Source: Euryarchaeota archaeon SM23-78 (lineage in GTDB: Archaea > Nanobdellota > Nanobdellia > Woesearchaeales > SM23-78). From it: a stretch of DNA of 64,000 nucleotides. The stretch spans positions 3,020 through 67,019 of the forward strand of contig LSSJ01000038.1 of the NCBI GenBank assembly GCA_001595785.1. The letters run 5' to 3'. Both the position numbers and the translations under genes were made by a program. The notes below the pieces were generated by a model. It did not search any database and was not told the origin of the DNA. It was given only the letters and a program-made list of their open reading frames with translations. Positions 1 through 64,000 of this stretch are shown here, one piece after another. How positions within the stretch are numbered: the first letter of the stretch is position 1; every line of letters starts with the position of its first letter.

Positions 1-147
1 AAGAATATAACCCTAATAAATGCTTCTTGTTGGACAGATATTACAGAGGACCAAGAGAAAAGAGGGCTTGAACCCCAACCAGCCAAGATTCCTTTAATTA
101 ATCTTAAAACAAGAGAGGTCAAGATAATTAATTTTTTGAAAGAATAA
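1..147 (+). CDS. 3' end of a gene cut by the window edge (48 codons); function unassigned
   Basis: Frame 1 is open from base 1 to TAA at 145-147 (...KIPLINLKTREVKIINFLKE*), 20 nt upstream of the DP2 start. It is too short for the ORF track. The position directly upstream of DP2 makes a PolD small-subunit tail possible, but that is a guess. Confidence 0.3.
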   Translation, partial: KNITLINASCWTDITEDQEKRGLEPQPAKIPLINLKTREVKIINFLKE

Positions 148-167
148 AAGCAAAAAAACACAGGAAA

Positions 168-3100
168 ATGAAAAAATACTTTGAGCAACTAGAAAAAGCA
201 ACCTTGGAAGCATACAAAATAGCTTCAAAGGCAAGAAGCAAAGGATATGACCCTAGTACCAAGCCAGAGGTTGTGCTGGCAAAGAACCTTGCTGAAAGAG
301 TAATTGGTCTTATAAGCGTGGTTGCTCCTCAACTACAAGGCTCGGGGGCCATTAAGAGGCTTGATGAACTAGAAAAAAAGTATGGGATGCTTGATTGGAG
401 GGTTGCCTTTGAAATTGCTCTTGAAGTTGCGCAGGAAAAATTTTGTAAATTTCAGGACAAAAGAGAGGCAATGGAAGTGGGGATAAGAACAGGCTTTGCC
501 TATGTTACTATGGGCGCTGTTTCAGCTCCTCTTGAAGGCTTTACAAAACTAGAGTTAAAGAAGAGGAATGATGGGAAAGGAGAATATTTCTGTATGTACT
601 TTTCAGGCCCTGTAAGAGCAGCAGGGGGCACTGCTTCTGCAGTGTGCGTTTTAATAGGAGATTATGTGAGAAAGAAGACGGGTTATGCAGAGTATGATCC
701 TACAGAAAAAGAAATCCAGAGATGCTATGCAGAACTCTCTGATTATCATGAGTATGTTACAAACCTACAGTATTACCCTTCAAAAGAAGAAACAGATTTC
801 CTTGTAAAACACGTTCCTGTTGAAATATCAGGGGACCCTTCTGAAAAATACGAAATCTCAAATGTCACTCTTAAAGACCTGCCTCGCGTAAATACAAACA
901 GGATTAGAAGCGGCTACTGCCTTGTCTATAGTGCAGGGCTGCCATTAAAAGGACCTAAGCTTTGGGCCAAACTAGAGAAATGGGGCGCAGAGACAGGGAT
1001 GGAGCACTGGTCTTTTTTAGAGGAATTTATTGAAATCCAGAAAAAGGCCAAGGCAAGAGAAGGGATTAGAGAAAAAGATGAAAAGGAAATTGGTGAGGAG
1101 GATAAAAAAGCTGAAAAAATAAAACCAGATTTCACCTATATTACAGACCTAGTTGCTGGCAGACCTGTGCTTGGGCATCCTCTTGCAAACGGAGCGTTCA
1201 GGCTTAGATATGGTCGTTCAAGAACCTCTGGCTATTCTGGCCAGAGCATTCACCCAGCCACCATGCAGGTACTTGATGACTTTATTGCAATTGCTACTCA
1301 GCTCAAGGTTGAGAGGCCTGGCAAAGCAACGGTTTTTACTTCTTGTGATTCTATTGACGGACCAATTGTTAAGTTAAGGGATGGCTCTGTTGTTTTTGTT
1401 GAAACAGAAAAACAAGCCAAGGAACTTAAAGGAGAAATTGAGGAAATCCTTTGCCTAGGCGATGTTCTTATTAATTACGGTGATTTCTTTGACAGAGCGC
1501 ACGCCCTAATACCTTCAGGTTATGTACAGGAAGAATGGGTGCTTGAATTAGAACAAGCCTGCACATATTTGTTTGGCATCTTTGACCTTGATAAAGTAAG
1601 TGAGTTGGTTGATATTAACAAGGAAAAACTAGAACTGCTCTTTAACAAACCTCTAAGAACCAAAATCTCTTTTAATGCTGCACGTGAGCTAAGCAAGAGG
1701 TTAGGAATTCCTCTTCATCCTCAACACATCTTTTATTGGAACAGCATCACACCAAAGCAGTTAAAAGATTTGGTTAAATGGTTTGCACAACACGCAGAAA
1801 TTACTAAGGAAGAAAAGAACACCAAAATTATTCTTCCTAAAGCAGAGGAGAAAAGATATTTAGAGCTTATAGGCGCGCCTCATTCTCTTATTAACAACGA
1901 GTTTGTGATTGTTGAGAAGGAAAATGCAAAGGCCTTGCTTGGAAATCTGGGCGTGAATGAGAAGCAGGATTTTGAGAAAGCAGGGTTATTAATAGATGAG
2001 CGTCTTAAAAACAAAAAAGAAAATAAGATAACAACCCTTGAGTTGATAAACCAGCTTAGTGACTTGGAAATAAGAGATAAAGGCGGCTGTTTTATTGGTT
2101 CAAGAATGGGCAGACCTGAAAAAGCCAAGATGAGAAAGCTAACAGGCAGCCCCCATGTATTATTTCCTGTGGGAAAAGAAGGAGGCAAGTTCAGGTCTTT
2201 TCAGTCAGCCCTTGAAAAAGGAGAGATAAACGCGCAATTCGCATCTTATTACTGCAAGCGTTGTCAAAAAGAGACTGTTTTCAGTGTTTGTGAGATATGT
2301 GATAAGCCAGCAGAGCAAATGAATCATTGCCAGAAATGCGGGTTTTTAAGTAAATTAGTGAAAGAAGTTGTAGAGAAAGACATTAATGGTAATGAAAGAA
2401 AATATCATTTTGTTAGTGGAGAAAAATGTTATGAAAAGTTATTGCCTTACAAGACAACAACCTTTAACATAAAAGAAAGCTTTCCCTTGCTCCTTAAAAA
2501 ATTAGGCACAAACATCTTCCCAGACTTAATAAAAGGCGTGCGAGGCACCAGTAACAAAGAGCACATCTCAGAGAATTTGATTAAAGGAATCCTGCGGGCC
2601 AAGCACAAAATCTATGTTAATAAAGACGGCACAATAAGATATGACTGCTCTGAAATACCCTTAACTCATTTCAAACCAAAAGAAGCAGCTGTGAGTGTTG
2701 AAAAGCTTAAAGAACTTGGATATTCTCAAGATATCCACGGTAATGCGCTTGTTTCAGAGGAGCAGATACTTGAGCTAAAACCCCAAGATATTCTTCTGCC
2801 CTGCAGTCCTGTTTCTCCTGAGGAACCTGCAAATGAGATTCTGTTCAGAACCGCCTGTTTTATTGATGAGTTACTGGCAAAGCTTTATGACATGAAACCC
2901 TTTTATTCTATGAAAACAAAAGAAGACCTTATAGGTCATCTGGCTGTGGGGCTTGCGCCTCACACCTCTGCAGGCATCCTGTGCAGAATAATTGGCTTTT
3001 CAAAATCCCAGGGCTTTGTGGCACATCCCTATGTACATGCAGCCATGAGACGGGATTGTGATGGTGATGAGGGGTGTATTCTCCTTTTAATGGACGCCCT

Positions 3101-3824
3101 TCTCAATTTTTCAAAAAAATATCTGCCTGAGAGCAGGGGAAGCACCATGGATGCCCCTTTAGTCCTGACCTATATTCTTAATCCTTCAGAGGTTGATGAC
3201 ATGGTGTTTAACATGGATATAGTATGGAAGTATCCTCTTGAATTCTATAAAGCATGCAAAGAGTACAAAATGCCTTGGGAGGTAAAGATAAAACAGGTGA
3301 GCCACGTGCTAGGAAAACCGTTGCAATATAAGAAAATGGGATTTACGCACGACACGAATGATATTAATAAGGGCGTGCTTTGCTCTGCTTATAAACTACT
3401 GCCTAGTATGGAGGATAAATTAAAAGGGCAAATGGGCTTGGCAGAAAAGATAAGAGCAGTTGACACATCAGACGTTGCAAGATTGGTCATAGATAAACAC
3501 TTCATGAAAGATACTAAGGGTAACTTAAGGAAATTCTCGCAACAAGAGTTTAGGTGTGTTGGTTGCAATGAAAAATTCAGAAGGCCGCCTTTATCTGGTA
3601 AGTGCTCTGAGTGTGATGGCAAGATAATATTTACTGTATCTGAAGGCTTTGTGATAAAGTACTTGGAGCTAAGCATGAAGTTAGCAGAGAAGTATAATGT
3701 TCCTGTTTATATGAAGCAGAGTCTTGAACTCTTGAAGCAGAGAGTTGAGAGTGTTTTTGGCAGAGCGAAAGAGAGGCAAGAGGCTCTTGGGGCTTGGCTC
3801 ACCACCCAATCTCAAAATCAATAA
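168..3824 (+). CDS. polC: DNA polymerase II (PolD) large subunit DP2
   Basis: 1218-aa ORF with archaeal DP2 hallmarks in the translation: SRMGRPEKA motif, several CxxC zinc modules (CKRCQKE..CEIC, CQKCG, CVGCNE...CSECDG) and the acidic catalytic loop AAMRRDCDGDE. No intein-sized insertion. Confidence 0.93.
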   Translation: MKKYFEQLEKATLEAYKIASKARSKGYDPSTKPEVVLAKNLAERVIGLISVVAPQLQGSGAIKRLDELEKKYGMLDWRVAFEIALEVAQEKFCKFQDKREAMEVGIRTGFAYVTMGAVSAPLEGFTKLELKKRNDGKGEYFCMYFSGPVRAAGGTASAVCVLIGDYVRKKTGYAEYDPTEKEIQRCYAELSDYHEYVTNLQYYPSKEETDFLVKHVPVEISGDPSEKYEISNVTLKDLPRVNTNRIRSGYCLVYSAGLPLKGPKLWAKLEKWGAETGMEHWSFLEEFIEIQKKAKAREGIREKDEKEIGEEDKKAEKIKPDFTYITDLVAGRPVLGHPLANGAFRLRYGRSRTSGYSGQSIHPATMQVLDDFIAIATQLKVERPGKATVFTSCDSIDGPIVKLRDGSVVFVETEKQAKELKGEIEEILCLGDVLINYGDFFDRAHALIPSGYVQEEWVLELEQACTYLFGIFDLDKVSELVDINKEKLELLFNKPLRTKISFNAARELSKRLGIPLHPQHIFYWNSITPKQLKDLVKWFAQHAEITKEEKNTKIILPKAEEKRYLELIGAPHSLINNEFVIVEKENAKALLGNLGVNEKQDFEKAGLLIDERLKNKKENKITTLELINQLSDLEIRDKGGCFIGSRMGRPEKAKMRKLTGSPHVLFPVGKEGGKFRSFQSALEKGEINAQFASYYCKRCQKETVFSVCEICDKPAEQMNHCQKCGFLSKLVKEVVEKDINGNERKYHFVSGEKCYEKLLPYKTTTFNIKESFPLLLKKLGTNIFPDLIKGVRGTSNKEHISENLIKGILRAKHKIYVNKDGTIRYDCSEIPLTHFKPKEAAVSVEKLKELGYSQDIHGNALVSEEQILELKPQDILLPCSPVSPEEPANEILFRTACFIDELLAKLYDMKPFYSMKTKEDLIGHLAVGLAPHTSAGILCRIIGFSKSQGFVAHPYVHAAMRRDCDGDEGCILLLMDALLNFSKKYLPESRGSTMDAPLVLTYILNPSEVDDMVFNMDIVWKYPLEFYKACKEYKMPWEVKIKQVSHVLGKPLQYKKMGFTHDTNDINKGVLCSAYKLLPSMEDKLKGQMGLAEKIRAVDTSDVARLVIDKHFMKDTKGNLRKFSQQEFRCVGCNEKFRRPPLSGKCSECDGKIIFTVSEGFVIKYLELSMKLAEKYNVPVYMKQSLELLKQRVESVFGRAKERQEALGAWLTTQSQNQ

Positions 3825-4077
3825 ACCCAGCTTCCTTTATTTCTTTCTCCTCTTTTAACTCAACACCTTTAACCTTTGAATAACCAGGGTTGTCCTTACA
3901 GAAATATAGAAGTTCATAAACCTTGTTTTTATCTCCTTCAACCAGCACCTCTACTCTGCTGTCAGGAAGGTTTCTTACAAAACCCCTTAATCCAAGCTGT
4001 TTTGCTTTCTTAGCAGCGTTGTGTCTGTAAAAAACTCCCTGCACATCTCCAGAAATAAAAAAATGAAGTCTTATCAT
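3799..4077 (-). CDS. acyP: Acylphosphatase
   Basis: 92 aa. The N-terminus, ISGDVQGVFYRHNAAKKAKQLGLRGFVRNLPDSRVEV, matches the acylphosphatase signature V.G.VQGV.FR. Its 3' end overlaps the convergent DP2 3' end by 26 nt (3799-3824). Confidence 0.85.
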   Translation of the reverse strand: MIRLHFFISGDVQGVFYRHNAAKKAKQLGLRGFVRNLPDSRVEVLVEGDKNKVYELLYFCKDNPGYSKVKGVELKEEKEIKEAGFIDFEIGW

Positions 4078-4086
4078 ATTCTGTTC

Positions 4087-4497
4087 TTAAATTTTTGAAT
4101 AAACAGAATGCCTTGCGCCGCAAGCCTGGCACTTAATAAAATATACGCTCCCTTCCTTTATCATTTTAGTATCAGGCTTACCACACTCTCTGCACACCAC
4201 AAAAGTATCCGCATACCTCTGTATTTTCTCATTTATGCGGCCAGCAGGAACCTTGGTTCCTAGGAGAACGAAATGCTTCTTTATCTCGCCAGGCGCAGCC
4301 AGTTCCTTTAGCACATACTTCAACATGTGCTCTGGTTTTCTACCCAGATACTGGGCTATCTGCATGAAGTTGCTAAGAATGGTCCTGTTCCCTTGGATGT
4401 GTCCTCTAATCTTTGGGATAATAAATCTTTCAGTGCTCTGCATAGTCTCAGGCAAAGCCTTTTTTCCACGCTCCAACAATGCTTTGTAGTCTTCCAT
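4087..4497 (-). CDS. eif2b: Translation initiation factor aIF2 beta subunit
   Basis: 136 aa, with a typical aIF2-beta/eIF5 core and a C-terminal zinc ribbon, CRECGKPDT...CQACG. Confidence 0.9.
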   Translation of the reverse strand: MEDYKALLERGKKALPETMQSTERFIIPKIRGHIQGNRTILSNFMQIAQYLGRKPEHMLKYVLKELAAPGEIKKHFVLLGTKVPAGRINEKIQRYADTFVVCRECGKPDTKMIKEGSVYFIKCQACGARHSVYSKI

Positions 4498-4600
4498 GGT
4501 GGTAGGAGAAAAAAGAGTTGTATATAAAGGCTTTGTTTTAGCCGGAGTAGTTGTAGATATTTAGAAAAGAGCTTTTACGCCAAGCCCGTATTGGCGGTTG

Positions 4601-5419
4601 CTACACCAAATTTGGTGTTTTTAATTTTTCTAAGCGTTTATAACTTACAAGGTATATATTTGATGGTCCTGGGTCATAATTTTCATTAGTGCCGATTATT
4701 AATTTTTTCATTATTCCTGAAGGTTGTAAATGGCTTAACGTAACACTCTTAGCCTCTCTTAAATTCAACTTTTTTTTATATTCACATTCATAATAGCCCT
4801 TGGGTGTTAACTCAAGCGATGAGGGTACTCCAGGCCCATAAATCCAGAACATAGAGTTCTTGTGCTTATCCAAAGCAGTCTTTTCTATCTTATGTAGCTG
4901 GCACGCAGCATCTTTTTTTAATTCTAAACCTTTTTCATTTGAGACAACAAAAAGTTCTAAAACGTCATTTCTCTGAGTTGCGATTAATAAACTATAGGTT
5001 GCTTTTTGCTCTCCCATTGCTTTCAAGAACTCGATCTGAGAGTAGTTTGTGTTATTACCTATATTATCAAAAACATGGTTTAGTGCATCGAAACGAAGAG
5101 CCGAGTCTGTTGATTGTATTTTATCTTTATCACTTTCTTTTCCTTTCTCATTCTTTTTTTCTATTGACTGATGTAGAATAGCCCATTGATTCATAGAAAA
5201 CGCAAGCAAAGGGGGTTTACCACTAAAGATGCCAATATGTTTTTCTCCCTTAAAAACCTTATCTGCAAAATAAGGAAAGTCTTTTTCTGCTTCAATTGTT
5301 ATTTTTTCTAAACCAAGTTCAATCTTCCTTTCTCTATCCCAATTGCTATCAGAACCTAATAGATATCCTGCATCTTCTGTTTTTTCATCAAAAAAACTAA
5401 CTGCAAAATGTATTGTCAT
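4601..5419 (-). CDS. Hypothetical protein
   Basis: 272-aa ORF that fills its intergenic space. No family recognised. Confidence 0.5.
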   Translation of the reverse strand: MTIHFAVSFFDEKTEDAGYLLGSDSNWDRERKIELGLEKITIEAEKDFPYFADKVFKGEKHIGIFSGKPPLLAFSMNQWAILHQSIEKKNEKGKESDKDKIQSTDSALRFDALNHVFDNIGNNTNYSQIEFLKAMGEQKATYSLLIATQRNDVLELFVVSNEKGLELKKDAACQLHKIEKTALDKHKNSMFWIYGPGVPSSLELTPKGYYECEYKKKLNLREAKSVTLSHLQPSGIMKKLIIGTNENYDPGPSNIYLVSYKRLEKLKTPNLV

Positions 5420-5541
5420 GACTGGTTAAGAAAGTTACATTAACTCTTAAATCTTTCTAATAATAAGATACTCATTATTGGCTGGCAAACAAACTTCTCC
5501 CTTCCAAAAGGTTTATAAACTCAAAAGCCAGAGAATAAACC

Positions 5542-6399
5542 ATGGTGCTTGAATCCCTAATCACTCCTTTTAAAGCAGAGCAAAGACCTTCAAGACTCTT
5601 ATTATTAGGAGCGGTCTTTAGCAGTGCGTCCATTATTCTTAGTCTGTGGATTTTTAAGGCACAGGCAAGCCTGATAATGGTGTTCTTAACAGCAATGGCA
5701 GCCCTGCCCTTAATATTTAACACTATTAAGATGGAGGAAGAGAAAGACCTTGAAGGCATGGAAGAGAAATGGTTGTTAAAAGAGCACAGCAAAGCCTTAA
5801 GGGCTTTTATCTTCTTATTCATAGGAGCAACCATTGCCTTTGCTTTCTGGTATGTTGTTGTATCCTCAAGCACAGTTAGTATTCTTTTTCAGACTCAAAC
5901 AGCCACTATTAATGCCATTAATAGCAAAGTAACAGCCCACCTTAGTTTTACTGCTAACATGAGTTATTTCTCTAAGATATTCCTTAATAATGTAAAGGTG
6001 CTTATCTTCTGCATATTATTCTCATTCATCTATGGCTCAGGAGCAATCTTTATTCTTACCTGGAACGCCTCTGTTATAGGCACAGCCATAGGTTACTCCA
6101 TAAGGTCAGGAATTGCAAACGCAGCCACACTTGTAGGCTTTGAGAGAATAGCGCATTATTTCCAAGTTATTAGTATTGGACTGCTAAGGTATGCTGTTCA
6201 TGGTGTGCCTGAGATTCTAGCCTACTTTGTAGGAGGTCTTGCCGGGGGAATTATTGGTATTGCTGTTATTAAGCATGACTTTGGAACAACCAAGTTTGAA
6301 CACATCTTATTAGATTCAGCAGATTTGTTGTTATTAAGTTTAGGAATATTATTTATAGCGGCGCTGTTAGAAGTGTTTGTTACGCCAGCGATGTTCTGA
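5542..6399 (+). CDS. SpoIIM/DUF95-like integral membrane protein
   Basis: 285 aa and multi-TM. The segment NNVKVLIFCILFSFIYGSGAIFILTWNASVIGTAIG resembles the SpoIIM family core. Confidence 0.55.
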   Translation: MVLESLITPFKAEQRPSRLLLLGAVFSSASIILSLWIFKAQASLIMVFLTAMAALPLIFNTIKMEEEKDLEGMEEKWLLKEHSKALRAFIFLFIGATIAFAFWYVVVSSSTVSILFQTQTATINAINSKVTAHLSFTANMSYFSKIFLNNVKVLIFCILFSFIYGSGAIFILTWNASVIGTAIGYSIRSGIANAATLVGFERIAHYFQVISIGLLRYAVHGVPEILAYFVGGLAGGIIGIAVIKHDFGTTKFEHILLDSADLLLLSLGILFIAALLEVFVTPAMF

Positions 6400-6403
6400 G
6401 AGG

Positions 6404-6420
6404 CCTGGTCGGCGCATACT
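6404..6420 (+). repeat. Post-stop intergenic motif, family A copy 1 (CCTGGTCGGCGCATACT)
   Basis: Starts 5 nt after the stop at 6397-6399. It shares the GGTCGGCGCA core with the copies at 7738-7768, 13118-13149 and 13573-13603. Confidence 0.6.
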
Positions 6421-6535
6421 TCCTCCTTCGAAACTTTTTTATAGTATCAAATCTGTGTAATGCTTATTGTTGTATCTTGTCAACTTTATATTATGCTTAT
6501 ATTGCTCTTTTGGAGCAGGATTAAAGGAGATATTA

Positions 6536-7720
6536 ATGAACCTTATACTCTTTTTAGCACTGGTTTTTCTGGTAACCTTTATTATAGGGAGATTACTGGA
6601 AAAGATTCGCGTTCCATGGATTTTCTCTGCTCTTCTTATTGGCCTGGGCTTAGCTGCTTATAATCCTTTCCCAGAGGTTACTTCCTCTTCTTCTTTTGGT
6701 TTTCTGGCAGAACTAGGGATGATTTTTCTTCTTTTCATAATCGGTTTTGAGCTTAATGTTAAGAGGATTTTCCAACAGAAAGGATTTATTTTCAAGACTA
6801 CCTTTGCTGTTATTGCTGCAGAGGCTATTGTTGGCGGTTTCATAATTCATTATGTCTTTGATACTCCTTGGCTGATTGCATTTCTTGTAGCTTCTTCTTT
6901 CGCAACTGTTGGTGAGGCTGTTTTATTACCTATTCTAGATGAGTTCAAGCTGGTTAAGACCAGGCTTGGGCAGACCATACTAGGGGTGGGTGTTTTGGAT
7001 GATATTATTGAGGTAATCACCATCATTGTTGCTGTCGCATTTATTGGCAGATCAGCTGGCCATGCTCATTTCAATATAGGGCTTAACCTTCTTATTCTGC
7101 TTCTCCTTTTTGGTCTGGTATTTATTTTTGTTGGCTTGCAGAAGAAAATCCATTCTTTTAAGTTCAAGGACATCCCTTCTTTTTTCCTCTTTATAATCTT
7201 CTTCATATTTCTTTTTGTAGGAATTGGAAAGTATGTTGAGTCAGTAGCATTGGGGGCTCTTCTTGCAGGCATTGCCTTGAGAAATATTGTTCCTCAGGAT
7301 AAATTAAGATTCATTGATTCTGAAATTAAAACAATGGCTTATGGATTCTTTGCTCCAATATTTTTTCTTTGGGTGGGCATTAGTACTGATGTAAATTATC
7401 TTTTTAAATTTCCATTCTTGGTCCTGCTCATTATAGCAATGACAAATATTACCAAGATACTTACTAGCTACTTTGTTGGCAGAAAGGTTTTGGGATGGCG
7501 AAAATCAATAGTGTTGGGCATAAGCCTTTCAGTGAAGTTCAGCACCAGCATTGTTATTATTAAACTCTTGTTTGAGAACGGGCTTATTCAATCAAGCCTT
7601 TATTCTGTTCTGATAGGCACGACTATTGCTTTTAAGTTTGTGGTTCCTTTCCTTTTGTCATATTTTATTAATGTATGGAGGATAGGGTTTTCAAGGATTA
7701 AGTCAAAACAGGCTGTGTGA
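6536..7720 (+). CDS. Cation:proton antiporter (Na+/H+ exchanger, CPA family)
   Basis: The ORF track starts at 6467, but ATG 6536 is preceded by AGGAGA and gives MNLILFLALVFLVTFIIGRLLEKIRVPWIFSALLIGLGL, a typical CPA2/Kef-NapA N-terminus. About 12 TM segments. Confidence 0.8.
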   Translation: MNLILFLALVFLVTFIIGRLLEKIRVPWIFSALLIGLGLAAYNPFPEVTSSSSFGFLAELGMIFLLFIIGFELNVKRIFQQKGFIFKTTFAVIAAEAIVGGFIIHYVFDTPWLIAFLVASSFATVGEAVLLPILDEFKLVKTRLGQTILGVGVLDDIIEVITIIVAVAFIGRSAGHAHFNIGLNLLILLLLFGLVFIFVGLQKKIHSFKFKDIPSFFLFIIFFIFLFVGIGKYVESVALGALLAGIALRNIVPQDKLRFIDSEIKTMAYGFFAPIFFLWVGISTDVNYLFKFPFLVLLIIAMTNITKILTSYFVGRKVLGWRKSIVLGISLSVKFSTSIVIIKLLFENGLIQSSLYSVLIGTTIAFKFVVPFLLSYFINVWRIGFSRIKSKQAV

Positions 7721-7737
7721 ATTGATGAGCCTCTTTA

Positions 7738-7768
7738 CCAACTTTCTTTCAGTTCCTGGTCGGCGCAG
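7738..7768 (+). repeat. Post-stop intergenic motif, family A copy 2
   Basis: CCAACTTTCTTTCAGTTCCTGGTCGGCGCAG, 18 nt after the stop at 7720. Confidence 0.6.
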
Positions 7769-7832
7769 TTTTTTACTTATTTGAGTTCTCAAACCGAAAC
7801 ATTATTTAATCTTTTATATATACCTTGTCAAA

Positions 7833-8267
7833 ATGCAAGTTAAGTATCATGATGTTTTGAAAAAAATAAAAAAGATGTATATCCAGTCTGATGACCCCAA
7901 ACAAATCGATAAGATTTGTTCTTTAATTATTAGCAGGAACGAGAATCCTGAGTTACTCATTACTCATGATGCCTTGAAAAATTTAATTGCTGTTTATCTG
8001 AATCATTCTGTGCATTACAAAAAGTTTGAAGATTATCTTAAAGAACTTCTTGGCTTTATTTTTAGAGAAACACAAGAACAAGAGAGGTGCCTGAACTGCA
8101 ATAACTTATTATTCAGGGCTTTTGCTTCCAAGCAAAACATATATGCATACTCAAAAATACATTTCTTTGATGCTTACTGCTTGAACTGTGCAAAAACACA
8201 CCATATAAGCGCAGAAGGAGAACAAAAAGAAATAAGAGGCTCAAATGGGTTTGAGTATGTTCATTGA
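7833..8267 (+). CDS. Hypothetical protein with a possible CxxC...CxxC zinc site
   Basis: 144-aa ORF containing CLNCNN and CLNCAK pairs. No family recognised. Confidence 0.45.
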   Translation: MQVKYHDVLKKIKKMYIQSDDPKQIDKICSLIISRNENPELLITHDALKNLIAVYLNHSVHYKKFEDYLKELLGFIFRETQEQERCLNCNNLLFRAFASKQNIYAYSKIHFFDAYCLNCAKTHHISAEGEQKEIRGSNGFEYVH

Positions 8268-8287
8268 TGTTTCCGGTTAGTGCATTC

Positions 8288-8563
8288 TCATAATTCAAAC
8301 TCATCTATAAATCCAAGAATTAGCTTGTACTTTTCTAAGTATTTGAATCCTTTATCTGTTAAGGTTATATATTTTCTTCCTTTTTTATTAGTGATTTCTT
8401 TTACAAATTCTTTTTTTAGAAGTTCATTCAAGTAATCAAAGAAACTCTGGGATGAAAGGTTTGAGTACCTAAGTAGTGGCGTAGGCTTGATAGAGTTATG
8501 TTGACTCTGAATTATTCTTAAAATATCGTAGATTACTTCTAAGCGCTCTCTTTTTTTAGTCAT
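8288..8563 (-). CDS. Winged-helix DNA-binding protein (small archaeal transcriptional regulator type)
   Basis: The ORF track extends to 8689, but the internal ATG at 8563 (MTKKRERLEVIYDILRII...) forms an ATGA start/stop overlap with the upstream membrane-protein gene. The body, PTPLLRYSNLSSQSFFDYLNELLKKEFV...GRKYITLTDKGFKYL, looks like a wHTH. Confidence 0.6.
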   Translation of the reverse strand: MTKKRERLEVIYDILRIIQSQHNSIKPTPLLRYSNLSSQSFFDYLNELLKKEFVKEITNKKGRKYITLTDKGFKYLEKYKLILGFIDEFEL

Positions 8564-9225
8564 TTTGTCCACTTGCTTACTCTGAAATAAATGATTGCGA
8601 AGAGGATGATTGATATTAATGGCGACAGCATTCTTAGTCCAAAGGGCAGGAACCAGATTGGGCCTAGCACAGATATGTTGAATATCCATATTATGAATAA
8701 CAAGATGTAAATAATAAACAACCGGGAATGCTTTTTGGATTTCTTATAACTAAAGTAGCTCATAATAACTGCAAACACCAACAAGATTAGTTGTGCTATT
8801 GTTAGGATTTCAGGCGTTCTAAACACAGCCACCAGCACTGCTATTATGATTGCAATTCCTTGGGCAACTTGTAGAAGTGGTTTATCCTTGGTTTTCTTCC
8901 ATAACGTGCTTAGCACTAAGAAGAATATTGCCATGGTGCTCAGATAACTTGTTAATACCAGGGATGCAGGAGCAATTATTTGCCTTGAAATATTGATATC
9001 AAAAAGAAACCTGCTTATTCTGAATAAATGAAATACAAACCTAAAAAAATATGCCAATCCAAAGAATAAGAATGCATTTCTGAAGTAATTTATTCCTCTG
9101 TGTTTTGTCAATGCATACATTTCTTTTGTCCTGAAATAGATTAATAAGGCCAGCAGTATTACAATAGCTGAAAAAATCAGTTCAATCACCAGAAAGTTTG
9201 GGTCCATAAATGGGGGTCTTGCCAT
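8560..9225 (-). CDS. Polytopic membrane protein, unknown function
   Basis: 221 aa with about 6 hydrophobic segments. Translationally coupled to the wHTH gene by a 4-nt overlap. Confidence 0.6.
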   Translation of the reverse strand: MARPPFMDPNFLVIELIFSAIVILLALLIYFRTKEMYALTKHRGINYFRNAFLFFGLAYFFRFVFHLFRISRFLFDINISRQIIAPASLVLTSYLSTMAIFFLVLSTLWKKTKDKPLLQVAQGIAIIIAVLVAVFRTPEILTIAQLILLVFAVIMSYFSYKKSKKHSRLFIIYILLFIIWIFNISVLGPIWFLPFGLRMLSPLISIILFAIIYFRVSKWTK

Positions 9226-9295
9226 ATTATCACCTTTGCTAATTCTGGTTTCTATTTAAAGTTTTATAAAAAATGTGGACTTACAGTCCATTTTC

Positions 9296-9303
9296 TTTAT
9301 AAA
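9296..9303 (+). promoter_or_regulatory. Candidate TATA box (TTTATAAA) for the ABC export operon
   Basis: Lies 26 nt upstream of ATG 9329, which fits an archaeal leaderless or short-leader transcript. Confidence 0.3.
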
Positions 9304-9328
9304 TGGTTTCTGATAGATTGTTTGAAGT

Positions 9329-10054
9329 ATGAAAAAAGAACCCCTTGTTGTACTTAAGGATGTGTGGAAGATTTATCAGATGGGAGAGGTAAAGGTTCCT
9401 GCCCTTAGGGGGATTACCTTAAATATTAACAAGGGAGATTTTGTTGCTATTATTGGTGCTTCTGGAAGCGGCAAATCAACCATGATGAACTTGGTTGGTT
9501 GCTTGGATATGCCTACAAAAGGAAAAATCTTTTTAAAATCAAGGGATATAAGCAAGTTAAAAGAATCTGACCTAGCATCTTTAAGAGGAATCACAATTGG
9601 TTTTATCTTTCAACTGTATAACTTAATACCAACTATGGATGCATTTTCGAATGTTCTTCTGCCTTTGGAATTACAGGAGATTCCTGATAGAATTGCTGTG
9701 CAAAGAGCAAGAGAAGTTCTAAACCTGGTGGGGCTTGGAGATAAGATGAATAATCTTCCTACCCAGCTTTCTGGAGGTGAGCAGCAAAGAGTATCAATTG
9801 CCAGATCTTTGGTTGGTGACCCAGAGATTATTCTTGCTGATGAAATTACGGGCGCCCTTGATAGTGTTACTGGTAAAGAGATTATGCAAATTCTTTACAA
9901 GTTATGGAAGGAAAAAGGAAAAACAATCCTTCTAGTCACTCATGATTTAAAGCTTGCATTATATGCCCATACTCTTGTTGAATTAAAGGATGGCAAAATA
10001 CTTAGTGTTAAACAAAAGGGTAATATGAAGGAATTTAAGAGTGTTAGAAAATGA
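9329..10054 (+). CDS. ABC transporter ATP-binding protein (MacB/LolD-like)
   Basis: Walker A GASGSGKST, signature LSGGEQQRV and Walker B ILADE are all present. Confidence 0.9.
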   Translation: MKKEPLVVLKDVWKIYQMGEVKVPALRGITLNINKGDFVAIIGASGSGKSTMMNLVGCLDMPTKGKIFLKSRDISKLKESDLASLRGITIGFIFQLYNLIPTMDAFSNVLLPLELQEIPDRIAVQRAREVLNLVGLGDKMNNLPTQLSGGEQQRVSIARSLVGDPEIILADEITGALDSVTGKEIMQILYKLWKEKGKTILLVTHDLKLALYAHTLVELKDGKILSVKQKGNMKEFKSVRK

Positions 10055-10407
10055 GATTTGCCTGGATTTTGATTTTGATTGCAGGATTACTTATTACTAC
10101 TGGCTGTTCCAGCCCATATGATAACAGAAGAGGCTTTCCTAACAGGGATGGCATGCCTAACTGGGAGAACATACCTGATAGGGATAGAATGAACAGGAAC
10201 TTTACTTTTGATAATGAGAGCATAAACCAAGTCACTGATTTTTTTGAGAATGCTCAAAGCCAAGAAGAAGTAAGCGAGTACCGCGCTGAGCACATGATGG
10301 AGTGCGGGTATTATTGCAGAGAAATTAATCCTGATAATGAGTTGTGCAGTTTTTTACCACAAAGAAACAGGCCGCCAGGGAACTGGACAAGGCCTGAATT
10401 TGAATAA
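10051..10407 (+). CDS. Small secreted or lipoprotein-like protein
   Basis: 118 aa. The N-terminus MRFAWILILIAGLLITTGCSS is a signal peptide with a Cys. There is a 4-nt overlap with the ATPase gene. Confidence 0.5.
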   Translation: MRFAWILILIAGLLITTGCSSPYDNRRGFPNRDGMPNWENIPDRDRMNRNFTFDNESINQVTDFFENAQSQEEVSEYRAEHMMECGYYCREINPDNELCSFLPQRNRPPGNWTRPEFE

Positions 10408-10438
10408 AAAATAAACAAGATAATGAGGTGCTAAAAAA

Positions 10439-11848
10439 ATGGAAAAGAAATTTGTTTTTGTAAGCCTGATATTAGTTTTAATGATAGGTTTGTTCTCAAA
10501 CTCAGTGTTTGCAGACATTGAGGACATAAAGGACATCACTCTTAGCCTGGTGAATCAGGATCCTGACCCGGCAATCACAGGAGACATTGTAGAGCTAAGG
10601 ATTGGTATGGAAAATCAAGGAGGCGTGGCTGCTGAAAACCTTGTGTTAGAAGTTATTCCTGATTATCCTTTTGAAGAGATCTCGGGCGAAGGACTTGTTC
10701 GGGATGTAGGTACTATACGAGCTTATCAGTCAGGAGAAGACATGAAGATAGTTAAGTTTAAGCTCAGGGTGAACAAGGATGCAACTGAAGGCCAGTATGG
10801 TTTGAAGATATGGGAGTATGAAGAAGGAAAAAGAGAAATATTTAGGACAGAAAGAACCTTTAGTATTGATATTCAGAGCAGGGAGAGTGCTGAGATAATC
10901 TATATTGACAAAGTTCAACTTGTTCCTGGAAGACAAACTCCTATGACTTTTACTATTAATAATGTAGGGTCTGCTCCATTAAGGGATTTGACTTTTTCAT
11001 GGGAGAATGAGGATGACATAGTGCTTCCTGTTGGTTCTGATGATACAAAATACATTAAGTATATTGATATAGGGGAAAGTGTTGAGCTAGAATATGATGT
11101 TATTGCTGATACAAATGCAGACCCTGGCTTGTACAAATTAGACTTACACTTAACTTATGAAGATCCTGCTACAGGAGAAGAAGAGGAGATTTCAACAATT
11201 GCAGGGATATATGTTGGCGGAGAAACTGATTTTGATGTTGCTTTCTCAGAGAGTTCTGGTACTGAAACCTCTTTTAGTATTGCAAACATTGGAAGCAACC
11301 CTGCATATTCTGTTTCAGTAATAATCCCCAAGCAGGATGGTTGGAGAGTTAGTGGTTCAAGCTCTGTTATTATTGGCAACCTGAACAAAGGGGATTACAC
11401 AGTTGCAACTTTTACTCTGCAATCAGCAGCTACAAGGTCTTCTGCCCAGCCTGTTAATAGAAGTAGCATGACCCAGGAACAATTACAAGAATTGATGAGG
11501 CAGCGCCAAGCAGAGCAGGAATCTAACACAGTAAAAGTACAGATTGCTTATACAGACACAATGGGTAGAAGAAATACTATTGAGAAAGAGGTTCAGGTCA
11601 GTATTCAAAGCGCAATTACAACAACAGAAGAAGGAGTGTCTTCGATTACTGATATGAGAGGATTTCAAGGATTTCAGAGAAACAGACCAAGTTTCTTTTC
11701 TCAATACAAATGGTACATTGTTGGTTTAGTAATTTTAGTAATAATAATTCTTGGCTGTGTTTTTTACCTCAAATATAGGAAAGAGAAACTGCTTAATCCC
11801 AAATACAAGTTTAAGGATTTGTTTAGAAAAAAGAAGAAGCAGACATAA
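10439..11848 (+). CDS. Secreted beta-rich (CARDB/COG1361 S-layer-like) protein with C-terminal TM anchor
   Basis: Has a signal peptide and repeated segments such as 'V.L.I.N.G...A.NL.L' and 'TFTINNVGSAPLRDL'. The C-terminus is WYIVGLVILVIIILGCVFYL plus a basic tail. This is the usual partner of MacB-type operons in archaea. Confidence 0.6.
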   Translation: MEKKFVFVSLILVLMIGLFSNSVFADIEDIKDITLSLVNQDPDPAITGDIVELRIGMENQGGVAAENLVLEVIPDYPFEEISGEGLVRDVGTIRAYQSGEDMKIVKFKLRVNKDATEGQYGLKIWEYEEGKREIFRTERTFSIDIQSRESAEIIYIDKVQLVPGRQTPMTFTINNVGSAPLRDLTFSWENEDDIVLPVGSDDTKYIKYIDIGESVELEYDVIADTNADPGLYKLDLHLTYEDPATGEEEEISTIAGIYVGGETDFDVAFSESSGTETSFSIANIGSNPAYSVSVIIPKQDGWRVSGSSSVIIGNLNKGDYTVATFTLQSAATRSSAQPVNRSSMTQEQLQELMRQRQAEQESNTVKVQIAYTDTMGRRNTIEKEVQVSIQSAITTTEEGVSSITDMRGFQGFQRNRPSFFSQYKWYIVGLVILVIIILGCVFYLKYRKEKLLNPKYKFKDLFRKKKKQT

Positions 11849-11854
11849 ATCAAA

Positions 11855-13096
11855 ATGAAGCTAAGAAAATGTCTTAAGCATGCCTTTAATATGGCTATTC
11901 ATAGCAGGCTGAGAAGCTGGCTAACCATAATAGGAATAGTGATTGGCGTAGGTGCTGTTATTGCTATCATGTCAATAGGCGGGGGCATGCAGCAAACATT
12001 AGAAGAGCAGATAGGCGGTCTTGGTAGTGACATACTAACCCTTTCTGCTGGTTACTCCAGAGGATTCAGTATGTTTGGGCCTGGCAGAGATAGAGATGGC
12101 CCTGGGGGAGGTTCAGCAGTAGCTACTGAGGAAGAAATTGTTCTGGGCAGAACAGATTTACAGGCATTAAAAGGCATACCTGATCTTGCTCTTATTGACA
12201 CCAGGATTAGAGGCAATGTTGATGTTTCTTATCTAGGAAAAACAGGTTCTGTGTCATTGACTGGTGTGGACCAAAAAGTGTGGTCCCAGATAACCACAGA
12301 TGAGATAGCAGAGGGAAGAATGCTTGATTCTGCAGACCAGAACGTTGTTGTTATTGGCGGAAGACTGGCAAGCTCTTATTTTGACCAGCCAGTAGGCATC
12401 AACAAGATGCTCACCATTGAGGACAGTGCTTTCAGGGTTGTAGGAATACTAGATGATAATAGCAACAGCATATACATGCCAATCCAGATGGCTTACCAAG
12501 TGCTTGATGATAAAGAGAACGATGTTTATGATTCTATTGTTATTAAGGTAAAGGATGAAGATAATCTGGATGCGACAATTGAGAAAATTGAGAAAAAACT
12601 AATGATAGTAAGACATGTAACTGAGAAGGACAAGGATTTCAGCATTAGTTCAAACAGACAAATGCAGGAGACAAGATCAGAGATGATGTCTTCTATGAAT
12701 GCCTTTCTTGTAGCAATAGCAGCGGTTTCGCTCATAGTGGGTGCTGTTGGCATAGCCAACACCATGTTCACATCAGTACTTGAAAAAACAAAGGATATAG
12801 GAATAATGAAAGCTATCGGCGCAAGGAACAAGGACATCATGATAATCTTTCTTCTTAACGCAGCATTAATAGGGCTTGTTGGTGGACTACTAGGGGTTAT
12901 TTTTGGAACCATACTTTCAGGGTCACTGCCTGCTTTAATGGGAGAAGTAGGAATGCTTCGTGCAGGAACCTTTGTCTCTTTACACTTAGTGTTAATTGGT
13001 TTGTCTGTATCAGTATCTGTTGGAATAGCTGCAGGAATATTCCCTGCTTATAAAGCTTCAAAACTAAAACCCGTGGATGCGTTGCGTTATGAGTAA
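11855..13096 (+). CDS. ABC transporter permease, FtsX/MacB family
   Basis: 413 aa with an N-terminal TM, a large periplasmic-type domain, three C-terminal TMs and an FtsX-like end, ...FPAYKASKLKPVDALRYE. Confidence 0.85.
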   Translation: MKLRKCLKHAFNMAIHSRLRSWLTIIGIVIGVGAVIAIMSIGGGMQQTLEEQIGGLGSDILTLSAGYSRGFSMFGPGRDRDGPGGGSAVATEEEIVLGRTDLQALKGIPDLALIDTRIRGNVDVSYLGKTGSVSLTGVDQKVWSQITTDEIAEGRMLDSADQNVVVIGGRLASSYFDQPVGINKMLTIEDSAFRVVGILDDNSNSIYMPIQMAYQVLDDKENDVYDSIVIKVKDEDNLDATIEKIEKKLMIVRHVTEKDKDFSISSNRQMQETRSEMMSSMNAFLVAIAAVSLIVGAVGIANTMFTSVLEKTKDIGIMKAIGARNKDIMIIFLLNAALIGLVGGLLGVIFGTILSGSLPALMGEVGMLRAGTFVSLHLVLIGLSVSVSVGIAAGIFPAYKASKLKPVDALRYE

Positions 13097-13117
13097 TATC
13101 AGAAAGCCTAAAATAGC

Positions 13118-13149
13118 AACTTTCTTCCTATTCCCGGTCGGCGCATACT
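13118..13149 (+). repeat. Post-stop intergenic motif, family A copy 3
   Basis: CAACTTTCTTCCTATTCCCGGTCGGCGCATACT, 22 nt after the stop at 13096. Confidence 0.6.
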
Positions 13150-13213
13150 TTTTATTTACTAAATCGTAGTTAAATTCGTAATCTTTTTAAATTATTATTT
13201 ATTACGGTGATTT

Positions 13214-13555
13214 ATGATTGATGAAATTTTACTGGAACTGAGGGCTAAAGATAAATTAGGAATTCATGAGAATGATTCTTGTGCGCGTTGTGGTGCGTGT
13301 TGTATATATTTTGACGTAAGAAATGATGATGGTTCAATGCACAGCAAGGCAGGAGAGATTTGCCCGGATTTAGATTATGATTTTAATACTAACATTGCAA
13401 CGTGCACTCTGTACAATGATAAGAGAAGGCCCTCTGAATGTAAAAATTTTGATTATTGTTCTTTAGATCATGTTATCTTTCTGGTTGAAGGCGGGAAACA
13501 TTGGGAGGGATTAAAAGAAACTGCTAAAAGGATGCCTACTTTTTTTAAAAAGTAA
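13214..13555 (+). CDS. YkgJ/UPF0153-type cysteine-cluster protein
   Basis: Contains the CARCGACC (CxxCGxCC) motif plus downstream C..LD and CTLY...RPSECKNF, as in the YkgJ family. Confidence 0.55.
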   Translation: MIDEILLELRAKDKLGIHENDSCARCGACCIYFDVRNDDGSMHSKAGEICPDLDYDFNTNIATCTLYNDKRRPSECKNFDYCSLDHVIFLVEGGKHWEGLKETAKRMPTFFKK

Positions 13556-13572
13556 AAGATGCGCCACTTTAT

Positions 13573-13603
13573 CAACTTTCTTCCTGTTCCTAGTCGGCAC
13601 ATA
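13573..13603 (+). repeat. Post-stop intergenic motif, family A copy 4
   Basis: CAACTTTCTTCCTGTTCCTAGTCGGCACATA, 18 nt after the stop at 13555, between convergent genes. Confidence 0.6.
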
Positions 13604-13605
13604 TT

Positions 13606-14226
13606 TTATTCCAGAATCTTCAACTTTCCAGGTCTTATCTCAAATATCTCTCCTTCTTCTATGAGTTTTCCTACTAATTCTTCTGCATTAGGAGCACCAC
13701 TCCTCTTCTTTACTTCTTCTATATCTGCCCCGTAACCAGCATCAAGGTCTTTTATGAATCCAAGGATTTTTTGAAAATAATTAATAGGCTGGGCTTCTTC
13801 TTTTATCAGGACTCTGGTCTCTGGTACTTTTCTTTTTTTCTTTATCTTTTTTTTAATAATCTCAAGTTGTAACTGTCTATAAGCCCCCCATTTCTGGTCA
13901 ACCTTTCTTATTATCTCTGGCAAAACATATTTCTCCTCATTATAAACCCTCGGTCTTCCAATAACCAACACCAAGTCCCCTATGTTTAAGTCTTGGAAAG
14001 TAACTGTGTCAAAGCTTCTGAGCAGAATCCTTCCGCTGCCATCATCAATAAGTATTCCTCCACTAGGCTCCTTACTTATCAACACACCCACCAGATTAAC
14101 CCTTGAGATGTCTCCTAAATCAGTCGAGAAATAACTAGGATTCCAGCCTTCTGTCCTAATAAAGCTGCCTCTGAGCAAGTCATCAATCATGCAGATGATG
14201 GCGGTTTCTCTCTTTATCTGTGGCAT
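13606..14226 (-). CDS. OB-fold protein with C-terminal winged helix (RPA32/Stn1-like architecture)
   Basis: The central segment RVNLVGVLIS...ILIDDGSGRILLRSF...GDLVLVIGRPRVY looks like an OB fold. The C-terminus, RSGAPNAEELVGKLIEEGEIFEIRPGKLKIL, looks like a wH. It sits directly downstream of mcm on the same strand. Confidence 0.45.
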   Translation of the reverse strand: MPQIKRETAIICMIDDLLRGSFIRTEGWNPSYFSTDLGDISRVNLVGVLISKEPSGGILIDDGSGRILLRSFDTVTFQDLNIGDLVLVIGRPRVYNEEKYVLPEIIRKVDQKWGAYRQLQLEIIKKKIKKKRKVPETRVLIKEEAQPINYFQKILGFIKDLDAGYGADIEEVKKRSGAPNAEELVGKLIEEGEIFEIRPGKLKILE

Positions 14227-14266
14227 AATCCCCCTCAGTTTTTCGCCCGTTCGCTACGCTCACTCC

Positions 14267-14400
14267 CAAAAACCGTCAAAAACATGGTTTTTGTGGGTCC
14301 AAAAATGCTTTGCATTTTTGAGACCTGGGAAAAGGCAGGCGACTCCTAGTCAATGCTCAGAAGCAGAGCTTCTGGCATCGCAAAAACCAGAAGTTTTTGC
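14267..14400 (-). other. Hairpin-rich GC-elevated spacer between mcm and the OB-fold gene (possible sRNA or structured 5' leader)
   Basis: Four stem-loops: 14267-14293 (CAAAAACC/GGTTTTTG), 14300-14320 (CAAAAATGC-TTT-GCATTTTTG), 14358-14374 (CAGAAGC-AGA-GCTTCTG) and 14380-14400 (GCAAAAAC-CAGAA-GTTTTTGC). Confidence 0.4.
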
Positions 14401-14432
14401 TGAAAACGACCGGAGCCCCCTTATTAAAATAA

Positions 14433-16457
14433 TCATATTTTTGATATAACCCCGTGCCTTGGACTAAATATATCTCCTGTTCGTTTTAGTTTTTCAATAA
14501 CCTCGTCTACTTTATCTTTTTCTATGCCTTTTATCTCTGCTTCTCTCTCAACATCTTCCATAGGAACGGCTTTTCCAAGCACTTTTTCAAGCTCATTAAT
14601 GATTTCTCTAATAATGGCTATCTCGTTTCTTTGAACAGCACTAATGCCTGTGACTAATCTGTCAATATCAATCTTGCCTGTTTCTGGGTCAAGACCTATC
14701 TGGGATAAGCAGTAGTGCACAAGTTCAATAGCTCTTTTAGCATCTTTTTTAAGTACTTTGTCTCTTAGCTCTGTTCTTGCACTGGCCTCGCTAAGCCTTA
14801 TTAGGGCTTCTAATTGTCGAGGACTTATAGGAATGGCTCTGATGGCTTCTTCTTTTTCTCCTATGTTACGCATGTTCACAAAGAAGTCTTGGATTTCTTT
14901 TCGTGCAGGGTCTGTTATTTTTGGATGAATATTTCTTCTTGCATAAGATACATATTTCTTTATCATCTCAGAGTTAACCTCTGTTTCTCTTCTCTCTGCG
15001 CTTTGATGTAGGTGCAGGATAAAGCTTGCCAGTTTATCATCATTCTCCTTATTTGGCAAGTCACGCATTGGAAAGATAAGGTCAAAACGATTAAGCAGGG
15101 TTGTTGGGAGCTCTATCTGCTTTGCAATCAGCTCATAAGGATCAAACCTTCCAAACTTGGGATTAGCAGCTGCTAGCACAGTGGTCTCTGCTTTTAGAGT
15201 TGCCTGAATATTAGCCTTACTAATGGTTATGGTTTGTTGCTCTAATCCTTCGTGCATAGCGCTCTGGTCTTCCTGTGTCATCTTGTCTAGTTCGTCAATA
15301 CAACAAATGCCTTTGTTTGTTAGGACAAGAGCTCCTGCTTCTAAGGCCCAGCCTCTTAAGAACTCATCCTTAACAACAGTTGCTGTTAGCCCTGCGCCTG
15401 TTGCTCCTTTTCCACTCACATACCTGCTCTTAGGAGCAACCACACTAATCCTTTTTAAAATTTGACTTTTCCCACTGCCAGGGTCACCTATAAGCAAAAT
15501 ATGAATGTCTCCTCGGGTAACATCTCCTCTATCTCTTTTTTTAATCACTCCTCCAAACATTTGCAGAAGCAAGGCTTCTTTTACTTTTTCATAACCATAA
15601 ATACTGGGTGCCAAGGAGTCTCTTAGTTTTTCAAAAATCCTTTTATCCTTACTCATCTCAAGAATCTTTTTTTCTTCTTCCTCACTAATCTCTATCTCAT
15701 AAAAGTCTTCTTGTATTGGCTCAACATTGTTAGCATCACTGAACAAGTCAAAACGAGTAGTCCTTACACCCCCAATCTCTATAGGAACCTCTTTTATAAC
15801 GCCTCCCACCAGTATTTTGCTTCCAGGATTGGTTTTTTTATCACTCATAGGACTAACCAAGTCGCTTTTTAAAAAAACATTCAATCTTTTTGGTTGTTCT
15901 CCTCCTTCTAAATCTTCAGGAGCTTCTTCTAACACTAGCTTTTGAGCATCTACAAGCTCTTTTGAGATAAGCCTGAACTTTCCTCTTCGGCCACAACTAC
16001 ACCTGCTGGGTTCTTTGAACTTAGTGTCTAGTTGAAGCACGGTTATGATGTTTCCACAACTAGGACACTCAAACCTGGCACTTGTAACCTGAGGTCTTAC
16101 ATCACTCTTCTGCCTTACCAAGCCTTCTATCTCTATTAGTTTTCCAATATCACTGCTCCTAATGTTTCTTATCTGGCTTTTCTGAGAAGCAGGTAGATTA
16201 TAGAATCTGACTTTAAAGTTCTTGGTATCCCCTTCAATATCAAAACTATCAATGGCTAGCTCAGCAGCCTTAACAGTTTCTTCTGGTTTCTCAAGCAAGA
16301 GCTCTGCTAGTTCAGGATTAAACTTGGATAAAGCATTAAAATCTATTTTAAGAAACTTGTGTCCTTTATTCACCTGGCTAAGCAAGTCCTTGTAGTACTC
16401 TGTTTCTATGAATTTGTAAAACAGGTTTATTTGTTCTGAAACATCCACCTCAACCAC
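14433..16457 (-). CDS. mcm: MCM replicative helicase
   Basis: 674 aa with zinc motif CPSCG...CSCG, Walker A GDPGSGKSQ, Walker B CCIDELDKM, the arginine finger region SRFDLIF and a C-terminal wH. No intein. Confidence 0.95.
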   Translation of the reverse strand: MVEVDVSEQINLFYKFIETEYYKDLLSQVNKGHKFLKIDFNALSKFNPELAELLLEKPEETVKAAELAIDSFDIEGDTKNFKVRFYNLPASQKSQIRNIRSSDIGKLIEIEGLVRQKSDVRPQVTSARFECPSCGNIITVLQLDTKFKEPSRCSCGRRGKFRLISKELVDAQKLVLEEAPEDLEGGEQPKRLNVFLKSDLVSPMSDKKTNPGSKILVGGVIKEVPIEIGGVRTTRFDLFSDANNVEPIQEDFYEIEISEEEEKKILEMSKDKRIFEKLRDSLAPSIYGYEKVKEALLLQMFGGVIKKRDRGDVTRGDIHILLIGDPGSGKSQILKRISVVAPKSRYVSGKGATGAGLTATVVKDEFLRGWALEAGALVLTNKGICCIDELDKMTQEDQSAMHEGLEQQTITISKANIQATLKAETTVLAAANPKFGRFDPYELIAKQIELPTTLLNRFDLIFPMRDLPNKENDDKLASFILHLHQSAERRETEVNSEMIKKYVSYARRNIHPKITDPARKEIQDFFVNMRNIGEKEEAIRAIPISPRQLEALIRLSEASARTELRDKVLKKDAKRAIELVHYCLSQIGLDPETGKIDIDRLVTGISAVQRNEIAIIREIINELEKVLGKAVPMEDVEREAEIKGIEKDKVDEVIEKLKRTGDIFSPRHGVISKI

Positions 16458-16538
16458 CCGTTGGCTTATAAAAAAAGTATTAATATAAAAAATCTTTGCA
16501 AAAAAAATTGAAAATATTTTGCTTTATCTAGCTTTTTT

Positions 16539-17483
16539 TCACTTAACTGCTTTTAGGGTTTCTACTAGTTTATCAAGAGCAGCATGCACCTCTTCCTCTG
16601 ACTTGGTGCCTGTGCACACCACCTTTCCATTACTGAACAACAAGAAAGTTGCTTTGGCTTCCATTAACTTATAGACAAGACCTGGGAACTGCTCTGGCTC
16701 ATACTCTGTGTTGTCAAGCTTCATTGCAAGAACATTAAGATTAAGATCCATGCCAATATTACCACTAGCAACAATGTTCTGGATATTAATCTTAGGAGTG
16801 ACAGTTATGTTTATACCAATCTTTTTTAAGCTGTCAATAATCCTAGTAATGCTCTCATGAACCTTGTCCATGCTCCTAGCTCCTGTGCACACCACTTTTC
16901 CAGAGCTAAAAATGAGAGCAGACGTCTTAGGATCCTTTATTCTAATAACAAGGCCTGGGAACTGTTCAGGATTATACTCTGTGTTACTAAGAGTAGCAGC
17001 CATTTTTTCAAGAGGAATATCATGTTCTAAGCTAGTAGAAACAACAATGTTAACCACGCGAATATCTCTTGGGCCTGCTTCTGCATATTTTTCAGGAACT
17101 TCTTTCTCAGGCACCTCTGCTTTTCTTTTTCTTACTGCTTTCTTTTTCACATCTTTCCTAACAGGTTTTCTGGCTTTTTTTGGTTTGACTTTTTTCTTTT
17201 TCAACACTTTCTTCTTTGCAGCTTTTTTCTTTACTTTCTTTTTTGCTACTTTTTTCTTTGCTTTTTTAACTGTTTTTTTCTTTACAACCTTTTTCTTTAC
17301 TTTCTTTTTTGCTACTTTTTTCTTTGCTTTTTTAACTGTTTTTTTCTTTACAACCTTTTTCTTTACTACTTTCTTTTTCTCCTTTTTTGCAACTTTTTTC
17401 TTAACAGCTTTTTTCTTTTTAGCCTTCTTTTTAACTGTTTTTTTCCTTGGTTTTTTCTTTGCAACCTTTTTCTTTTTTGCCAT
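16539..17483 (-). CDS. tbp: TATA-box binding protein with a ~135-aa lysine-rich N-terminal extension
   Basis: The C-terminal ~180 aa contain two TBP repeats (NIVVSTSLEHDIPLEKMA...YNPEQFPGLVIRI...SGKVVCTGARS and NIVASGNIGMDLNLNVLA...YEPEQFPGLVYKL...NGKVVCTGTKS). The N-terminus is KKKVAKKK-type low complexity. GGGAGGG precedes the ATG. Confidence 0.9.
   Translation of the reverse strand: MAKKKKVAKKKPRKKTVKKKAKKKKAVKKKVAKKEKKKVVKKKVVKKKTVKKAKKKVAKKKVKKKVVKKKTVKKAKKKVAKKKVKKKAAKKKVLKKKKVKPKKARKPVRKDVKKKAVRKRKAEVPEKEVPEKYAEAGPRDIRVVNIVVSTSLEHDIPLEKMAATLSNTEYNPEQFPGLVIRIKDPKTSALIFSSGKVVCTGARSMDKVHESITRIIDSLKKIGINITVTPKINIQNIVASGNIGMDLNLNVLAMKLDNTEYEPEQFPGLVYKLMEAKATFLLFSNGKVVCTGTKSEEEVHAALDKLVETLKAVK
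17229..17360 (-). repeat. Perfect 66-nt tandem duplication inside the lysine-rich tbp extension
   Basis: 17229-17294 and 17295-17360 are identical base for base. Each encodes the same 22-aa K-rich unit in the tbp reading frame (the block ...VVKKKTVKKAKKKVAKKKVKKK... occurs twice in the translation). Confidence 0.9.
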
Positions 17484-17522
17484 TGAAAATCCCTCCCGGG
17501 CTTTTAGTCGAGAGCTTTATAA

Positions 17523-17538
17523 ACCCTTTATAAAGGGT
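17523..17538. promoter_or_regulatory. Palindromic TATA element ACCCTTTATAAAGGGT upstream of tbp
   Basis: Perfect 16-nt palindrome centred on TTTATAAA, 40-55 nt upstream of the tbp ATG (17483). A second TTTATAAA lies at 17551-17558. Confidence 0.4.
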
Positions 17539-17898
17539 AAAAATAGGGTATTTATAAATGCTTTTATCTTAAAAAATAACCTTGACAAAGGATATATTAA
17601 AAAACATAAGCCCCCATGGTTTCCTATGGAAACCGGCTTTTCAAGGCTTATTAAAGCATAAAAAAGGGAAAAACATCCTTTCCTCCCCCATAACACCCCC
17701 TTATTTCAACTGGAAACAAGCCTGTTTTGAGCTTATTTTACTTGTTTTTACCTTTGTTTTTATTTTTGCTTTTTACTTTTTTTCTTTCTATCTTTGCTTT
17801 TCCTTTTTCTTTCTTTTTTTGCTTTTTCTTGTTGAAGTTCCAGACCTTCCATAAAATTTATAAACTCCACAGTAATAACAAAATTAAGTGGGCATAAA

Positions 17899-18435
17899 AT
17901 GCCAGTAATAGCAAAGTTAAATCAAGAAAGAATAGAAAGGCTTCAGGACGTATTGGGTCATGTAGCTGTGAAAGGTCTTACAAAATTAATTGCTTCTGAA
18001 GGTATAAGAATGGGAAGGCCTTTTTTCCTAGATAGAGATAAATGGGAGAATAAAGAGGATAAGAGATATTGGAAATATATGGAAACAGTATGGGTTCCTG
18101 GAGACCTGGTTCGTGAAAATGGAAAACCATTACATATTATTACAGCTTATCAACCAGTATTTAGAAGAATGCCTGTTGCAAAAGAAGAGACATATGCTCA
18201 GTTAAGAGATAGAATAGCAAAAGAAACAGGTATGTTGGCAAATTATGTTATGGAACAAACAAGTAAAGAAGTTAATGCTTTTCATCTCTCAAACCTTGAC
18301 ATGGAATATGTTATGAGTGACTCAGCTAAAGAAAGCATAGGCTTAGTAGGAGACGGCATTTTTCTTAACCCAAAAGAAGCTTTTGAGCCAAGAGCAACCT
18401 TTCTTACCTCTTTCTATGAGATTAAAAACCAATAA
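17899..18435 (+). CDS. Hypothetical protein
   Basis: 178-aa ORF. TTTATAAA lies about 35 nt upstream. No family recognised. Confidence 0.5.
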   Translation: MPVIAKLNQERIERLQDVLGHVAVKGLTKLIASEGIRMGRPFFLDRDKWENKEDKRYWKYMETVWVPGDLVRENGKPLHIITAYQPVFRRMPVAKEETYAQLRDRIAKETGMLANYVMEQTSKEVNAFHLSNLDMEYVMSDSAKESIGLVGDGIFLNPKEAFEPRATFLTSFYEIKNQ

Positions 18436-18517
18436 ACCTAGCAAAACTGATAAAGTAAAAGTAATTAATAAAAAAATCAATAAGTTTAATAAATAAAAAA
18501 AGCTTCTTTTCTTTACC

Positions 18518-19303
18518 ATGCCCCTTTACCTCATTAGATACTCAGAGATAGGATTAAAAGGTAGAAACCGCGCTTACTTTGAAAAAAGATTAGTTGAGAA
18601 TATAAGAACTGTTTTGAAAGACAAAAGATTAAAACCAAAAATAAAACGATTACAAGGCAGACTTCTCTTAGATGTTGATAAAGAAATTGATTTAAAAAAT
18701 ATTTTTGGGATTTCTTCTTATAGTCCTTGTATCCAAACAAAAGCTGAGTTAAAAAAAATAAATTCAGAATCTTTAAGCCTAGTTAAAAAAAACCCAAAAA
18801 CCAAGACCTTTAGGATTAGTGCAAGAAGATTAGACAAAAGGTTTGCTCTTTCTTCTCTTGAACTTAATAACAAAGTCGGAGCCTTTATTGTAAAGAAGAC
18901 AAAACTAAAAGTTAGCTTGGAAAAACCAGACCTAGAAATTGGTGTTGAGATAATCAATGATAAAGCCTTTATTTTTTGCAAAACCCTGGCGGGTTTTGGA
19001 GGGTTACCAGTAGGTGTTGAAGGCAAGGCCTTATGTTTGGTATCAGATAAAAACTCTGTTTTAGCAGGCTTGCTTTTGATGAAGAGGGGTTGCTCTATAA
19101 TAACTGTTGAGGAGTCTAAAATAAAGAATTTAAAAGAGTTGGATGAACTTGCCAAAACCTTTAAGTGCAGAGCCCTTATTGTTCCTGACACATTACAAAG
19201 CTTAAAGGATTATCCTATTGATGTTCCTGTGCTAAGACCCCTAATCGCTTTTTCAGAGCAGGAGATAAAGCAAGAATTAGAAAAGTATAAAAGCATTCTT
19301 TGA
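18518..19303 (+). CDS. ThiI-like THUMP-domain protein with degenerate, truncated PP-loop domain
   Basis: The N-terminus MPLYLIRYSEIGLKGRNRAYFEKRLVENI is the ThiI N-terminal ferredoxin-like/THUMP signature. Where ThiI has SGGIDS, this protein reads LVSDKNS, and it ends about 90 aa later at 261 aa total. Confidence 0.6.
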   Translation: MPLYLIRYSEIGLKGRNRAYFEKRLVENIRTVLKDKRLKPKIKRLQGRLLLDVDKEIDLKNIFGISSYSPCIQTKAELKKINSESLSLVKKNPKTKTFRISARRLDKRFALSSLELNNKVGAFIVKKTKLKVSLEKPDLEIGVEIINDKAFIFCKTLAGFGGLPVGVEGKALCLVSDKNSVLAGLLLMKRGCSIITVEESKIKNLKELDELAKTFKCRALIVPDTLQSLKDYPIDVPVLRPLIAFSEQEIKQELEKYKSIL

Positions 19304-19316
19304 TTAAATATATATT

Positions 19317-19865
19317 ATGAAGCTTGACATAGTTATGCCAAAGGATAATGAGCAAGAACTTATTGAAATAGCTGAAAAACTAGGCTTTAAAGAACTAATC
19401 TTTCTTTATGAAGATTTGAAGGAGAAGCCCAAGAAGCTTAAGTCAAATAAGATTAAGACTTGGACTGCTGGCTTGGTTAAAAACATAAAAGAAGTTGATA
19501 AAGCCAAGAAGAACTTTGACTTCTTATTTGGAGTGACTCAAAGAAACTTTTTTGAGAACAAGAAGGTAAAGTACTTGATAAATGCTGAGATTTCAGAAAG
19601 CAATGACTTTGTTTATCAAAGAAGAGCAGGGCTTGATGATGTGATGTGCAGGCTTGCAAAGGAAAAAGATAAAGTGATTGTTTTTAACACCAAGCTCCTA
19701 ACCACAGATAAACATACATATATATTAGGCAGGATGATGCAGAACGCAAAGCTGTGCAGAAAATATAAAATAAAAACCTTAATAGCAACCCTTGCAAGCA
19801 CACCCTTAGAGATGAGAGCACCCAAAGACCTGGATGGATTAGCAAGGATGCTTAAACTCTTATAA
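19317..19865 (+). CDS. rnp3: RNase P protein component 3 (Rpp30/p30 family)
   Basis: 182 aa. GLDDVMCRLAKEKDKVIVFNTKLL...ILGRMMQNAKLCRKYKIKTLIATLASTPLEMRAPKDL aligns by eye with archaeal Rpp30 (GIDHVLAKL...V.LGFSLRPLL...A.KLV.KY.V...SSA......R.PRDL). Confidence 0.7.
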   Translation: MKLDIVMPKDNEQELIEIAEKLGFKELIFLYEDLKEKPKKLKSNKIKTWTAGLVKNIKEVDKAKKNFDFLFGVTQRNFFENKKVKYLINAEISESNDFVYQRRAGLDDVMCRLAKEKDKVIVFNTKLLTTDKHTYILGRMMQNAKLCRKYKIKTLIATLASTPLEMRAPKDLDGLARMLKLL

Positions 19866-19927
19866 TTTTCTTCTCATATACATCAATTATCGTTAAATTT
19901 AAATAGTATTCTTATCATTTTAAAGAT

Positions 19928-22900
19928 TTGAAAAAAATGGGTGGGTTTATGAGAATTAAAAAGGAGGTCCTCTTCTTATTCCTACCTATTATCCTGCTAG
20001 TTATAGGCTCTGGAAGTGTTGGTGCCGCTTGTGTAGGTAATAATATCTTTGATTGCTCCCAACACACCACTCAATCATCCTGTGATGCCAGTCCTTGCTG
20101 TGCATGGAATGCGGCCTGGCTTTCAGGGGTTTGTATAAAAAAGAACTGTGCAAACATTGCCTCTGGTTCATGCGGAACCTGTTGTGATCCTGGAACACGA
20201 GATAGAATTGTTTGTGGTTATCAAAACAAGCCAGATGATCATGATGAGATGGACAAATTCTATTGCTGTGAAATATCAGGGGTGACTATTGATTATGGAG
20301 ATACTCATGAAAAAGACCCTGTTAATGTAGATGATTTTGAGCATTGTGATTATGGATATGCTATGTGTGGTTTTAAAAATAGCAAGAATAATGACCAGTT
20401 AACAGCGTTTCATTGTTGTAAAATTGTTGAGCCTGTAACTCTTGGAGCGTTTCGTTTAGCTGATTCAGATCAAGACGGAGGCAGTGCTTATGGTAATTCC
20501 AATGAAGTTGCTGTTCGCGCAACCAATGACCAAAGCGTAGAAGATGGGGTTGTTGCTTTAGACACTCTTCATTTTAGGACAATTACCCGTAATGACGGAA
20601 CCCCAGTATCCATTGATACCTCTAGCAGAGTGCTCGTTGATATTGCTGTTCCTCATGATTCAAAATTTTGTGATGCTGGTAGCCCTCCCCAACCTGAAAA
20701 CACCTTTCCTTGTGATGATTGCAAAACTAATCCTTCTAAACCTGGCTGTGCTGAGTGCTGCCAGTGCGGTGATGGCACGGGTACTGGTACTCCTAGTGGG
20801 GGTGGTGGCTGCTTCCTTGCTGGCACCAAGATTACCATGAGCGGTGGTTCTTTAAAAAACATTGAGGAAATCCAAATAGGAGATGTTGTCAAGGCTTATG
20901 ACAGTGAAAACCAGCGAATGGTTGCTGGCACTGTTACCAAGTTATTCCACCATTCTCCTGATGAAATGCTGCTTTCTTATTATCTTATTATTAATAATAA
21001 TCTTAGAGTTACGCCTGAGCATAGAGTTTTTACTGATAAAGGCCTGGTCTGGGCCAAAGCCTTGGCTTTTGGCTCTGTTTTGATTGATGAGAATGGAGAA
21101 CAGATAATGGTTGCTTCAATTGAAAAAGTGTACGAAAGAGTTCCAACCTATAATTTTGAGGTTGAAGAGTATAATACTTATTTTGCAGAGGGCTTTGCTG
21201 TGCACAATGCAAAAGCAATAGGCGACTGCGGTGACGGCTGGTGTGACCCTACAGAAGACAGCGCTACTTGTTATCAAGACTGCGGACACCTAGCAATGGC
21301 AGGACCCTCTCCTTCCCTGGACTTTGATTTAGGCAGCGCAATAACTGGCTTTGTTATAAAAGATGTTTCTGACTGCCCTAACAATGATATTATTCCTCAG
21401 GAATGTAAGGATATATATACTGTTCATGCAGGTATTTGTGGATGCGGCACCAAGCCAGCTGCTTGTCATTTAAGAGACCAAACGACTTGCCAGGCAGACT
21501 CTGATTGCAGATGGTGCGAACAGCCAACAGACACCATCAATTATCCTTATGCTTTTCCAATTCTTAACAGCACTGCTGCCACTGATTCTGCTTCTTGTGT
21601 TAATATTACCTGGGATGTTTTTAATTGCGGCCAATGCGGCTTTCCAGGAGGAGGAGCGCCTGTTACCCAGAACAATAAGGGTTTTTGTCCTGCAAATAAG
21701 CCTTATTGTGTGAAAGGAGAATGTAAGAGTAAAAGCCAAGCCAAAAGCCTTGGTTGGGACCAGGTTTATATTCCTGAAGAGCTAACTGATAATGGAGATT
21801 TTAACCCTGTTTATCGTTATGATGTAAAAAGCAGTGGAGGAGCCTATTATTCCGAGTGGTATGATAATTCTGGTAATGTGGCTGGTCAAACCCTGCCCAC
21901 TTATCTTTTACATGATATTGGGTCTAATGAAAATATTTGTTCTTTAGCCACTGGCGGTAGTTATAGCTTTGACTCTGCCTATGGTTGTTGTGGTGATAAG
22001 AAATGTTATGAGAAAGGAGGCACTGTTTGTAACACTGGTGCTATTTGTGATGGTAGCCAGTGGCATATTGCTTCTAACACAAACCAGCATGGAGAAGTCT
22101 TTCTTCTTGATAATTGCGAAGTTTTATGGGATAATTATCCTGTTGCTAATGTAGAAGGCACCTTTGTAAGATGTGTTGATAAAGATAGGGAAGGAAACTA
22201 TATGGCTGGGCGTTTGATTGGTACGCCTATTTGTTCTCCATCATACCCAGACTATGAGGGACAAGGCATTGATCCAGGTATTGCAGGCTTTATGCAGTAT
22301 GCTTGCAGTGCTGGTGAATATAGTGTGGGTGGTTTTAGAGCCATGCCTGACAACACGTGTGCTGGACATGGCCAGAATGTAGGAGACCTTCAACAATCAG
22401 ATATTGATGTACATTATGTTTGTGATTTGGATGTGGTTGATGATACTGCGTTTGCTTTTGCATATATTGTGGATACAGGCGGATTAGGTGGGAATAATGT
22501 AGCACCAGGCATTATTGGACGAGAAGGTGAAGACAGAAGTGTTGTGACTTATGAGCAATGTCCTGCAGGCATTACTTCTACCTGGGCAACAGGAGAAGAT
22601 TCTATGAGCACACCAGCTATTGTGCCTTGCCCTGGAAAACTAAAGGTTAATCCTATTAGTTTTAGTAATATCTATTATTATATTGAAAAACCAACCATTC
22701 CTAGGACATGGGGTTGGTCTCTTGGAAGACAATATCCTACTGCTGGCAGAACCCTACAAATTTGTAGAGCGCCTGACCCTACAGACCCAACAGACACGCC
22801 TGGTATGCATTCATTAAGAACCATGAAATATGTGCTTGGAGATGGTAGCAGCATGGGTCGTGTTAATGATCATGAGTATGTTTGTTATACAGATGAGAGC

Positions 22901-25645
22901 CTGCCTCCTCCAGATCAAGATAATGGTGTAAGAGCAAGGATAGGTATTTGTTGTGGAGGAGATAATTGTAATGGTATTCTGGGGGATATTGGCTCTAATG
23001 GAAAAAAATATTATCCTGGTGATTATGTGAATGTGAGTGGTAATGCGCTTTACTGCTTAAACAATGGCAGGTGGAGTTATGACTTGGATGATGAAACTAG
23101 ACAAAGCGAGTGTGCTGCACACTTTAGTGCCACAGACACTTATTGCTGTTCAGAAGGAGATGATACCACTAATTGGCTAAGTGAATCTTATAATGATCCA
23201 AACAGTAGTGTAGGCGCTTGTTTTAAGGGTGAGCCTCAATACAATGACCAGTATCTTAAATATAAAGGTCTTGATTACTCAAACGCATTTGTGAGCAATG
23301 GAACCTTTTATGGCTGTGGTTTTAATGATTCATTATTTATCTCAGAGTTTAAAATAGCAGAAGACCCTGGCTTAATGCCTGTAACAGGCAGCGTGGTTGC
23401 TAGTGCTCCTTTATTTGGCATTACTGGTTTTGGTGTTGAAGACATTCCTCCTTGGAATGATGGTCCTACATGCGAAGCAGCAGGTTGGGGCTGGGCTCTG
23501 GCTGCTGTTGGTACTGCAGGTATAGATTATTGTGATGATGATAATATAAATCAAGGACGCACACCTCAAGGAGGGCCTTATGCTTTGATTTGCACAGGCG
23601 GAGGCACTGGTTACTTATTGAACTCAGCTGTTGGCACTTGGAGTGGTGATAATCCAAGTAGTTGTGTAAATGACTTGACTCCTGGTAAAATAATCAAGCA
23701 GATTAGTTGTAATGGAAATCCTGTGCCTATTACCAATAGTGAAAGATTAAGCGCGACTCATTTAGGAGTATCAGGAGACTCTTCAAGAATAAGGCTTTGT
23801 GATAAGGGTGCAAGTTCGAGTCCTCCTGCCTTGGGCACAGTTCCTGCAAGCTCTTTAAGCACATGTATAAAAGAGTGTATCACAGAGATGTGTCATAACA
23901 CAGCTATAGGGCAAGAGCAGTGTAATGATCTTTGTGATCCGTCTGTACAGACCAAGCCTTGTGATATGAGTGATTGCCTTGGTCTTTCTTCTAACACAAA
24001 TGTTAATTGCAATAAAAATCCTTGCAAGGATTGTGCTGCTTGGTGTAATGTAGCAGCAACCCTTTGTAGTGGTGTTTGTAAACCTAATCATTATGTTGGC
24101 TGGGCTTGTTATCCACCTAGACCAGAACAACCCTTGGAATGTAGGAAATGCACTTACCCAATCATGCATGCAGGAGATACAAAAGAACCCCTTGTTTTCT
24201 GTGAAATGATAAATGATTCCAAGAAAACCACGCTTTGTGATTTAAATGCTTCTGGAAGAGTTAGTCATGCTTGCTTGCAAAACGTTGAGGATTGGCCTAA
24301 CCCAGGCACTGGGTGTAATGATACAAGAACAGGAGAGCCTTTAATAAAAGAAACAGATTATTGTACTATTCTTGGCAGCTCTTTTGGAGATGTTTATTGT
24401 TCTTATAATAATGCCTGGGAGAATACTGGTGGCAAGAATCTTTCTCATAAATCAGTTGTGCCTGGTCCTCTATTGGAGCTCTTTGTAAACATAACTCAGA
24501 ATCCTGATTTGCAACCAGCTAATTGTTGTGAGCCACAACAATGCTGGGATCCATCTGCAGACGGAGGCCAGGGTAAATGCATTCAACCCCAAGCAGGAGC
24601 CACTGTGTTTTACCAGGTGAATGGTACTGATAGATATCAGTGCTTGAATGGGGTATGGATTAATGTGCTTGGTGAAGGACAAAGAACCCCTGATAATTGT
24701 TATGCAGGTTATTGTCCAGAGTCAGGCCAGTGTTTGTATGATATTAATGGGCTTCCTGCTTTTAACAACAATGTTAGCCCTGGTGCACAACCCCAATGTA
24801 TAAAGAGTGGCCAATACATTGGTGACCTTGCTTGTGTTAGTGGTGAGTGGACTACTAGGACCAAGTTGTTGGCTATGAAGCTAGCTTCTATTGTCACAAA
24901 CCAGGTAGATGACTTTGTGCTTATGTGCGCACCTCAAGACGAGATTCTTATTAACCTGCAGAACTTTGGAGCCACTAATAATTATTGCGTGCTTAACTAT
25001 GAAGGTCAGAGGATATTAGGGACCACGCTTAACCAGCCCTTGTATGACCCTGTTACAAACGATGACTTTCTTACTGCTCTTGAGCAGAGCTTCTTATTAT
25101 CATATCCAGATGCAGCCACCCTTGATTTAAGTGGATGCCACAATGCTGATAAATTTCAAAGATGTGTTAATCACGAATACCTAAAAGTATATTATGATAG
25201 TACTAATAAAATGATTATTTTTAGTGATGAAGAAGTTTATGGCTTAACCCCTGGCTTTGGACAAACTATTTGCAATCTTCTTCCTTCCTGGCTCAAATGG
25301 CTCTGCCCAGGACCTACTAATCTTGAGGCAAGCCTAGAAGACCTCCAGCTTTTTAACAAGGTGTATGCTGCTAGGGAAGTGGTTGCAACCACAAGCAGAG
25401 AGGTGTTTGGAGTTGCAGAGCACATGTGTGATGACCCCTTAACCTACCCGCCTGTGTGGCGCTACTCTTTTAACTATACAGGTTTTTCTTCAGCAGACCT
25501 TGATTATCTTGTTAGATATGTTATTGCTAAGGACGCCATAATTACCCAGTCACAGAATCATATTTTTATCAAGGAACCAGACCCAAAGCTTAAGCCACGC
25601 ATCTGGACCTCACTCATACTTCTAAGAAACCCTGAGCAAGAATAA
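19928..25645 (+). CDS. Giant secreted cysteine-rich surface protein (1905 aa) with an internal Hint/BIL domain
   Basis: Uninterrupted 5.7-kb ORF. The TTG at 19928 is the track start; ATG 19937 or 19949 (MRIKKEVLFLFLPIILLVIGSGSVGAAC, a Sec-type signal) is more likely. Cys content is very high throughout, and there is no TM anchor at the C-terminus. Confidence 0.85.
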   Translation: MKKMGGFMRIKKEVLFLFLPIILLVIGSGSVGAACVGNNIFDCSQHTTQSSCDASPCCAWNAAWLSGVCIKKNCANIASGSCGTCCDPGTRDRIVCGYQNKPDDHDEMDKFYCCEISGVTIDYGDTHEKDPVNVDDFEHCDYGYAMCGFKNSKNNDQLTAFHCCKIVEPVTLGAFRLADSDQDGGSAYGNSNEVAVRATNDQSVEDGVVALDTLHFRTITRNDGTPVSIDTSSRVLVDIAVPHDSKFCDAGSPPQPENTFPCDDCKTNPSKPGCAECCQCGDGTGTGTPSGGGGCFLAGTKITMSGGSLKNIEEIQIGDVVKAYDSENQRMVAGTVTKLFHHSPDEMLLSYYLIINNNLRVTPEHRVFTDKGLVWAKALAFGSVLIDENGEQIMVASIEKVYERVPTYNFEVEEYNTYFAEGFAVHNAKAIGDCGDGWCDPTEDSATCYQDCGHLAMAGPSPSLDFDLGSAITGFVIKDVSDCPNNDIIPQECKDIYTVHAGICGCGTKPAACHLRDQTTCQADSDCRWCEQPTDTINYPYAFPILNSTAATDSASCVNITWDVFNCGQCGFPGGGAPVTQNNKGFCPANKPYCVKGECKSKSQAKSLGWDQVYIPEELTDNGDFNPVYRYDVKSSGGAYYSEWYDNSGNVAGQTLPTYLLHDIGSNENICSLATGGSYSFDSAYGCCGDKKCYEKGGTVCNTGAICDGSQWHIASNTNQHGEVFLLDNCEVLWDNYPVANVEGTFVRCVDKDREGNYMAGRLIGTPICSPSYPDYEGQGIDPGIAGFMQYACSAGEYSVGGFRAMPDNTCAGHGQNVGDLQQSDIDVHYVCDLDVVDDTAFAFAYIVDTGGLGGNNVAPGIIGREGEDRSVVTYEQCPAGITSTWATGEDSMSTPAIVPCPGKLKVNPISFSNIYYYIEKPTIPRTWGWSLGRQYPTAGRTLQICRAPDPTDPTDTPGMHSLRTMKYVLGDGSSMGRVNDHEYVCYTDESLPPPDQDNGVRARIGICCGGDNCNGILGDIGSNGKKYYPGDYVNVSGNALYCLNNGRWSYDLDDETRQSECAAHFSATDTYCCSEGDDTTNWLSESYNDPNSSVGACFKGEPQYNDQYLKYKGLDYSNAFVSNGTFYGCGFNDSLFISEFKIAEDPGLMPVTGSVVASAPLFGITGFGVEDIPPWNDGPTCEAAGWGWALAAVGTAGIDYCDDDNINQGRTPQGGPYALICTGGGTGYLLNSAVGTWSGDNPSSCVNDLTPGKIIKQISCNGNPVPITNSERLSATHLGVSGDSSRIRLCDKGASSSPPALGTVPASSLSTCIKECITEMCHNTAIGQEQCNDLCDPSVQTKPCDMSDCLGLSSNTNVNCNKNPCKDCAAWCNVAATLCSGVCKPNHYVGWACYPPRPEQPLECRKCTYPIMHAGDTKEPLVFCEMINDSKKTTLCDLNASGRVSHACLQNVEDWPNPGTGCNDTRTGEPLIKETDYCTILGSSFGDVYCSYNNAWENTGGKNLSHKSVVPGPLLELFVNITQNPDLQPANCCEPQQCWDPSADGGQGKCIQPQAGATVFYQVNGTDRYQCLNGVWINVLGEGQRTPDNCYAGYCPESGQCLYDINGLPAFNNNVSPGAQPQCIKSGQYIGDLACVSGEWTTRTKLLAMKLASIVTNQVDDFVLMCAPQDEILINLQNFGATNNYCVLNYEGQRILGTTLNQPLYDPVTNDDFLTALEQSFLLSYPDAATLDLSGCHNADKFQRCVNHEYLKVYYDSTNKMIIFSDEEVYGLTPGFGQTICNLLPSWLKWLCPGPTNLEASLEDLQLFNKVYAAREVVATTSREVFGVAEHMCDDPLTYPPVWRYSFNYTGFSSADLDYLVRYVIAKDAIITQSQNHIFIKEPDPKLKPRIWTSLILLRNPEQE
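20810..21208 (+). other. Hint (intein/Hedgehog-like, BIL-type) autoprocessing domain, 133 aa, inside the giant ORF
   Basis: GGGG|CFLAGTKITMSGG (block A with Gly-Cys-Phe junction), VTPEHRVF (TxxH block B) and YNFEVEEYNTYFAEGFAVHN|A (blocks F/G ending in His-Asn). The +1 residue is Ala, not Cys/Ser/Thr. There is no endonuclease domain. Confidence 0.8.
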
Positions 25646-25734
25646 TGAGACAAGAGAAACAGGATAAAAGAATCAGATAGAATCAGATAATTAAAAGGTG
25701 TTTTTTATGCTATTATTTTTTGAGGTGAGTGATT

Positions 25735-26595
25735 ATGAGAAAAGCTGCTTATGCTGGCTTGTTCTATCCTAAAACTATTGCTAGTCTTAGCAAGATGCTA
25801 GAAGAATGCTTTACTAATAAATTAGGACCAGGCGCTCTTCCTAGCAAGCCAAGACCAGGGGCAAAGTCACTAAAAGCAGCTATCTCTCCTCATGCAGGCT
25901 ATGTTTATAGTGGGATGGCAGCTGCCTGGAGTTATAAAGCCTTAGCAGAAGCAGAGCTTCCTGACTTGTTCATCCTCCTAGGTCCTAATCACCGCAGTAA
26001 TGAATCAGGTGTTTCATTGGAAACCTTTGAAACCCCTCTTGGCTTTGTAAGACCAGACCAGGAGTTTGGAAAAGCCCTTGTGAAAAAAGATAACATAGTA
26101 ATTAATGAAAGGATTCATGCGCATGAGCACAGCCTAGAAGTACAATTGCCTTTTTTACAATTTGCTTTTGGTACTAGAGCTGAGAAAATAAAGATTCTTC
26201 CATTACTAGTATCAGATGACCTAGACCTTGACAAAGCAGCCAAGGACTTAAAAGAAACAATTAGTGAGATGAAGAGAAAAGTCACTTTTATTGTGAGCAC
26301 TGATTTTACACATTATGGCTTTAGTTATGGTTACATGCCATTTAGTGATAATATCAAAGAAAACCTCTCAAAACTGGATAAAGGAGCCATTAACTTAATA
26401 CTAAAAGGAGATGCTCAAGGATTTGAAAAATATATTCATAAGACAGGAGCAAGCATATGCGGTTACCTACCCATAATCTTGCTCTTAAAAATCATTACCT
26501 TTGATAAAGCCTCCTTAGAGCAGTACTATACCTCAGGAGATGTTGTTGGTGATTATAGTAATAGTGTGAGTTATGCGAGCATTGTGCTTAGGTAA
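25735..26595 (+). CDS. MEMO1-family protein (AmmeMemoRadiSam system protein B)
   Basis: MRKAAYAGLFYPK...ISPHAGYVYSG...EHSLEVQLPFLQ are the family motifs. ATG 25735 lies 6 nt after GAGGTGA; the track start 25729 is a GTG. Confidence 0.85.
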   Translation: MRKAAYAGLFYPKTIASLSKMLEECFTNKLGPGALPSKPRPGAKSLKAAISPHAGYVYSGMAAAWSYKALAEAELPDLFILLGPNHRSNESGVSLETFETPLGFVRPDQEFGKALVKKDNIVINERIHAHEHSLEVQLPFLQFAFGTRAEKIKILPLLVSDDLDLDKAAKDLKETISEMKRKVTFIVSTDFTHYGFSYGYMPFSDNIKENLSKLDKGAINLILKGDAQGFEKYIHKTGASICGYLPIILLLKIITFDKASLEQYYTSGDVVGDYSNSVSYASIVLR

Positions 26596-26621
26596 GCCGG
26601 TCTGGTGTTTGAGGACCGATG
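26596..26621 (+). repeat. Post-stop motif family B copy (GCCGGTCTGGTGTTTGAGGACCGATG)
   Basis: Immediately follows the stop at 26593-26595. The same GTCYGGYGTTTGAGRAC box follows the stops of hydG (49763-49789) and porD (59531-59557, minus strand). Confidence 0.6.
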
Positions 26622-26645
26622 AATTATTAAATTTAAAAAATAAAG

Positions 26646-26786
26646 GTGTTCAAAAAAAGTGCCCGCTCGGGCCTACTTATGACACCGAGGGCTCCACCTC
26701 CCCGTAGGGGGCACGTCCCCCTGTTCCGCTTTGATTATTAAACGGATATATGCCCTCGCAAATTGGCACTTACTTTTTTTGAACAC
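26646..26786 (-). ncRNA. Structured GC-rich element, copy 1 of 3 (unknown family; candidate ncRNA)
   Basis: The reverse complement aligns with 37430-37587 and 38680-38813. A 15-bp closing stem (GTGTTCAAAAAAAGT at 26646-26660 pairs with ACTTTTTTTGAACAC at 26772-26786) encloses conserved inner helices. No ORF of 60 aa or more covers it. Confidence 0.6.
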
Positions 26787-26806
26787 TATTAAAAATTACA
26801 AATAAA

Positions 26807-28702
26807 ATGAAAAAATCCCAGATAACCATGTTTGTAATCCTTGGCATGGTCTTGTTAATAGGATTTATAATTCTTACTGCTATTATACGCAACACCAGCC
26901 CCCCTAAAGGTAATATTCAGGAGATTCTTAAGCAGTTGCAAACAGGCAGTGTAAAGAACCACGTGACTACTTGCATACTACAAACATCTATGGATGGACT
27001 TGAAAGCCTGGGTGCTAATGGAGGAGTGATATATAATTTTGAGGCAGGCACCATTCCTTTTGAGGATAAAATATTAGGGAGGGATTATCTTAATTACACA
27101 TATCTTAATAAACCTTATTTTGTGGATTATGCTTTGAAAAGGAACACCCTTTGTGAGAATGTTAGTTATAAGATTCCTGATTATCCATGCCTAGACACGC
27201 CTTTTAACAGGCTTACCTTTATATATAATGAGGAGTGTTTATTCAACTCTTTCTACTCTGCTTATGACGGCTTCTTTGGTCAGAATAATATGAGCAAACT
27301 GTGCTATATTGCTCGTGAATCCACTTGCGAAGGATATGCAAAAGGCATAGAACTAGCTCTGACCTTGCAAAAACAGTTAGAGGATTATATTGCAAACACC
27401 CTGCCTTTATGTATTGACCTTTCTGCTTTTTCAAGCAGATTAGACGCTAATATAACTGTAGAAGCAGAACCTGTTGTGGAATCCACGATTCATAACTCAG
27501 ACATCCTAGTGGTTGTTAAGTACCCTGTAAAAATTAATTTTAAAGGACAAGACCCAATAACAACAGTGGTTGATTACCAAGTCAACCTTAATATTAGGCT
27601 GGGCTTGATGTATAACTTTATATATAATCTGTATTCCAGGGATTCAAAAAACATAGACTTTAATCTTAATAATGAATTTATTAGTTCTTCTTTTTGGAGG
27701 CAAGGATTAGAGCTGAAAAAGATTAATAATCCTTGCACTACTTGCCCTCGACCTTATTATCATGATGATATTGTTGAGGTGCTTGACAGGAGTTCTATGG
27801 TAAAGGGAAGGCCTTTCTTGTTCAGAACAGCTGTTGAGAATAGGAAACCTGCTCTTGACAAGCTAGAAGATGTTAATATTGACTTAAAAAACACAAACTT
27901 TGTTAATATACGTCTAAATGGTTATGACCCTGATGATACAGGGTTAACATATTATTTCTTGTCTCTTGGAAAAGGAGAAGTCCAGTGTGCTGGCGCAGGA
28001 GGCCTTCCTGCAGGAGCAGTTCCTAGTGGTGGTACTGGTTGGTGTGAGAGTGATGCAAGAGTGTCAGGGGAAAAAGGAGAGCTAGTTCACCCAGGACTTT
28101 TGTGGATGCCTATTGACAGAGTAGATATTGGTTCACATGAAGTAGGAGTCCTTGTTATAGATGATAGTGGGTTGTTTGATTATCAGTTCTTTAGGATTAA
28201 TATTACTGACTCAAGCATGAATAATCCTCCTAGTGAGCAGTGTATTGATGAGTGCATCCTAGAAGCATGCTCTGATTATGCAGGAGAAGCAGACCAATGT
28301 AAAGCTCATTGTTATCATCCTAGCTGTCAGCTAGAGCTGTGTGATGTTACTAGTATTAAGGCTTCTGGTAAGAATCCTTATAAGGACTGTTCAATGTGGT
28401 GCTTTCATGCAGCAAATGCATGTAATATCTGGTGTGATGAGCATTATGTTGGTCCAAAATGCTTTCCTCCTGGCGATAATGTGAACAAAAAAAAGTGTAG
28501 ACAATGCGCATATGGCATTATGCACTCAGGAGAAAGAGAAAAACATGTTGATTGCTCTACCATAAATTCAAAGGCTGCCTGTATTAATAACATGCCTAAT
28601 TGTTTTTGGGTGGAAGAGGAACATAATAATTTTGTAGGTGCTTGTTTTAATGATACTTCCTTAAACAATACAAAATTTCGTGCTTATATAATTACTGAAT
28701 AG
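26807..28702 (+). CDS. Cysteine-rich surface protein (631 aa) with pilin-like class III signal peptide
   Basis: The N-terminus MKKSQITMFVILGMVLLIGFIIL matches the KK[GAS]Q-hydrophobic pattern. A central Ig/cadherin-like segment follows (NGYDPDDTGLTYYF...IGSHEVGVLVIDDSGLFDYQFFRINI). The C-terminal ~120-aa Cys module is shared with the 1905-aa protein. Confidence 0.8.
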   Translation: MKKSQITMFVILGMVLLIGFIILTAIIRNTSPPKGNIQEILKQLQTGSVKNHVTTCILQTSMDGLESLGANGGVIYNFEAGTIPFEDKILGRDYLNYTYLNKPYFVDYALKRNTLCENVSYKIPDYPCLDTPFNRLTFIYNEECLFNSFYSAYDGFFGQNNMSKLCYIARESTCEGYAKGIELALTLQKQLEDYIANTLPLCIDLSAFSSRLDANITVEAEPVVESTIHNSDILVVVKYPVKINFKGQDPITTVVDYQVNLNIRLGLMYNFIYNLYSRDSKNIDFNLNNEFISSSFWRQGLELKKINNPCTTCPRPYYHDDIVEVLDRSSMVKGRPFLFRTAVENRKPALDKLEDVNIDLKNTNFVNIRLNGYDPDDTGLTYYFLSLGKGEVQCAGAGGLPAGAVPSGGTGWCESDARVSGEKGELVHPGLLWMPIDRVDIGSHEVGVLVIDDSGLFDYQFFRINITDSSMNNPPSEQCIDECILEACSDYAGEADQCKAHCYHPSCQLELCDVTSIKASGKNPYKDCSMWCFHAANACNIWCDEHYVGPKCFPPGDNVNKKKCRQCAYGIMHSGEREKHVDCSTINSKAACINNMPNCFWVEEEHNNFVGACFNDTSLNNTKFRAYIITE

Positions 28703-28852
28703 AAAATTAAAGAAAATTAAAAAAAGCAAAACTCATAAAAACGCATATATAAAAGACACACATATTAAAGCCAAAAATTAATTATCAACAATCAAAACAA
28801 AAAGATTTATATATTTACAAAAGGAAAGCAAGAATAAAAAAGGTGGATGAGT

Positions 28853-31828
28853 ATGGTTTATAAAAAGCACATGGTATTGTTAATATTTAGTATCATATTA
28901 TTCTTATTTATTCCTGCTCTTGTAAGTGCTGGCTGCTGTATTTATCAGACCCTAGGGAGCAGTTGTGAGAACAAAGCCAGTGAAGCTCAGTGCACCACAA
29001 CCCCTCAATTATTTGTAACTGATGATTGCACTGACAGACCAGAATGTGTTACTGGGTGTTGCTGTCTTTCTGATATTGGATTAATTGATGTTGGAAGCAC
29101 CAATTACTCCTGTGTTTTTACTTTTATTCCAAGCCCTTCTATTAGTCCTGGTGATAATTGCTCTTGTGCAATATCTACCTATTCTATTTCAGGAACCATC
29201 TATAGAATGACAGGAGGCTATGTGTCTGGTGCAATTGTGAGTGCCGCAAGCATATCAACCACTTCTGCTACTAACGGAGCTTATACCATAAACAATGTGC
29301 CTGAAGGAGATAGTATCACAGTGGCTGCTCATAAAACATCCGAGGGGTGTGCACCTAATAGTGTAACTATTGACCTACATCAGGACAGAACAGGCATTGA
29401 TATTAATCTTAACTGTGAGTGCACACCAGGTGTTTGTGACCCTAATAATAATGCCTATTGTTTATCAAGCAAAACATGGAAAATCTATGATTTAACCAAT
29501 ACATCACAGAAAGACGAGTACTGTCTTAGGTGTGGCTTAGATGACCCTGCTGATTGCGGAGCACCAGCAGAGTGTGTAAGTGGTGATGGAAAGTGCCCTG
29601 TAACTTGCAGCCCAAATGTTGATAGCCCCAAGTACGATTCTGATTGTGTGTGCAGCATGACTCCTAACCGGGCTTGTCCTCGTTGGTGTACCAAGGATAA
29701 TGATGCAGACTGTGCTGCTTATGCAGCTGTGTGCGGAGATGGATTAGTAACCTATCCTTATGAGACTTGTGAAGATAATCCTCAAACAGGACAACTAAGT
29801 CTGTGCAGCCCTAATGATTGCACTAACCCAGGAGAATCAGGTGAGTGTAATTGTGTTGGTTTATCAGCCTGTGGTAATTATATAATAGAATCAGGAGAAG
29901 ATTGTGAGATAGGAATGAAATGCCCAGATGGAAGTGATTGCTGGGATTGCTCCTGTGGCACGCCTCAGTGCCAGGGCAGCGCAATGAATCCTAGTGCTAC
30001 AGCAAGCTTTGATTCTAGTGCAAACGAAATTCTAGTTGAGTGGTCTGTTCTTAGCACTTGTAAAGCAAATGTGCTTTACTATTCTGTGTTTAAGTGTGAA
30101 AAAACACCGAGTTTTGATTGTTCAAGCAAAAGCATGTTTTCGCCATTCCGTCTTAACATACCTAAGTATCAATTTAATATAACAGAGAGTTCTGTTCCTT
30201 CAAATTCTGAATTCTGCTATGTGGTTAATGCTACTTATGCTGGCGGAGAAAAAGGAACGTCTAGTATTAAGTGTGTTAGCACAGGCCATCCTTATTGCAT
30301 GAATGTTCATCCTGATGAGTTCTGCATGAATAATGTGAGGAGCAAGTGTGATGCAGATGATAATATTCAGCCAATAGAGGATTGTAACCCTGACAAGTTT
30401 TGCATGGGACCAAATAGGGATGGCAAGACTTGGTGCTCAGATATAGACGTATGTGACATGTGCAATGGCCTCTACGGCATGTTCTCTAATATTGATTTAA
30501 AAGTCAATGTTTTGGAAGGAGGTGTTATAAGACCTAGGTATTGCCATCCTGGCGCAGGCAGGTATGTAGTAGAGGGTTGTTATCTTGACAGAACAAAAAC
30601 CTTGTTCAGTGCCTTTGATTACTGCTCTAATATTGTAAGTTGCTATGATTATAAATCACAAGAAGCATGTGAAGATAATGCAGATCCTTGTGGAAAAAAT
30701 CAGGATTGTGAATGGGTGTGGTTAGATAACTCTTATCATGAACTAGGAGGAATATGCAGACCTAATGCTCGTGAATTACAGACCTGTGAGCTATGTGATA
30801 ATAAGGATTATAACTGGATAACCCCTGCTTGCACCCCTGAGGTGTGTGCCTTGTTTGGAGATGAGTGCAAGTACCAAGGAATGTTTGCTAACCCAACATG
30901 CACTAAGAAATCCACGCTTGCTTGTATTGACTATACCACACAACAAGAGTGTATAGGAGGAACCGCAGTACATGTGAATGCGGTATATAATAGTAGTGGT
31001 GCCAGGACAGGAGGAACGCACCAACTCACACCTAGCAATGACAAGTTTGGACTTGGAAAATGTTATTGGCATGCAGTCAATAAATGGTGCTTAAGAAACG
31101 CTGATAATTATCCTGAGAATAACCAAGGCACCTATGGTCACGACTGTCCTCTTAATCGCAGAGATTGTGAATCAGACTTTATTAATCCTGAAACCATTAT
31201 TCTGCAATCTGGTTTTAGTCTTTACCCTGCAAATGTAAGAATAGAGTATACTGTGAATGATGATACCTTTCCTAGGAAGGACATCAAGACCTACTTTGGT
31301 TTAGTGCCTGCAGGCACACCTTGTTATCCAGACCAACTAGTTAGTGGCGGAGCCTTTCAAACCCTGGTAGAGGATGATGGAGATAACCTGCCTTATATAG
31401 TATGCTATTATTCAGAAGACTTTGCAAAAAACCTAGAACTCGTGAAGTCATTCCCTATAAATGTTGATGCAAACCCGCCAGTAATTACTATTACTTCGCC
31501 AACAGAGAGCGAGTTCAAAACAGCATCAGGCACCGTGGTGCTAAAAGGAATTACATCAATCGATACAATGAATCTGTGTACTTATACCCATGGTTCAAGC
31601 ACAAAGACCTGTATTAACACCTGCTTTTACGGACAGACGCCTTGTATAAATGAAGTAACAGGAGAATTCAACATAACAGTTAGTGTTCCTGCAAACGGGG
31701 CCTATGATGTGTTGTTTGATGCAGAAGACCGTGCAGGTAACCAGGTTGTTGGCCTGAGTCTGTTAGCTATTTATCGTAATGATACCCAGCCAAGAAAACC
31801 AATTATTATAATAGAGGGTGTACAATAA
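28853..31828 (+). CDS. Cysteine-rich secreted protein (~990 aa) with CarboxypepD_reg-like domain
   Basis: The track start is 28847, but ATG 28853 lies 6 nt after AGGTGG. Sec signal ...IPALVSA|GCC. The segment ISGTIYRMTGGYVSGAIVSA...TNGAYTINNVPEGDSITVAAHK is carboxypeptidase-regulatory-like. CGDG and CTPGVCD Cys motifs are shared with the next gene. Confidence 0.8.
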   Translation: MVYKKHMVLLIFSIILFLFIPALVSAGCCIYQTLGSSCENKASEAQCTTTPQLFVTDDCTDRPECVTGCCCLSDIGLIDVGSTNYSCVFTFIPSPSISPGDNCSCAISTYSISGTIYRMTGGYVSGAIVSAASISTTSATNGAYTINNVPEGDSITVAAHKTSEGCAPNSVTIDLHQDRTGIDINLNCECTPGVCDPNNNAYCLSSKTWKIYDLTNTSQKDEYCLRCGLDDPADCGAPAECVSGDGKCPVTCSPNVDSPKYDSDCVCSMTPNRACPRWCTKDNDADCAAYAAVCGDGLVTYPYETCEDNPQTGQLSLCSPNDCTNPGESGECNCVGLSACGNYIIESGEDCEIGMKCPDGSDCWDCSCGTPQCQGSAMNPSATASFDSSANEILVEWSVLSTCKANVLYYSVFKCEKTPSFDCSSKSMFSPFRLNIPKYQFNITESSVPSNSEFCYVVNATYAGGEKGTSSIKCVSTGHPYCMNVHPDEFCMNNVRSKCDADDNIQPIEDCNPDKFCMGPNRDGKTWCSDIDVCDMCNGLYGMFSNIDLKVNVLEGGVIRPRYCHPGAGRYVVEGCYLDRTKTLFSAFDYCSNIVSCYDYKSQEACEDNADPCGKNQDCEWVWLDNSYHELGGICRPNARELQTCELCDNKDYNWITPACTPEVCALFGDECKYQGMFANPTCTKKSTLACIDYTTQQECIGGTAVHVNAVYNSSGARTGGTHQLTPSNDKFGLGKCYWHAVNKWCLRNADNYPENNQGTYGHDCPLNRRDCESDFINPETIILQSGFSLYPANVRIEYTVNDDTFPRKDIKTYFGLVPAGTPCYPDQLVSGGAFQTLVEDDGDNLPYIVCYYSEDFAKNLELVKSFPINVDANPPVITITSPTESEFKTASGTVVLKGITSIDTMNLCTYTHGSSTKTCINTCFYGQTPCINEVTGEFNITVSVPANGAYDVLFDAEDRAGNQVVGLSLLAIYRNDTQPRKPIIIIEGVQ

Positions 31829-31862
31829 CTTTTATCCTTAATTTTGTTATGTGAGGTGTTTA

Positions 31863-34800
31863 ATGATAAAAAAGAGGTTTACCTTAATTGGAATCCTGCT
31901 CTACTTTTTGATAGGGCTGCTATTAATTCCTTTAGTTTTCTCAGTAATAAATATTGTTGTTGATCAAAACAGAGTGAAGATCACTGCAATTTATGAAGGA
32001 GATGTGGGTTTAGAAAAGGCTAACATAACTGATTTAATAGGAGACCAACTTTTTTATATATATCCTACAAATATAACTGTACAAAAAATATATCAGTCTG
32101 GTAATACAACTCTTAGATTTGGCGGCACAGGTTGTCCTCTTGGCTACTCTCCTTTAGGCATGCCCTATAGACCTTGTTTTATTTTAAACCCAGGGGATTA
32201 TACTTTCTCTGTTTCTGGTAGAACTGCTTTTGGAACTGTGAGGATTGATAATCCTGAGGAGTGTGATGGATATAATCTTAGCAATACTAATTGTAGTACT
32301 TACACAGATCCAAATACAGGAAAGCAACCCTTTGGAGGAGGAACCCTTTCTTGCTATGACTGCTCCTTTGATGTCTCAGGCTGTTTGGTGTGTGAGCCTA
32401 ATCATTGCTCTATTTGTGATAACCAGATTTGTTCTGGTAATGGAAAACAGTGGACCACGATTAATTATACTTGGATGTGCGGTCCAAAAGACAGTAATCT
32501 TGGGACTCTAGGCACAAGCTGTACTCCAGGGGTATGTGATGTTTTTGCAGGCATGGTGTGTGATTCAAATGGGTTCTGGACCAGCACAGGCTTTTGCACT
32601 TATTGCTCTGATGAGGATAGCTCTTGTTATGGTTCATGCACTCCAGGTAACTGTGATATTAGTGCTAAGGCTTTTTGTGACCAAGGCAGCTGGGTTACTC
32701 CTTTAACCAATGATTACTGTGCTGTGTGTGGCAACTATGATAGTGAGTGTCTTGGTGGTTGCTCAGGCAGTGCGTGTGATACTAAGAATAACAAGTATTG
32801 TAGTAGTGGAAGCTGGGTTTCTCCTAGCAGCCTGAATGATTATTGTCAGCGCTGTGGTCAAGTAGATGCTGATTGTGGCATTCCCATATGTATTGATGGA
32901 ACCTGTGATATTTGCAATGATGCTAAGAAGTACTGTAATAATGGGGTGTGGGAGAGTCAAAATTATTGTGATTATAGTAGGTGTGGAAGTTATGATTCTT
33001 GGTGCAATAGAAGCTGTCAACACGGCACATGTGATACTGTTGCTCATAAGTATTGTAGGTATAATCTCTGGGAATCTGACTGGGACACTTATTGTAATAA
33101 TTGTAAATCTCAAGATAGTTCTCTTTACTGCTTAAACCCAGAGGACTGTGGTAATGGAGTGATAGACAGATGGAATGTTAGTGGCTTTTGGGTTGGAGAA
33201 GCATGTGATAAAAAAGGACCTAACCTGAACGGAGCTAGCTGCCTAACCTGGCCTCAGTTTGTAGGAGGCACTCTTGGATGTGCTGATAATTGTTTGAGCT
33301 TTGACAGGAGCAGCTGCATCCTTAGGAACGAGTCTTGTGGTGATGATATTATCCAAGGAGATGATATGTGTGATGGAGATGACCTTGGAGGTAAGGATTG
33401 CACAGACCCAATCTTTAATTTTATGGGAGGCACTCTTGGATGCACCAATGATTGCAAGTATGATACTAGTAACTGCATTCCTTTTCCTGAGTGTGGTGAT
33501 GCTGTTGCTAACCAGGATTCTGAGGACTGTGATAAAGATGATTTAAGAGGAGAAACTTGTGAGTCTTTGGGTTATGCTGGTGGATCTTTAAAGTGTGATA
33601 ATGATTGTAGTTATGATAAATCTGGTTGTTATGGTGGTGTAAAGGTGTGTGGTGATGGTGTTGTTCAGAAGCCTAATGATGCTGGTTTTAATGAGCAGTG
33701 TGATATGGCTGATTTAAATAATATGGATTGTAAGGATTTTGATGGCTATACTGGTGGCACCTTGGTTTGTAATGGTGATTGTACTTATGATTACACTGGT
33801 TGCTCAGGCGGAACCTTTAAATGCAGTGATAGAGTAAAAAATCAGGAGTCAGAGGATTGTGACTATCTTGACCTAGGCGGAGAAACATGCGAATCATTGG
33901 GTTATGATAATGGTACCCTGGAATGTTTTAGTGATTGTACTTTTGATAAGTCTAGGTGCTATTTTAATCCTGGTTCAAAGGTGTGCGGGGATGGTACAGT
34001 TCAACAGCCAAATGATGCTGGTTTTAATGAGCAGTGCGATGTGGCTGACCTAGATGGTGCGAAGTGTAAGGACAAGGATGATTTTACAGGAGGCCTTCTG
34101 ACTTGTCATGGAGATTGTACTTTTAATTATGATATGTGCACAGGAGACAGCGGTGCTGTTTGTGGAAATAACATCCTAGAACCAGGTGAGCACTGTGACG
34201 GAGATGTTGAGGATGATGACTGTACATCTATTGGTAAGAAAAACTTTATTGGAGGAACCCTTAGCTGTTCAGATAACTGTGAGTTTGATACAAGTGATTG
34301 CATAGTAAACATAACTCCTCCTGTGTGTGGTGATGGAATAGTAAATGGCTATGAAGGGTGTGATGGCACTAACCTTGCAGGGCTTACCTGCGGATACTTT
34401 ACCCAGTATGTTAGTGGCACTCTTAAGTGCAATCAGAACTGCACTCTTGATTTTTCTAATTGTTTAAAACAAGGACAAACAGCTGCTCATTGCGAGAATA
34501 ATGTGACAGACGAGGACGAGACAGACCTTAACTGCGGAGGATTATCCTGCCCTGGATGTCCAAATGGTAAGAGGTGCTTGAATCATTCTGATTGTATATC
34601 AAACTATTGTTTATCAAATATATGCACAGAAGCAAGCTGCTCTGATACAATAAAAAACGGTCTTGAAACAGATGTAGATTGTGGAGCCAACTGTCCTTGT
34701 TGTGGCTTAGATATGAGTTGTAATATTAATTCTGACTGTTGCGGTCTTTTCTGCCACCCAGACACTCGCAAATGCGATGTTCCTTCATGTGATGATGGTT

Positions 34801-35750
34801 ATAAGAATGGTGAGGAAACAGATATTGATTGTGGGGATGGTTGCCCAGAAAAATGCGAAGTCGGTCAGGGTTGCGTGTCTCCTAATGATTGTAAATCAGG
34901 TTATTGCGACTTAGGGGTGTGCGCAGTTAACCCAACCCTTGACACAGACATGGACGGAATGCCTGACAAATGGGAGCTGAAATATGGCTTAGACCCTAAT
35001 AATCCTGATGATGCAAACCAAGACATGGACGGTGATGGTTATTCTAATCTTGACGAATATTTAGATGGAACAGACCCAACAGATCCAAATGACCCTCTGC
35101 CTAAGAAGAAGCACACCTTGCAAATCATTTTCTTAATAATAGGGTTGCTCTTAATGCTTGGCAGCATAGGCTTTTTGGTGTACTCAAGAATGGTGCTTGT
35201 ACCCCAGCAAAGAGCTGCTACTAGAAAAGCCCAGCCTCAAAGACCAATGCCCATGGCACAAAGAAGGCCTTTGGTAGGAAGAGGACAACCCAGACCTGGG
35301 AGAAGGATGCCTTTGGCAAGAAGAGGCTTGACCCAGAGACAGGCTTCAAGAAAGAGTTTGTTAAAAGGCTTTGAAAAAGAAGATAAGACAAAAGCACTAG
35401 GTGTTAAAAGGCCTGAAGCAAAACCTTTTGAAAAGAAACCTGTTAAACCAGTACAACCTACAAAGAAAGTAGCAAAAAAACCTGCGGCAAAACCAGCGCC
35501 TGCAGAAGAGTTTATTCCTTTATCAGAACTAGGAGCAAAGCAAAAACCAAAAGAAGAAAAAAAAGAGGCTCCTAAAAAACCTCTTGGCGGAGCATTTGAA
35601 AAACTAAGAGAATTATCAGGAGCCCAGAAGAAAAAGGATGTAAATAAAGAATCAAAACAAGCTGAGGAAGAAGCTGGAAAGGAAACTGGGAAGGAAACAG
35701 GTAAAGAGGCTAAGAAAGCAGAACCCAAAAAAGAAGAAGCTGATAAATAG
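31863..35750 (+). CDS. Repeat-rich cysteine-rich surface protein (~1295 aa) with C-terminal TM anchor and basic cytoplasmic tail
   Basis: The track start is GTG 31851, but ATG 31863 lies 4 nt after GAGGTG (MIKKRFTLIGILLYFLIGLLLIPLVFS). Domains in order: about 7 'C..C...DS.C...C.PG.CD....C....W' units, 8 CGDG-type units, 3 'NG.ETD.DCG' units, Asp-rich thrombospondin-type-3-like Ca-binding repeats, TM IIFLIIGLLLMLGSIGFLVY, and a ~190-aa K/P/R-rich tail. Confidence 0.85.
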   Translation: MIKKRFTLIGILLYFLIGLLLIPLVFSVINIVVDQNRVKITAIYEGDVGLEKANITDLIGDQLFYIYPTNITVQKIYQSGNTTLRFGGTGCPLGYSPLGMPYRPCFILNPGDYTFSVSGRTAFGTVRIDNPEECDGYNLSNTNCSTYTDPNTGKQPFGGGTLSCYDCSFDVSGCLVCEPNHCSICDNQICSGNGKQWTTINYTWMCGPKDSNLGTLGTSCTPGVCDVFAGMVCDSNGFWTSTGFCTYCSDEDSSCYGSCTPGNCDISAKAFCDQGSWVTPLTNDYCAVCGNYDSECLGGCSGSACDTKNNKYCSSGSWVSPSSLNDYCQRCGQVDADCGIPICIDGTCDICNDAKKYCNNGVWESQNYCDYSRCGSYDSWCNRSCQHGTCDTVAHKYCRYNLWESDWDTYCNNCKSQDSSLYCLNPEDCGNGVIDRWNVSGFWVGEACDKKGPNLNGASCLTWPQFVGGTLGCADNCLSFDRSSCILRNESCGDDIIQGDDMCDGDDLGGKDCTDPIFNFMGGTLGCTNDCKYDTSNCIPFPECGDAVANQDSEDCDKDDLRGETCESLGYAGGSLKCDNDCSYDKSGCYGGVKVCGDGVVQKPNDAGFNEQCDMADLNNMDCKDFDGYTGGTLVCNGDCTYDYTGCSGGTFKCSDRVKNQESEDCDYLDLGGETCESLGYDNGTLECFSDCTFDKSRCYFNPGSKVCGDGTVQQPNDAGFNEQCDVADLDGAKCKDKDDFTGGLLTCHGDCTFNYDMCTGDSGAVCGNNILEPGEHCDGDVEDDDCTSIGKKNFIGGTLSCSDNCEFDTSDCIVNITPPVCGDGIVNGYEGCDGTNLAGLTCGYFTQYVSGTLKCNQNCTLDFSNCLKQGQTAAHCENNVTDEDETDLNCGGLSCPGCPNGKRCLNHSDCISNYCLSNICTEASCSDTIKNGLETDVDCGANCPCCGLDMSCNINSDCCGLFCHPDTRKCDVPSCDDGYKNGEETDIDCGDGCPEKCEVGQGCVSPNDCKSGYCDLGVCAVNPTLDTDMDGMPDKWELKYGLDPNNPDDANQDMDGDGYSNLDEYLDGTDPTDPNDPLPKKKHTLQIIFLIIGLLLMLGSIGFLVYSRMVLVPQQRAATRKAQPQRPMPMAQRRPLVGRGQPRPGRRMPLARRGLTQRQASRKSLLKGFEKEDKTKALGVKRPEAKPFEKKPVKPVQPTKKVAKKPAAKPAPAEEFIPLSELGAKQKPKEEKKEAPKKPLGGAFEKLRELSGAQKKKDVNKESKQAEEEAGKETGKETGKEAKKAEPKKEEADK
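33147..34463 (+). repeat. Array of 8 tandem ~45-55-aa CGDG...GGTL.C..DC.(F/Y)D.S.C modules
   Basis: Units 3-4 and 5-6 are a recent two-unit duplication. For example, AATGATGCTGGTTTTAATGAGCAGTG occurs identically near 33670 and 34010. The motif resembles the 'myxococcus cysteine-rich repeat' class (CGDG....E.CD). Confidence 0.75.
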
Positions 35751-35803
35751 CTGATAAATAAGAAGCTTAAAAAGCAGAACCTAGCAACAAGGGTGAGTCA
35801 TTA

Positions 35804-36307
35804 TTGAGAAGAAAATTGAAAAGAAAAGCCCAGATGAGTCATGTCTTTACTTACTTGGTAATCATTCTTGTAGTTGGAGTAGTAGCTCTAATGGGTTATA
35901 AAGCTGTTCTGTGGCTAATAGAGACTCAGTGCAAACAGCAAAGGATTGGTTTTGAACAAAGCCTCTTAGGGTTTATAGATGAGTATTCTGATTATGGTTT
36001 TTCAGAGGAGGAAACCTTAAAGGCTCCTTGTGACGTCAGAGAGGCGTGTTTTGTAGATTCAAAGTATTATGAGGAAGGAGCAGCTGTGCCAGGGGGGATT
36101 ACTGACAAGGTTATTAAGTCTCATGTTCTGGATAAGACAGATAATATATTCATTATAACAGAATTCACAGAGCCAATGGGCTTTTCAGACAAAATAGCCT
36201 TAAAGCAAGAAGACCAACCCTATAAGTGTTTTAAGCCAAGAGTAGGAGAGTTCAAGTTCTTGTTCAAAGGTCTTGGAAGAAAAACCCAGATAGAATCTGT
36301 TGACTAA
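35804..36307 (+). CDS. Pilin-like protein (class III signal peptide), 167 aa
   Basis: TTG start 6 nt after GGGTGAG gives MRRKLKRKAQMSHVFTYLVIILVVGVVALMGY. Confidence 0.6.
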   Translation: MRRKLKRKAQMSHVFTYLVIILVVGVVALMGYKAVLWLIETQCKQQRIGFEQSLLGFIDEYSDYGFSEEETLKAPCDVREACFVDSKYYEEGAAVPGGITDKVIKSHVLDKTDNIFIITEFTEPMGFSDKIALKQEDQPYKCFKPRVGEFKFLFKGLGRKTQIESVD

Positions 36308-36342
36308 ATTAGTTTTACCTGAGCAATCTTTATGGTGATTGA

Positions 36343-37392
36343 ATGAAGAGTAAAAAAGGCTTGAATAAAAGAGGCTTTGCTGTCCAATTCAACTGGTTGT
36401 TTGTGCTTATAGGAGGAGCAGTTATTCTTGGGTTTTTTATAAGTGTAATAGTTAATTACATATATGATCAGGAAATTCAGCAAAAAACTCTTTCGATTGA
36501 TGAACTTGATCAGATGCTAAAAGTTGATTTGAGTGCTGCAGACACAGAGAAAACAAGATTCTTTCAGCACAAGATCCTTTTTTCATGTGATGAAATATCA
36601 GAATATGTTGTTGAAGGAGCCTTAAAAGGCAGGCGTTATGACTACACCGCTATTTTCTCGCCTACAGAGCTAGAACCAGGAAATCTTGTAATAATGACCA
36701 CTTCTTTTGAAGCTCCTTACAGAGTGATGCCCTTAGTCTATGTTACCAGCAAAGACATAGAGTATGTCTTTGCAGGCACCTCCACTATTATTAATCTTGT
36801 TTATAACTCTATGCCTACAAACACAACCAAGAAATTTATTTCCACCAGCATAAGTAATTATCTTAATAATAATTATGACCACACGGTTTTTGTGGTTGGA
36901 GACAACGCTGATTTGACTCCTCTTAATGACTTTAATGGTTTTGAAGACAGAGTGTACGGGGTAGTTATCACCCCAGGCATGGGAAGCTCTTTTGAGTATG
37001 GCTCACTTAGCTTTTATCACTATGAGCCTGCTGGTTTTGTTTATGATGGAACCCTTCCTTTTCTAAAACCCGAGCTAGCCCTGGGAGGAGTTATTAGTCA
37101 TGATAATGAAAGTTATAAATGCAATCTGAAAAAGGTGTTGAAAAGAATAGAGCTCCTAAGTGAGTTGTACAAGAACAGAGCAGAGTATTATGCTAAAAAG
37201 GTTCCTAGTTATTGCCGCTCGCATTACACAGGTCCAGTAACAAGTGCAGAGATTTACCTAACAAGCATTCAAACCTATGCGCAGGAAGAAGTCTCTCTTG
37301 ATAATTTTAAAAATCTTATGCTTGCAGTTAATGAGTTAAAATCTTTGAATGAGCATGTTTTAAGGGGAACAGAGTGCCCAATCATATATTGA
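36343..37392 (+). CDS. Pilin-like protein (class III signal peptide), 349 aa
   Basis: MKSKKGLNKRGFAVQFNWLFVLIGGAVILGFFI: a basic stretch, Gly, then a hydrophobic helix. Confidence 0.55.
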   Translation: MKSKKGLNKRGFAVQFNWLFVLIGGAVILGFFISVIVNYIYDQEIQQKTLSIDELDQMLKVDLSAADTEKTRFFQHKILFSCDEISEYVVEGALKGRRYDYTAIFSPTELEPGNLVIMTTSFEAPYRVMPLVYVTSKDIEYVFAGTSTIINLVYNSMPTNTTKKFISTSISNYLNNNYDHTVFVVGDNADLTPLNDFNGFEDRVYGVVITPGMGSSFEYGSLSFYHYEPAGFVYDGTLPFLKPELALGGVISHDNESYKCNLKKVLKRIELLSELYKNRAEYYAKKVPSYCRSHYTGPVTSAEIYLTSIQTYAQEEVSLDNFKNLMLAVNELKSLNEHVLRGTECPIIY

Positions 37393-37429
37393 TTAAGATT
37401 AATTAGGTTATAGGTTATATTAAGCAGAT

Positions 37430-37587
37430 GCTGTCCTAAAAACTAGTGCCAATTTGCGAGGGCATTTATCAGCTTTACAGTCAAAGCGGAACAGGGGGTT
37501 GCCCCCTACGGGGAGGTGGAGCCCTCGACATTATAAGCGTGCCCGAGCGGGCACAGAGCGAGCGAATGCGAGCGATTTTAGGACAGC
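37430..37587 (+). ncRNA. Structured GC-rich element, copy 2 of 3 (unknown family; candidate ncRNA)
   Basis: A 12-bp closing stem (GCTGTCCTAAAA at 37430-37441 pairs with TTTTAGGACAGC at 37576-37587). Inner helices: AGTGCC/GGCAC, CGAGGGC/GCCCTCG, GGGGG-TTG-CCCCC and GTGCCC-GAGC-GGGCAC. Confidence 0.6.
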
Positions 37588-37624
37588 GCCTATTAAGCAA
37601 CACAATTAAAAAAGTAGAATCAGG

Positions 37625-38116
37625 ATGAAAAAGAAAGCCCAGATACAAATGACTGAAACCATTTTTGTAGTCTTTATTATTCTAATCATAATCATGCTTG
37701 GCTTTGTGGTCTACTCAAAGTATCAGCAAGGAGTGCTTGAGAATATTATGAAGCAGAGAAGAAACGAGGAGGTTATAAAGACTGGTCAGAGGCTTAGCTC
37801 CTGGCCAGAACTAGAATGCTCTGTTGCTGGTATTACAGAGTTTGCATGTCTTGATGTTGCAAAGATTCAGGTGATTTCAGACTTTATAAATGAGAGTAAG
37901 CATAAAAGCAAGTATGGATTTAATTATTACTATGACTTACTAAAAAATTCAAAGATTACAGTAAAACAAGTCTACCCTTTTGAAGAAGAATGGGTTCTTT
38001 ATGATAATCCTGGCATAACTCAGAGAACAGACAGAGTGCCTGTTCCTGTGAATCTTTATGACCCAATAACAGAGACATATGGTTTTGGAGTCTTGGAGTT
38101 GTTGATTTATGAATAA
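37625..38116 (+). CDS. Pilin-like protein (class III signal peptide), 163 aa
   Basis: MKKKAQIQMTETIFVVFIILIIIMLGFVVY, comparable to archaeal pilins of the ...KKGQIAMELG... type. Confidence 0.6.
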   Translation: MKKKAQIQMTETIFVVFIILIIIMLGFVVYSKYQQGVLENIMKQRRNEEVIKTGQRLSSWPELECSVAGITEFACLDVAKIQVISDFINESKHKSKYGFNYYYDLLKNSKITVKQVYPFEEEWVLYDNPGITQRTDRVPVPVNLYDPITETYGFGVLELLIYE

Positions 38117-38636
38117 TAACATAGATGATATGCATAATATGAATACAAAGAGGAAAAGAATGCTTAGGAAAAAGGCTCAGCTAGAGATGATTGGCTTGAT
38201 GATGATAGTAATCATTGTAATAGTGGGCCTCTTAATCTTCCTGGTATATAAACTTACTACTCCGACGCAGAATGTTCAGAAGAGATACATAGACAAGGAG
38301 ATAGCAACCAACATGCTAATAACCCTGACCAACACCCATGTCAAGGAGTGCCATGACCGCAGATTATCAGAGCTCATAGTGGACTGTGTAAAATCATACT
38401 CTGCCATGTGCGGAGACCAGACTCCTTGTGAAGTAGCTAACAAGACCATATTCACTATTCTTAACAACACCCTTGTAGAGTGGGATATAAGCTTTAACCT
38501 TTCAATAAAACGCACAGATATTACTTTTTCAAACCTTGGGTGTGGTCCGCATGCAAAAGCAAAGGAAAGAGGTTTTGAAATAATCCCCTTAAACCCAGGC
38601 TATGTTGAGATGATATTGGATATATGTGGAAAGTGA
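38109..38636 (+). CDS. Pilin-like protein (class III signal peptide), 175 aa
   Basis: ...RMLRKKAQLEMIGLMMIVIIVIVGLLIFLVY. There is an 8-nt overlap with the previous gene. Confidence 0.6.
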   Translation: MNNNIDDMHNMNTKRKRMLRKKAQLEMIGLMMIVIIVIVGLLIFLVYKLTTPTQNVQKRYIDKEIATNMLITLTNTHVKECHDRRLSELIVDCVKSYSAMCGDQTPCEVANKTIFTILNNTLVEWDISFNLSIKRTDITFSNLGCGPHAKAKERGFEIIPLNPGYVEMILDICGK

Positions 38637-38679
38637 GAGTTTTTTTCTTAGAGCAAAGATTAGTATTCTTATTTGTGGA

Positions 38680-38813
38680 GCAAGGGTGGTGGTTGCCATT
38701 TGTTGCGAGGGCATACATCAACTTTACACTCAAAGCAGAAGAGGGGGTTGGCCCCTTCGGGGAGCTGGAGCCTTCGGAAAAATAAGTGGGCCCGAGCCTG
38801 GCAACCCCCTTGC
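38680..38813 (+). ncRNA. Structured GC-rich element, copy 3 of 3 (unknown family; candidate ncRNA)
   Basis: Closing stem GCAAGGG..GGTTGCCA / TGGCAACCCCCTTGC. Inner helix CGAGGGC/GCCTTCG has one G-U pair, which is valid only for a plus-sense RNA. The CCCC-TTCG-GGGG tetraloop hairpin is present. Confidence 0.6.
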
Positions 38814-38825
38814 GAAGCAAGAACT

Positions 38826-39536
38826 TTAATCTAATTTAACTTCATCAAATCTATAAAGAACTCTTTTTTTTGGATCATAAGTAGCATTATAATATCTACC
38901 TAACTTTTTTGGGCTCTCCTGTGGTAGAAGCCTTTTTTGCCAGATATATATTTCTGGTTTAAACACAGGCCCTGGATACACGATTAATCTGAATTTATCT
39001 TTTTTTACCAAAGTCTTTGGAAAATCTATTAAGTGCTCTCGAATTATGTGCCCTACAGCAATTTCTTCTAGCATGAAATCAATGTTTGCTTGACAGGGTT
39101 CTCTTTCTCCTAATGCTTCAAGGAGATATTTTTTGAAATCTTTGTTTTTTTTGTAAAGCTTATACAAGGCTTCAAAAAAAGGCTGAAAACAGTCAGAGTT
39201 TAGAATAATGTAATCAAAAGGCAGGAAATGAAATGCGCCTGGCATATAAGTTCCCTTTTTCAAGATTAACCTTTTTAGAGCGTTTCTATGTGCAAGCATT
39301 TGCTGGGTTGTTCTTTTCCTGACAGTATAAGCAAATTCTTTTGTATTAAAATAAAGCCCGTTTGTGTAAAGAAAAACAACATCATTGCCAGGAATATTAA
39401 TTTTATCGTCCAGAACAGCCATGTATTCCATGCATTTCTCTGGGCTTTGATCTCCTTGCAATCTACTCATGGAAAGAGGAAAGATAACATATCCATCTGT
39501 TGGAAGCTTATTTATATCCTTGCCTTTAAGAGTCAT
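38826..39536 (-). CDS. Hypothetical protein; candidate tRNA-dependent cyclodipeptide synthase (CDPS)-like enzyme
   Basis: 236 aa. By-eye alignment to remembered AlbC/YvmC gives Ser22 (VIFPLSMS vs GISxxNS), AVGHIIRE (vs AVEYVIAE) and LIVYPGP (vs LLAYHRP). Spacings are Ser-to-Glu 145 and Glu-to-Tyr 20, as in AlbC. Not verified by HMM. Confidence 0.4.
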   Translation of the reverse strand: MTLKGKDINKLPTDGYVIFPLSMSRLQGDQSPEKCMEYMAVLDDKINIPGNDVVFLYTNGLYFNTKEFAYTVRKRTTQQMLAHRNALKRLILKKGTYMPGAFHFLPFDYIILNSDCFQPFFEALYKLYKKNKDFKKYLLEALGEREPCQANIDFMLEEIAVGHIIREHLIDFPKTLVKKDKFRLIVYPGPVFKPEIYIWQKRLLPQESPKKLGRYYNATYDPKKRVLYRFDEVKLD

Positions 39537-39548
39537 GTTGATTTCTCC

Positions 39549-39953
39549 TTAATTTTCTTTAATAACCCTAACCTCAACCTTTCTGTTGCTTCTAGGTCCA
39601 TCCAATTCAACCACCATGATTGATTGCCAAGTGCCGAGCTTTAGCTTTCCATTCTCCACAGGTATTGATTCGCTAGGACCAAGCACTGCTGCTTTGATAT
39701 GAGCACCAGCATTCCCATCAACTCTGTCATGCAGGTAGCCTGCGTTGTCAGGGATGGCTTTGTTAAGAGCCTTAAGAAAATCAACACACACATTAAGATC
39801 ATAGTTCTCATTAATGATAATGGCTGCGGTTGCATGAGTAATAAATATGTTGCATATGCCGTTCTTTACTTTGCTCTTCTTAACTATATCATTAACTTTA
39901 TCAGTGATATCTATTAATTCTTGCTTTTTAGATGTGTTAATAGTGATTTTCAT
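39549..39953 (-). CDS. YjbQ/UPF0047 family protein (secondary thiamine-phosphate synthase type)
   Basis: GICNIFITHATAAIIINEN...DGNAGAHIKAAVLGPSESIPVENGKLKLGTWQSIMVVELDGPRSNRKV is the family signature. Confidence 0.85.
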   Translation of the reverse strand: MKITINTSKKQELIDITDKVNDIVKKSKVKNGICNIFITHATAAIIINENYDLNVCVDFLKALNKAIPDNAGYLHDRVDGNAGAHIKAAVLGPSESIPVENGKLKLGTWQSIMVVELDGPRSNRKVEVRVIKEN

Positions 39954-40090
39954 TTTTTCTTTTACTATTTAATGTTTGTCGAGTTATGCTTTTTGTAGAA
40001 AACTCTTTGTTTTTTAATATTTTATTAATTAACCACTCTTGAATATATGGGAAAGTTTATATATCTCTTACTTTTAGTACTAGTAGAGGT

Positions 40091-41077
40091 ATGATGGATA
40101 GAGCGCCTGTTCTTAGGATTCAACGACTTACCAAGAGGTTTGGAAAGAATACTGTTCTTAAAGGAGTCTCTCTTGATATTCATGAGGGAGAAATCTTTGG
40201 GGTTGTAGGTGCTAGCGGGAGTGGTAAGACCACTTTGCTTAGAACCCTTATTGGTTATTTAGCTCCCGAGGAAGGAGATGTTAGGTTTAGGTATGATTAC
40301 TTTGTTAAGAGAATCGTTCAGAGTGACAAGCCCATGTACGCCTCTATTTATAAGATGCCAAAGCTTTCTAGGAATATCTTTGGCTTTGCTAGTCAAGAGC
40401 CTTCTTTTTATAAAAAACTTACAGTAAGGGAGAATCTTAGGTATTTTGGTTCATTATACAATCTTCCTAAGAGAGCCCTTGATTCAAACACAGACATCCT
40501 TTTGGCTTTGATGGATTTAAAACGAGCTCAAAACACTCTTGCAGGTGATTTATCAGGAGGCATGGAGAGAAGACTTGATATTGCGTGTGCCTTAATCCAT
40601 GATCCAGAAATACTAATCTTGGATGAACCCACATCTGATCTTGATCCTCTGCTTCGAGACCATATCTGGAGTCTTGTTCAGAAGATTAACAAGAAAGGAA
40701 CCACCATTATTCTTGCGAGTCATCATCTCTCTGAGGTCGAGACTTTTTGCTCCAGAATAGCCATTATTAAGGACGGTAGAATTGTTGATGTTGCCAGTCC
40801 TGCAAGATTAAAAACCAAGTACGCGGAGTCTCAGGAGATAAGGATACAGACTTATCCTGGTAATTATGCTAATATTAGTCGAAGTATAAAAAAACCTGGA
40901 AGCAGGGTTTTTGATGTCCAGATAAAAGGTTCAGAACTCTTAATATATTCTGACCAGCCTCAAATCGTGCTGCATGATTTGCTTCACACCCTTAATAACA
41001 TGAAGGAGGAGCTGATTGATATCAAGGTTTCAAGGCCTGGCTTGGATGAATTGTTCCTTAGAATTACAGGGAAATGA
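40091..41077 (+). CDS. ABC transporter ATP-binding protein (ABC-2/drug-exporter type)
   Basis: Walker A GASGSGKTT, signature LSGGMERRL and Walker B LILDEPTSDLD. Confidence 0.9.
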   Translation: MMDRAPVLRIQRLTKRFGKNTVLKGVSLDIHEGEIFGVVGASGSGKTTLLRTLIGYLAPEEGDVRFRYDYFVKRIVQSDKPMYASIYKMPKLSRNIFGFASQEPSFYKKLTVRENLRYFGSLYNLPKRALDSNTDILLALMDLKRAQNTLAGDLSGGMERRLDIACALIHDPEILILDEPTSDLDPLLRDHIWSLVQKINKKGTTIILASHHLSEVETFCSRIAIIKDGRIVDVASPARLKTKYAESQEIRIQTYPGNYANISRSIKKPGSRVFDVQIKGSELLIYSDQPQIVLHDLLHTLNNMKEELIDIKVSRPGLDELFLRITGK

Positions 41078-41090
41078 GCATTAAGAAAAA

Positions 41091-43106
41091 ATGAAACTAA
41101 TCAGCATCATAAAAAAGAATTTCAAGCTCTTATTAAGAGCCAAGGCTTCTGCTTTCACAGTACTAGTAGGCCCTCTTCTTATCGTCCTCTTGGTAGGCCT
41201 GGCTTTTAGTGGTAAGACTTCTTATGAACTAAGTATTGGCTATTATGCTCCTACATATAATAATCTCACAGACGATTTTATTGAGGGTCTTGAGCAGAGT
41301 TATTACTATATTCAGGAGTTCAAGAACGAGCAGAGTTGTGTTAAGAAGATAGAGGAGGGCATTATTCATACCTGCATAATCTTTCCTAAGGACTTTGAGA
41401 TAAGGAATGAGCAGAGGAATGAACTTAGATTCCTAGTTGATTATTCTAGGATGAATCTGGTGTATAAGGTGATAGAGTCTGTTTCTGATATTCTTGAGAT
41501 TGAGTCTAAGGAGCTGAGTTATTCTTTAACCCAGGTTCTTCTTTCAAAAATCAACATCACAGTTCATGACTTAGATGAGGACATCGTTTTTGTATCAGAC
41601 CTGAATCCTCGCTTAAACCTGCTCATGGCTGATTTACAAAAGGCAAATACCAACACAGAGGCCATGAGGTTTGACTTAGAAGAGGTTAGTGTTGCAAGCC
41701 TGAACACCAGGTTTTCTGCTCTTAATAAGACCATTACTGAGATACAGAACAAAGGTCTTGAGCTTATTAATGAGAGCATGGATTATATTGAGATTATAAA
41801 GGATGATGCTGGCTGGGATGAGAATGAAACAGCAGAGCTTGAAGAGGATTTTAATGAGTTGAAAAATGAGACCTTGGAGTTGTATAATGCAACACCTGAG
41901 AAGATTCAGAGCGTGGTGAGTGCTATTACTAAGCTTTCCTCTTCTCTGGATGAATTAGAGTCAGACCTTAATAAGAGTAAGCAGCTCAAAGAAGATACAA
42001 TGGAAAAACTAGCCTCTGCTAAGGATAATCTTTCAAGCCTGCAGACCAGTCTCTCTGATTTGAAAAATGCTCTGGAGAAAAGCAGAAATAATCTTAAGAG
42101 CATAAGCATCACAAGAGCAGAGACCATTGTGAGTCCTGTGAACACCAAGATAGAGCCTGTTATCTCAGAAACCTCTAAACTTACCTTTACCTTCCCTTTC
42201 CTTTTGGTGCTTGTAATCATGTTTGTTGCTCTTCTCTTATCCAGCACCATAATAATATTTGAGAAGAACTCAAAGGCTTTTTTCAGGAGCTTTATCACTC
42301 CTACAAGACCAGAGTTCTTTGTGCTAACCACCTTTCTAACCAGCTTTATAGTAATAATCTTACAAACCATAATCATCCTTGGGCTGGCTAATTATTATTT
42401 GCAAGTACCCTTGTTTAAGAACGCTCTTTCAACTGTTTTAGTCCTTCTTGCAACAACCACCTTCTTTATTGTGCTGGGAATGGCTGTTGGCTACCTATTC
42501 TCAACTCAGGAAGGAGCAATAATGACTTCTATTGTTCTTGGTGCAGTGTTCATGTTCTTATCCAACTTAGTGGTGCCATTGGAAAGCCTTGCGCCTGCTT
42601 TTTCAAAAATAATAAAGTACAATCCCTATGTGATATCTTCAGAGCTTTTAAGAAAATCCTTGTTATTCAAGATTGAGACCTCAGAGACATGGATGCTGAT
42701 TCTGATTTTATTAGGAGCAGCATTAATAATATTGTTATTAATACTCTTATTTCAAGGAGTTATGCGAAAGAAGAGGATAAGACAACCCCTAGATATGCTT
42801 GAGAACATGCTTTTACACCCTGAAAAAGCAGCAGCAAAAATACCTACCAAGGAAGGGGTTTCAAGGGCCGGCAATCTAAAGCTGTTGTTAAAAAAGGTTT
42901 CAGATATGACCCAAGCAGAGTTTGAAGAGAATGTTAATCTTAGGCAGAACAAGGTGACTGAGTGGGCTAAGAGCATGGGGAAAAAGAAGCTTGCTTCTAA
43001 AATAAAAAGAACTCTTTCTAAGAATGAAATAATGAAGCTTTTGGTTGAGGAGATAAAGAAAGAGGAGAAAAAGGAGAGGAAAACCAAAAAAAAACATGAA
43101 GACTAG
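41091..43106 (+). CDS. ABC-2 family permease with large coiled-coil ectodomain and K/E-rich C-terminal tail
   Basis: 671 aa: an N-terminal TM, a ~330-aa extracytoplasmic region with heptad-like stretches, five C-terminal TMs, and the tail ...EEIKKEEKKERKTKKKHED. Confidence 0.7.
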   Translation: MKLISIIKKNFKLLLRAKASAFTVLVGPLLIVLLVGLAFSGKTSYELSIGYYAPTYNNLTDDFIEGLEQSYYYIQEFKNEQSCVKKIEEGIIHTCIIFPKDFEIRNEQRNELRFLVDYSRMNLVYKVIESVSDILEIESKELSYSLTQVLLSKINITVHDLDEDIVFVSDLNPRLNLLMADLQKANTNTEAMRFDLEEVSVASLNTRFSALNKTITEIQNKGLELINESMDYIEIIKDDAGWDENETAELEEDFNELKNETLELYNATPEKIQSVVSAITKLSSSLDELESDLNKSKQLKEDTMEKLASAKDNLSSLQTSLSDLKNALEKSRNNLKSISITRAETIVSPVNTKIEPVISETSKLTFTFPFLLVLVIMFVALLLSSTIIIFEKNSKAFFRSFITPTRPEFFVLTTFLTSFIVIILQTIIILGLANYYLQVPLFKNALSTVLVLLATTTFFIVLGMAVGYLFSTQEGAIMTSIVLGAVFMFLSNLVVPLESLAPAFSKIIKYNPYVISSELLRKSLLFKIETSETWMLILILLGAALIILLLILLFQGVMRKKRIRQPLDMLENMLLHPEKAAAKIPTKEGVSRAGNLKLLLKKVSDMTQAEFEENVNLRQNKVTEWAKSMGKKKLASKIKRTLSKNEIMKLLVEEIKKEEKKERKTKKKHED

Positions 43107-43239
43107 GCTTTTCTCTTATTAATTATAAGTTTTTAGACTTCTAAAATGATAGAATATTAGATAAACTTTTTAAATAAAGCCTTTTAACTCTTTCTAAAAC
43201 CAAGCAATTTAGCAATTAATACTTAAATATTTGTAGGGG

Positions 43240-45117
43240 GTGTTATCCTTGAAAACTTCAAGAAAACCTAAACACAAAGAAGAACATGAACATATGGAAC
43301 ACAAAGAACATAAAGAGGAGCATAAAGAGCATAAAAAGCCACAGAAAAAGATAGTTGAGAAGAAAGTTGAACCAAGGCCTGAGCAAAAACTGCCAGGAAC
43401 TTCTTATTACTGGGTTTCAGGAATAATAATAGTTGTGCTCCTAGCTCTTATTATCATTCTCTTGGTAAGAGATGCGGGCCCTCCAACCGGGCCTGGAGAT
43501 ACTGGAGGTACTGGTGGTCAAGAAATACCTGATGAGGATAAAGTAAAAGTAGAGTTCTATGTTATGAGTCAATGCCCTTATGGAACTCAGGTAGAAGATG
43601 CGTTTTATCCTGTGCTTGAGAAAATGGGAGAAGCAGTAGATTTTCATCTAGACTACATTGTGACTGAGACCTCACCAGGAACATTCCAATCCTTGCACGG
43701 CGAAAAAGAGGTAAAAGGCAATATTGTGCAGCTATGTGCAATGAAGTATTACTCTGAGGATTACAAGTACATGGACTTTATTATCTGCCAGAACAAAGAC
43801 GCAGCAAATGTTGACACCAACTGGGTGAAATGCGCAGCAGATAGTGGCCTGGATGCTGTAAAGCTAAGAACCTGCTTAGAAGGTGAAGAGGGCAAACAAC
43901 TCTTAAGAGAGTCAATGCAGAAAGCCCAGGCAAGAGATGCAACAGGAAGCCCTACTATGTATATCGATGATGTGCCTTATCAAGGGCAGAGAGATGCTTT
44001 GTCATTCCAAAGAGCTATTTGTCAGTTTACAGAACTTGAGGAATGTGCTGATATTCCTGAATGTGCAAGTGATGCTGATTGTACAGAAGAACAGGGCATG
44101 ATAGGGGTGTGTAATAATCCTAATCAGGCAAATGCTTTCTGCACTTATGAGGAGCCTGTAGAAGTGGATTTTATTGTCCTAACTGCTGATGACTGCACAG
44201 GAGACGCGTGCGATACTACCAGGGTTGTCCAAATAACCCAGCAATACTTCCTAGGAGCAAAGAAAAAGGAGGTGGATGTTGATAGTGCAGAGGGCAAACA
44301 ACTTGTAGAGAAATACAACATAGAGGTTGTGCCTGCTTACCTCTTTGATGCAAGCCTTGCAGATACCAGAACCTGGAAGACAATGACAAGCATACAAAGT
44401 TCTTTTGAAAAAATAGATGACAAGTACAAGTTATTGGATAAGGCAACAGGAGCCACCCATTTTGTTAGTGAAGAGGCAAGGCAAAAGTTTTATGATGCAA
44501 TCGGAGTTGTGCTTGGGGATAACAAGCCTCAGATTGATTTCTTTGTGATGAGCTACTGTCCTTATGGTAACCAAGCAGAAGAAGGCATAGAGCCAGTTTA
44601 TCAGCTATTAAAAGGCAAAGCTGATTTTAATCCAAAATATGTTATTTACAGTAACTACGGAGGAGGCGGCCCTAATTATTGTATAGATAATGATAACCTG
44701 TGTTCAATGCACGGCATACAAGAGCTTAACCAGAATGTTCGAGAGGCTTGTGTTGGTAAGCACATGGGTATGGATGAGTGGTTTGAGTTTGCTCTTGCAA
44801 TGAATGATAAGTGTACCTCACAAAATGCAGATACCTGCTGGGAGCCAGTAGCAGAAGACCTTGGGCTTGATGTTGAGACCATAAAGAAGTGTGAGGAAGA
44901 AGAAGCAGTTGCTCTTATGAGCGCTGATAAAGAGCTGGGTGACAAGCTTAAGGTATCAGGCAGCCCAACAGTGTTTATTGATGGCGAATCTTACAGTGGT
45001 GCAAGAACACCAGAGGCTTACAAGCAAGCCTTGTGCGCTGCGTTTGATGAACCGCCAGAGGAGTGTGATGCTGTGCTTGGAGGAGATACGCAGGCAGGGA
45101 CTCAAGGACAGTGCTAA
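43240..45117 (+). CDS. Membrane-anchored ectoprotein with two thioredoxin-fold (DsbA/GILT-like) domains and a His/Lys/Glu-rich cytoplasmic N-tail
   Basis: GTG 43240 or TTG 43249 is the start, after GGGGGTG. The tail is KHKEEHEHMEHKEHKEEHKEHKK, followed by a TM. The two repeated domains begin VEFYVMSQCPYGTQ and IDFFVMSYCPYGNQ and each ends with ...GSPT(M/V)(Y/F)IDG-like motifs. Confidence 0.6.
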   Translation: MLSLKTSRKPKHKEEHEHMEHKEHKEEHKEHKKPQKKIVEKKVEPRPEQKLPGTSYYWVSGIIIVVLLALIIILLVRDAGPPTGPGDTGGTGGQEIPDEDKVKVEFYVMSQCPYGTQVEDAFYPVLEKMGEAVDFHLDYIVTETSPGTFQSLHGEKEVKGNIVQLCAMKYYSEDYKYMDFIICQNKDAANVDTNWVKCAADSGLDAVKLRTCLEGEEGKQLLRESMQKAQARDATGSPTMYIDDVPYQGQRDALSFQRAICQFTELEECADIPECASDADCTEEQGMIGVCNNPNQANAFCTYEEPVEVDFIVLTADDCTGDACDTTRVVQITQQYFLGAKKKEVDVDSAEGKQLVEKYNIEVVPAYLFDASLADTRTWKTMTSIQSSFEKIDDKYKLLDKATGATHFVSEEARQKFYDAIGVVLGDNKPQIDFFVMSYCPYGNQAEEGIEPVYQLLKGKADFNPKYVIYSNYGGGGPNYCIDNDNLCSMHGIQELNQNVREACVGKHMGMDEWFEFALAMNDKCTSQNADTCWEPVAEDLGLDVETIKKCEEEEAVALMSADKELGDKLKVSGSPTVFIDGESYSGARTPEAYKQALCAAFDEPPEECDAVLGGDTQAGTQGQC

Positions 45118-45124
45118 ATTTTTT

Positions 45125-45160
45125 ATTTATTTTTATCTAATTATTTATTTTTATCTAATT
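45125..45160 (+). repeat. Perfect 18-nt tandem direct repeat (ATTTATTTTTATCTAATT x2) upstream of hypC
   Basis: 45125-45142 equals 45143-45160. The repeat ends 20 nt before the hypC start and contains TATA-like TTTATTTTTA. Confidence 0.8.
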
Positions 45161-45179
45161 TTTAAAAAAAGGGATTAAG

Positions 45180-45398
45180 TTGTGCCTAGCAATACCTGGT
45201 AAAGTAGTAAGTATTGATAAGGAGAAAGGCTTTGCAACAGTTAATTATTCTGGGGAGCAGAGAAAGGCAAGCACACAGCTAGTTGAGGTTAAGCCAGGGG
45301 ATTATGTAATTGTACAAGCACAGTTTATTATCCAGAAGATTCCTAAAAAAGAAGCCTTAGAGGCGATAAAGGTATGGCAGGAGAACGAAAAGAAATAA
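45180..45398 (+). CDS. hypC: Hydrogenase assembly chaperone HypC/HupF
   Basis: TTG start giving MCLAIPGKVVSI..., then GDYVIVQAQFIIQKI. This is the canonical HypC N-terminal Cys and OB core. Confidence 0.85.
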   Translation: MCLAIPGKVVSIDKEKGFATVNYSGEQRKASTQLVEVKPGDYVIVQAQFIIQKIPKKEALEAIKVWQENEKK

Positions 45399-45880
45399 GC
45401 TCTGAAACTCCTGAAAGGTATTTCTTGAAATATGCTTATCCTTGTTCTTTTGTGCTTGTTGATTTAGGCAAGATAACAGATGAAAAAAGAAAAGAATTGG
45501 AGAAACAACTCTTAAACAATGAGCCAATTGACAGAACAGAACTTGAGAACATTTTCAAAGCAGCCTTTAAGAGACTAAAAGAAATTGCAAAAGAGATGAA
45601 AAAGGATTACTGGGACTTAGAGGTTATTAAGGAGTATTTTTTTGGAGAAAAACACAATGATTTTATTGATAAACAAGAAGGCATGTACTCTGAGTTTAGC
45701 CCTACTATTAGAGAGCTTTGCAAGGTTCATAAAGCAGAGGTTACTGAAAAAAGAGAAAATATTCTGACAGTGAAGTATGCAGGTATTGCAAGAAATGTGT
45801 TTGCTACTTTAGTACCAGATGCTAAAGTTGGTGACAAAGTTACTGTTCACTGGGCTTTTGCAATAGAGAAGGTTGCTTGA
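45374..45880 (+). CDS. Hypothetical protein with HypC-like C-terminal segment
   Basis: 168 aa, overlapping hypC by 25 nt. The C-terminus, VGDKVTVHWAFAIEKV, echoes the HypC GDYVLVHAGFAI motif. Confidence 0.45.
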   Translation: MAGERKEISSETPERYFLKYAYPCSFVLVDLGKITDEKRKELEKQLLNNEPIDRTELENIFKAAFKRLKEIAKEMKKDYWDLEVIKEYFFGEKHNDFIDKQEGMYSEFSPTIRELCKVHKAEVTEKRENILTVKYAGIARNVFATLVPDAKVGDKVTVHWAFAIEKVA

Positions 45881-46758
45881 AGTTTCTTTAAGATTGTTGA
45901 GAACCAAACAACAGAGGTTAAGCCTAGGACTAATAGAATTATTCCAACAATCTGAGAAGGCACGATTACTACATCTGCAAAGAGAAGGTTAAGAACCGTT
46001 GTTATTACAGAGCCAAGCAGCAAAATACTTGTTGCAACACTTGCTTTTATATGCTTTAAACCAGAGTACCAGGTAAATACATAGCTAAGCAAGAAAAGAG
46101 ATGTTACAAGTATCCATAGGAAGTGTGAGCTTGTTAATGATGTTACTAAAACCAGTTTTCCTGTTGCTACTAAAAACACAATGATTAGCAATGAACCAAA
46201 GAACATCCTGCCAAAAGCAACCACTTTACTATCTAATGTTTTTAGAGCATGTTTTGAAATAACAGTTTCTATACCCCAGAACAAGGTTGCTGCTAGTATC
46301 AATATATCACCTGTTGCAAACACAAAATTATTTAGTTTTAGTAAAAGGAAATTGCCGGTGAGCAGAAGAATGGCTCCAATAATTATTCCTTTGTTCAGTT
46401 TTTCTTTTAAAAAAATCAGTGCCAAGATCCCAACCCATACAAACATGGTCTTATGAATAAAAGCTCCTTGGGCTGCACTAGTTAATTGTAAGCCTCTAAA
46501 GAACAATAAGAAAGGAATGCTGCCTCCGAATAATCCTATTAAGAATAGCTTTCCAAGGTCTTTTTTTGACAGGGCTCTTAATTTCTTAAAGTCCATTGCC
46601 AGCAGAATTAATGAGAACAAAAAGATAGCCACAAGTATATTTTTTGCACCTGTGAAAAGAAAAGCATCAATTCCTCTAACCCCAAATTTATTTATGAATA
46701 TAGATACTCCTGAAATAACTGCGGTTCCTAGAACAAAAAATAACCCTCTCCTCTTCAT
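45847..46758 (-). CDS. EamA/DMT-family transporter
   Basis: 303 aa with 10 TM segments in two similar halves. Confidence 0.75.
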   Translation of the reverse strand: MKRRGLFFVLGTAVISGVSIFINKFGVRGIDAFLFTGAKNILVAIFLFSLILLAMDFKKLRALSKKDLGKLFLIGLFGGSIPFLLFFRGLQLTSAAQGAFIHKTMFVWVGILALIFLKEKLNKGIIIGAILLLTGNFLLLKLNNFVFATGDILILAATLFWGIETVISKHALKTLDSKVVAFGRMFFGSLLIIVFLVATGKLVLVTSLTSSHFLWILVTSLFLLSYVFTWYSGLKHIKASVATSILLLGSVITTVLNLLFADVVIVPSQIVGIILLVLGLTSVVWFSTILKKLQATFSIAKAQ

Positions 46759-46809
46759 GACAATCTTTAAATAAAGGGTTGTATTTATATGTTTTGGTGT
46801 GAGTGAAAA

Positions 46810-47187
46810 ATGAAAAAAATCTTAGTGTTTGGTAACCCTTATCTAAAAGAAGATAATCTTGCTGTTAAGATAGCAAAGAAAATCAAAGTGGCTGGAGTTG
46901 AGATTGTGCACTGTACAAACCCTGACGACCTCTTAAACCATGACATGAACCAAAGCATTATCCTGGATGTTGCCAAAGGCATAGATAAAGTTGATGTTTT
47001 TGATGATATTGACAGCCTTGAGTTTAGTGTGATTTTTTCTCTGCATGACTTTGATTTAAGTTATTTCTTAAAAATATTAAAAGAGACTGGAAAGCTTGAA
47101 AGAGTTAAAATAATAGGGATACCGCAGACATATGATGAGGCTAGAGCTGTTAAAGAAGTTAAAGAATTAATCAATAAAATAACTTAA
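46810..47187 (+). CDS. Hydrogenase maturation endopeptidase (HycI/FrhD-like)
   Basis: 125 aa. ILVFGNPYLKEDN, IILDVAKG, SLHDFDL and IIGIP correspond to the metal-ligand Asp/Asp/His layout of HycI-type proteases. Confidence 0.6.
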   Translation: MKKILVFGNPYLKEDNLAVKIAKKIKVAGVEIVHCTNPDDLLNHDMNQSIILDVAKGIDKVDVFDDIDSLEFSVIFSLHDFDLSYFLKILKETGKLERVKIIGIPQTYDEARAVKEVKELINKIT

Positions 47188-47204
47188 GAAAGAAAATAAA
47201 TAAT

Positions 47205-47876
47205 TTAAGGATATCTGGCTGACAAAATTCCAGTGGCTGTTTGCTCATATGTACCTCCTGATAAAAGATATTTAATAGTAATATCTTGTGAATAAGTTTC
47301 ACCACTTATTCCAGGAGTTCCAGGGCAGGTAAATTTAACTGTTTCTCCATTACTTATAGCAACCCCTGCTGGCGTACACTCGTTTTCAACAGTTACAGTT
47401 ACTGAACTAATATCCCTTCCCTGAGCATTAAAAAGCGAAAAAGTGACTGTTCCGTCTGCGCCAATATTATAATCAAAGCAGTCAAAGCCTGCTTCTATAG
47501 TGCATCTTGTCGGTATAAAGGCAGTTGGTTCCATTACTCCATAATAAGCTAAGAAGACAGTTACTATTAGTACAAATATTATTATAGGTAACACAATGCT
47601 AAGGATTATTCCTGTAACTGCCAAGCCTTTTCCTTTTTGATTAGGGTCTTTTTTTATTTGAACCAAAGCAATTATTCCAAATATTAATCCTAAAAGAGGA
47701 AAAAGAAGGGCAAATATTAGTGATAAAATGGCCATAACATTAGTTTTTTGCTCAGTGGGTAGCTGTGGTGCTTGAGTTGGTTGTTCAGGTCTTGGTAGGG
47801 GTGTTGATTGAGATCTAGATGGGGGTGTTGGCGGAGAATTTGGTGGGGGTTGTGGAGGAGTTTGAATAGATACCAT
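47205..47876 (-). CDS. DUF4190-like membrane protein with Pro-rich N-terminus and small Cys-containing ectodomain
   Basis: N-terminus QTPPQPPPNSPPTPP..., then two TMs with IALVQIKKDPNQKGKGLAVTGIIL, then a beta-rich C-terminal domain. Confidence 0.55.
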   Translation of the reverse strand: MVSIQTPPQPPPNSPPTPPSRSQSTPLPRPEQPTQAPQLPTEQKTNVMAILSLIFALLFPLLGLIFGIIALVQIKKDPNQKGKGLAVTGIILSIVLPIIIFVLIVTVFLAYYGVMEPTAFIPTRCTIEAGFDCFDYNIGADGTVTFSLFNAQGRDISSVTVTVENECTPAGVAISNGETVKFTCPGTPGISGETYSQDITIKYLLSGGTYEQTATGILSARYP

Positions 47877-47987
47877 TATGTTTCACCTCTAATTTATCAA
47901 TCGGTTTTTATCTTTAAATAACTTTTGATTAATTATTATCTATTAATAATAACCTTTAAATACCTGCTTTTGCTTTTCTTATTGATT

Positions 47988-48941
47988 ATGGGTAAGGTTT
48001 TGGGAAAAAAGAGGTTGTATGAGTTCCTAGAAAAGGTTTCTAAAGGTGCTGACTTAATTGCTCCTGTTAAAACAGATACGCTTAGGTTTGGAATTATTAA
48101 GGATTTTAATGACATCTGCCTTGAGGGCAGGCCTCTTTTTCCTCTTAAGAAGTTCTTTTCACCTGCAAAACAAGACTTGTTCAGGTTGAACCTTGGTGAA
48201 AAAGACGAGCCTTTCAAGGAAGAGAAAATAATGATTAAGCCCAGGGTTATATTCGGCGGTAGACTATGTGATTTTAACGGCTTATTAAAGCTTGATAAAC
48301 TTTTCTTGTCAGAAGAATTCCAGGATGATTATTACAAGGAAGCCAGGGAAAAAACCTTGCTGATTGGCATTAACTGTGACCCACCTCCCAGCAAGTATTG
48401 TTTTTGCGAGTCAATGGATTTAGAGAAATATTATGATTTATTCTTTCATGACATGGGAGATAAGTATTATATTGAGTCAGGCAGTGCTAAAGGACAAGCC
48501 TTAATAATGGATTTAGAGGATTATGACTTCTTGATGCCTAATATTCATTGTGAAAAAAAGCTGGTTAGGAAAGAGCTTGCTCAGCACTATGAAGACCCTG
48601 CTTGGGAGCAAGAGAATGAGAAGTGTCTTAGCTGTGGAAAATGCACTTCTCACTGCACTACTTGTCTCTGCTTTGATATGCTTGATGAGATGCAAGCTAA
48701 TCTTAAAAATGGTAAGCGCTCCAAGGAATGGGATTCGTGCCAGTTTGAAAACTTCACTCTTGTTGCAGGAGGTCTTGTTTTCAGAAAGGAGCGGCTTCCC
48801 AGGTTTAAACACAGGATTTATCATAAACTGCAGTACTTTAGGGAAAAGTTTGGCATGGACATGTGCACTGGGTGTGGCAGATGCATTGAGGCTTGTCCTA
48901 GGTTGATTGATTTTACAGAGGTGATTAATAAGTTCAAATAA
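47988..48941 (+). CDS. hydB: Sulfhydrogenase (group 3b NiFe hydrogenase) beta subunit, 4Fe-4S protein
   Basis: ATG 47988 (MGKVLGKKRLYEFLEK); the track start 47925 adds an unlikely hydrophobic leader. Cluster motifs are CLSCGKCTSHCTTCLC and CTGCGRCIEACP (AsrA-like). Confidence 0.75.
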   Translation: MGKVLGKKRLYEFLEKVSKGADLIAPVKTDTLRFGIIKDFNDICLEGRPLFPLKKFFSPAKQDLFRLNLGEKDEPFKEEKIMIKPRVIFGGRLCDFNGLLKLDKLFLSEEFQDDYYKEAREKTLLIGINCDPPPSKYCFCESMDLEKYYDLFFHDMGDKYYIESGSAKGQALIMDLEDYDFLMPNIHCEKKLVRKELAQHYEDPAWEQENEKCLSCGKCTSHCTTCLCFDMLDEMQANLKNGKRSKEWDSCQFENFTLVAGGLVFRKERLPRFKHRIYHKLQYFREKFGMDMCTGCGRCIEACPRLIDFTEVINKFK

Positions 48942-48953
48942 AGAGAAGGAAAA

Positions 48954-49754
48954 ATGTTATTCAAATCAGAAACTTTCAAGATTGTGAAAAAAGAGAAGCA
49001 AACAGAGGATGATTGTTTGTTTAGGCTAGAGCCTGTTGGCAAGAAAAAAATAAAGCTTAGTTATGAACCAGGCCAGTTCTTTCAAGTATCTGCTCCTGGA
49101 ATTGGAGAAGCACCTTTCTCTGTTTGTTCATATGATAAAGAGTTTATTGAATTCAACATCCGAGGATTAGGAGATGTTACTAATCATTTATTAAAGCTAG
49201 AGCCAAGCGATAAAATATGTCTTAGAGGTCCTTATGGCACCAGCTATCCAATGGAACAATTAAAAGGTAACAGCCTGGTGATTATTGGTGGAGGCACAGG
49301 CGTGGCTCCTCTTAGAGGGGTGTTAAAGTATCTTGAGAAGCACAGAGCTGATTATGATAGAGTGCATCTCTTCTTTGGTTTTAGAGATCCTAATGAAATC
49401 TTGTTTAAGAAGGATATGGAGCAGTGGAACAGAATCTTTGACCTAAACCTGACTGTTGATAAAGCACCTGATAGTTATACAGGCAAGGTTGGTTTAGTCA
49501 CTAAGATTGTTGAGGAGTCAGGTCTTAATAACAAGAAAAAAGCAGTTATGATATGCGGTCCTCCAATAATGATAAAGTTCACAATCCTGACTCTGGAGAA
49601 GCTTGGATTTCACCATGACCAAATCTTTGTGAGCTTTGAGAGAAGAATGAAGTGCGGGGTTGGCATGTGCGGTCACTGCATGATATCAGGTTTGTATGTT
49701 TGCAAGGATGGTCCTGTTTTTAGATATGATAAGGTTAAAGGGTTGCATGAGTAG
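48954..49754 (+). CDS. hydG: Sulfhydrogenase gamma subunit (FAD/NAD(P)-binding, 2Fe-2S)
   Basis: Ferredoxin-NADP-reductase-like fold (GQFFQV, GGGTGVAPL) with the C-terminal motif CGVGMCGHC. Confidence 0.8.
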   Translation: MLFKSETFKIVKKEKQTEDDCLFRLEPVGKKKIKLSYEPGQFFQVSAPGIGEAPFSVCSYDKEFIEFNIRGLGDVTNHLLKLEPSDKICLRGPYGTSYPMEQLKGNSLVIIGGGTGVAPLRGVLKYLEKHRADYDRVHLFFGFRDPNEILFKKDMEQWNRIFDLNLTVDKAPDSYTGKVGLVTKIVEESGLNNKKKAVMICGPPIMIKFTILTLEKLGFHHDQIFVSFERRMKCGVGMCGHCMISGLYVCKDGPVFRYDKVKGLHE

Positions 49755-49862
49755 AATTAATAAGTCTGTCCGGCGTTTGAGAACTCGATACTTATTGTTT
49801 AAAATTTTGAAGTTAAAATAAAAATAATTATTTGCTCGCTCGCTTTGCTCGCGAGGGAAAAG
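49755..49862 (+). promoter_or_regulatory. Conserved ~110-nt intercistronic module (hydG-hydD spacer)
   Basis: Reads AATTAAT..GTCCGGCGTTTGAGAAC, then an AT-rich stretch with GTTTAAAAT and AAATAAAAAT, then GCTCGCTCGCTTTGCTCGCGAGGGAAAAG and ATG. The same layout and boxes occur in the porD-porA spacer. Confidence 0.6.
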
Positions 49863-50666
49863 ATGAAAAAGACAAAAAAAGCATCAAAAGCAAAAAAGCC
49901 TAGAGTAGGCATCCAGAGCATTACTGGGTGTGCTGGCTGCCAGTTAAGTTTATACTTCATAGAGGATGTCCTGCTTGAACTGTTTGATAAGATAGAGTTG
50001 GTTGCTGCTCCAATGATTAAGGGTAAGAATGAAGAAGAAAATTATGATATTTTATTTGTTGAGGGCAGTGTTAGTTCAAAAGAAGACTTGGAAAATCTGC
50101 TTAAGTGGAGAAAACAAGCTAAGTTCTTGATTGCTCTGGGGGCGTGTGCTTCTCATGGTTGCATGCAGTCAATGAAGCACATGATGCATGAAGAAGAAGT
50201 AGAAGCAGCTGTTTATAATAAGTTTCCTTCTGATAAAAGATTAAAGCCAATTACTGCTGTTCCTTTACATAAGCATGTTCAAGTTGATTTTTACATCCCT
50301 GGTTGTCCTCCTGACAAAGAGGAAATTGAAAGGGTGCTTAAATGGCTTTTACAAGGCATAAAACCAAGGGTTTATGACAAGGCTGTTTGTCATGAGTGCA
50401 GTTTAAAAGAAAATTATTGCTTGTTAGATCAAGGGATAGAATGCTTAGGGCCTTTGATGAACGGTGGATGCAAAGCCTTATGTCCTGATTATAATCATCC
50501 CTGTACTGGATGCAGAGGCATGCTTGATGATGCTAATCTTAAGTCAGGCAAAGAGATATTAAGGGATAAAGGCTTTGACCCTGACTTAATGATAAAGAGG
50601 ATGACTAAATATAATACTTTACAGTTCATGGAGTTTGAGAGTAAGCCTAAGGAAGAGAAAAAGTAA
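49863..50666 (+). CDS. hydD: Sulfhydrogenase delta (small) subunit
   Basis: ATG 49863 follows GAGGGAAAAG. GCAGCQLS, GACASHGC and PGCPP are NiFe small-subunit/NuoB-like motifs. Confidence 0.85.
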   Translation: MKKTKKASKAKKPRVGIQSITGCAGCQLSLYFIEDVLLELFDKIELVAAPMIKGKNEEENYDILFVEGSVSSKEDLENLLKWRKQAKFLIALGACASHGCMQSMKHMMHEEEVEAAVYNKFPSDKRLKPITAVPLHKHVQVDFYIPGCPPDKEEIERVLKWLLQGIKPRVYDKAVCHECSLKENYCLLDQGIECLGPLMNGGCKALCPDYNHPCTGCRGMLDDANLKSGKEILRDKGFDPDLMIKRMTKYNTLQFMEFESKPKEEKK

Positions 50667-50672
50667 AAATGA

Positions 50673-50734
50673 CAAAAATAAAATTTTTGAATTCACAAAA
50701 GCAAAGCTTTTGGGACTCAAAATCAAAGATTTTG
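50673..50734 (+). repeat. Three consecutive 16-17-nt hairpins CAAAANN-AA(A)-NNTTTTG in the hydD-hydA spacer
   Basis: CAAAAAT-AAA-ATTTTTG (50673-50689), CAAAAGC-AA-GCTTTTG (50696-50711) and CAAAATC-AAA-GATTTTG (50718-50734). The inner two positions co-vary. Confidence 0.7.
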
Positions 50735-50763
50735 TTGTTTCAAATAAAAAACAAGATTTGAAA

Positions 50764-52047
50764 ATGCCAAGCATAAACTTAAATCACATCTGCAAAGTAG
50801 AAGGCCATGGTAGCTTGCACGTTGAGATAAAAGGCAGTAAGTTGATAAAGTGTAAGCTTGGTACTGTTGAAGGGGCTCGTTTCTTTGAAGGAATTGTTAA
50901 GGGTAAAAGACATGATGATGTTCAGGAGATTACTTCTAGGATTTGCGGTATCTGTTCTTGTGCTCATACAGTTGCAAGCTTGCAAGCCCTTGAGAATGCT
51001 ATGGGTGTAAAGGTTTCTGAGCAGACCAGGAGGTTGAGAGAACTCTTATCTATTGGCGAAAGGATTAGGAGTCATGCAACCCATCTTTACTTCCTTGCTC
51101 TTCCTGATTATCTTGGCTATGAATCAGCACTAGCAATGGTTAGCAAGTACAAAAAAGAGGTTCTCAGGGCTTTGCACCTGATAAAGTTGGGTAATAACAT
51201 GGTTCAAAGGATTGGGGGTAAAGAAATGCATCCCTTTACCAGTGTTATTGGAGGCTTTACTCATGTGCCTGATAAAAAAACTGTTAAGTATTTGCAAGCT
51301 GAGTTAAAAAAAGCTCTTCCAGAAGCAATATCAACTGCAAAGCTGTTCTTGAAATTAAAGCAACCAAAATTTGAAGCTGAAAAAGATTATCTTGCTTTAA
51401 ATCCAGAAAAAGACTCTCCGCTTATATCAGGAGACCTCATCTCTCTCAGCAGCCTGAACATAAAGCCAGCAGAGTACGACAAATTCATTGATGAGGAAGT
51501 AATGCCTTACTCAACAGCCAAGTTCTCAAAACTAAATGGAAAACTCTTTTGTGTTGGCAGCCTTGCAAGGATTAATACGAATTATGATAAGCTAAGCCCT
51601 ACAGCAAAGCAACTGTTTAAACAAGCAAAACTAGAATTACCAATACATAATCCTTATTATAACAATTTAATGCAGGCAATAGAGCTTGTTCACTGGGTTG
51701 AGAGGGGTTATGCTCTGCTTGACTATGATTTTAGGTTTGAGGGGCTTCCTAAAGTAAAGGCAAGAAGGGGTAGGGGAGTAAGTGCTGTTGAGGCTCCTAG
51801 AGGAATACTTTTCCACGACTATACTATTAATGAAAAAGGAGTTGTTGAGAAATGTAATATAATAACACCAACAGCTCAGAATCTTAGAGCAATAGAGGAT
51901 GATGTTAGGCTGTTGATTGAGCAAATGCTTAAGCAGAAAAAGAAAAAGTATAAGATTATCCTTGAAGTGGAAAAGCTTATAAGAGCTTATGACCCTTGCT
52001 TTTCATGCAGTGCTCATTTCTTAAAAGTAAAATGGGTTAAGAAGTGA
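50764..52047 (+). CDS. hydA: Sulfhydrogenase alpha (NiFe large) subunit
   Basis: ATG 50764 (MPSINLNHICKVEGHG). The N-terminal RICGICSCAH and C-terminal DPCFSCSAH Ni-binding motifs are followed by a short cleavable tail. Confidence 0.9.
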   Translation: MPSINLNHICKVEGHGSLHVEIKGSKLIKCKLGTVEGARFFEGIVKGKRHDDVQEITSRICGICSCAHTVASLQALENAMGVKVSEQTRRLRELLSIGERIRSHATHLYFLALPDYLGYESALAMVSKYKKEVLRALHLIKLGNNMVQRIGGKEMHPFTSVIGGFTHVPDKKTVKYLQAELKKALPEAISTAKLFLKLKQPKFEAEKDYLALNPEKDSPLISGDLISLSSLNIKPAEYDKFIDEEVMPYSTAKFSKLNGKLFCVGSLARINTNYDKLSPTAKQLFKQAKLELPIHNPYYNNLMQAIELVHWVERGYALLDYDFRFEGLPKVKARRGRGVSAVEAPRGILFHDYTINEKGVVEKCNIITPTAQNLRAIEDDVRLLIEQMLKQKKKKYKIILEVEKLIRAYDPCFSCSAHFLKVKWVKK

Positions 52048-52061
52048 TTTTTTTATCCGAA

Positions 52062-53042
52062 TTATTTGAAAAGCTTTTTTTCTAGCTCAGCAATCTTAGC
52101 CTGATAAGGCAACCATGCTTCAGGATATTTATCCCTGTCTTTTTCCTCAGTTTTTAAGAAATCGCCTAGGATTCTAACATACTTCTCCAGATGTGTGCCA
52201 TATTTCTCAGAATATTTCTTTATGTTTGTAATGGTTTCTTTTAGGAAATCAGGAGGAAAGTTTTCTGCGCTGTCCAAAATTCTTTTTACTCCATAACTAG
52301 AACCAACACCGCCTGCTATTGTATAAGGCGGAGGTGAGATTTTTAGGCGTGTAACTGTTTTTGGAGCAATTACATTCCTGAAGTTTAGGTTTCCAAAAAC
52401 AAAAACATCCTCTCCTATAAAACACTCAGGATAAATGATTGTGTTGCTAAAGCTTCTGCCTTGCGCCCATAAAGTCTTATCAGGTGCCTTGAATTCATGG
52501 TCATGCGTAAAGATGCTCACACCAGAAGCACAGTTAAAAGCACCATAAATGATTATTTTTCCACTACCATCTAGGTAAGTGTCTCCTCTAAGGCCTGTTA
52601 TGAACACTTTTTTGCCCCCTGTTAAGATGGTTATATTTGAAGGGTTGAATTTTACTAGGTCTCCTCCTTCTGGATTATCAAATCTTACTCCTGTTCTTAT
52701 GTCCAGTTTAGAAAAATCATCACATTTTATCCCAGAGTATTTCCACATAAGGCTCCTTAGTTTAGAAGTAGAACCGTCTCTTACTGAGAGCGGATGAGAG
52801 TCGACGTATTTTAATAGGAACTGGATAAATTGGTTCTGTACTGTTCTAATCTTTCTTGCTTCCTCGTCCTTTTCATCCTTTTGGTATTTCAAGTCAATAC
52901 TCTCAGATAAAAAGTTCTCAATAGAATCCAGTTTTTCCTCTCCATAGAACCAGCTATCAATAAGCTTTTCTGCTAGTTCAACTTTGTTGCGTGAAAGCAG
53001 GTCAGTTACCATTTTTCTTAATACACTCATCCCTTTTTTCAT
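52062..53042 (-). CDS. Hexapeptide-repeat (left-handed beta-helix) acyltransferase-like protein
   Basis: The C-terminal half, ...VSIFTHDHEF...CFIGEDVFVFGNLNF.NVIAPKTV...IAGGVGS, resembles LbH O-acetyltransferases. The N-terminal 120 aa are unassigned. Confidence 0.45.
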   Translation of the reverse strand: MKKGMSVLRKMVTDLLSRNKVELAEKLIDSWFYGEEKLDSIENFLSESIDLKYQKDEKDEEARKIRTVQNQFIQFLLKYVDSHPLSVRDGSTSKLRSLMWKYSGIKCDDFSKLDIRTGVRFDNPEGGDLVKFNPSNITILTGGKKVFITGLRGDTYLDGSGKIIIYGAFNCASGVSIFTHDHEFKAPDKTLWAQGRSFSNTIIYPECFIGEDVFVFGNLNFRNVIAPKTVTRLKISPPPYTIAGGVGSSYGVKRILDSAENFPPDFLKETITNIKKYSEKYGTHLEKYVRILGDFLKTEEKDRDKYPEAWLPYQAKIAELEKKLFK

Positions 53043-53102
53043 ACGAGGAGAGAAAGAACACTCCTTTTTTAAACATTTTGCTTTTATTAAGTGATAAATA
53101 AA

Positions 53103-53112
53103 CTTTAAATAA
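53103..53112 (+). promoter_or_regulatory. Candidate TATA box (CTTTAAATAA) for pta-ackA
   Basis: Lies about 25-34 nt upstream of ATG 53137 with no SD in between, which is compatible with a leaderless mRNA. Confidence 0.3.
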
Positions 53113-53136
53113 GCTCTTTGGTGCTATATATTTAAA

Positions 53137-54117
53137 ATGAGGACTCTACTTGATAATTTAAAGGAAAAAGCAAAGCAAGATCCAAAGACTATCGTCTATG
53201 CAGAAGGCAGTGATGAAAGAGTTATAAGAGCAGCAGAGAGAGTGACAAAAGAGGGAATTGCAAAGATAATTCTTGTTGGTGATGAAAACAAGATTAATAA
53301 CAAGGCTCAGGAGCTAGGTGTTAGTCTGGAAGGCGTGAGAATAGTTAATCCTGCTAATTGTGCAGACTATGATAAGTATGCTAATGCTTTTTTTGAGCTA
53401 AGAAAACACAAAGGCATAACCTTTGATCAAGCAAAAGAAACCCTTCAGGACTGTGCTTATTTTGGTACCATGCTCGTGCAACTAGGAGAAGCTGATGGTC
53501 TTATCTCAGGAGCAGCACACCCAACAGCCCATACTCTGAGACCTGCGCTCCAAATAATTAAGACGCACGAGAAGTTCCACAAAGTATCTAGTGTTTTCTT
53601 GATGATGCTTGAAAACAGGCTTATCTTGTTTGCAGACTGCGCGGTTGAGATAGAACCTGATGCAAAAGACTTGGCTATTATTGCGATTGATACCGAGAAA
53701 ACTGCTAAGAAGTTTGGAATAGAGCCAAGAGTGGCAATGCTGTCATTCTCGACGCGTGACTCAGCAAAGCACCCCTTAGTTGACAAGGTGAAAGAAGCAA
53801 CTGCAATTGTAAAAGACAAAGCTCCTGATGTAATAGTAGAAGGAGAGATGCAGGTAGATGCTGCTCTTGTACCTGAAGTATGTGAGAAAAAGTTTCCTGG
53901 TTCAAAACTAAAAGGAGATGCTAATATTCTTATATTCCCAGACCTTAACTCTGGCAACATAGCTTATAAGCTGGTGCAGAGACTGGCCGGAGCCCACGCT
54001 GTAGGTCCTATCCTCCAAGGTCTTAGAAAGCCGGTTAATGATTTGTCAAGGGGCTGCAATGTTGAGGATGTAGTGGATGTAACTGTAATAACCGTTGTTG
54101 AGGCGCAGGGAGAATAG
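53137..54117 (+). CDS. pta: Phosphate acetyltransferase (short, Pta-I type)
   Basis: 326 aa with DPKTIVYAEGSDERVIRAA, ADGLISGAAHPTAHTLRPALQII and a PTA_PTB fold throughout. Confidence 0.9.
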   Translation: MRTLLDNLKEKAKQDPKTIVYAEGSDERVIRAAERVTKEGIAKIILVGDENKINNKAQELGVSLEGVRIVNPANCADYDKYANAFFELRKHKGITFDQAKETLQDCAYFGTMLVQLGEADGLISGAAHPTAHTLRPALQIIKTHEKFHKVSSVFLMMLENRLILFADCAVEIEPDAKDLAIIAIDTEKTAKKFGIEPRVAMLSFSTRDSAKHPLVDKVKEATAIVKDKAPDVIVEGEMQVDAALVPEVCEKKFPGSKLKGDANILIFPDLNSGNIAYKLVQRLAGAHAVGPILQGLRKPVNDLSRGCNVEDVVDVTVITVVEAQGE

Positions 54118-54156
54118 ATAAAATAAATAACAAAGATAATATAAAAGAGGTTTTTT

Positions 54157-55332
54157 ATGAAAATCCTAGTTTTAAACTCAGGCAGCAGCTCCTTAAAGTA
54201 CAAGTTATTTGACATGATAAAGCATAAACTCTTATTAGCAGGTCATGTTGATGGTATTGGTCTTGACAGATGCATTGTAAGAATAAAGCATGATGAAAAA
54301 ACTGAAGAAAAACACCATGTTGTAAAAGACCATGTAGATGCAGTAATGATAGCTTTGAAATCATTAAAAGAAAAAGAAATAATAAAAGAGTATGCTGAGA
54401 TAGGAGCTGTTGGCCACAGGGTTGTGCATGGAGGAGAACACTACTCTGATCCAACTCTTATTGATGAGAAGGTGATAAGAACCATAAGATTATTATCAGA
54501 CCTTGCGCCTCTACATAACCCTCCAAATCTTGCAGGAATCCTGGCTTGTAAAAAGATGCTTCCACACACACCCCAAGTAGCTGTTTTTGACACAGCCTTT
54601 CACCAGACTCTAGAACCACATGCTTATCTCTATGGATTACCTTATGATTTATATGAGAAGTATAAGATAAGAAAATACGGATTTCATGGTACCAGTCACA
54701 AGTATGTTGCTCACCAAGCCATAAAGCTGCTAGACAAAAAAGAGTCAAAAATAATTACTTGTCATCTAGGAAACGGGGCTTCACTAGCAGCTGTTAAGAA
54801 TGGAAAATCTATTGATACAAGCATGGGCTTCACCCCTCTTGAAGGCTTAATAATGGGGACCAGGACAGGTTCAATGGACCCTGCAATACCCATCTATCTA
54901 GCAAGGGATAAAGGCTTTAAGCTTAATGAACTGGACAAGATGTTTAATAAGGAATCAGGCTTGTTAGGCGTGTCTGGTTTAACCCAAGATGTAAGAGACT
55001 TACACAAGGCAAGTCTTAAAGGCAATAAAAGAGCAAAGCTATCCCTTGAATTGTTTGCTTATAGAGTAGCCTTCTATATAGGAGGATACCTTGCTTTGCT
55101 CGGAGGACTAGATACTCTTGTATTCACAGCAGGCATAGGAGAAGGAGCCTGGTTCATGAGAAAAGCCATCTGCAAATATTTAAAGCCAATAGGAATAGTA
55201 ATGGATGATAAGAAGAACAGAAAAGACGAAGCCATAATCTCAAAACCTCATTCAAAAGCAAAGATATATGTAATACCAACCAACGAGGGGCTGCAGATAG
55301 CAAGAGAGACTAAAGAATTGGTTGGAAAATAA
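54157..55332 (+). CDS. ackA: Acetate kinase
   Basis: MKILVLNSGSSSLKYKLF, GHRVVHGG, FDTAFHQT and GFHGTSH are the canonical AckA motifs. Confidence 0.93.
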   Translation: MKILVLNSGSSSLKYKLFDMIKHKLLLAGHVDGIGLDRCIVRIKHDEKTEEKHHVVKDHVDAVMIALKSLKEKEIIKEYAEIGAVGHRVVHGGEHYSDPTLIDEKVIRTIRLLSDLAPLHNPPNLAGILACKKMLPHTPQVAVFDTAFHQTLEPHAYLYGLPYDLYEKYKIRKYGFHGTSHKYVAHQAIKLLDKKESKIITCHLGNGASLAAVKNGKSIDTSMGFTPLEGLIMGTRTGSMDPAIPIYLARDKGFKLNELDKMFNKESGLLGVSGLTQDVRDLHKASLKGNKRAKLSLELFAYRVAFYIGGYLALLGGLDTLVFTAGIGEGAWFMRKAICKYLKPIGIVMDDKKNRKDEAIISKPHSKAKIYVIPTNEGLQIARETKELVGK

Positions 55333-55421
55333 GCTACTTCTTTAAGAACATTTAAATATGAGTATTTCTAAAGATAAATATAGACTAGTACAAAATGGAA
55401 AAAGAAGAGGGGTGATAAAGA

Positions 55422-55820
55422 ATGCAGTTCAGAACAAAAACACCACAATGGTTTCTGGTTCTCTATGCTGTGCTAATAACTGTGCTAGGTATTTTTTCTC
55501 TAATAGACTTGATAAAAGGCACAGAATGCGTTGTAGGAATATATTATACAATGATATTTGTGTTGTTCAGTATAGCAATGGTAGTCTATTTTATGTCAAA
55601 AGGTTATGAGATTAAGAGTTGGTTAATGCCTTTATGTTTCTTAGTATTAGCCTTTGTAGGGATTTCCTTACAAACCTTTTTTGACAGGGTCTGGTCTTAT
55701 GCAGGAGCAAGAGCCATCCAGTACCTTAAGACTATCCTGTTCTGGGTGTTCATCTTCTTTATAGACCTCTTGTACTTACACCCACATGTTAAGAGGAAGT
55801 TTAAGAGGAAGAGGAAATAG
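55422..55820 (+). CDS. Small membrane protein, unknown function
   Basis: 132 aa with 4 hydrophobic segments and a basic C-terminus. Preferred over the overlapping ORF at 55358-55609. Confidence 0.5.
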   Translation: MQFRTKTPQWFLVLYAVLITVLGIFSLIDLIKGTECVVGIYYTMIFVLFSIAMVVYFMSKGYEIKSWLMPLCFLVLAFVGISLQTFFDRVWSYAGARAIQYLKTILFWVFIFFIDLLYLHPHVKRKFKRKRK

Positions 55821-55952
55821 ATTTTTTGTTTTTTCTTTATTATTTTACTTAAGGGTTATAGTTAGAAATAGAGACAAAAGAGTTTATTTAGATACTCCTT
55901 TGTAATAGTAAAAAGGACAAATTTTATAAATAAGGCGCTCTTTCTTTAATCA

Positions 55953-56237
55953 ATGGATAAATTACCTAAAAAAATGAAAATACCTTTGGCTTTAGGATAT
56001 GAAAGACTGCATGATTTACTAGAATCTCAAGGTTATTCTTTGCTTAGTAGTCTAGATTGTAAGTCAGAAAAATTTCATGAGAACATTAAGAATGTATCTG
56101 AATATCTTGTTGGCGAGTACAAACAGAATCAGTATGAGATAGTAATTTTGCCTAGATTATTAGCTCTCCATCCCCGTACTTGGAACATTCCTGAGAAAGA
56201 CTCTGTACATTGTGTTTATGTTAGATCAAAGAAATGA
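55953..56237 (+). CDS. Hypothetical protein
   Basis: 94-aa ORF. No family recognised. Confidence 0.4.
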   Translation: MDKLPKKMKIPLALGYERLHDLLESQGYSLLSSLDCKSEKFHENIKNVSEYLVGEYKQNQYEIVILPRLLALHPRTWNIPEKDSVHCVYVRSKK

Positions 56238-58268
56238 TTATCCTTTGCCACACCATCTCTTCAGCTCTTCCCATCTAGTATCAATATTCTTTTGGAGCTG
56301 TTCAATGATGTGTTGGTTTTCTGGCTTCATTAAATGCCTGAACCTTTTCTGCATCTTAAGCCATTCAATTACTGTCTTTTTATTATCGCCAGGGTCATAG
56401 TTCAGTATCCACTTACCATTATCCACTTCAAATAAAGGCCAGAAACAAGTGTCAACTGCCATCTTAGCAAGCTTTAAGGTTAAGTGCATTGGATATTTCC
56501 ATCCAGGAACACAAGGACTTAGCACATTGATAAAGGCAGGTCCTTTGACTGCAAAGGCTTTTTCTGCTTTTCTAACCAAATCCATATAATTATGAGGGCT
56601 GGCTTGAGCAACATAAGGGATATGATGACCTGCAACCACTGCTGTCAAGTCTTTTTTGAACTGTTCTTTACCTTTATGCACTTTTCCTACTTGAGATGTA
56701 TTGGTCCATGCACCAAAAGGAGTGCTGCTACTTCTCTGAATGCCTGTGTTATGCACCACTATACCGTCAGCCACAAAGTTGTGCTCGCCTTCAACTCTTA
56801 AGTCTAAAGTTGGTTGTTCCTTTACAAACTTAACAGAAATTATTTTTTCAGAGCTAAACCATTCATTATCTGCTAAGAAGTCTCTTTGTTTTGTTTGAGA
56901 AAGATATTTTTTAATGTCAGGTTGTTTCTTTTTACTAAAACAGATGTATCCATAACTGGAATCTTCTAATAACTCTCTGTAAACTACGAGGCTTCCCTTC
57001 TTTTTCTTTTGTTGATGTATCTTTCCCACTCTGTAAGTCATTGTTTGTAGCAATAATCTTAGTGTTTTTAACAACTCAATACTTGCAGATACATATCTGT
57101 GGCTTCTTCCTATTTTGTATCCATCTGAAAGCATTAATCCTTTGAGAAAGGCTTCTTTTTCTTCTTGTGGTAAGGTAAAAAGCCAGCTTGGAATGATTTT
57201 ATTCTTTGCTCCATTACCAAAACCAAGCGAATCAATAAATTTAGCTAGATTTACTGAGTATATGTAAAAATAATTTTTATCTTTTTCAGATAATTCTTTT
57301 CTAAATATTTTTCTATAAACCTCTTTTAATCTCTTTCTTGCTTTTGTGTTTCTTGGGAGAGCAAAACCTGTTTCTGCTTTATGAGTTCGAATCCACCCAT
57401 CGCCTACAAAGAGCCCTAAGAATTCCATTAATGCAGGAGAACTCTTCTTCGGGATCTTAACCTCATTAATCTTGTTTACCTTGTAATCTCCTTTTTTAGA
57501 TAGCTTAATAGCAGGGAAATTATAACTCTTGCCTTGTCTCAGTTTTTTTAACACTATTACCTCATCATTAGGTTTTAGTTGTGCTAGTGTTTTCCAGACT
57601 AACTTATTCTCTTTTTTACTTCTGCTTCTTTTAACAACAAGGAAAGGATGGTTTGAAGTGGCTTTTATTGTGTGGTGTAAGGTGCTCAACTCATAAACTT
57701 TCTTGACACCATTATCAAAAATACCAGTGCACCTTTTCAAAACTAGGCTTCCATTTTTCTGGTTAAAAGCATAAACTTTTTCTCCTATTTTTATCTCTGT
57801 AATTCTTTTCAAACCTTTTTCTGTCATTATAAGAGCGTCTAAACTTAAACAATTCATGTAGCCTTCATTATCAACGCATACATAAACAAAGTTATGTCCT
57901 CTTTCTAAGGCTCCTGAAAGTGACTGGAGTCCTATGTCATAGGTTCCTCCGTCCCCACCAAAAGCAAGGAATTTTATTTCTTTCTGAATCTTACCTTTCT
58001 TTTTCAAAACTTCATAAGCAGCTTCTGCTCCACTAATAGTAGCTGCAGCATTCTCAAAAGCATTATGAATCCAAGGAACATTCCAAGCAGTATATGGATA
58101 GATAGTTGTGCTAACCTCTAAGCAGCCAGTAGCAGTGGCTACCACGATTGGATCTTTGGTGCCTCTCATAACAGCTCGAGCAATAATACTAAGACCACAA
58201 CCAGGGCAAAGCCTATGACCAGGTGCTAATCGTTCTCCGGTTAATGCAAGTTCTCTAATGTTTGGCAT
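56238..58268 (-). CDS. porB: Pyruvate (2-oxoacid):ferredoxin oxidoreductase beta subunit, interrupted by an intein
   Basis: The N-extein has CPGCG and the TPP motif [10 protein letters not shown]...[10 protein letters not shown]. The C-extein resumes [15 protein letters not shown].... Joined exteins total 308 aa, a normal PorB size. Confidence 0.9.
56748..57851 (-). mobile_element. LAGLIDADG-type intein (368 aa) in PorB
   Basis: Starts at the Cys codon 57851-57849 (N|[13 protein letters not shown]) and ends at the His-Asn codons 56753-56748 (GIVVHN|T). Two dodecapeptide motifs are present: [10 protein letters not shown] and [10 protein letters not shown]. The +1 residue is Thr. Confidence 0.9.
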
Positions 58269-58269
58269 T

Positions 58270-59454
58270 TTATTCTCTCACTCCCAAATATCTCACTCTT
58301 TCACCAAGATTACCTTTCTTTACTTCTTCTAACTCATTAAACACTTTTTTTATCTGTTCTAAATCCAGTTCTCTTCCTCCTAGTCCATAAATGTAATCAA
58401 TAATATTTGGTTTTTCTTTTATCTCATGGAATGAGCTTCTTATCTCACTAAAGATAGGTCCTCCAAAGGCTCCAAAGCTATCGCTTCTATCAAGCACAGC
58501 AACTGCTTTTATCTTTCCAAGCTTTTCAACAACCATTTCATTAAGCCAAGGCCTGAACACTCTCATCTTTAACAAACCGACTTTTTGTCCTTTTGCTCTT
58601 AGCTCGTCAACAACCACTCTTACTGTTCCTGCACTGCTATTAGCGCACACAATAACTTTTTCAGCGTTTTCAAGCTTGTAGCCTTCAAAAAAGTCATATT
58701 TTTTTCCTGTTATTTTACCAAATTCATCAAACACTTCTCTTATAACACGCTTTGCATTCTGCATTGCTAGTACTTGTTGTCTTTTATGCTCAAAATAATA
58801 ATCAAACAAGTCAAGAGGACCATAAGTCACTGGTTTATCAACATCAAGCAAAGGATAATGACCTGTATGTTCTCCTACAAAATTCTTAACAGTCTCATCA
58901 TCAAGGATTTCTGCTGTTTCAACACTATGACTGGTAATGAATCCATCTTGGCAAACCATTACTGGCAATAAGACATCTTTGTGCTCACCAATTCTTACTC
59001 CCATAATTGTGTTTTCATAAGCTTCTTCTCCATTCTCAGAATACATTTGAATCCATCCAGTGTCACGACAACCCATGCTATCAGAATGGTCACAATGAAT
59101 ATTAATAGGAGCGCTTAATGCCCTGTTCACAACGTTCATAACTATTGGCAGCCTGGTGCTAGAAGCAATATAAACAATCTCCCACATTAATGCTAAACCA
59201 TTAGCACTGGTTGCTGTCATTGCACGAGCACCAGCAGCACTAGCCCCCACACAAGCACTCATAGCACTATGCTCAGACTCAACAGTAACCAAATCAGTAT
59301 CAATAATACCATCAGCAACAAACTGGGAAAAAGAATGCATGATATTAGTCTGAGGAGTAATAGGATAAGCAGCAACAACATCAGGATTAATCTGACGCAT
59401 AGCCTCTGCTGTGCACTGAGCTCCTGTGTATGCTTTACGAGTTTTTTGTACCAT
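58270..59454 (-). CDS. porA: Pyruvate (2-oxoacid):ferredoxin oxidoreductase alpha subunit
   Basis: 394 aa with AYPITPQT and [20 protein letters not shown], typical of PorA. The stop is 1 nt from the porB start. Confidence 0.9.
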
Positions 59455-59568
59455 TTTTTCCCTCGCGAACGTAGTGAGCGAGCGTAGTTATTTTATTTTT
59501 AATTTTTATTTAATTTTAAACTAAATTTTTCATTGGTCCTCAAACGCCGGACTGGCTTAAATTAATTC
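59455..59568 (-). promoter_or_regulatory. Conserved ~110-nt intercistronic module (porD-porA spacer)
   Basis: The minus-sense sequence reads GAATTAAT..GTCCGGCGTTTGAGGAC, then an AT-rich stretch with GTTTAAAAT and AAATAAAAAT, then CGCTCGCTCACTACGTTCGCGAGGGAAAAA and ATG. It is collinear with the hydG-hydD spacer. Confidence 0.6.
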
Positions 59569-59955
59569 TTAGTCTTTGAACTCCTTTTCCTCTTTCATCT
59601 CAATTGCTTTGAAAGGGCACTCCTCTGCGCAGATACCACAACCCTTGCAATAATCCAAATCAAAGCCTCCGAAGTTGCCAAGATTAGCTTTATCACTCAC
59701 TCCTTTTTTGCCTTTGTTAGGATCATCAACCCCTCCGACCTTTACGCAGGAATCAGGGCATACCATCCAGCAAATCATGCAATTAGTGCATTTCTCAGGT
59801 ATATGTATTGGTCTGAAAGTCCTCCAATCACCTGTTTTGTACTCCTTGCTATTACCTGCTTCAAGGATTTTTCCTCCTATAGGTATCTCTTTCCAATTCT
59901 TTAATTTCTGCTTATGCTCTTCATGATGTGTGTGCTGAGAGTTTGCTTCTGTCAT
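59569..59955 (-). CDS. porD: Pyruvate:ferredoxin oxidoreductase delta subunit (2x4Fe-4S ferredoxin)
   Basis: CTNCMICWMVCP and CKGCGICAEECP cluster motifs. N-terminal His-rich stretch. Confidence 0.85.
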   Translation of the reverse strand: MTEANSQHTHHEEHKQKLKNWKEIPIGGKILEAGNSKEYKTGDWRTFRPIHIPEKCTNCMICWMVCPDSCVKVGGVDDPNKGKKGVSDKANLGNFGGFDLDYCKGCGICAEECPFKAIEMKEEKEFKD

Positions 59956-60521
59956 ACATTAACCTCATTATATGCTCTTTCAAAAGCCTTAACATTCTTT
60001 TCAGCAAGGTCTTTGCCAAGGAGATATTCAAAATGCTTGAACATATGATTTTTTAGGAATTCAAAATCAACAATATTAGTTGCTTTTTCAACAACACCCA
60101 GCATTGCAGTGTTAGTCACTGCTCTTCCCAGCTCTTCAAGAGCAATCTTAATAGCATCTATAACAATGATTTTACCCTTAAAATCAACCACGCTCTTAAC
60201 TTCATTAACAGATTGATTAGCATTAATAATAAGAAGTCCATCATCATCCAAACCCTCTGTCACAGGAATACTCTTAAGCAAGGTCTGATCAACAACCACA
60301 ACAACATTAGGATTAGTAACACCAGAATGAAGATAGATCGGCTTATCACTAATCCTAGTATAAGCCTTAACCGGCGCTCCCTGTCTCTCAGCACCATATT
60401 CAGGAAAGCTCTGAACAAATTTACCTTGCTCAATAGCAGCTTCTGCTAAGAGAGCAGCAGCTGTTTTAGCACCCTGGCCACCCCTACCATGAAACCTTAT
60501 CTCAAAGATGTCTTTGGACAT
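59952..60521 (-). CDS. porG: Pyruvate:ferredoxin oxidoreductase gamma subunit
   Basis: IRFHGRGGQGAKTAAALLAEAA...FPEYGAERQGAP is the gamma-subunit signature. There is a 4-nt overlap with porD. Confidence 0.88.
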   Translation of the reverse strand: MSKDIFEIRFHGRGGQGAKTAAALLAEAAIEQGKFVQSFPEYGAERQGAPVKAYTRISDKPIYLHSGVTNPNVVVVVDQTLLKSIPVTEGLDDDGLLIINANQSVNEVKSVVDFKGKIIVIDAIKIALEELGRAVTNTAMLGVVEKATNIVDFEFLKNHMFKHFEYLLGKDLAEKNVKAFERAYNEVNV

Positions 60522-60667
60522 GAAGTTTATTCCTCTTTTTTAATAAAAAGGCTTAGTCAAGAAGGGTTTATAAGTTTTTTGGAAGATGGTTCTGGATTTT
60601 TTATTATAAGGGCATTATTAAATCTTCCCAGCAAAACATTTATACAACAGAGGCAGAGCTTCTGAGC

Positions 60668-60693
60668 ATAAATCTTTTTAGCAAAAGATTTAT
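60668..60693. promoter_or_regulatory. Perfect 11-4-11 palindrome ATAAATCTTTT-TAGC-AAAAGATTTAT in the porG/ppsA divergent region
   Basis: Preceded at 60648-60664 by hairpin CAGAGGC-AGA-GCTTCTG, which also occurs at 14358-14374. The right arm runs into TTTATATA. Confidence 0.45.
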
Positions 60694-60755
60694 ATACCTT
60701 GCATTCATATCTAGATTTTAGATAGTTATGCCAATAAAAAAGAGGTGAACCTGAC

Positions 60756-63176
60756 TTGGACAAAGAGAATGCTTTTATTCTGTGGTTTGACCAGATCGGT
60801 ATAGAGGACGCGATTCTTGTGGGAGGTAAGAATTCTTCTCTTGGAGAGATGTACTCTAACCTTGTTAGCAGAGGAGTTAATATTCCTAATGGCTTTGCAG
60901 TAACAGCAAAAGCTTACTTCTATCTTTTAGAAAAAGCAGGTATTAAGGATGAGATTAAGAGGTTACTAGATGGTCTTGACACCAGGAACATCCCTGATTT
61001 ACAAACCAGAGGGCACATGATTAGGGAGCTTATAAAAAAAGCCCATATACCCAATCACTTACAAAGAGAGATTGTTGAGAATTACAGAAACCTGTGCAGT
61101 GTTTATAGCCCTGAGAAGAGTGATGTTGATGTTGCTGTTAGGAGCAGTGCCACAGCAGAGGACTTGCCTGATGCTAGCTTTGCAGGCCAGCAAGAAACTT
61201 ATCTTAATATTAAGGGAGAGACTCAATTATTAGATGCTTGTAAAAAATGCTTTGCAAGTTTATTCACCAACAGAGCCATTAGTTACAGAGAGGACAAAGG
61301 CTTTGACCATTTCAAGATAGGCTTAAGCATTGGTGTGCAAAAGATGGTGCGCTCTGACAAGGCTTCTTCAGGAGTTATGTTTAGCATAGGTACAGAGTCT
61401 GGTTTCAAAGACATAGTTATTATTAATGGTTCTTATGGCTTAGGAGAGAATATTGTACAAGGAGTGGTTAACCCTGATGAATTCATAGTTTTTAAACCCA
61501 CTCTTAAACAAGGCTTCAGATCTATAATTGGGAAGAAGCTGGGTTCTAAAGAGATAAAAATGGTTTATGATACTCATGGTAATAAGAGCACTAAAAATAT
61601 TCCGGTACAAACAGAGGATAGGAACAGGTTTGTGCTTAGTGATGATGAAATCCTGACTCTAGCAAAATGGGCTTGTGTTGTAGAGGAGTACTATTCTGAA
61701 AAAGCAGGGCATCATAAACCAATGGACTTAGAATGGGCCAAGGATGGCATAACCAAACAGTTATTCATTGTGCAGGCAAGGCCAGAAACAGTGCATGCTC
61801 TTAAAGATCTTACCAAACTAGTTCAGTATGTTCTTAAGGAGAAGAGTAATGTATTGCTCAGAGGAGAATCAGTGGGTGATAAAATAGGAAACGGGAAGGT
61901 AAGAGTGATAGAAGAAGCCCATAACATTCACCAGTTCAAAGAAGGAGAGGTGCTTGTGACTGACATGACAGACCCTGACTGGGAGCCTATTATGAAGATA
62001 GCAAGCGCTATTGTTACTAACAGAGGAGGCAGAACCTGTCATGCAGCTATTGTGTCAAGAGAGCTAGGCATACCTTGCATTGTAGGGACAGAGCATGCAA
62101 CAGAGACCTTACATGATGCTCAAGAAGTAACCATTGATTGTAGTCAAGGAGCCCAAGGGTTAGTGTACCAAGGATTATTAAAGTATGAGAAACAAGAGCA
62201 TGACCTTGGCTCAGTGCCTAAGACCAAGACCAAGATAATGATGAATGTTGCTAACCCAGACCAGGCCTTTGAGGAGAGCTTTATTCCTAATGACGGGGTG
62301 GGGCTAGCACGAGAAGAATTTATCATAAACTCTGAGATAAAGATTCATCCCTTAGCCTTGCTCAAGTTTAATGAGCTTGAAAGTGAAAAACTAAAAGCAA
62401 AGATTAATTCTTTAACCAATGGTTATTCTGATAAGGAAAAATTCTTTATAAATACGCTCGCAAGAGGGATAGGTAGAATAGCAGCAGCCTTTTATCCAAA
62501 GCCAGTAATTGTGAGGACAAGTGATTTTAAGAGCAATGAGTATGCTAATCTAATTGGAGGCCATTTATTTGAACCAAAAGAAGACAACCCTATGCTTGGA
62601 TGGAGAGGCGCTTCTCGTTACTACAGTGAGAACTACAAAGAAGCCTTTGCTCTTGAATGCAAAGCCCTGTTAAAAGCAAGAAATGATTTTGGGCTTACCA
62701 ATATCAAAATAATGATACCCTTCTGCAGAACAATTGATGAAGCAAAAAAAGTGATAGCAGTGATGAAAGAGAACGGCCTGGTACAAGGAGAGCATGAGCT
62801 AGAGATTTATGGCATGTGTGAGATACCCAGCAATGTATTGCTAGCAGATGAATTCTTAGATATCTTTGACGGTTTCTCAATAGGTAGCAATGATTTAACC
62901 CAGTTAGTCCTTGGCTTAGACAGAGATTCAGAGCTGGTTAATGAGATATATGATGAGAGGAATGAGGCTGTGAAGAAATTAATAAGAGAAGTAATAGAGG
63001 TGGCTAATAAGAAAGGGAAATATATTGGAATATGTGGGCAAGCACCAAGTGATTTTGAAGACTTTGCAGAGTTTCTAGTAGAAGCAGGCATTCATAGCAT
63101 TAGTCTAAACCCAGACACGGTAATAAAAACAACTTTTAAGATTGCTGAGAAGGAGAAACAGATAGGAATTAATTAA
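60756..63176 (+). CDS. ppsA: Phosphoenolpyruvate synthase (pyruvate, water dikinase)
   Basis: 806 aa, TTG start. N-terminal ATP-grasp region (VGGKNSSLGEM), phospho-His domain (TNRGGRTCHAAIVSRELGIP) and C-terminal PEP-utilising TIM barrel (GSNDLTQL). Confidence 0.92.
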   Translation: MDKENAFILWFDQIGIEDAILVGGKNSSLGEMYSNLVSRGVNIPNGFAVTAKAYFYLLEKAGIKDEIKRLLDGLDTRNIPDLQTRGHMIRELIKKAHIPNHLQREIVENYRNLCSVYSPEKSDVDVAVRSSATAEDLPDASFAGQQETYLNIKGETQLLDACKKCFASLFTNRAISYREDKGFDHFKIGLSIGVQKMVRSDKASSGVMFSIGTESGFKDIVIINGSYGLGENIVQGVVNPDEFIVFKPTLKQGFRSIIGKKLGSKEIKMVYDTHGNKSTKNIPVQTEDRNRFVLSDDEILTLAKWACVVEEYYSEKAGHHKPMDLEWAKDGITKQLFIVQARPETVHALKDLTKLVQYVLKEKSNVLLRGESVGDKIGNGKVRVIEEAHNIHQFKEGEVLVTDMTDPDWEPIMKIASAIVTNRGGRTCHAAIVSRELGIPCIVGTEHATETLHDAQEVTIDCSQGAQGLVYQGLLKYEKQEHDLGSVPKTKTKIMMNVANPDQAFEESFIPNDGVGLAREEFIINSEIKIHPLALLKFNELESEKLKAKINSLTNGYSDKEKFFINTLARGIGRIAAAFYPKPVIVRTSDFKSNEYANLIGGHLFEPKEDNPMLGWRGASRYYSENYKEAFALECKALLKARNDFGLTNIKIMIPFCRTIDEAKKVIAVMKENGLVQGEHELEIYGMCEIPSNVLLADEFLDIFDGFSIGSNDLTQLVLGLDRDSELVNEIYDERNEAVKKLIREVIEVANKKGKYIGICGQAPSDFEDFAEFLVEAGIHSISLNPDTVIKTTFKIAEKEKQIGIN

Positions 63177-63205
63177 AATAAAAATAAGGATAATAAAAAT
63201 TTTCT

Positions 63206-63997
63206 TTACTCAGGGCACTCACCTTCTGTCCAGTACTTAACTATCTCTTCAGAGCAAGCAGTGCAAGGATTACTGTAAGTAGCAGCGCAGGGATACTTAA
63301 TGCACAGTATGCTCTCATTAAACCATCCGCACACAGGCCTGTAATCCATGGTGCAAGCCACTGTTCCTCTCTGCTCTGGTTTACAAAAGGTTTTTTCGAG
63401 CTCAGGGCATTCTCCTCTGAAATAAGCCCATTCATCGCACTCAGTTCCATCCTCCAATACGCAGATTCCCTGAGTGCCTGCATCTGTTTCCACCATTTTC
63501 AAGGTCCCGCCTTGCTCTTCGCAATACACTGATGCAGGATTAGGCAATCCTGTGCCTCCTGTTTCTCCGGGGCAAGGGTCGAACTCACAGTTAAGTTCAG
63601 GGTTTCTTGCAACAACAGTCTTGCCATCAGGGCAAATTTTTGCCTCTTCTGTGCAAGCCTTAGGCTCTGTATCATCCTGGGTGGCTACCTTCCAGTCAAC
63701 CAGCTTGATAGTTTGCATCGCTTGGTTATCATTTCTTTGCAGCTTGACATTAAAGCAGCCAGTGCACTCAAGCACTTCAACTTCGACAACAGTTACTGGA
63801 TAGCTGAGTGGCGCAACAACAAGCTTTGCAGCTTCTCTTTGAGCTTCATTAAGTTCCCATTCCCTTACGCAAGCACCGATAGTGGCATTCCAGGAGTAGC
63901 CAGCGCTAATCAAGCAGCCGTGCTCGTCCTTGTCACCACCAATTATTTGCTCTTTAGCACAACCAGCAACCAGAAGCACTCCAAATATCAGTCCCAT
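63206..63997 (-). CDS. Secreted or lipoprotein-like protein with DUF333-like and Kazal-like Cys modules (N-terminus may run off the window)
   Basis: ...LLVAGC lipobox-like start. NPASVYCEEQGGTL...GICVLEDGTECDEWAYFRGEC resembles DUF333. CTMDYRPVCG...YSNPCTAC resembles a Kazal loop. The frame is still open at base 64000. Confidence 0.55.
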   Translation of the reverse strand: MGLIFGVLLVAGCAKEQIIGGDKDEHGCLISAGYSWNATIGACVREWELNEAQREAAKLVVAPLSYPVTVVEVEVLECTGCFNVKLQRNDNQAMQTIKLVDWKVATQDDTEPKACTEEAKICPDGKTVVARNPELNCEFDPCPGETGGTGLPNPASVYCEEQGGTLKMVETDAGTQGICVLEDGTECDEWAYFRGECPELEKTFCKPEQRGTVACTMDYRPVCGWFNESILCIKYPCAATYSNPCTACSEEIVKYWTEGECPE

Positions 63998-64000
63998 AAT

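Follow-up and report, generated by a model that had tools for sequence, protein, structure and literature searches.

Two operons in a Woesearchaeota (DPANN) MAG raise the question of why genes that are otherwise packed end to end should be parted once in each operon by a spacer of over 100 nt. The window, that is the whole 64-kb stretch of DNA that was analysed, carries a NiFe hydrogenase operon (hyd) and a pyruvate:ferredoxin oxidoreductase operon (por), with genes assigned using Pfam (Table 1). Rechecked coordinates agree with the tight junctions claimed in the original prediction, with a 4-nt overlap of porG and porD, a 1-nt gap between porA and porB, and a 12-nt gap between hydB and hydG. 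The hydG|hydD spacer is 108 nt long and the porD|porA spacer 114 nt.

Table 1. Positions of cassette copies, their parts, and flanking genes in the window
Feature	Position	Strand	Evidence or remark
Full cassette copy 1, occupying the entire hydG|hydD spacer	49755..49862	+	Spacer alignment, relatives' junctions, co-occurring contig
Box 1 of copy 1	49762..49784	+	CM R1, 40.1 bits
AT-rich linker of copy 1	49785..49820	+	TTTAAAAT at 49798-49805; T-run max 4
3' block of copy 1	49821..49862	+	CM R2, 67.1 bits
Full cassette copy 2, occupying the entire porD|porA spacer	59455..59568	-	Spacer alignment, relatives, co-occurring contig
Box 1 of copy 2: AAGCCA, then GTCC-GGCGTTTGA-GGAC	59536..59558	-	CM R1, 50.1 bits
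TATA-like octamer TTTAAAAT of copy 2	59513..59520	-	Read from sequence
3' block of copy 2	59452..59498	-	CM R2, 58.5 bits
Box-1-only copy after Memo gene	26593..26639	+	CM R1, 40.1 bits; 46-nt match to por spacer
hydB	47925-48941	+	Pfam
hydG, FAD/NAD-binding gamma subunit, upstream of copy 1	48954-49754	+	Pfam; stop TAG 49752-49754
hydD, NiFe hydrogenase small subunit, downstream of copy 1	49863-50666	+	Pfam
NiFe large subunit (hyd operon)	end 52047	+	Pfam
porG	59952-60521	-	Pfam
porD, 2x[4Fe-4S] delta subunit, upstream of copy 2	59569-59955	-	Pfam
porA, alpha subunit, downstream of copy 2	58270-59454	-	Pfam
porB	56238-58268	-	Pfam

The two spacers are collinear, as had been proposed, with 86 of 118 aligned columns identical and a global alignment score of 50.5, compared with −6.1 ± 4.5 in 2000 shuffles (z = 12.6). 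The motif GTCYGGYGTTTGAGRAC occurs exactly three times in the window (26600, 49768, and 59536 on the minus strand), a count reached in 0 of 100 shuffles, and GCTCGCTCRCTNNGYTCGCGAGGGAAAA occurs twice where none is expected. The first box had also been said to recur after the stop codon of the Memo gene, and a copy is indeed found there (26593-26623), matching the por spacer at 83% across 46 nt (26593-26638). Chance likeness of AT-rich spacers would explain the AT-rich linker and nothing beyond it; the alignment score, the motif counts, and more than 12 further copies in other contigs refute it, leaving it a negligible probability and upholding the view that this is a repeated cassette rather than random spacer DNA.

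Judged by their sequence, both spacers are copies of a dispersed family of mosaic repeats, 95 to 170 nt long, present in one clade of Woesearchaeota and in similar AT-rich archaeal metagenome contigs. The parts of the module are those listed in the original prediction, beginning with box 1, which has the consensus AAGCC-N-(4-6-bp stem)-GGCG(T/A)TTGA-(stem) with a conserved 9-nt loop, and which starts 0 to 17 nt past the stop codon of a same-strand gene in nearly all copies, where its conserved 5' flank reads (T/A)AAGCC. In copy 1, AAGTCT is followed by the stem strand GTCC (49768-49771), the loop GGCGTTTGA (49772-49780), and GAAC (49781-49784), giving a stem with one C/A mismatch that is typical of its GAGAAC subfamily. 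The linker is A-rich (A 367 and T 237 summed over the sense strand) and 35 to 85 nt long. Of 11 full copies, 7 carry the octamer TTTAAAAT 13 to 15 nt after box 1, and about half, both window copies among them, have it 20 to 29 nt upstream of the GC hairpin; in copy 2 these distances are 15 nt from box 1 and 29 nt to the GC hairpin block. In the third part, the 3' block, AAAWTWATTATTT is followed by the hairpin CUCGC-UC-RC-loop-GY-UC-GCGAG, whose arms are spaced by 9 to 13 nt, and then by RRAAAA. Copy 1 has TAATTATTT, G, the hairpin CTCGC (49835-39)-TC-GC-TTT-GC-TC-GCGAG (49851-55), and GGAAAAG, followed by the hydD ATG at 49863; copy 2 has AAATAAAATAACTAC, GCTCGC-TC-AC-TAC-GT-TC-GCGAG, and GGAAAAA, running into the porA ATG. 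Matches of other copies in the same samples to copy 1 begin at 49821 and end at 49857-49861. After the Memo gene, TAAGCC supplies or overlaps the stop codon, and the stem CGGTCT/GGACCG with the loop GGTGTTTGA is followed by ATGAATTATTAAA and TTTAAAAA; an unrelated structured element of about 120 nt, for which an Rfam search returned no match, lies downstream in place of the GC hairpin. Three observations go beyond the first reading of this DNA: box 1 is a hairpin with a covarying stem, some copies of box 1 stand by themselves, and the GC block forms a hairpin whose internal loop is conserved.

Outside the window, full copies were found at loci L123, L133, L134 (two copies), L136, L140, L142, L143, and L145, where the flanking genes are unrelated: sites of other copies include the rpoA2|rpl30e junction, positions upstream of dnaG and of dnaK, and the end of sua5, among others. 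The special tie to redox operons implied by the original prediction is therefore lost, since the same cassette sits at unrelated junctions in other genomes. Every one of the 15 GC hairpins found has a box 1 51 to 100 nt upstream, and the ATG of the downstream gene follows the hairpin by 4 to 81 nt. Box 1 additionally occurs by itself at gene ends and as inverted doublets (L135 and L155). It was found three times in the 64-kb window and about 20 times in 226 kb of related loci, always in intergenic DNA, a density of roughly one per 10 to 20 kb of the sequence examined. Cassettes occur on both strands within 10 kb, each following the direction of the genes. The exceptions are copy 1 of L134/L144, which faces a convergent gene, and copy 2 of L144, which lies antisense between two genes; box 1 in reverse orientation is also present in L155 and L135. 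Co-orientation of box 1 with the upstream gene is thus a strong tendency and not a rule.

The stem of box 1 changes in concert between copies, from GTCC/GGAC to GTGC/GCAC, CGCC/GGCG, or TCCCC/GGGGA, and the loop stays constant. In the GC hairpin, the inner A-U pair alternates with G-C (6 versus 4), and one copy has an additional C-G pair closing a UUCG loop. Paired cells amount to 94.7%, compared with 31 to 45% when the partners are slid, and covariation is confined to two pairs (11 sequences). The GC hairpin of copy 1 has a predicted energy of −14.3 kcal/mol (z −2.2), and the box 1 hairpin is weak (−4.8 to −8.8 kcal/mol, z about 0). Folding energies of the whole spacers did not differ significantly from shuffles (z −0.1 and −0.5), and no long-range pairing of box 1 with the GC block was found. 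Because the box 1 hairpin is weak and carries the C/A mismatch in the GAGAAC subfamily, it appears to be conserved mainly in sequence, pointing to a specific binding factor as a candidate reader of box 1.

This pattern also bears on whether the two motifs are operators in duplex DNA, with box 1 (GTCC-N9-GGAC) and the GC block (CTCGC-N11-GCGAG) binding dimeric co-regulators. Both are partial palindromes, hyd and por are both redox genes, and the GC block has an AT-rich stretch on one side and a start codon on the other, the usual place for an archaeal repressor to bind. However, half-sites that co-vary around a constant, nonpalindromic loop behave in the opposite way to an operator, the arm spacing of the GC block is variable, and the flanking genes are functionally unrelated, so that this very improbable reading seems already largely refuted by the covariation pattern. 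A SurR-type site (GTTn3AAC) was rejected for GTTTGAGAAC, in which the spacing is n4 and the sequence mostly GAGGAC, and whose flanking genes are not redox specific. Nor is box 1 a coding remnant or small ORF, its substitutions being nonsynonymous in every frame, or a Shine-Dalgarno sequence, since the position corresponding to its GAGG varies (GAGC, GAGA, GAGG). In a comparison made by eye with the consensus of the K-turn or K-loop, an L7Ae site that has a canonical stem, a 3-nt bulge, and tandem sheared G.A/A.G pairs, loop variants GGC-GA-UU-GA fit the letters. In half of the copies GU replaces the first GA, and only 2 nt would close the loop.

Comparison of the same junctions in relatives shows that the hydG|hydD spacer was inserted: the junction is tight in L124, L126, L128, L153, L155, and L156, and in the outgroups L157 and L158 the two genes either overlap or meet in a tight junction, which makes eight relatives in all. 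The short porD|porA junction is kept in L123 and L126, in L123 with a relic TAAGATG, and empty junctions in relatives are of this TAAGATG type. Within the samples, co-occurring strain contigs skip 49756-49872 at the hyd junction, a co-occurring contig has 9 nt in place of 59458-59568 at the por junction, and read depth across the cassette segments is 4 to 10 times that of the flanks. All sequencing runs that matched the locus were DNA runs (marine sediment and seawater). On these sequence comparisons, both window spacers are lineage-specific insertions into formerly tight junctions, because the junctions of relatives are tight and co-occurring strains skip both spacers. The same junctions have been struck independently by different elements: L123 has box 1 alone at the hyd junction, L123 and L126 have a different hairpin insert in porD, and L128 and L155 have a box-1 variant at the por junction.

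Such a history would be expected of a selfish or neutral repeat of the REP or MITE kind, spread by a transposase or by recombination and surviving where it does no harm, that is, exactly between genes and in the orientation that brings no terminator; its hairpins would then be recognition structures for a mobilising enzyme and not expression signals. Consistent with this, presence and absence of the cassette differ among close relatives and within samples, near-identical copies occupy different loci of one population, subfamilies are common to several genomes, and the inverted doublets, the repeated strikes on one junction, and the combination of constant loop with variable stem, typical of protein-recognised hairpins such as REPs, all fit. 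Flanks are swapped among L134, L143, and L144 as well, although these swaps may be assembly chimeras at the repeat. Against such a reading stand the very strong orientation bias relative to transcription and end hairpins that are unrelated to each other. Moreover, terminal inverted repeats are absent, AAGCCNGTCC... at the 5' end not being complementary to ...CGCGAGRRAAAA at the 3' end; comparison of hydG|hydD and porD|porA junctions with and without the insert showed no target-site duplication; and no transposase was detected among the 40 window ORFs or beside the copies examined, nor any match to Y1_Tnp (RAYT) among those ORFs. We consider it unlikely that the cassette is essentially a selfish or neutral repeat.

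The best reading, to which we assign a probability of about 0.4, is that the cassette is a mosaic repeat of the REP/BIME kind, which transcription passes through and which punctuates the mRNA. Archaeal termination uses tracts of U5 to U7 (PMC7515710). Runs of at least five T occur in the linkers of 1 of 13 cassettes, compared with 14 of 26 ordinary window spacers of at least 40 nt, and the longest run is 4 nt in the hyd cassette and 3 nt in the por cassette. With an archaeal terminator (T5 or more on the sense strand after a gene) thus lacking in all but one of the 13 cassettes, transcription should read through. The cassette would then be carried within the operon mRNA as intercistronic punctuation at the RNA level, abolishing stop-start translational coupling. 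Its AU-rich, single-stranded linker would be a likely site of endonucleolytic cleavage, after which the upstream segment would end in box 1 as its 3' hairpin, the downstream segment would begin with the GC hairpin at its 5' end, and the stabilised halves of the operon would decay and be translated independently. The occurrence of a box 1 upstream of every GC hairpin found fits processed rather than primary 5' ends. Co-orientation of box 1 with the upstream gene close to its stop codon, the distance of 4 to 81 nt from the GC hairpin to the next ATG, and the covariation of both stems also speak for action on RNA; the weak box 1 hairpin, the small number of covarying pairs, and the copies in other orientations speak against it. 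There is precedent in Escherichia coli, where internal 3' structures, and structured 5' ends that arise through RNase E, stabilise segments of operons (PMC5927463), and REPs no more than 15 nt from a stop codon influence translation of the upstream gene (PMC12306157). The GAGGG Shine-Dalgarno sequence of the original prediction holds for both window copies, in which the GAGG at the 3' end of the cassette, 6 nt before the ATG, is probably a replacement ribosome-binding site, and does not extend to the other copies, where the downstream gene has its own Shine-Dalgarno sequence 4 to 81 nt further on.

Punctuation of mRNA gives the TATA-like box no role in spite of its fixed distance from box 1, and a portable internal promoter and leader, itself a tentative proposal, is nearly as likely. 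An archaeal promoter has a TATA box with BRE about 24 to 27 nt upstream of the transcription start. In that case, TTTAAAAT would recruit TBP/TFB, and a new hydDA or porAB mRNA would start about 24 nt beyond it, either at the GC hairpin or a little ahead of it, so that this hairpin would form its 5' end; box 1 would belong to the 3'-UTR of the upstream gene or act as an upstream activator site. The octamer resembles the TATA boxes of this genome (TTTAWAWA, 26 to 45 nt or more before start codons) and keeps the distances from box 1 and the GC hairpin given above, 11 of the 13 full copies have a start codon downstream in line with them, and in the box-only copy of L148, TTTAAAATA between box 1 and the next gene resembles the promoter of that gene. 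A linker free of T-runs would also be required in the region downstream of a start site. On the other hand, TATA-like strings occur in any AT-rich spacer, and in genuine promoters of the window the TATA box is directly preceded by an A-rich (BRE-like) stretch, in place of which the cassette has TTAAG, TTTAG, or TATTG. As no oligo-T terminator lies ahead of the box, transcription would reach the downstream genes in any case. A promoter in copy 1 of L134/L144 would direct transcription against the 3' end of a convergent gene, and this reading assigns no function to the placing of box 1 beside the stop codon or to the conserved internal loop of the GC hairpin.

The cassette makes up a new family within a familiar class of elements. 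Literature searches with the motif string and for DPANN repeats found no description of it, and Rfam gave no window match at the gathering score, a permissive search of the spacer returning only noise (E ≥ 0.19). REP/BIME elements of E. coli and other Proteobacteria are likewise short, imperfect, GC-rich palindromes in intergenic DNA, often just after stop codons, which combine with conserved linkers in mosaics, form inverted doublets, and lie inside operons where they are co-transcribed; their known effects are protection of the 3' end of the upstream mRNA segment and the effect on translation within 15 nt of the stop codon (PMC12306157, PMC5927463). Box 1 differs in its archaeal host, in lacking the GT(A/G)G 5' tetranucleotide, and in having a stem of 4 to 6 bp with a large conserved loop of 9 nt where REPs have a long stem. 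Unlike a BIME, the cassette has an unrelated hairpin as its second unit and a long, AT-rich linker with a TATA-like box; the window copies of box 1 are single or paired with that unrelated hairpin, inverted doublets being confined to L135 and L155. A REP-RAYT system, which has a RAYT (Y1 transposase) gene flanked by REPs and hundreds of REP copies per genome, differs further, there being no RAYT in the window and an apparently low copy number (three box-1 copies in 64 kb).

Modular noncoding inserts of 100 to 160 nt between genes are also represented by Correia elements (Neisseria), BOX (Streptococcus pneumoniae), and ERIC/IRU. They are co-transcribed and reportedly bring promoters, processing sites, or stabilising structures (reviewed in PMC10969869). 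BOX, like the cassette, has conserved end modules and a variable middle, whereas Correia and ERIC have terminal inverted repeats and Correia a TA target duplication, neither of which the cassette has; none of these elements is similar to it in sequence, and all belong to another domain of life. Hairpin-stabilised operon segments resemble the proposed role of the cassette in that a 3' hairpin and a hairpin at a processed 5' end lead to unequal stoichiometry, but most of their structures occur only once and fall inside coding sequence, whereas the two structures of the cassette, known from its sequence, travel together in a repeated spacer that can be inserted. Assignment as a MITE was rejected for want of terminal inverted repeats and a target-site duplication. 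An IS200/IS605-derived PATE, which would have similar subterminal hairpins at its two ends and lie 3' of a fixed tetranucleotide, was also set aside: a conserved (T/A)AAG does precede box 1, but the hairpins are unrelated in sequence and shape and no TnpA or TnpB was seen. The cassette is not an integron attC site, as the R''(RYYYAAC)/R'(GTTRRRY) cores are missing and the ends are not complementary. In viral collections, the box-1 core had 4 matches, all of them in high-GC contigs, no match was obtained with the flank-restricted box-1 pattern, and the 16 matches to the GC block were all chance occurrences inside high-GC coding DNA, indicating no link to viruses.

A genome search with the box-1 pattern found an abundant Streptomyces repeat, and among the matches listed none was archaeal. 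The first unit of this intergenic mosaic repeat of Streptomyces and Embleya (CA-GCCCGTCCGGCGTTTGAGGAC-GAGGCCGTTCAGGCC-...) is identical to the archaeal box-1 consensus at 20 of 21 positions, and shares with it a fixed 5' GCC, a fixed loop (GGCGNTTGA), and a covarying 4-bp stem; the repeat as a whole is also a multihairpin mosaic with inverted doublets. It differs from the cassette in its high-GC bacterial host, its great abundance, and the units that follow, and it lacks co-orientation with the upstream gene (39 same versus 55 opposite among the matches listed). A search of Rfam with the Streptomyces unit gave no match, and one of a plasmid collection gave four records with no informative annotation. 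It is conceivable, but doubtful, that box 1 is a structured motif spanning Woesearchaeota and Streptomycetaceae and recognised by the same kind of factor, perhaps a single-strand nuclease of the HUH/RAYT type that has spread horizontally, or perhaps a universal component that binds RNA; the 21-nt unit would then possibly be a tiny pseudoknot pairing GCC with the GGC of the loop. That helix is invariant in the roughly 200 Streptomyces copies listed, and one compensatory GGC/GCC variant of box 1 was found in archaea (in L128 and L155), which is too little to claim a pseudoknot. If the cross-domain relationship were true, DPANN archaea would have their first described REP-type system of mobilisation or recognition, one that they share with Actinobacteria. 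The near-identity would matter more widely should it prove not to be coincidental.

The genomes of the uncultured DPANN archaea are very compact, and to our knowledge almost nothing is known of their gene-expression signals. The cassette offers a defined sequence of about 110 nt that is directly testable for effects on transcription, RNA processing, and subunit stoichiometry. In genome annotation, it accounts for the upstream extension that gene callers give to hydD and porA in relatives, and it also explains why breaks or chimeras may arise in assemblies at cassette sites. As an insertable repeat that splits conserved operons for hydrogenase, pyruvate:ferredoxin oxidoreductase, and RNA polymerase and ribosomal proteins, it indicates that operons in this clade are repunctuated on short evolutionary timescales.

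The 108-nt hydG|hydD spacer and the 114-nt porD|porA spacer are copies of one cassette, composed of a conserved box (box 1), an AT-rich linker, and a 3′ block with a GC hairpin. The two spacers align collinearly with 86 of 118 columns identical, and their global alignment score is 50.5, compared with −6.1 ± 4.5 in 2000 shuffles (z = 12.6). Exactly three copies of box 1 are present in the 64 kb, a count reached in 0 of 100 shuffles, and the GC block occurs twice in the window with none expected. The original prediction of collinear repeated spacers, with the first box also present after the MEMO1-family gene (83% match to the por spacer across 46 nt), is confirmed; the feature is real and was correctly described, as were the gene identities, which Pfam supports, and the distances between neighboring genes.

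Coordinates of genes and repeats in the window
Feature	Position	Strand	Basis or remark
hydB	47925-48941	+	Pfam
hydG	48954-49754	+	Pfam; FAD/NAD-binding plus Fe-S domain
hydG|hydD cassette	49755-49862	+	
hydD	49863-50666	+	Pfam; Oxidored_q6; NiFe large subunit next
porG	59952-60521	-	Pfam
porD	59569-59955	-	Pfam
porD|porA cassette	59455-59568	-	
porA	58270-59454	-	Pfam
porB	56238-58268	-	Pfam; intein
Box 1 alone, after Memo gene	26593-26639	+	
Structured element, copy 1	26659-26777	+	
Structured element, copy 2	37438-37554	-	
Structured element, copy 3	38703-38797	-	
Repeat D10	7724-7773, 13102-13151, 13558-13607	+	second post-stop family
TATA-binding protein	16539-17483	-	314 aa
Tandem repeats, 12 and 15 nt	17182-17478		
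1905-aa ORF	19928-25645	+	Hint/PT-HINT domain
Large ORFs	28847-31828, 31851-35750		Pfam search, no significant match
Internal repeats, ~330 nt	33510-34144		

The host is a DPANN archaeon. Window DNA has a GC content of ~38% and also encodes PolD DP2, MCM, TBP, and an RNase P p30-like protein, and the closest named homologs of hydD are in Candidatus Woesearchaeota/Nanoarchaeota MAGs. An identical match to the locus is present in GCA_019322785.1 and one ENA assembly, and the sequencing runs matched by it are DNA runs, from marine sediment and seawater metagenomes, with no RNA run among them. The tandem repeats encode a lysine-rich N-terminal extension of the TATA-binding protein, and the 1905-aa ORF is unannotated outside its Hint/PT-HINT domain (approximately residues 292-424). 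The porB intein, with a LAGLIDADG homing-endonuclease domain, lies within the TPP-binding domain (676 aa vs. ~306) and is found in the related loci L123, L128, and L156 and absent from L126, L153, and L155.

Comparison of the same junctions in relatives, as the original prediction had proposed, revealed that hydG|hydD is mostly tight and that the window spacers were inserted. It is tight in L124 (TAAATAAAATG), L126, L128 (TAAGATG), L153, L155, and L156, where hydD identity is 72-85%, and in the distant L157 and L158 (~50% identity) the genes overlap or are tightly spaced; L123 has a box-1 variant alone (GTGC-GGCGTTTGA-GCAC) and L154 an unrelated 64-nt spacer. The porD|porA junction is short in L126, built as in the window in L128, where box 1 is a variant (CGCC-GCCGATTGA-GGCG) and the GC block is reduced, and in L155 comprises two copies of box 1, the first forward (TCCCC/GGGGA stem) and the second reverse-complemented, with an A-rich linker between them, while L123 keeps a relic EEKEFKD*-TAAGATG behind another hairpin insert. 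Within the DNA runs that contain the window sequence, 49756-49872 is missing from one contig, and in another 9 nt take the place of 59458-59568. Together, the relatives' junctions and the skipping contigs establish both window spacers as insertions at ancestrally coupled junctions. The cassette segments are covered 4-10 times as deeply as their flanks, which shows that further copies are present in the same samples. The window spacers are therefore lineage-specific insertions of a REP/BIME-like mosaic repeat in two operons and, judged from the sequences compared, both junctions have been hit by insertions repeatedly.

Other changes are visible around these junctions. The 3′ end of porD in L123 (18261-18324) and L126 (19496-19565) contains a different, ~58-nt double-hairpin element within the last codons. 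This insert supplies a new stop (GATTAAG), behind which the former C-terminal codons (EEKEFKD*) and the former TAAGATG junction persist as a relic. The hydD N terminus in this clade is lysine-rich and varies in length (window 49863-49900; starts in L123, L126, L128, and L155), and gene callers push the start in relatives upstream over the short junction or box 1 (283-302 aa vs. ~265). An extra gene between hydD and the NiFe large subunit encodes a PHP-domain protein in L128 (10962-11699) and a SAM methyltransferase in L156 (10783-11538), indicating that the hydrogenase operon of this clade is under remodeling in several ways.

A flank-restricted box-1 pattern search of metagenome contigs identified 19 contigs, 14 of them AT-rich. 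Full cassettes are also found in L123 (ORF147|porB, with a degenerate box), L133, L134 (two copies), L136, L140, L142, L143, and L145. They lie between RNA polymerase A'' and ribosomal protein L30e (L140), upstream of dnaG (L142) and dnaK (L136), between Sua5 and a phosphoesterase (L145), and 3′ of an AMMECR1-like gene (L134), a diversity that makes the link to redox operons, part of the original prediction, incidental. Box 1 stands alone at gene ends in the window (Memo), L123, L130, L132, L138, and L148, with T5-T7 runs following four such copies, and forms an inverted doublet in L135, whereas all 15 GC hairpins found have box 1 51-100 nt upstream. Subfamilies GAGAAC-TCGA and GAGGAC-YRATGAAAAATTTA are each common to the window and L134. 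Covariance models of box 1 and the 3′ block detected no further copies in 341 kb, including two distant Woesearchaeota loci, and viral collection scans with cassette patterns gave chance matches alone. Near-identical cassettes with swapped flanks (A-X, B-Y, B-X) in L134 (2989-3116), L143 (773-900), and L144 (5525-5652), from two samples, may stem from recombination at the repeat or from chimeric assembly.

Box 1 begins 0-17 nt past the stop codon of a same-strand gene, its own TAA serving as the stop in three copies, and reads (T/A)AAGCC-N, a 4- to 6-bp stem, the fixed loop GGCG(T/A)TTGA, and the closing stem. The stem shows compensatory substitutions (GTCC/GGAC, GTGC/GCAC, CGCC/GGCG, TCCCC/GGGGA, and GCGC/GCGC), one pair being a C/A mismatch in the GAGAAC subfamily, to which the hyd copy belongs. 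The hairpin is weak (−4.8 to −8.8 kcal/mol, z ~0). What is conserved is chiefly the sequence, pointing to a specific binding partner. A candidate second helix pairing the 5′ GCC with the loop GGC, a minimal pseudoknot, was dropped because its single compensatory variant (GGC/GCC, L128 and L155) is too little evidence. The linker (35-85 nt) is A-rich on the sense strand (A 367, T 237), with T-runs of at least 5 in 1 of 13 linkers and A-runs of at least 5 in 9 of 13; the TATA-like octamer TTTAAAAT lies 13-15 nt past box 1 in 7 of 11 copies. The 3′ block comprises AAAWTWATTATTT, CTCGC-TC-RC-loop-GY-TC-GCGAG, and RRAAAA. In its hairpin the TC/TC internal loop is invariant, the inner pair is A-T in six copies and G-C in four, and the loop is variable, one copy having an extra C-G pair around a UUCG loop. 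In alignment A2, 94.7% of cells pair, compared with 31-45% when the partners are slid, with double changes in two pairs only. Co-orientation fails in L144 copy 2, which lies antisense between two genes, in L134/L144 copy 1, which points at a convergent gene, and in the reverse box-1 units of L135 and L155. The cassette is a repeated and insertable spacer, co-oriented with the upstream gene, that is structured at both ends and lacks an oligo-T tract.

The cassette works most like REP/BIME mosaics and Correia or BOX-type cassettes, with membership in none demonstrated. Unlike REP/BIME, it lacks GT[AG]G, and none of the 40 window ORFs was recognized as a RAYT gene; unlike Correia elements and MITEs, it has neither terminal inverted repeats nor target duplications. 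Its two end hairpins are unlike one another. The absence of attC cores argues against an integron attC site, and box 1 fits the K-loop consensus only in part. An Rfam search of the cassette found no relative and a literature search no paper describing it, and the comparisons suggest a new family of a known kind. A neutral, purely selfish repeat is an improbable third account of the cassette: presence/absence polymorphism, inverted doublets, and repeated hits at the same junctions accord with it, but it is at odds with the lack of terminal inverted repeats and target duplications, with a search of the 40 window ORFs that found no transposase, and with the strong bias to gene orientation.

Matches listed in a box-1 scan of a genome collection were dominated by Streptomyces, Embleya, and Actinacidiphila, in which a very abundant intergenic mosaic starts with GCCCGTCCGGCG(T/A/C)TTGAGGAC. 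Its first unit (GCCCGTCCGGCGTTTGAGGAC) is identical to the archaeal box-1 consensus at 20 of 21 positions, with the fixed GCC, fixed loop, and covarying stem in common. Among the matches listed, stems are GTCC/GGAC (173 copies), CTCC/GGAG (15), and CGCC/GGCG (9), and the units do not follow the direction of the upstream gene (39 same, 55 opposite). No Rfam family was found for the unit, and a plasmid-collection search with it yielded four records, none usefully annotated. By rough estimate, two independent repeat families would share such a 21-mer by chance with a probability on the order of 10^-3 or less. In Embleya hyalina, this multi-hairpin mosaic is arrayed in tandem, repeating every 66 nt.

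Two other repeats occur in the window. A GC-rich structured element of ~120 nt, with three copies 83-87% alike and no Rfam match, has a long outer stem whose sequence differs among copies; copy 1 is directly 3′ of box 1 plus TTTAAAAA, and copy 2 is preceded by CGCTCGCATTCGCTCGCTC, similar to the GC block of the cassette. A second post-stop family follows stops at 6399, 7720, 13096, and 13555 (+); its core CCYGGTCGGCRCA, loosely like the 5′ half of box 1 (CCTGTCCGGCG), precedes a T5-T6 run, giving it a terminator-like look.

Archaeal termination needs U5-U7 tracts (PMC7515710). Terminal genes in the window carry oligo-T tracts, and T5 or longer follows the upstream gene in 14 of 26 ordinary spacers of at least 40 nt; the cassettes lack such tracts, so transcription from hydB or porG should read through. 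This expected read-through favors a role at the RNA level, and we tentatively favor punctuation between cistrons (probability roughly 0.4). An internal promoter, with transcription directed by TTTAAAAT, would be nearly as good an account, although somewhat doubtful: the octamer resembles the local TATA consensus TTTAWAWA and in the two window copies would place the transcript start at the base of the GC hairpin, but it is not preceded by the A-rich stretch that genuine promoters here have, and box 1 is left without a role.

Under RNA punctuation, the insert would disrupt stop-start coupling of the former TAAGATG-type junction, and box 1 would place a hairpin at the leading edge of the terminating ribosome; in E. 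coli, REPs no more than 15 nt from the stop codon affect translation (PMC12306157). The AU-rich single-stranded linker could be a target for endonucleolytic cleavage, after which both fragments would be capped, the upstream one by box 1 and the downstream one by the GC hairpin, a principle demonstrated for E. coli operons (PMC5927463). Such processing would explain both box 1 alone at terminal genes and the restriction of the GC hairpin to copies with box 1, as the hairpin would be needed only at processed 5′ ends. In the window copies, the terminal GAGG, 6 nt ahead of ATG, could stand in for the lost ribosome-binding site; in the other copies the gene's own SD sits further downstream. RNA punctuation and an internal promoter are not exclusive.

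Follow-up and report, generated by a model that had tools for sequence, protein, structure and literature searches.

A predicted class-1 intein with a LAGLIDADG homing endonuclease in the active-site loop of an archaeal PorB, and its relatives in archaea and bacteria

Towards one end of the 64,000-nucleotide stretch of DNA analysed here (the window), the reverse strand carries a porG-porD-porA-porB operon, in which porG (59952..60521; POR gamma domain), porD (59569..59955; a ferredoxin-like subunit with 2x[4Fe-4S]), and porA (58270..59454; POR_N and PFOR_II domains) lie directly upstream of porB, the last gene. The porB precursor frame (56238..58268, reverse strand, as are all of its features below) encodes 676 residues, followed by the stop codon. 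An earlier note on this DNA described it as a PorB interrupted by a 368-residue insert at 56748-57851, and this description is borne out, with identical coordinates. The N-extein (57852..58268; precursor residues 1-139) contains C21, C24, C49, the GDG, Asn134, and Asn139; the intein (56748..57851; residues 140-507, 368 aa) consists of a Hint splicing domain with a LAGLIDADG homing endonuclease inside it; and the C-extein (56238..56747; residues 508-676 and the stop codon) starts with the nucleophile Thr508 (+1) and has C586. The GC content of the intein is 0.329 versus 0.407 for the exteins.

The insert runs from CLSLDALI to GIVVHN, with CVDNEGYMN before it and TGIQRSS (56727..56747) after it, the Thr of the latter being the +1 splicing nucleophile and the residues after this Thr forming a conserved host block. 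Between these limits come the block with the catalytic Cys1 (57813..57851), the KRCTG motif (57723..57737), which contains the non-canonical Cys41, the block with the TxxH residues Thr65 and His68 (57636..57668), the first LAGLIDADG motif (57390..57431; intein residues 141-154, catalytic Asp151), the second LAGLIDADG motif (57117..57158; residues 232-245, catalytic Asp243), and, finally, block F with the block that follows it (56748..56813), which bring Asp350, His357, the penultimate His367, and the terminal Asn368. The initial Cys, the two LAGLIDADG motifs, and the VVHN followed by Thr, to which the earlier note had drawn attention, were all found. On this anatomy, the insert is to be read as a canonical class-1 intein with a monomeric, two-motif LAGLIDADG homing endonuclease, in frame between Asn139 and Thr.

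That reading had been said to stand or fall with support for a Hint domain, and such support was obtained: intein, Hint, and LAGLIDADG profiles all scored above their curated cutoffs. In a profile search of the precursor, Pfam Intein_splicing reached 66.8 bits (cutoff 35.8); LAGLIDADG_3 reached 31 bits (cutoff 22.5), TIGR01443, for the C-terminal splicing region, 26.8 bits (cutoff 15.6), and TIGR01445, for the N-terminal splicing region, was also above its cutoff. The class-1 nucleophile, Cys140 of the precursor (that is, Cys1), is kept in 206 of 206 homologous inteins. In the same set of 206 distinct sequences, Thr65 and His68 of the block B TxxH (T65-S-N-H68) are invariant, and Asp350, His357, His367, and Asn368 are each 100% conserved, while HN|TG, with Thr at +1, stands at the C-terminal junction of all 80 genome loci compared. 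An AlphaFold model of the intein (pLDDT 86, pTM 0.84) has as its best matches in the PDB the endonuclease-bearing inteins TliVMA, PhoVMA, PI-TkoII, PI-SceI, and PI-PfuI, with matches to PI-SceI, PI-PfuI, and TliVMA that extend across both domains; the insert is, in the model, both Hint fold and LAGLIDADG fold.

As to the host, splicing in silico yields a PorB of 308 aa, which aligns without a gap across the junction with its closest solved relative, the PFOR beta subunit 9bt4_C (E 2.7e-81), and likewise with the oxalate oxidoreductase beta subunit 5c4i_C and the intein-free orthologues P0121-P0123. The earlier note had made its case depend on the exteins reconstituting DNExYMN|TG(I/V)QRS, and this motif is indeed restored in the alignments with solved PFOR/OOR beta subunits and with intein-free orthologues. 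The GDG of the TPP/Mg-binding motif lies at 57948..57956 (residues 105-107), and DNEGYMN at 57852..57872, where Asn134, the Mg ligand, completes GDG-X26-N and Asn139 is the -1 residue. The placement of the insertion inside GDG-X(n)-N therefore needs a correction: the insertion is in the TPP/substrate loop, five residues past the Mg-binding N134 and right after N139. N134 aligns with StOFOR Asn118b, and N139, directly before the intein, with Asn996 of the D. africanus enzyme (DaPFOR) and Leu123b of StOFOR1, a position known to hold a substrate-specificity residue (PMC5020499). With Asn at the DaPFOR 996 position, the pyruvate-type pocket residue is present. C21, C24, C49, and C586 align with positions 811, 814, 839, and 1070 of the DaPFOR chain, which in literature numbering are Cys812, 815, 840, and 1071, reportedly the proximal [4Fe-4S] ligands (Chabriere 1999).

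PorB is the best-scoring family for this host (ahead of VorB, at 301). The NCBIfam PorB equivalog NF008819 has a cutoff of 405 bits, which neither the precursor (358) nor the spliced protein (380) reaches, so strictly the host is PorB-like by best hit. The intein as the sole cause of this shortfall was considered and rejected, and, because the spliced sequence also remains below the cutoff, the shortfall is attributed to the divergence of the lineage and not to damage.

Relatives of this intein were found in at least 461 stretches of species-representative genomes. The best 80 of these loci have the identical insertion site, a length of 365-372 aa, and zero internal stop codons; since they are the best-scoring ones, degenerate copies may be under-sampled among them. 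Their hosts are DPANN, Heimdall, and Bathy archaea and, among bacteria, Omnitrophota, Cloacimonadota, Aerophobetes, and Patescibacteria; one host, from Cloacimonadota, is VorB-like. The PorB intein is thus not a one-off: hundreds of public MAGs, archaeal as well as bacterial, have the same allele. The taxonomic labels of these MAGs, 'Methanosarcinales' and 'Planctomycetia' among them, are those of the submitters and unverified, and some of the cross-domain cases could be binning errors; in the case of Omnitrophota, Cloacimonadota, and Aerophobetes, the finding is repeated across many independent assemblies. Prevalence was taken from the count of genome contigs (at least 461). A search of protein clusters with the intein only, which gave 73 matches at E<=1e-100, was rejected for this purpose because its word-based candidate step missed ~675-aa proteins known to exist. 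A viral carrier is not evident: in IMG/VR, searched with the alignment of the intein, all matches were unrelated inteins of no more than 30% identity. In the window itself, an HMM built from the PorB intein detected no second canonical intein, and DP2 (168-3824) and MCM (14433-16457, reverse strand), which the earlier note had called intein-free, contain no Hint or intein domain. Full-text searches of the literature yielded no paper on a PorB or POR intein, although the supplementary tables of the 2016 intein census, or InBase, may list one. The PorB intein, apparently undescribed so far, is common among anaerobic archaea and bacteria that have not been cultured, and its restriction to such lineages probably explains the lack of papers.

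The state of the porB site varies among close relatives. Orthologues with an empty site, at 93, 90, and 89% extein identity, occur in syntenic loci that share the ppsA-porGDAB-ackA-pta-hydrogenase neighbourhood; in two loci, L001 and L002, the empty-site sequence reads ...GATAATGAAGGTTATATGAAT|ACTGGAATACAAAGGAGT.... Mini-inteins from which the endonuclease has been deleted occupy the same porB site in P0131 and P0135. On the extein tree of the close relatives, full, mini, and empty alleles interleave, which is the picture of a textbook homing cycle, and among the closest relatives empty and occupied sites are found with about equal frequency. Comparison of distant hosts often shows stronger conservation in the intein than in the protein around it (73% versus 41% for the extein in the Cloacimonadota VorB-like protein); in close relatives, the trend is the reverse (85% for the intein versus 94% for the extein, in identity to P0001). 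The interleaving of alleles, and the much greater similarity of inteins than of hosts across distant PorB and VorB proteins, lend indirect support to mobility.

Anatomy, fold, insertion site, conservation, allele polymorphism, and distribution are, we believe with high confidence, best explained by a class-1 intein with a homing endonuclease, placed in the active-site loop of PorB and belonging to a widespread, presumably mobile lineage. Translation of the porGDAB operon would produce the 676-aa PorB precursor, in which the Hint domain would catalyse an N-S acyl shift at Asn139-Cys140. The hydroxyl of Thr508 would then attack the thioester to give a branched ester, cyclisation of Asn507, helped by His506, would release the intein, and an O-N shift would leave the native 308-aa PorB. 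Until splicing, the active-site loop of the precursor would be broken, and the precursor should be inactive because 368 residues part three Cys ligands and the TPP/Mg motif from the fourth Cys. From the window, it can be soundly inferred that POR activity would depend on the predicted splicing, unless the genome also encodes another OFOR free of an intein. The freed intein would act as a homing endonuclease, cutting intein-less porB or vorB at ...TAYATGAAY|ACNGGNATHCAR..., and repair off an occupied allele would copy the intein into the cut one. One widespread lineage would in this way pass through empty, full-length, and endonuclease-deleted states in a cycle, and would have been transferred among OFOR beta genes of archaea and bacteria that are only distantly related.

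Where the window copy stands in such a cycle depends on its endonuclease. One possibility is that this copy is a vertically inherited relic late in the homing cycle, which splices but whose endonuclease is inactive, so that it is no longer mobile here. Such stages are predicted by the homing cycle, and relatives offer examples in the mini-inteins and in the few homologues with an Asp-to-Asn change in a LAGLIDADG motif, because of which some intein copies are probably endonuclease-dead; the faster divergence of the intein than of the extein in close relatives is in line with this, too. The window copy, however, has both catalytic Asp residues, its motifs ending FVGD151G and MLSD243G with G-D-G and S-D-G intact (among the 206 homologues, 96% retain Asp151 and 98.5% Asp243). 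Moreover, values of dN are ~0.09-0.2, with dS >1, in the splicing and endonuclease parts alike, and the endonuclease segment, compared to that of locus L005, has a dN of 0.095, far below its dS of >2; these values count only for their direction, dN far below dS, because dS is saturated and sometimes undefined. (The dN/dS analysis leaves out the exteins of the distant loci L010 and L013, for which an ungapped comparison is not valid.) An inactive relic is therefore considered unlikely. For the window copy, an endonuclease is predicted from the intact motifs, which do not allow its activity to be asserted.

Another possibility is that a splicing-competent intein has been recruited by the host as a conditional switch, whereby the redox or cofactor state would gate the maturation of POR, to the benefit of the host, and the intein would not be purely parasitic. 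In one variant, a disulfide between Cys1 and Cys41 would form when conditions are oxidising, and the oxygen-labile POR would be matured only under anoxia. This idea draws on Cys41, which is invariant in 206 of 206 inteins, matching the catalytic residues, yet lies outside the canonical intein blocks, and on Cys304, which is 95% conserved. The host, moreover, is an oxygen-labile Fe-S/TPP enzyme with the intein in its active-site loop, the best 80 genome loci include zero degenerate copies, and conditional splicing has been proposed as a stress 'panic button' for other inteins (PMC4760082). If it were true, a redox or cofactor gate could help explain the spread and intactness of the intein across DPANN, Asgard, CPR, and Omnitrophota. 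Among the closest relatives, however, the frequency of empty-site alleles and the existence of mini-inteins make the pattern that of a selfish homing cycle and not of a fixed regulatory module. The general form of the switch appears very unlikely to us, and its disulfide variant no less so.

Finally, a non-splicing or pseudogenising insertion, or an assembly chimera, leaving porB non-functional, is effectively refuted: it has nothing specific in its favour beyond the NF008819 score of the precursor (358 versus 405), under which cutoff the spliced sequence falls as well, and it is contradicted by an unbroken reading frame with every splicing residue intact, by the same architecture in hundreds of independent assemblies of diverse origin, and by a dN of 0.053 with a dS of ~1.0 in the exteins of intein-bearing alleles, which points to strong purifying selection. 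This selection on the exteins also supports, indirectly, the predicted splicing.

The sequence evidence, then, confirms the PorB intein as real and, in its predicted mechanism, canonical. With at least 461 related intein stretches, PorB would be one of the most frequent intein hosts in prokaryotes, and its intein constitutes a large natural data set on the dynamics of the homing cycle, one that spans empty, full, and mini alleles in close relatives, apparent moves between PorB and VorB and between domains, and three clustered sites. There is also a practical consequence. In public annotation, intein-bearing porB is often a 'hypothetical protein' or a 'LAGLIDADG family homing endonuclease', with some truncated calls of 539 aa; therefore, POR may be scored as absent or broken in reconstructions from DPANN, CPR, and Omnitrophota MAGs. 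Furthermore, whether inteins serve as environmental switches is debated, and PorB, part of an oxygen-labile central enzyme and with an intein in its active site, lends itself well to testing the idea.

How does this intein compare with those already known? According to surveys, intein hosts overwhelmingly serve in replication, repair, or the metabolism of nucleotides; ~75% of archaeal hosts fall in categories L and F, and most hosts bind ATP (PMC4760082). A metabolic enzyme as host, which the earlier note had presented as exceptional, is uncommon but has precedents: V-ATPase A and UDP-glucose dehydrogenase are in the published top-15 list of archaeal intein hosts (PMC4760082), SufB is another such host, and NCBIfam includes an intein-containing Tes model. 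In sequence, PorB inteins form a cluster of their own at >=54% identity, well separated from the inteins of all other hosts, which reach ~30-35%. Among the nearest non-PorB relatives are the SufB inteins (P0245, P0253, and P0257; ~31-33% identity), which differ in host and site, although SufB, which functions in Fe-S cluster assembly, resembles PorB in being an Fe-S-related, non-nucleic-acid host.

In haloarchaeal MCM (PMC10643990) and in ribonucleotide reductase, several independent intein sites crowd one short catalytic segment of high conservation. The same is true of PorB relatives, in which three intein sites, GDG(G)|(S/T)YDIG, YV|CYDNE, and YMN|TG, fall in a TPP loop of ~35 residues, and some of these proteins have two inteins, in one case a pair just 9 residues apart. 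PorB differs from MCM and ribonucleotide reductase in being a subunit of a TPP/Fe-S oxidoreductase, and in the window only the YMN|TG site is occupied.

PI-SceI (yeast VMA1), PI-PfuI, and PI-TkoII share with the PorB intein the architecture of Hint plus double LAGLIDADG and, presumably, the mechanism of splicing and homing; they have 14-17% identity to it and 454-537 aa, whereas the PorB intein is smaller (368 aa). The best structural matches found by Foldseek are the VMA inteins of T. litoralis and P. horikoshii (7qsu, 7qss, and 7qst; E 8e-23 to 2e-18), with TM scores to the PorB intein of 0.74 (7qsu, TliVMA) and 0.65. Identity is ~20%, and the VMA host is a P-loop ATPase with the intein at another site, whereas PorB has no P-loop; nevertheless, the VMA inteins are, like the PorB intein, archaeal class-1 inteins of similar size with an embedded LAGLIDADG endonuclease and a host in energy metabolism.

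The porB precursor is encoded by an uninterrupted 676-codon ORF (56238-58268, minus strand), in which the Pfam TPP_enzyme_C match breaks off at residue 140. The insert occupies 56748-57851 (minus strand), exactly the position claimed in the earlier note, and its 368 residues (CLSLDALI...ADGIVVHN) have the features ascribed to them there, namely an initial Cys, two LAGLIDADG motifs, and a terminal His-Asn. The class-1 residues are Cys1, T65xxH68 in block B, Asp350 and His357 in block F, His367-Asn368 at the end, and Thr at +1. Profile searches, proposed as a check, gave Intein_splicing (Pfam) across residues 147-507 at 64.5 bits (precursor) and 66.8 bits (isolated insert), against a cutoff of 35.8, and LAGLIDADG_3 at 29-31 bits (cutoff 22.5), and the NCBIfam models of the N-terminal and C-terminal splicing regions were both above cutoff. 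With every hallmark there, the insert is a class-1 intein and a textbook one in mechanism, which would be expected to splice and to have endonuclease activity.

An AlphaFold model of the intein, built with 12 homologues, is confident (pLDDT 86, pTM 0.84). In the PDB, it is most similar to endonuclease-containing inteins (TliVMA, with a TM of 0.74, PhoVMA, PI-TkoII, PI-SceI, and PI-PfuI), while mini-inteins match its Hint part only. The splicing residues are 100% conserved across 206 distinct homologous inteins, of which 96% retain the first LAGLIDADG aspartate and 98.5% the second. dN is far below dS in the splicing segment and in the endonuclease segment alike (dN 0.095 and dS >2 for the endonuclease part against the relative at L005), a ratio that is qualitative only because synonymous sites are saturated. 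Cys41 (57723-57737, minus strand), a non-catalytic residue of the N-terminal splicing domain lying outside every canonical intein block, is as invariant as Cys1 and Asn368 (206/206), and Cys304 (YGYICFS, 56934-56954, minus strand) is 95% conserved. These cysteines leave room for redox-gated splicing, a hypothesis that we consider improbable.

Deletion of the insert in silico gives a protein of 308 aa, as anticipated for an interrupted but otherwise normal PorB, and this protein gives a gap-free alignment through the junction with two beta subunits of solved structure, those of a four-subunit PFOR (9bt4_C, E 2.7e-81) and of oxalate oxidoreductase (5c4i_C). The insertion had been placed inside the GDG-X(n)-N signature. 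Strictly, this is not so: the GDG is at residues 105-107, and Asn134, 27 residues past its last Gly, aligns with the Mg ligand Asn118b in Sulfolobus OFOR. The part of the claim that holds is that the same invariant block, DNExYMN↓TGxQRS, is interrupted (arrows mark extein-intein junctions or the empty site). Immediately before the intein comes Asn139, the counterpart of StOFOR1 Leu123b and D. africanus Asn996. The residue at this position lines the substrate pocket, shifts when pyruvate binds, and affects substrate specificity (PMC5020499). The alignments thus place the intein five residues past GDG-X26-N and at the substrate pocket. In an alignment to 1b0p, C21, C24, and C49 fall in the N-extein and C586 (precursor numbering) in the C-extein; these are presumably the proximal [4Fe-4S] cluster ligands, as in the D. 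africanus structure. With the intein at the pocket and cluster cysteines on both exteins, the unspliced precursor would have its active-site loop disrupted and its cluster site split.

The host is identified as PorB from its best match, its operon setting, homologues of solved structure, and the pocket residue; both the precursor (358 bits) and the spliced form (380) stay below the NCBIfam PorB equivalog cutoff (405 bits). The gene is the final one of a porG-porD-porA-porB operon, with a divergently transcribed PEP synthase gene upstream and pta, ackA, and a NiFe-hydrogenase cluster downstream. The four genes of this cluster (47925-52047, plus strand), for a 4Fe-4S dicluster protein, an NAD-binding/FeS protein, and the small and large subunits, resemble the sulfhydrogenase type (group 3); the cluster adjoins pta-ackA and por in syntenic intein-free loci as well.

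The closest relative, from a Woesearchaeota MAG, is 89% identical overall (extein 94%, intein 85%), which places the window in a DPANN archaeon. Among 897 matches to the full precursor (E<=1e-5) were at least 120 clusters of ~675-aa proteins that share its architecture and have the intein at the identical position. When one genome per GTDB species was scanned, at least 461 stretches proved to encode a relative. In the best 80 of these, the junctions are Y(M/Q/A)N↓C...HN↓TG in 80/80, the intein length is 365-372 aa without internal stop codons, and the source is a MAG or SAG throughout, with no cultured organism. Archaeal labels among the intein records include Woesearchaeota/Nanoarchaeota, Heimdallarchaeota, Bathyarchaeia, Iainarchaeota, Aenigmatarchaeota, and Micrarchaeota, with one complete genome, that of Ca. 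Forterrea; bacterial labels include Omnitrophota, Cloacimonadota, Aerophobetes, Parcubacteria/Patescibacteria, and Vermiphilus. The submitter labels "Methanosarcinales", "Planctomycetia", and "Clostridia" are doubtful. In a 50%-clustered library, the lineage has a handful of representatives, and the next inteins (SufB, T4-type portal protein, ClpP, subtilases) are only ~30-35% identical. By sequence, the PorB inteins are a distinct intein allele family.

Intein-free orthologues, 93, 90, and 89% identical to the window's exteins and in the same gene neighbourhood, have the empty site at the same point (...TAYATGAAT↓ACNGGAATHCAAAG...), which bears out the proposed extein alignment. Mini-inteins of ~160 aa at this site (P0131, P0135) clearly belong to the same lineage and have lost the endonuclease. 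A neighbour-joining extein tree mixes full, mini, and empty alleles even in the closest relatives: P0121, which is empty, pairs with two full alleles, those of the window and of P0001, and the mini allele P0131 pairs with the full P0008. In distant hosts, the intein is much more similar than its host (73-74% versus 41-48% in Cloacimonadota and some Woesearchaeota loci; 70% versus 50% in Heimdallarchaeota). One such host is above the curated VorB cutoff and not that of PorB; therefore, the intein crosses between paralogues as well as between domains. Taken as a whole, the observations form the classical signature of a homing cycle. No copy of the intein was found in the viral contigs of IMG/VR.

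Literature searches found no paper describing an intein in PorB or POR. In a 2016 census (PMC4760082), PorB is absent among the top intein hosts, and replication, repair, and nucleotide metabolism dominate. NCBIfam has dedicated models of intein-containing RtcB, GyrA, and Tes, with none for PorB among the matches to this protein. PorB-intein sequences are public by the hundreds, some labelled "...beta subunit/intein/homing endonuclease" by the JGI pipeline; NCBI names the intein-free orthologues "pyruvate ferredoxin oxidoreductase" and the intein-bearing ones "hypothetical protein" or "LAGLIDADG family homing endonuclease". Many NCBI gene calls (P0052, P0241, P0393-P0395, P0400, P0402, P0405, and others) are ~537-541 aa long, several of them 539 aa, and take the Met of YMN↓C as their first residue. 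At L008, the locus encoding P0052, an open reading frame continues upstream and codes for the N-extein, so PorB was mis-called there as truncated.

Elsewhere in the window, DP2 and MCM have no Hint domain, consistent with their description as intein-free, and an HMM of the porB intein found no second canonical intein in the six-frame translation. The sole Pfam match of a 1905-aa ORF (19928-25645, plus strand) is a 133-aa Hint/PT-HINT domain (about 20810-21208; GGGG↓CFLAGTKITM...TPEH...YNFEVEE...FAVHN↓AKAIG). Cys1, TxxH, and a final HN are present, yet the +1 residue is Ala, so the domain resembles a bacterial-intein-like (BIL) autoprocessing domain rather than a splicing intein; this giant protein of a DPANN archaeon is probably a surface protein. 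Pfam matches are essentially lacking in the three successive large ORFs that follow (631, 993, and 1299 aa; 26807-35750, plus strand), the exception being a sub-threshold CarboxypepD_reg match in the second.

Other, unrelated inteins occupy the same TPP loop in some relatives. An unrelated LAGLIDADG intein lies inside the GDG motif (GDG(G/A)↓CYS(E/N)DTEI...SLNGN↓SYDIG) in the proteins P0255 and P0249 and at locus L031 (Nanoarchaeota MAG JAHIMK010000007.1), each of which also carries the YMN↓TG intein, in P0255 as a mini-intein. At L033 (MAG CAYHAE010000023.1, labelled Planctomycetia), a third site is found nine residues upstream of the YMN↓TG site (LYV↓CLPPETEI...KFVISN↓CYDNEAYMN↓CLSTDSMI...); both inteins there are full-length LAGLIDADG inteins separated by a 9-residue extein segment, and the first terminates in Ser-Asn instead of His-Asn. 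Pfam confirms the GDG and LYV↓C sites, so three insertion sites fall within a stretch of ~35 residues in the TPP/Mg/substrate loop of PorB relatives, a crowding that resembles the clusters of multiple sites known from MCM and RNR.
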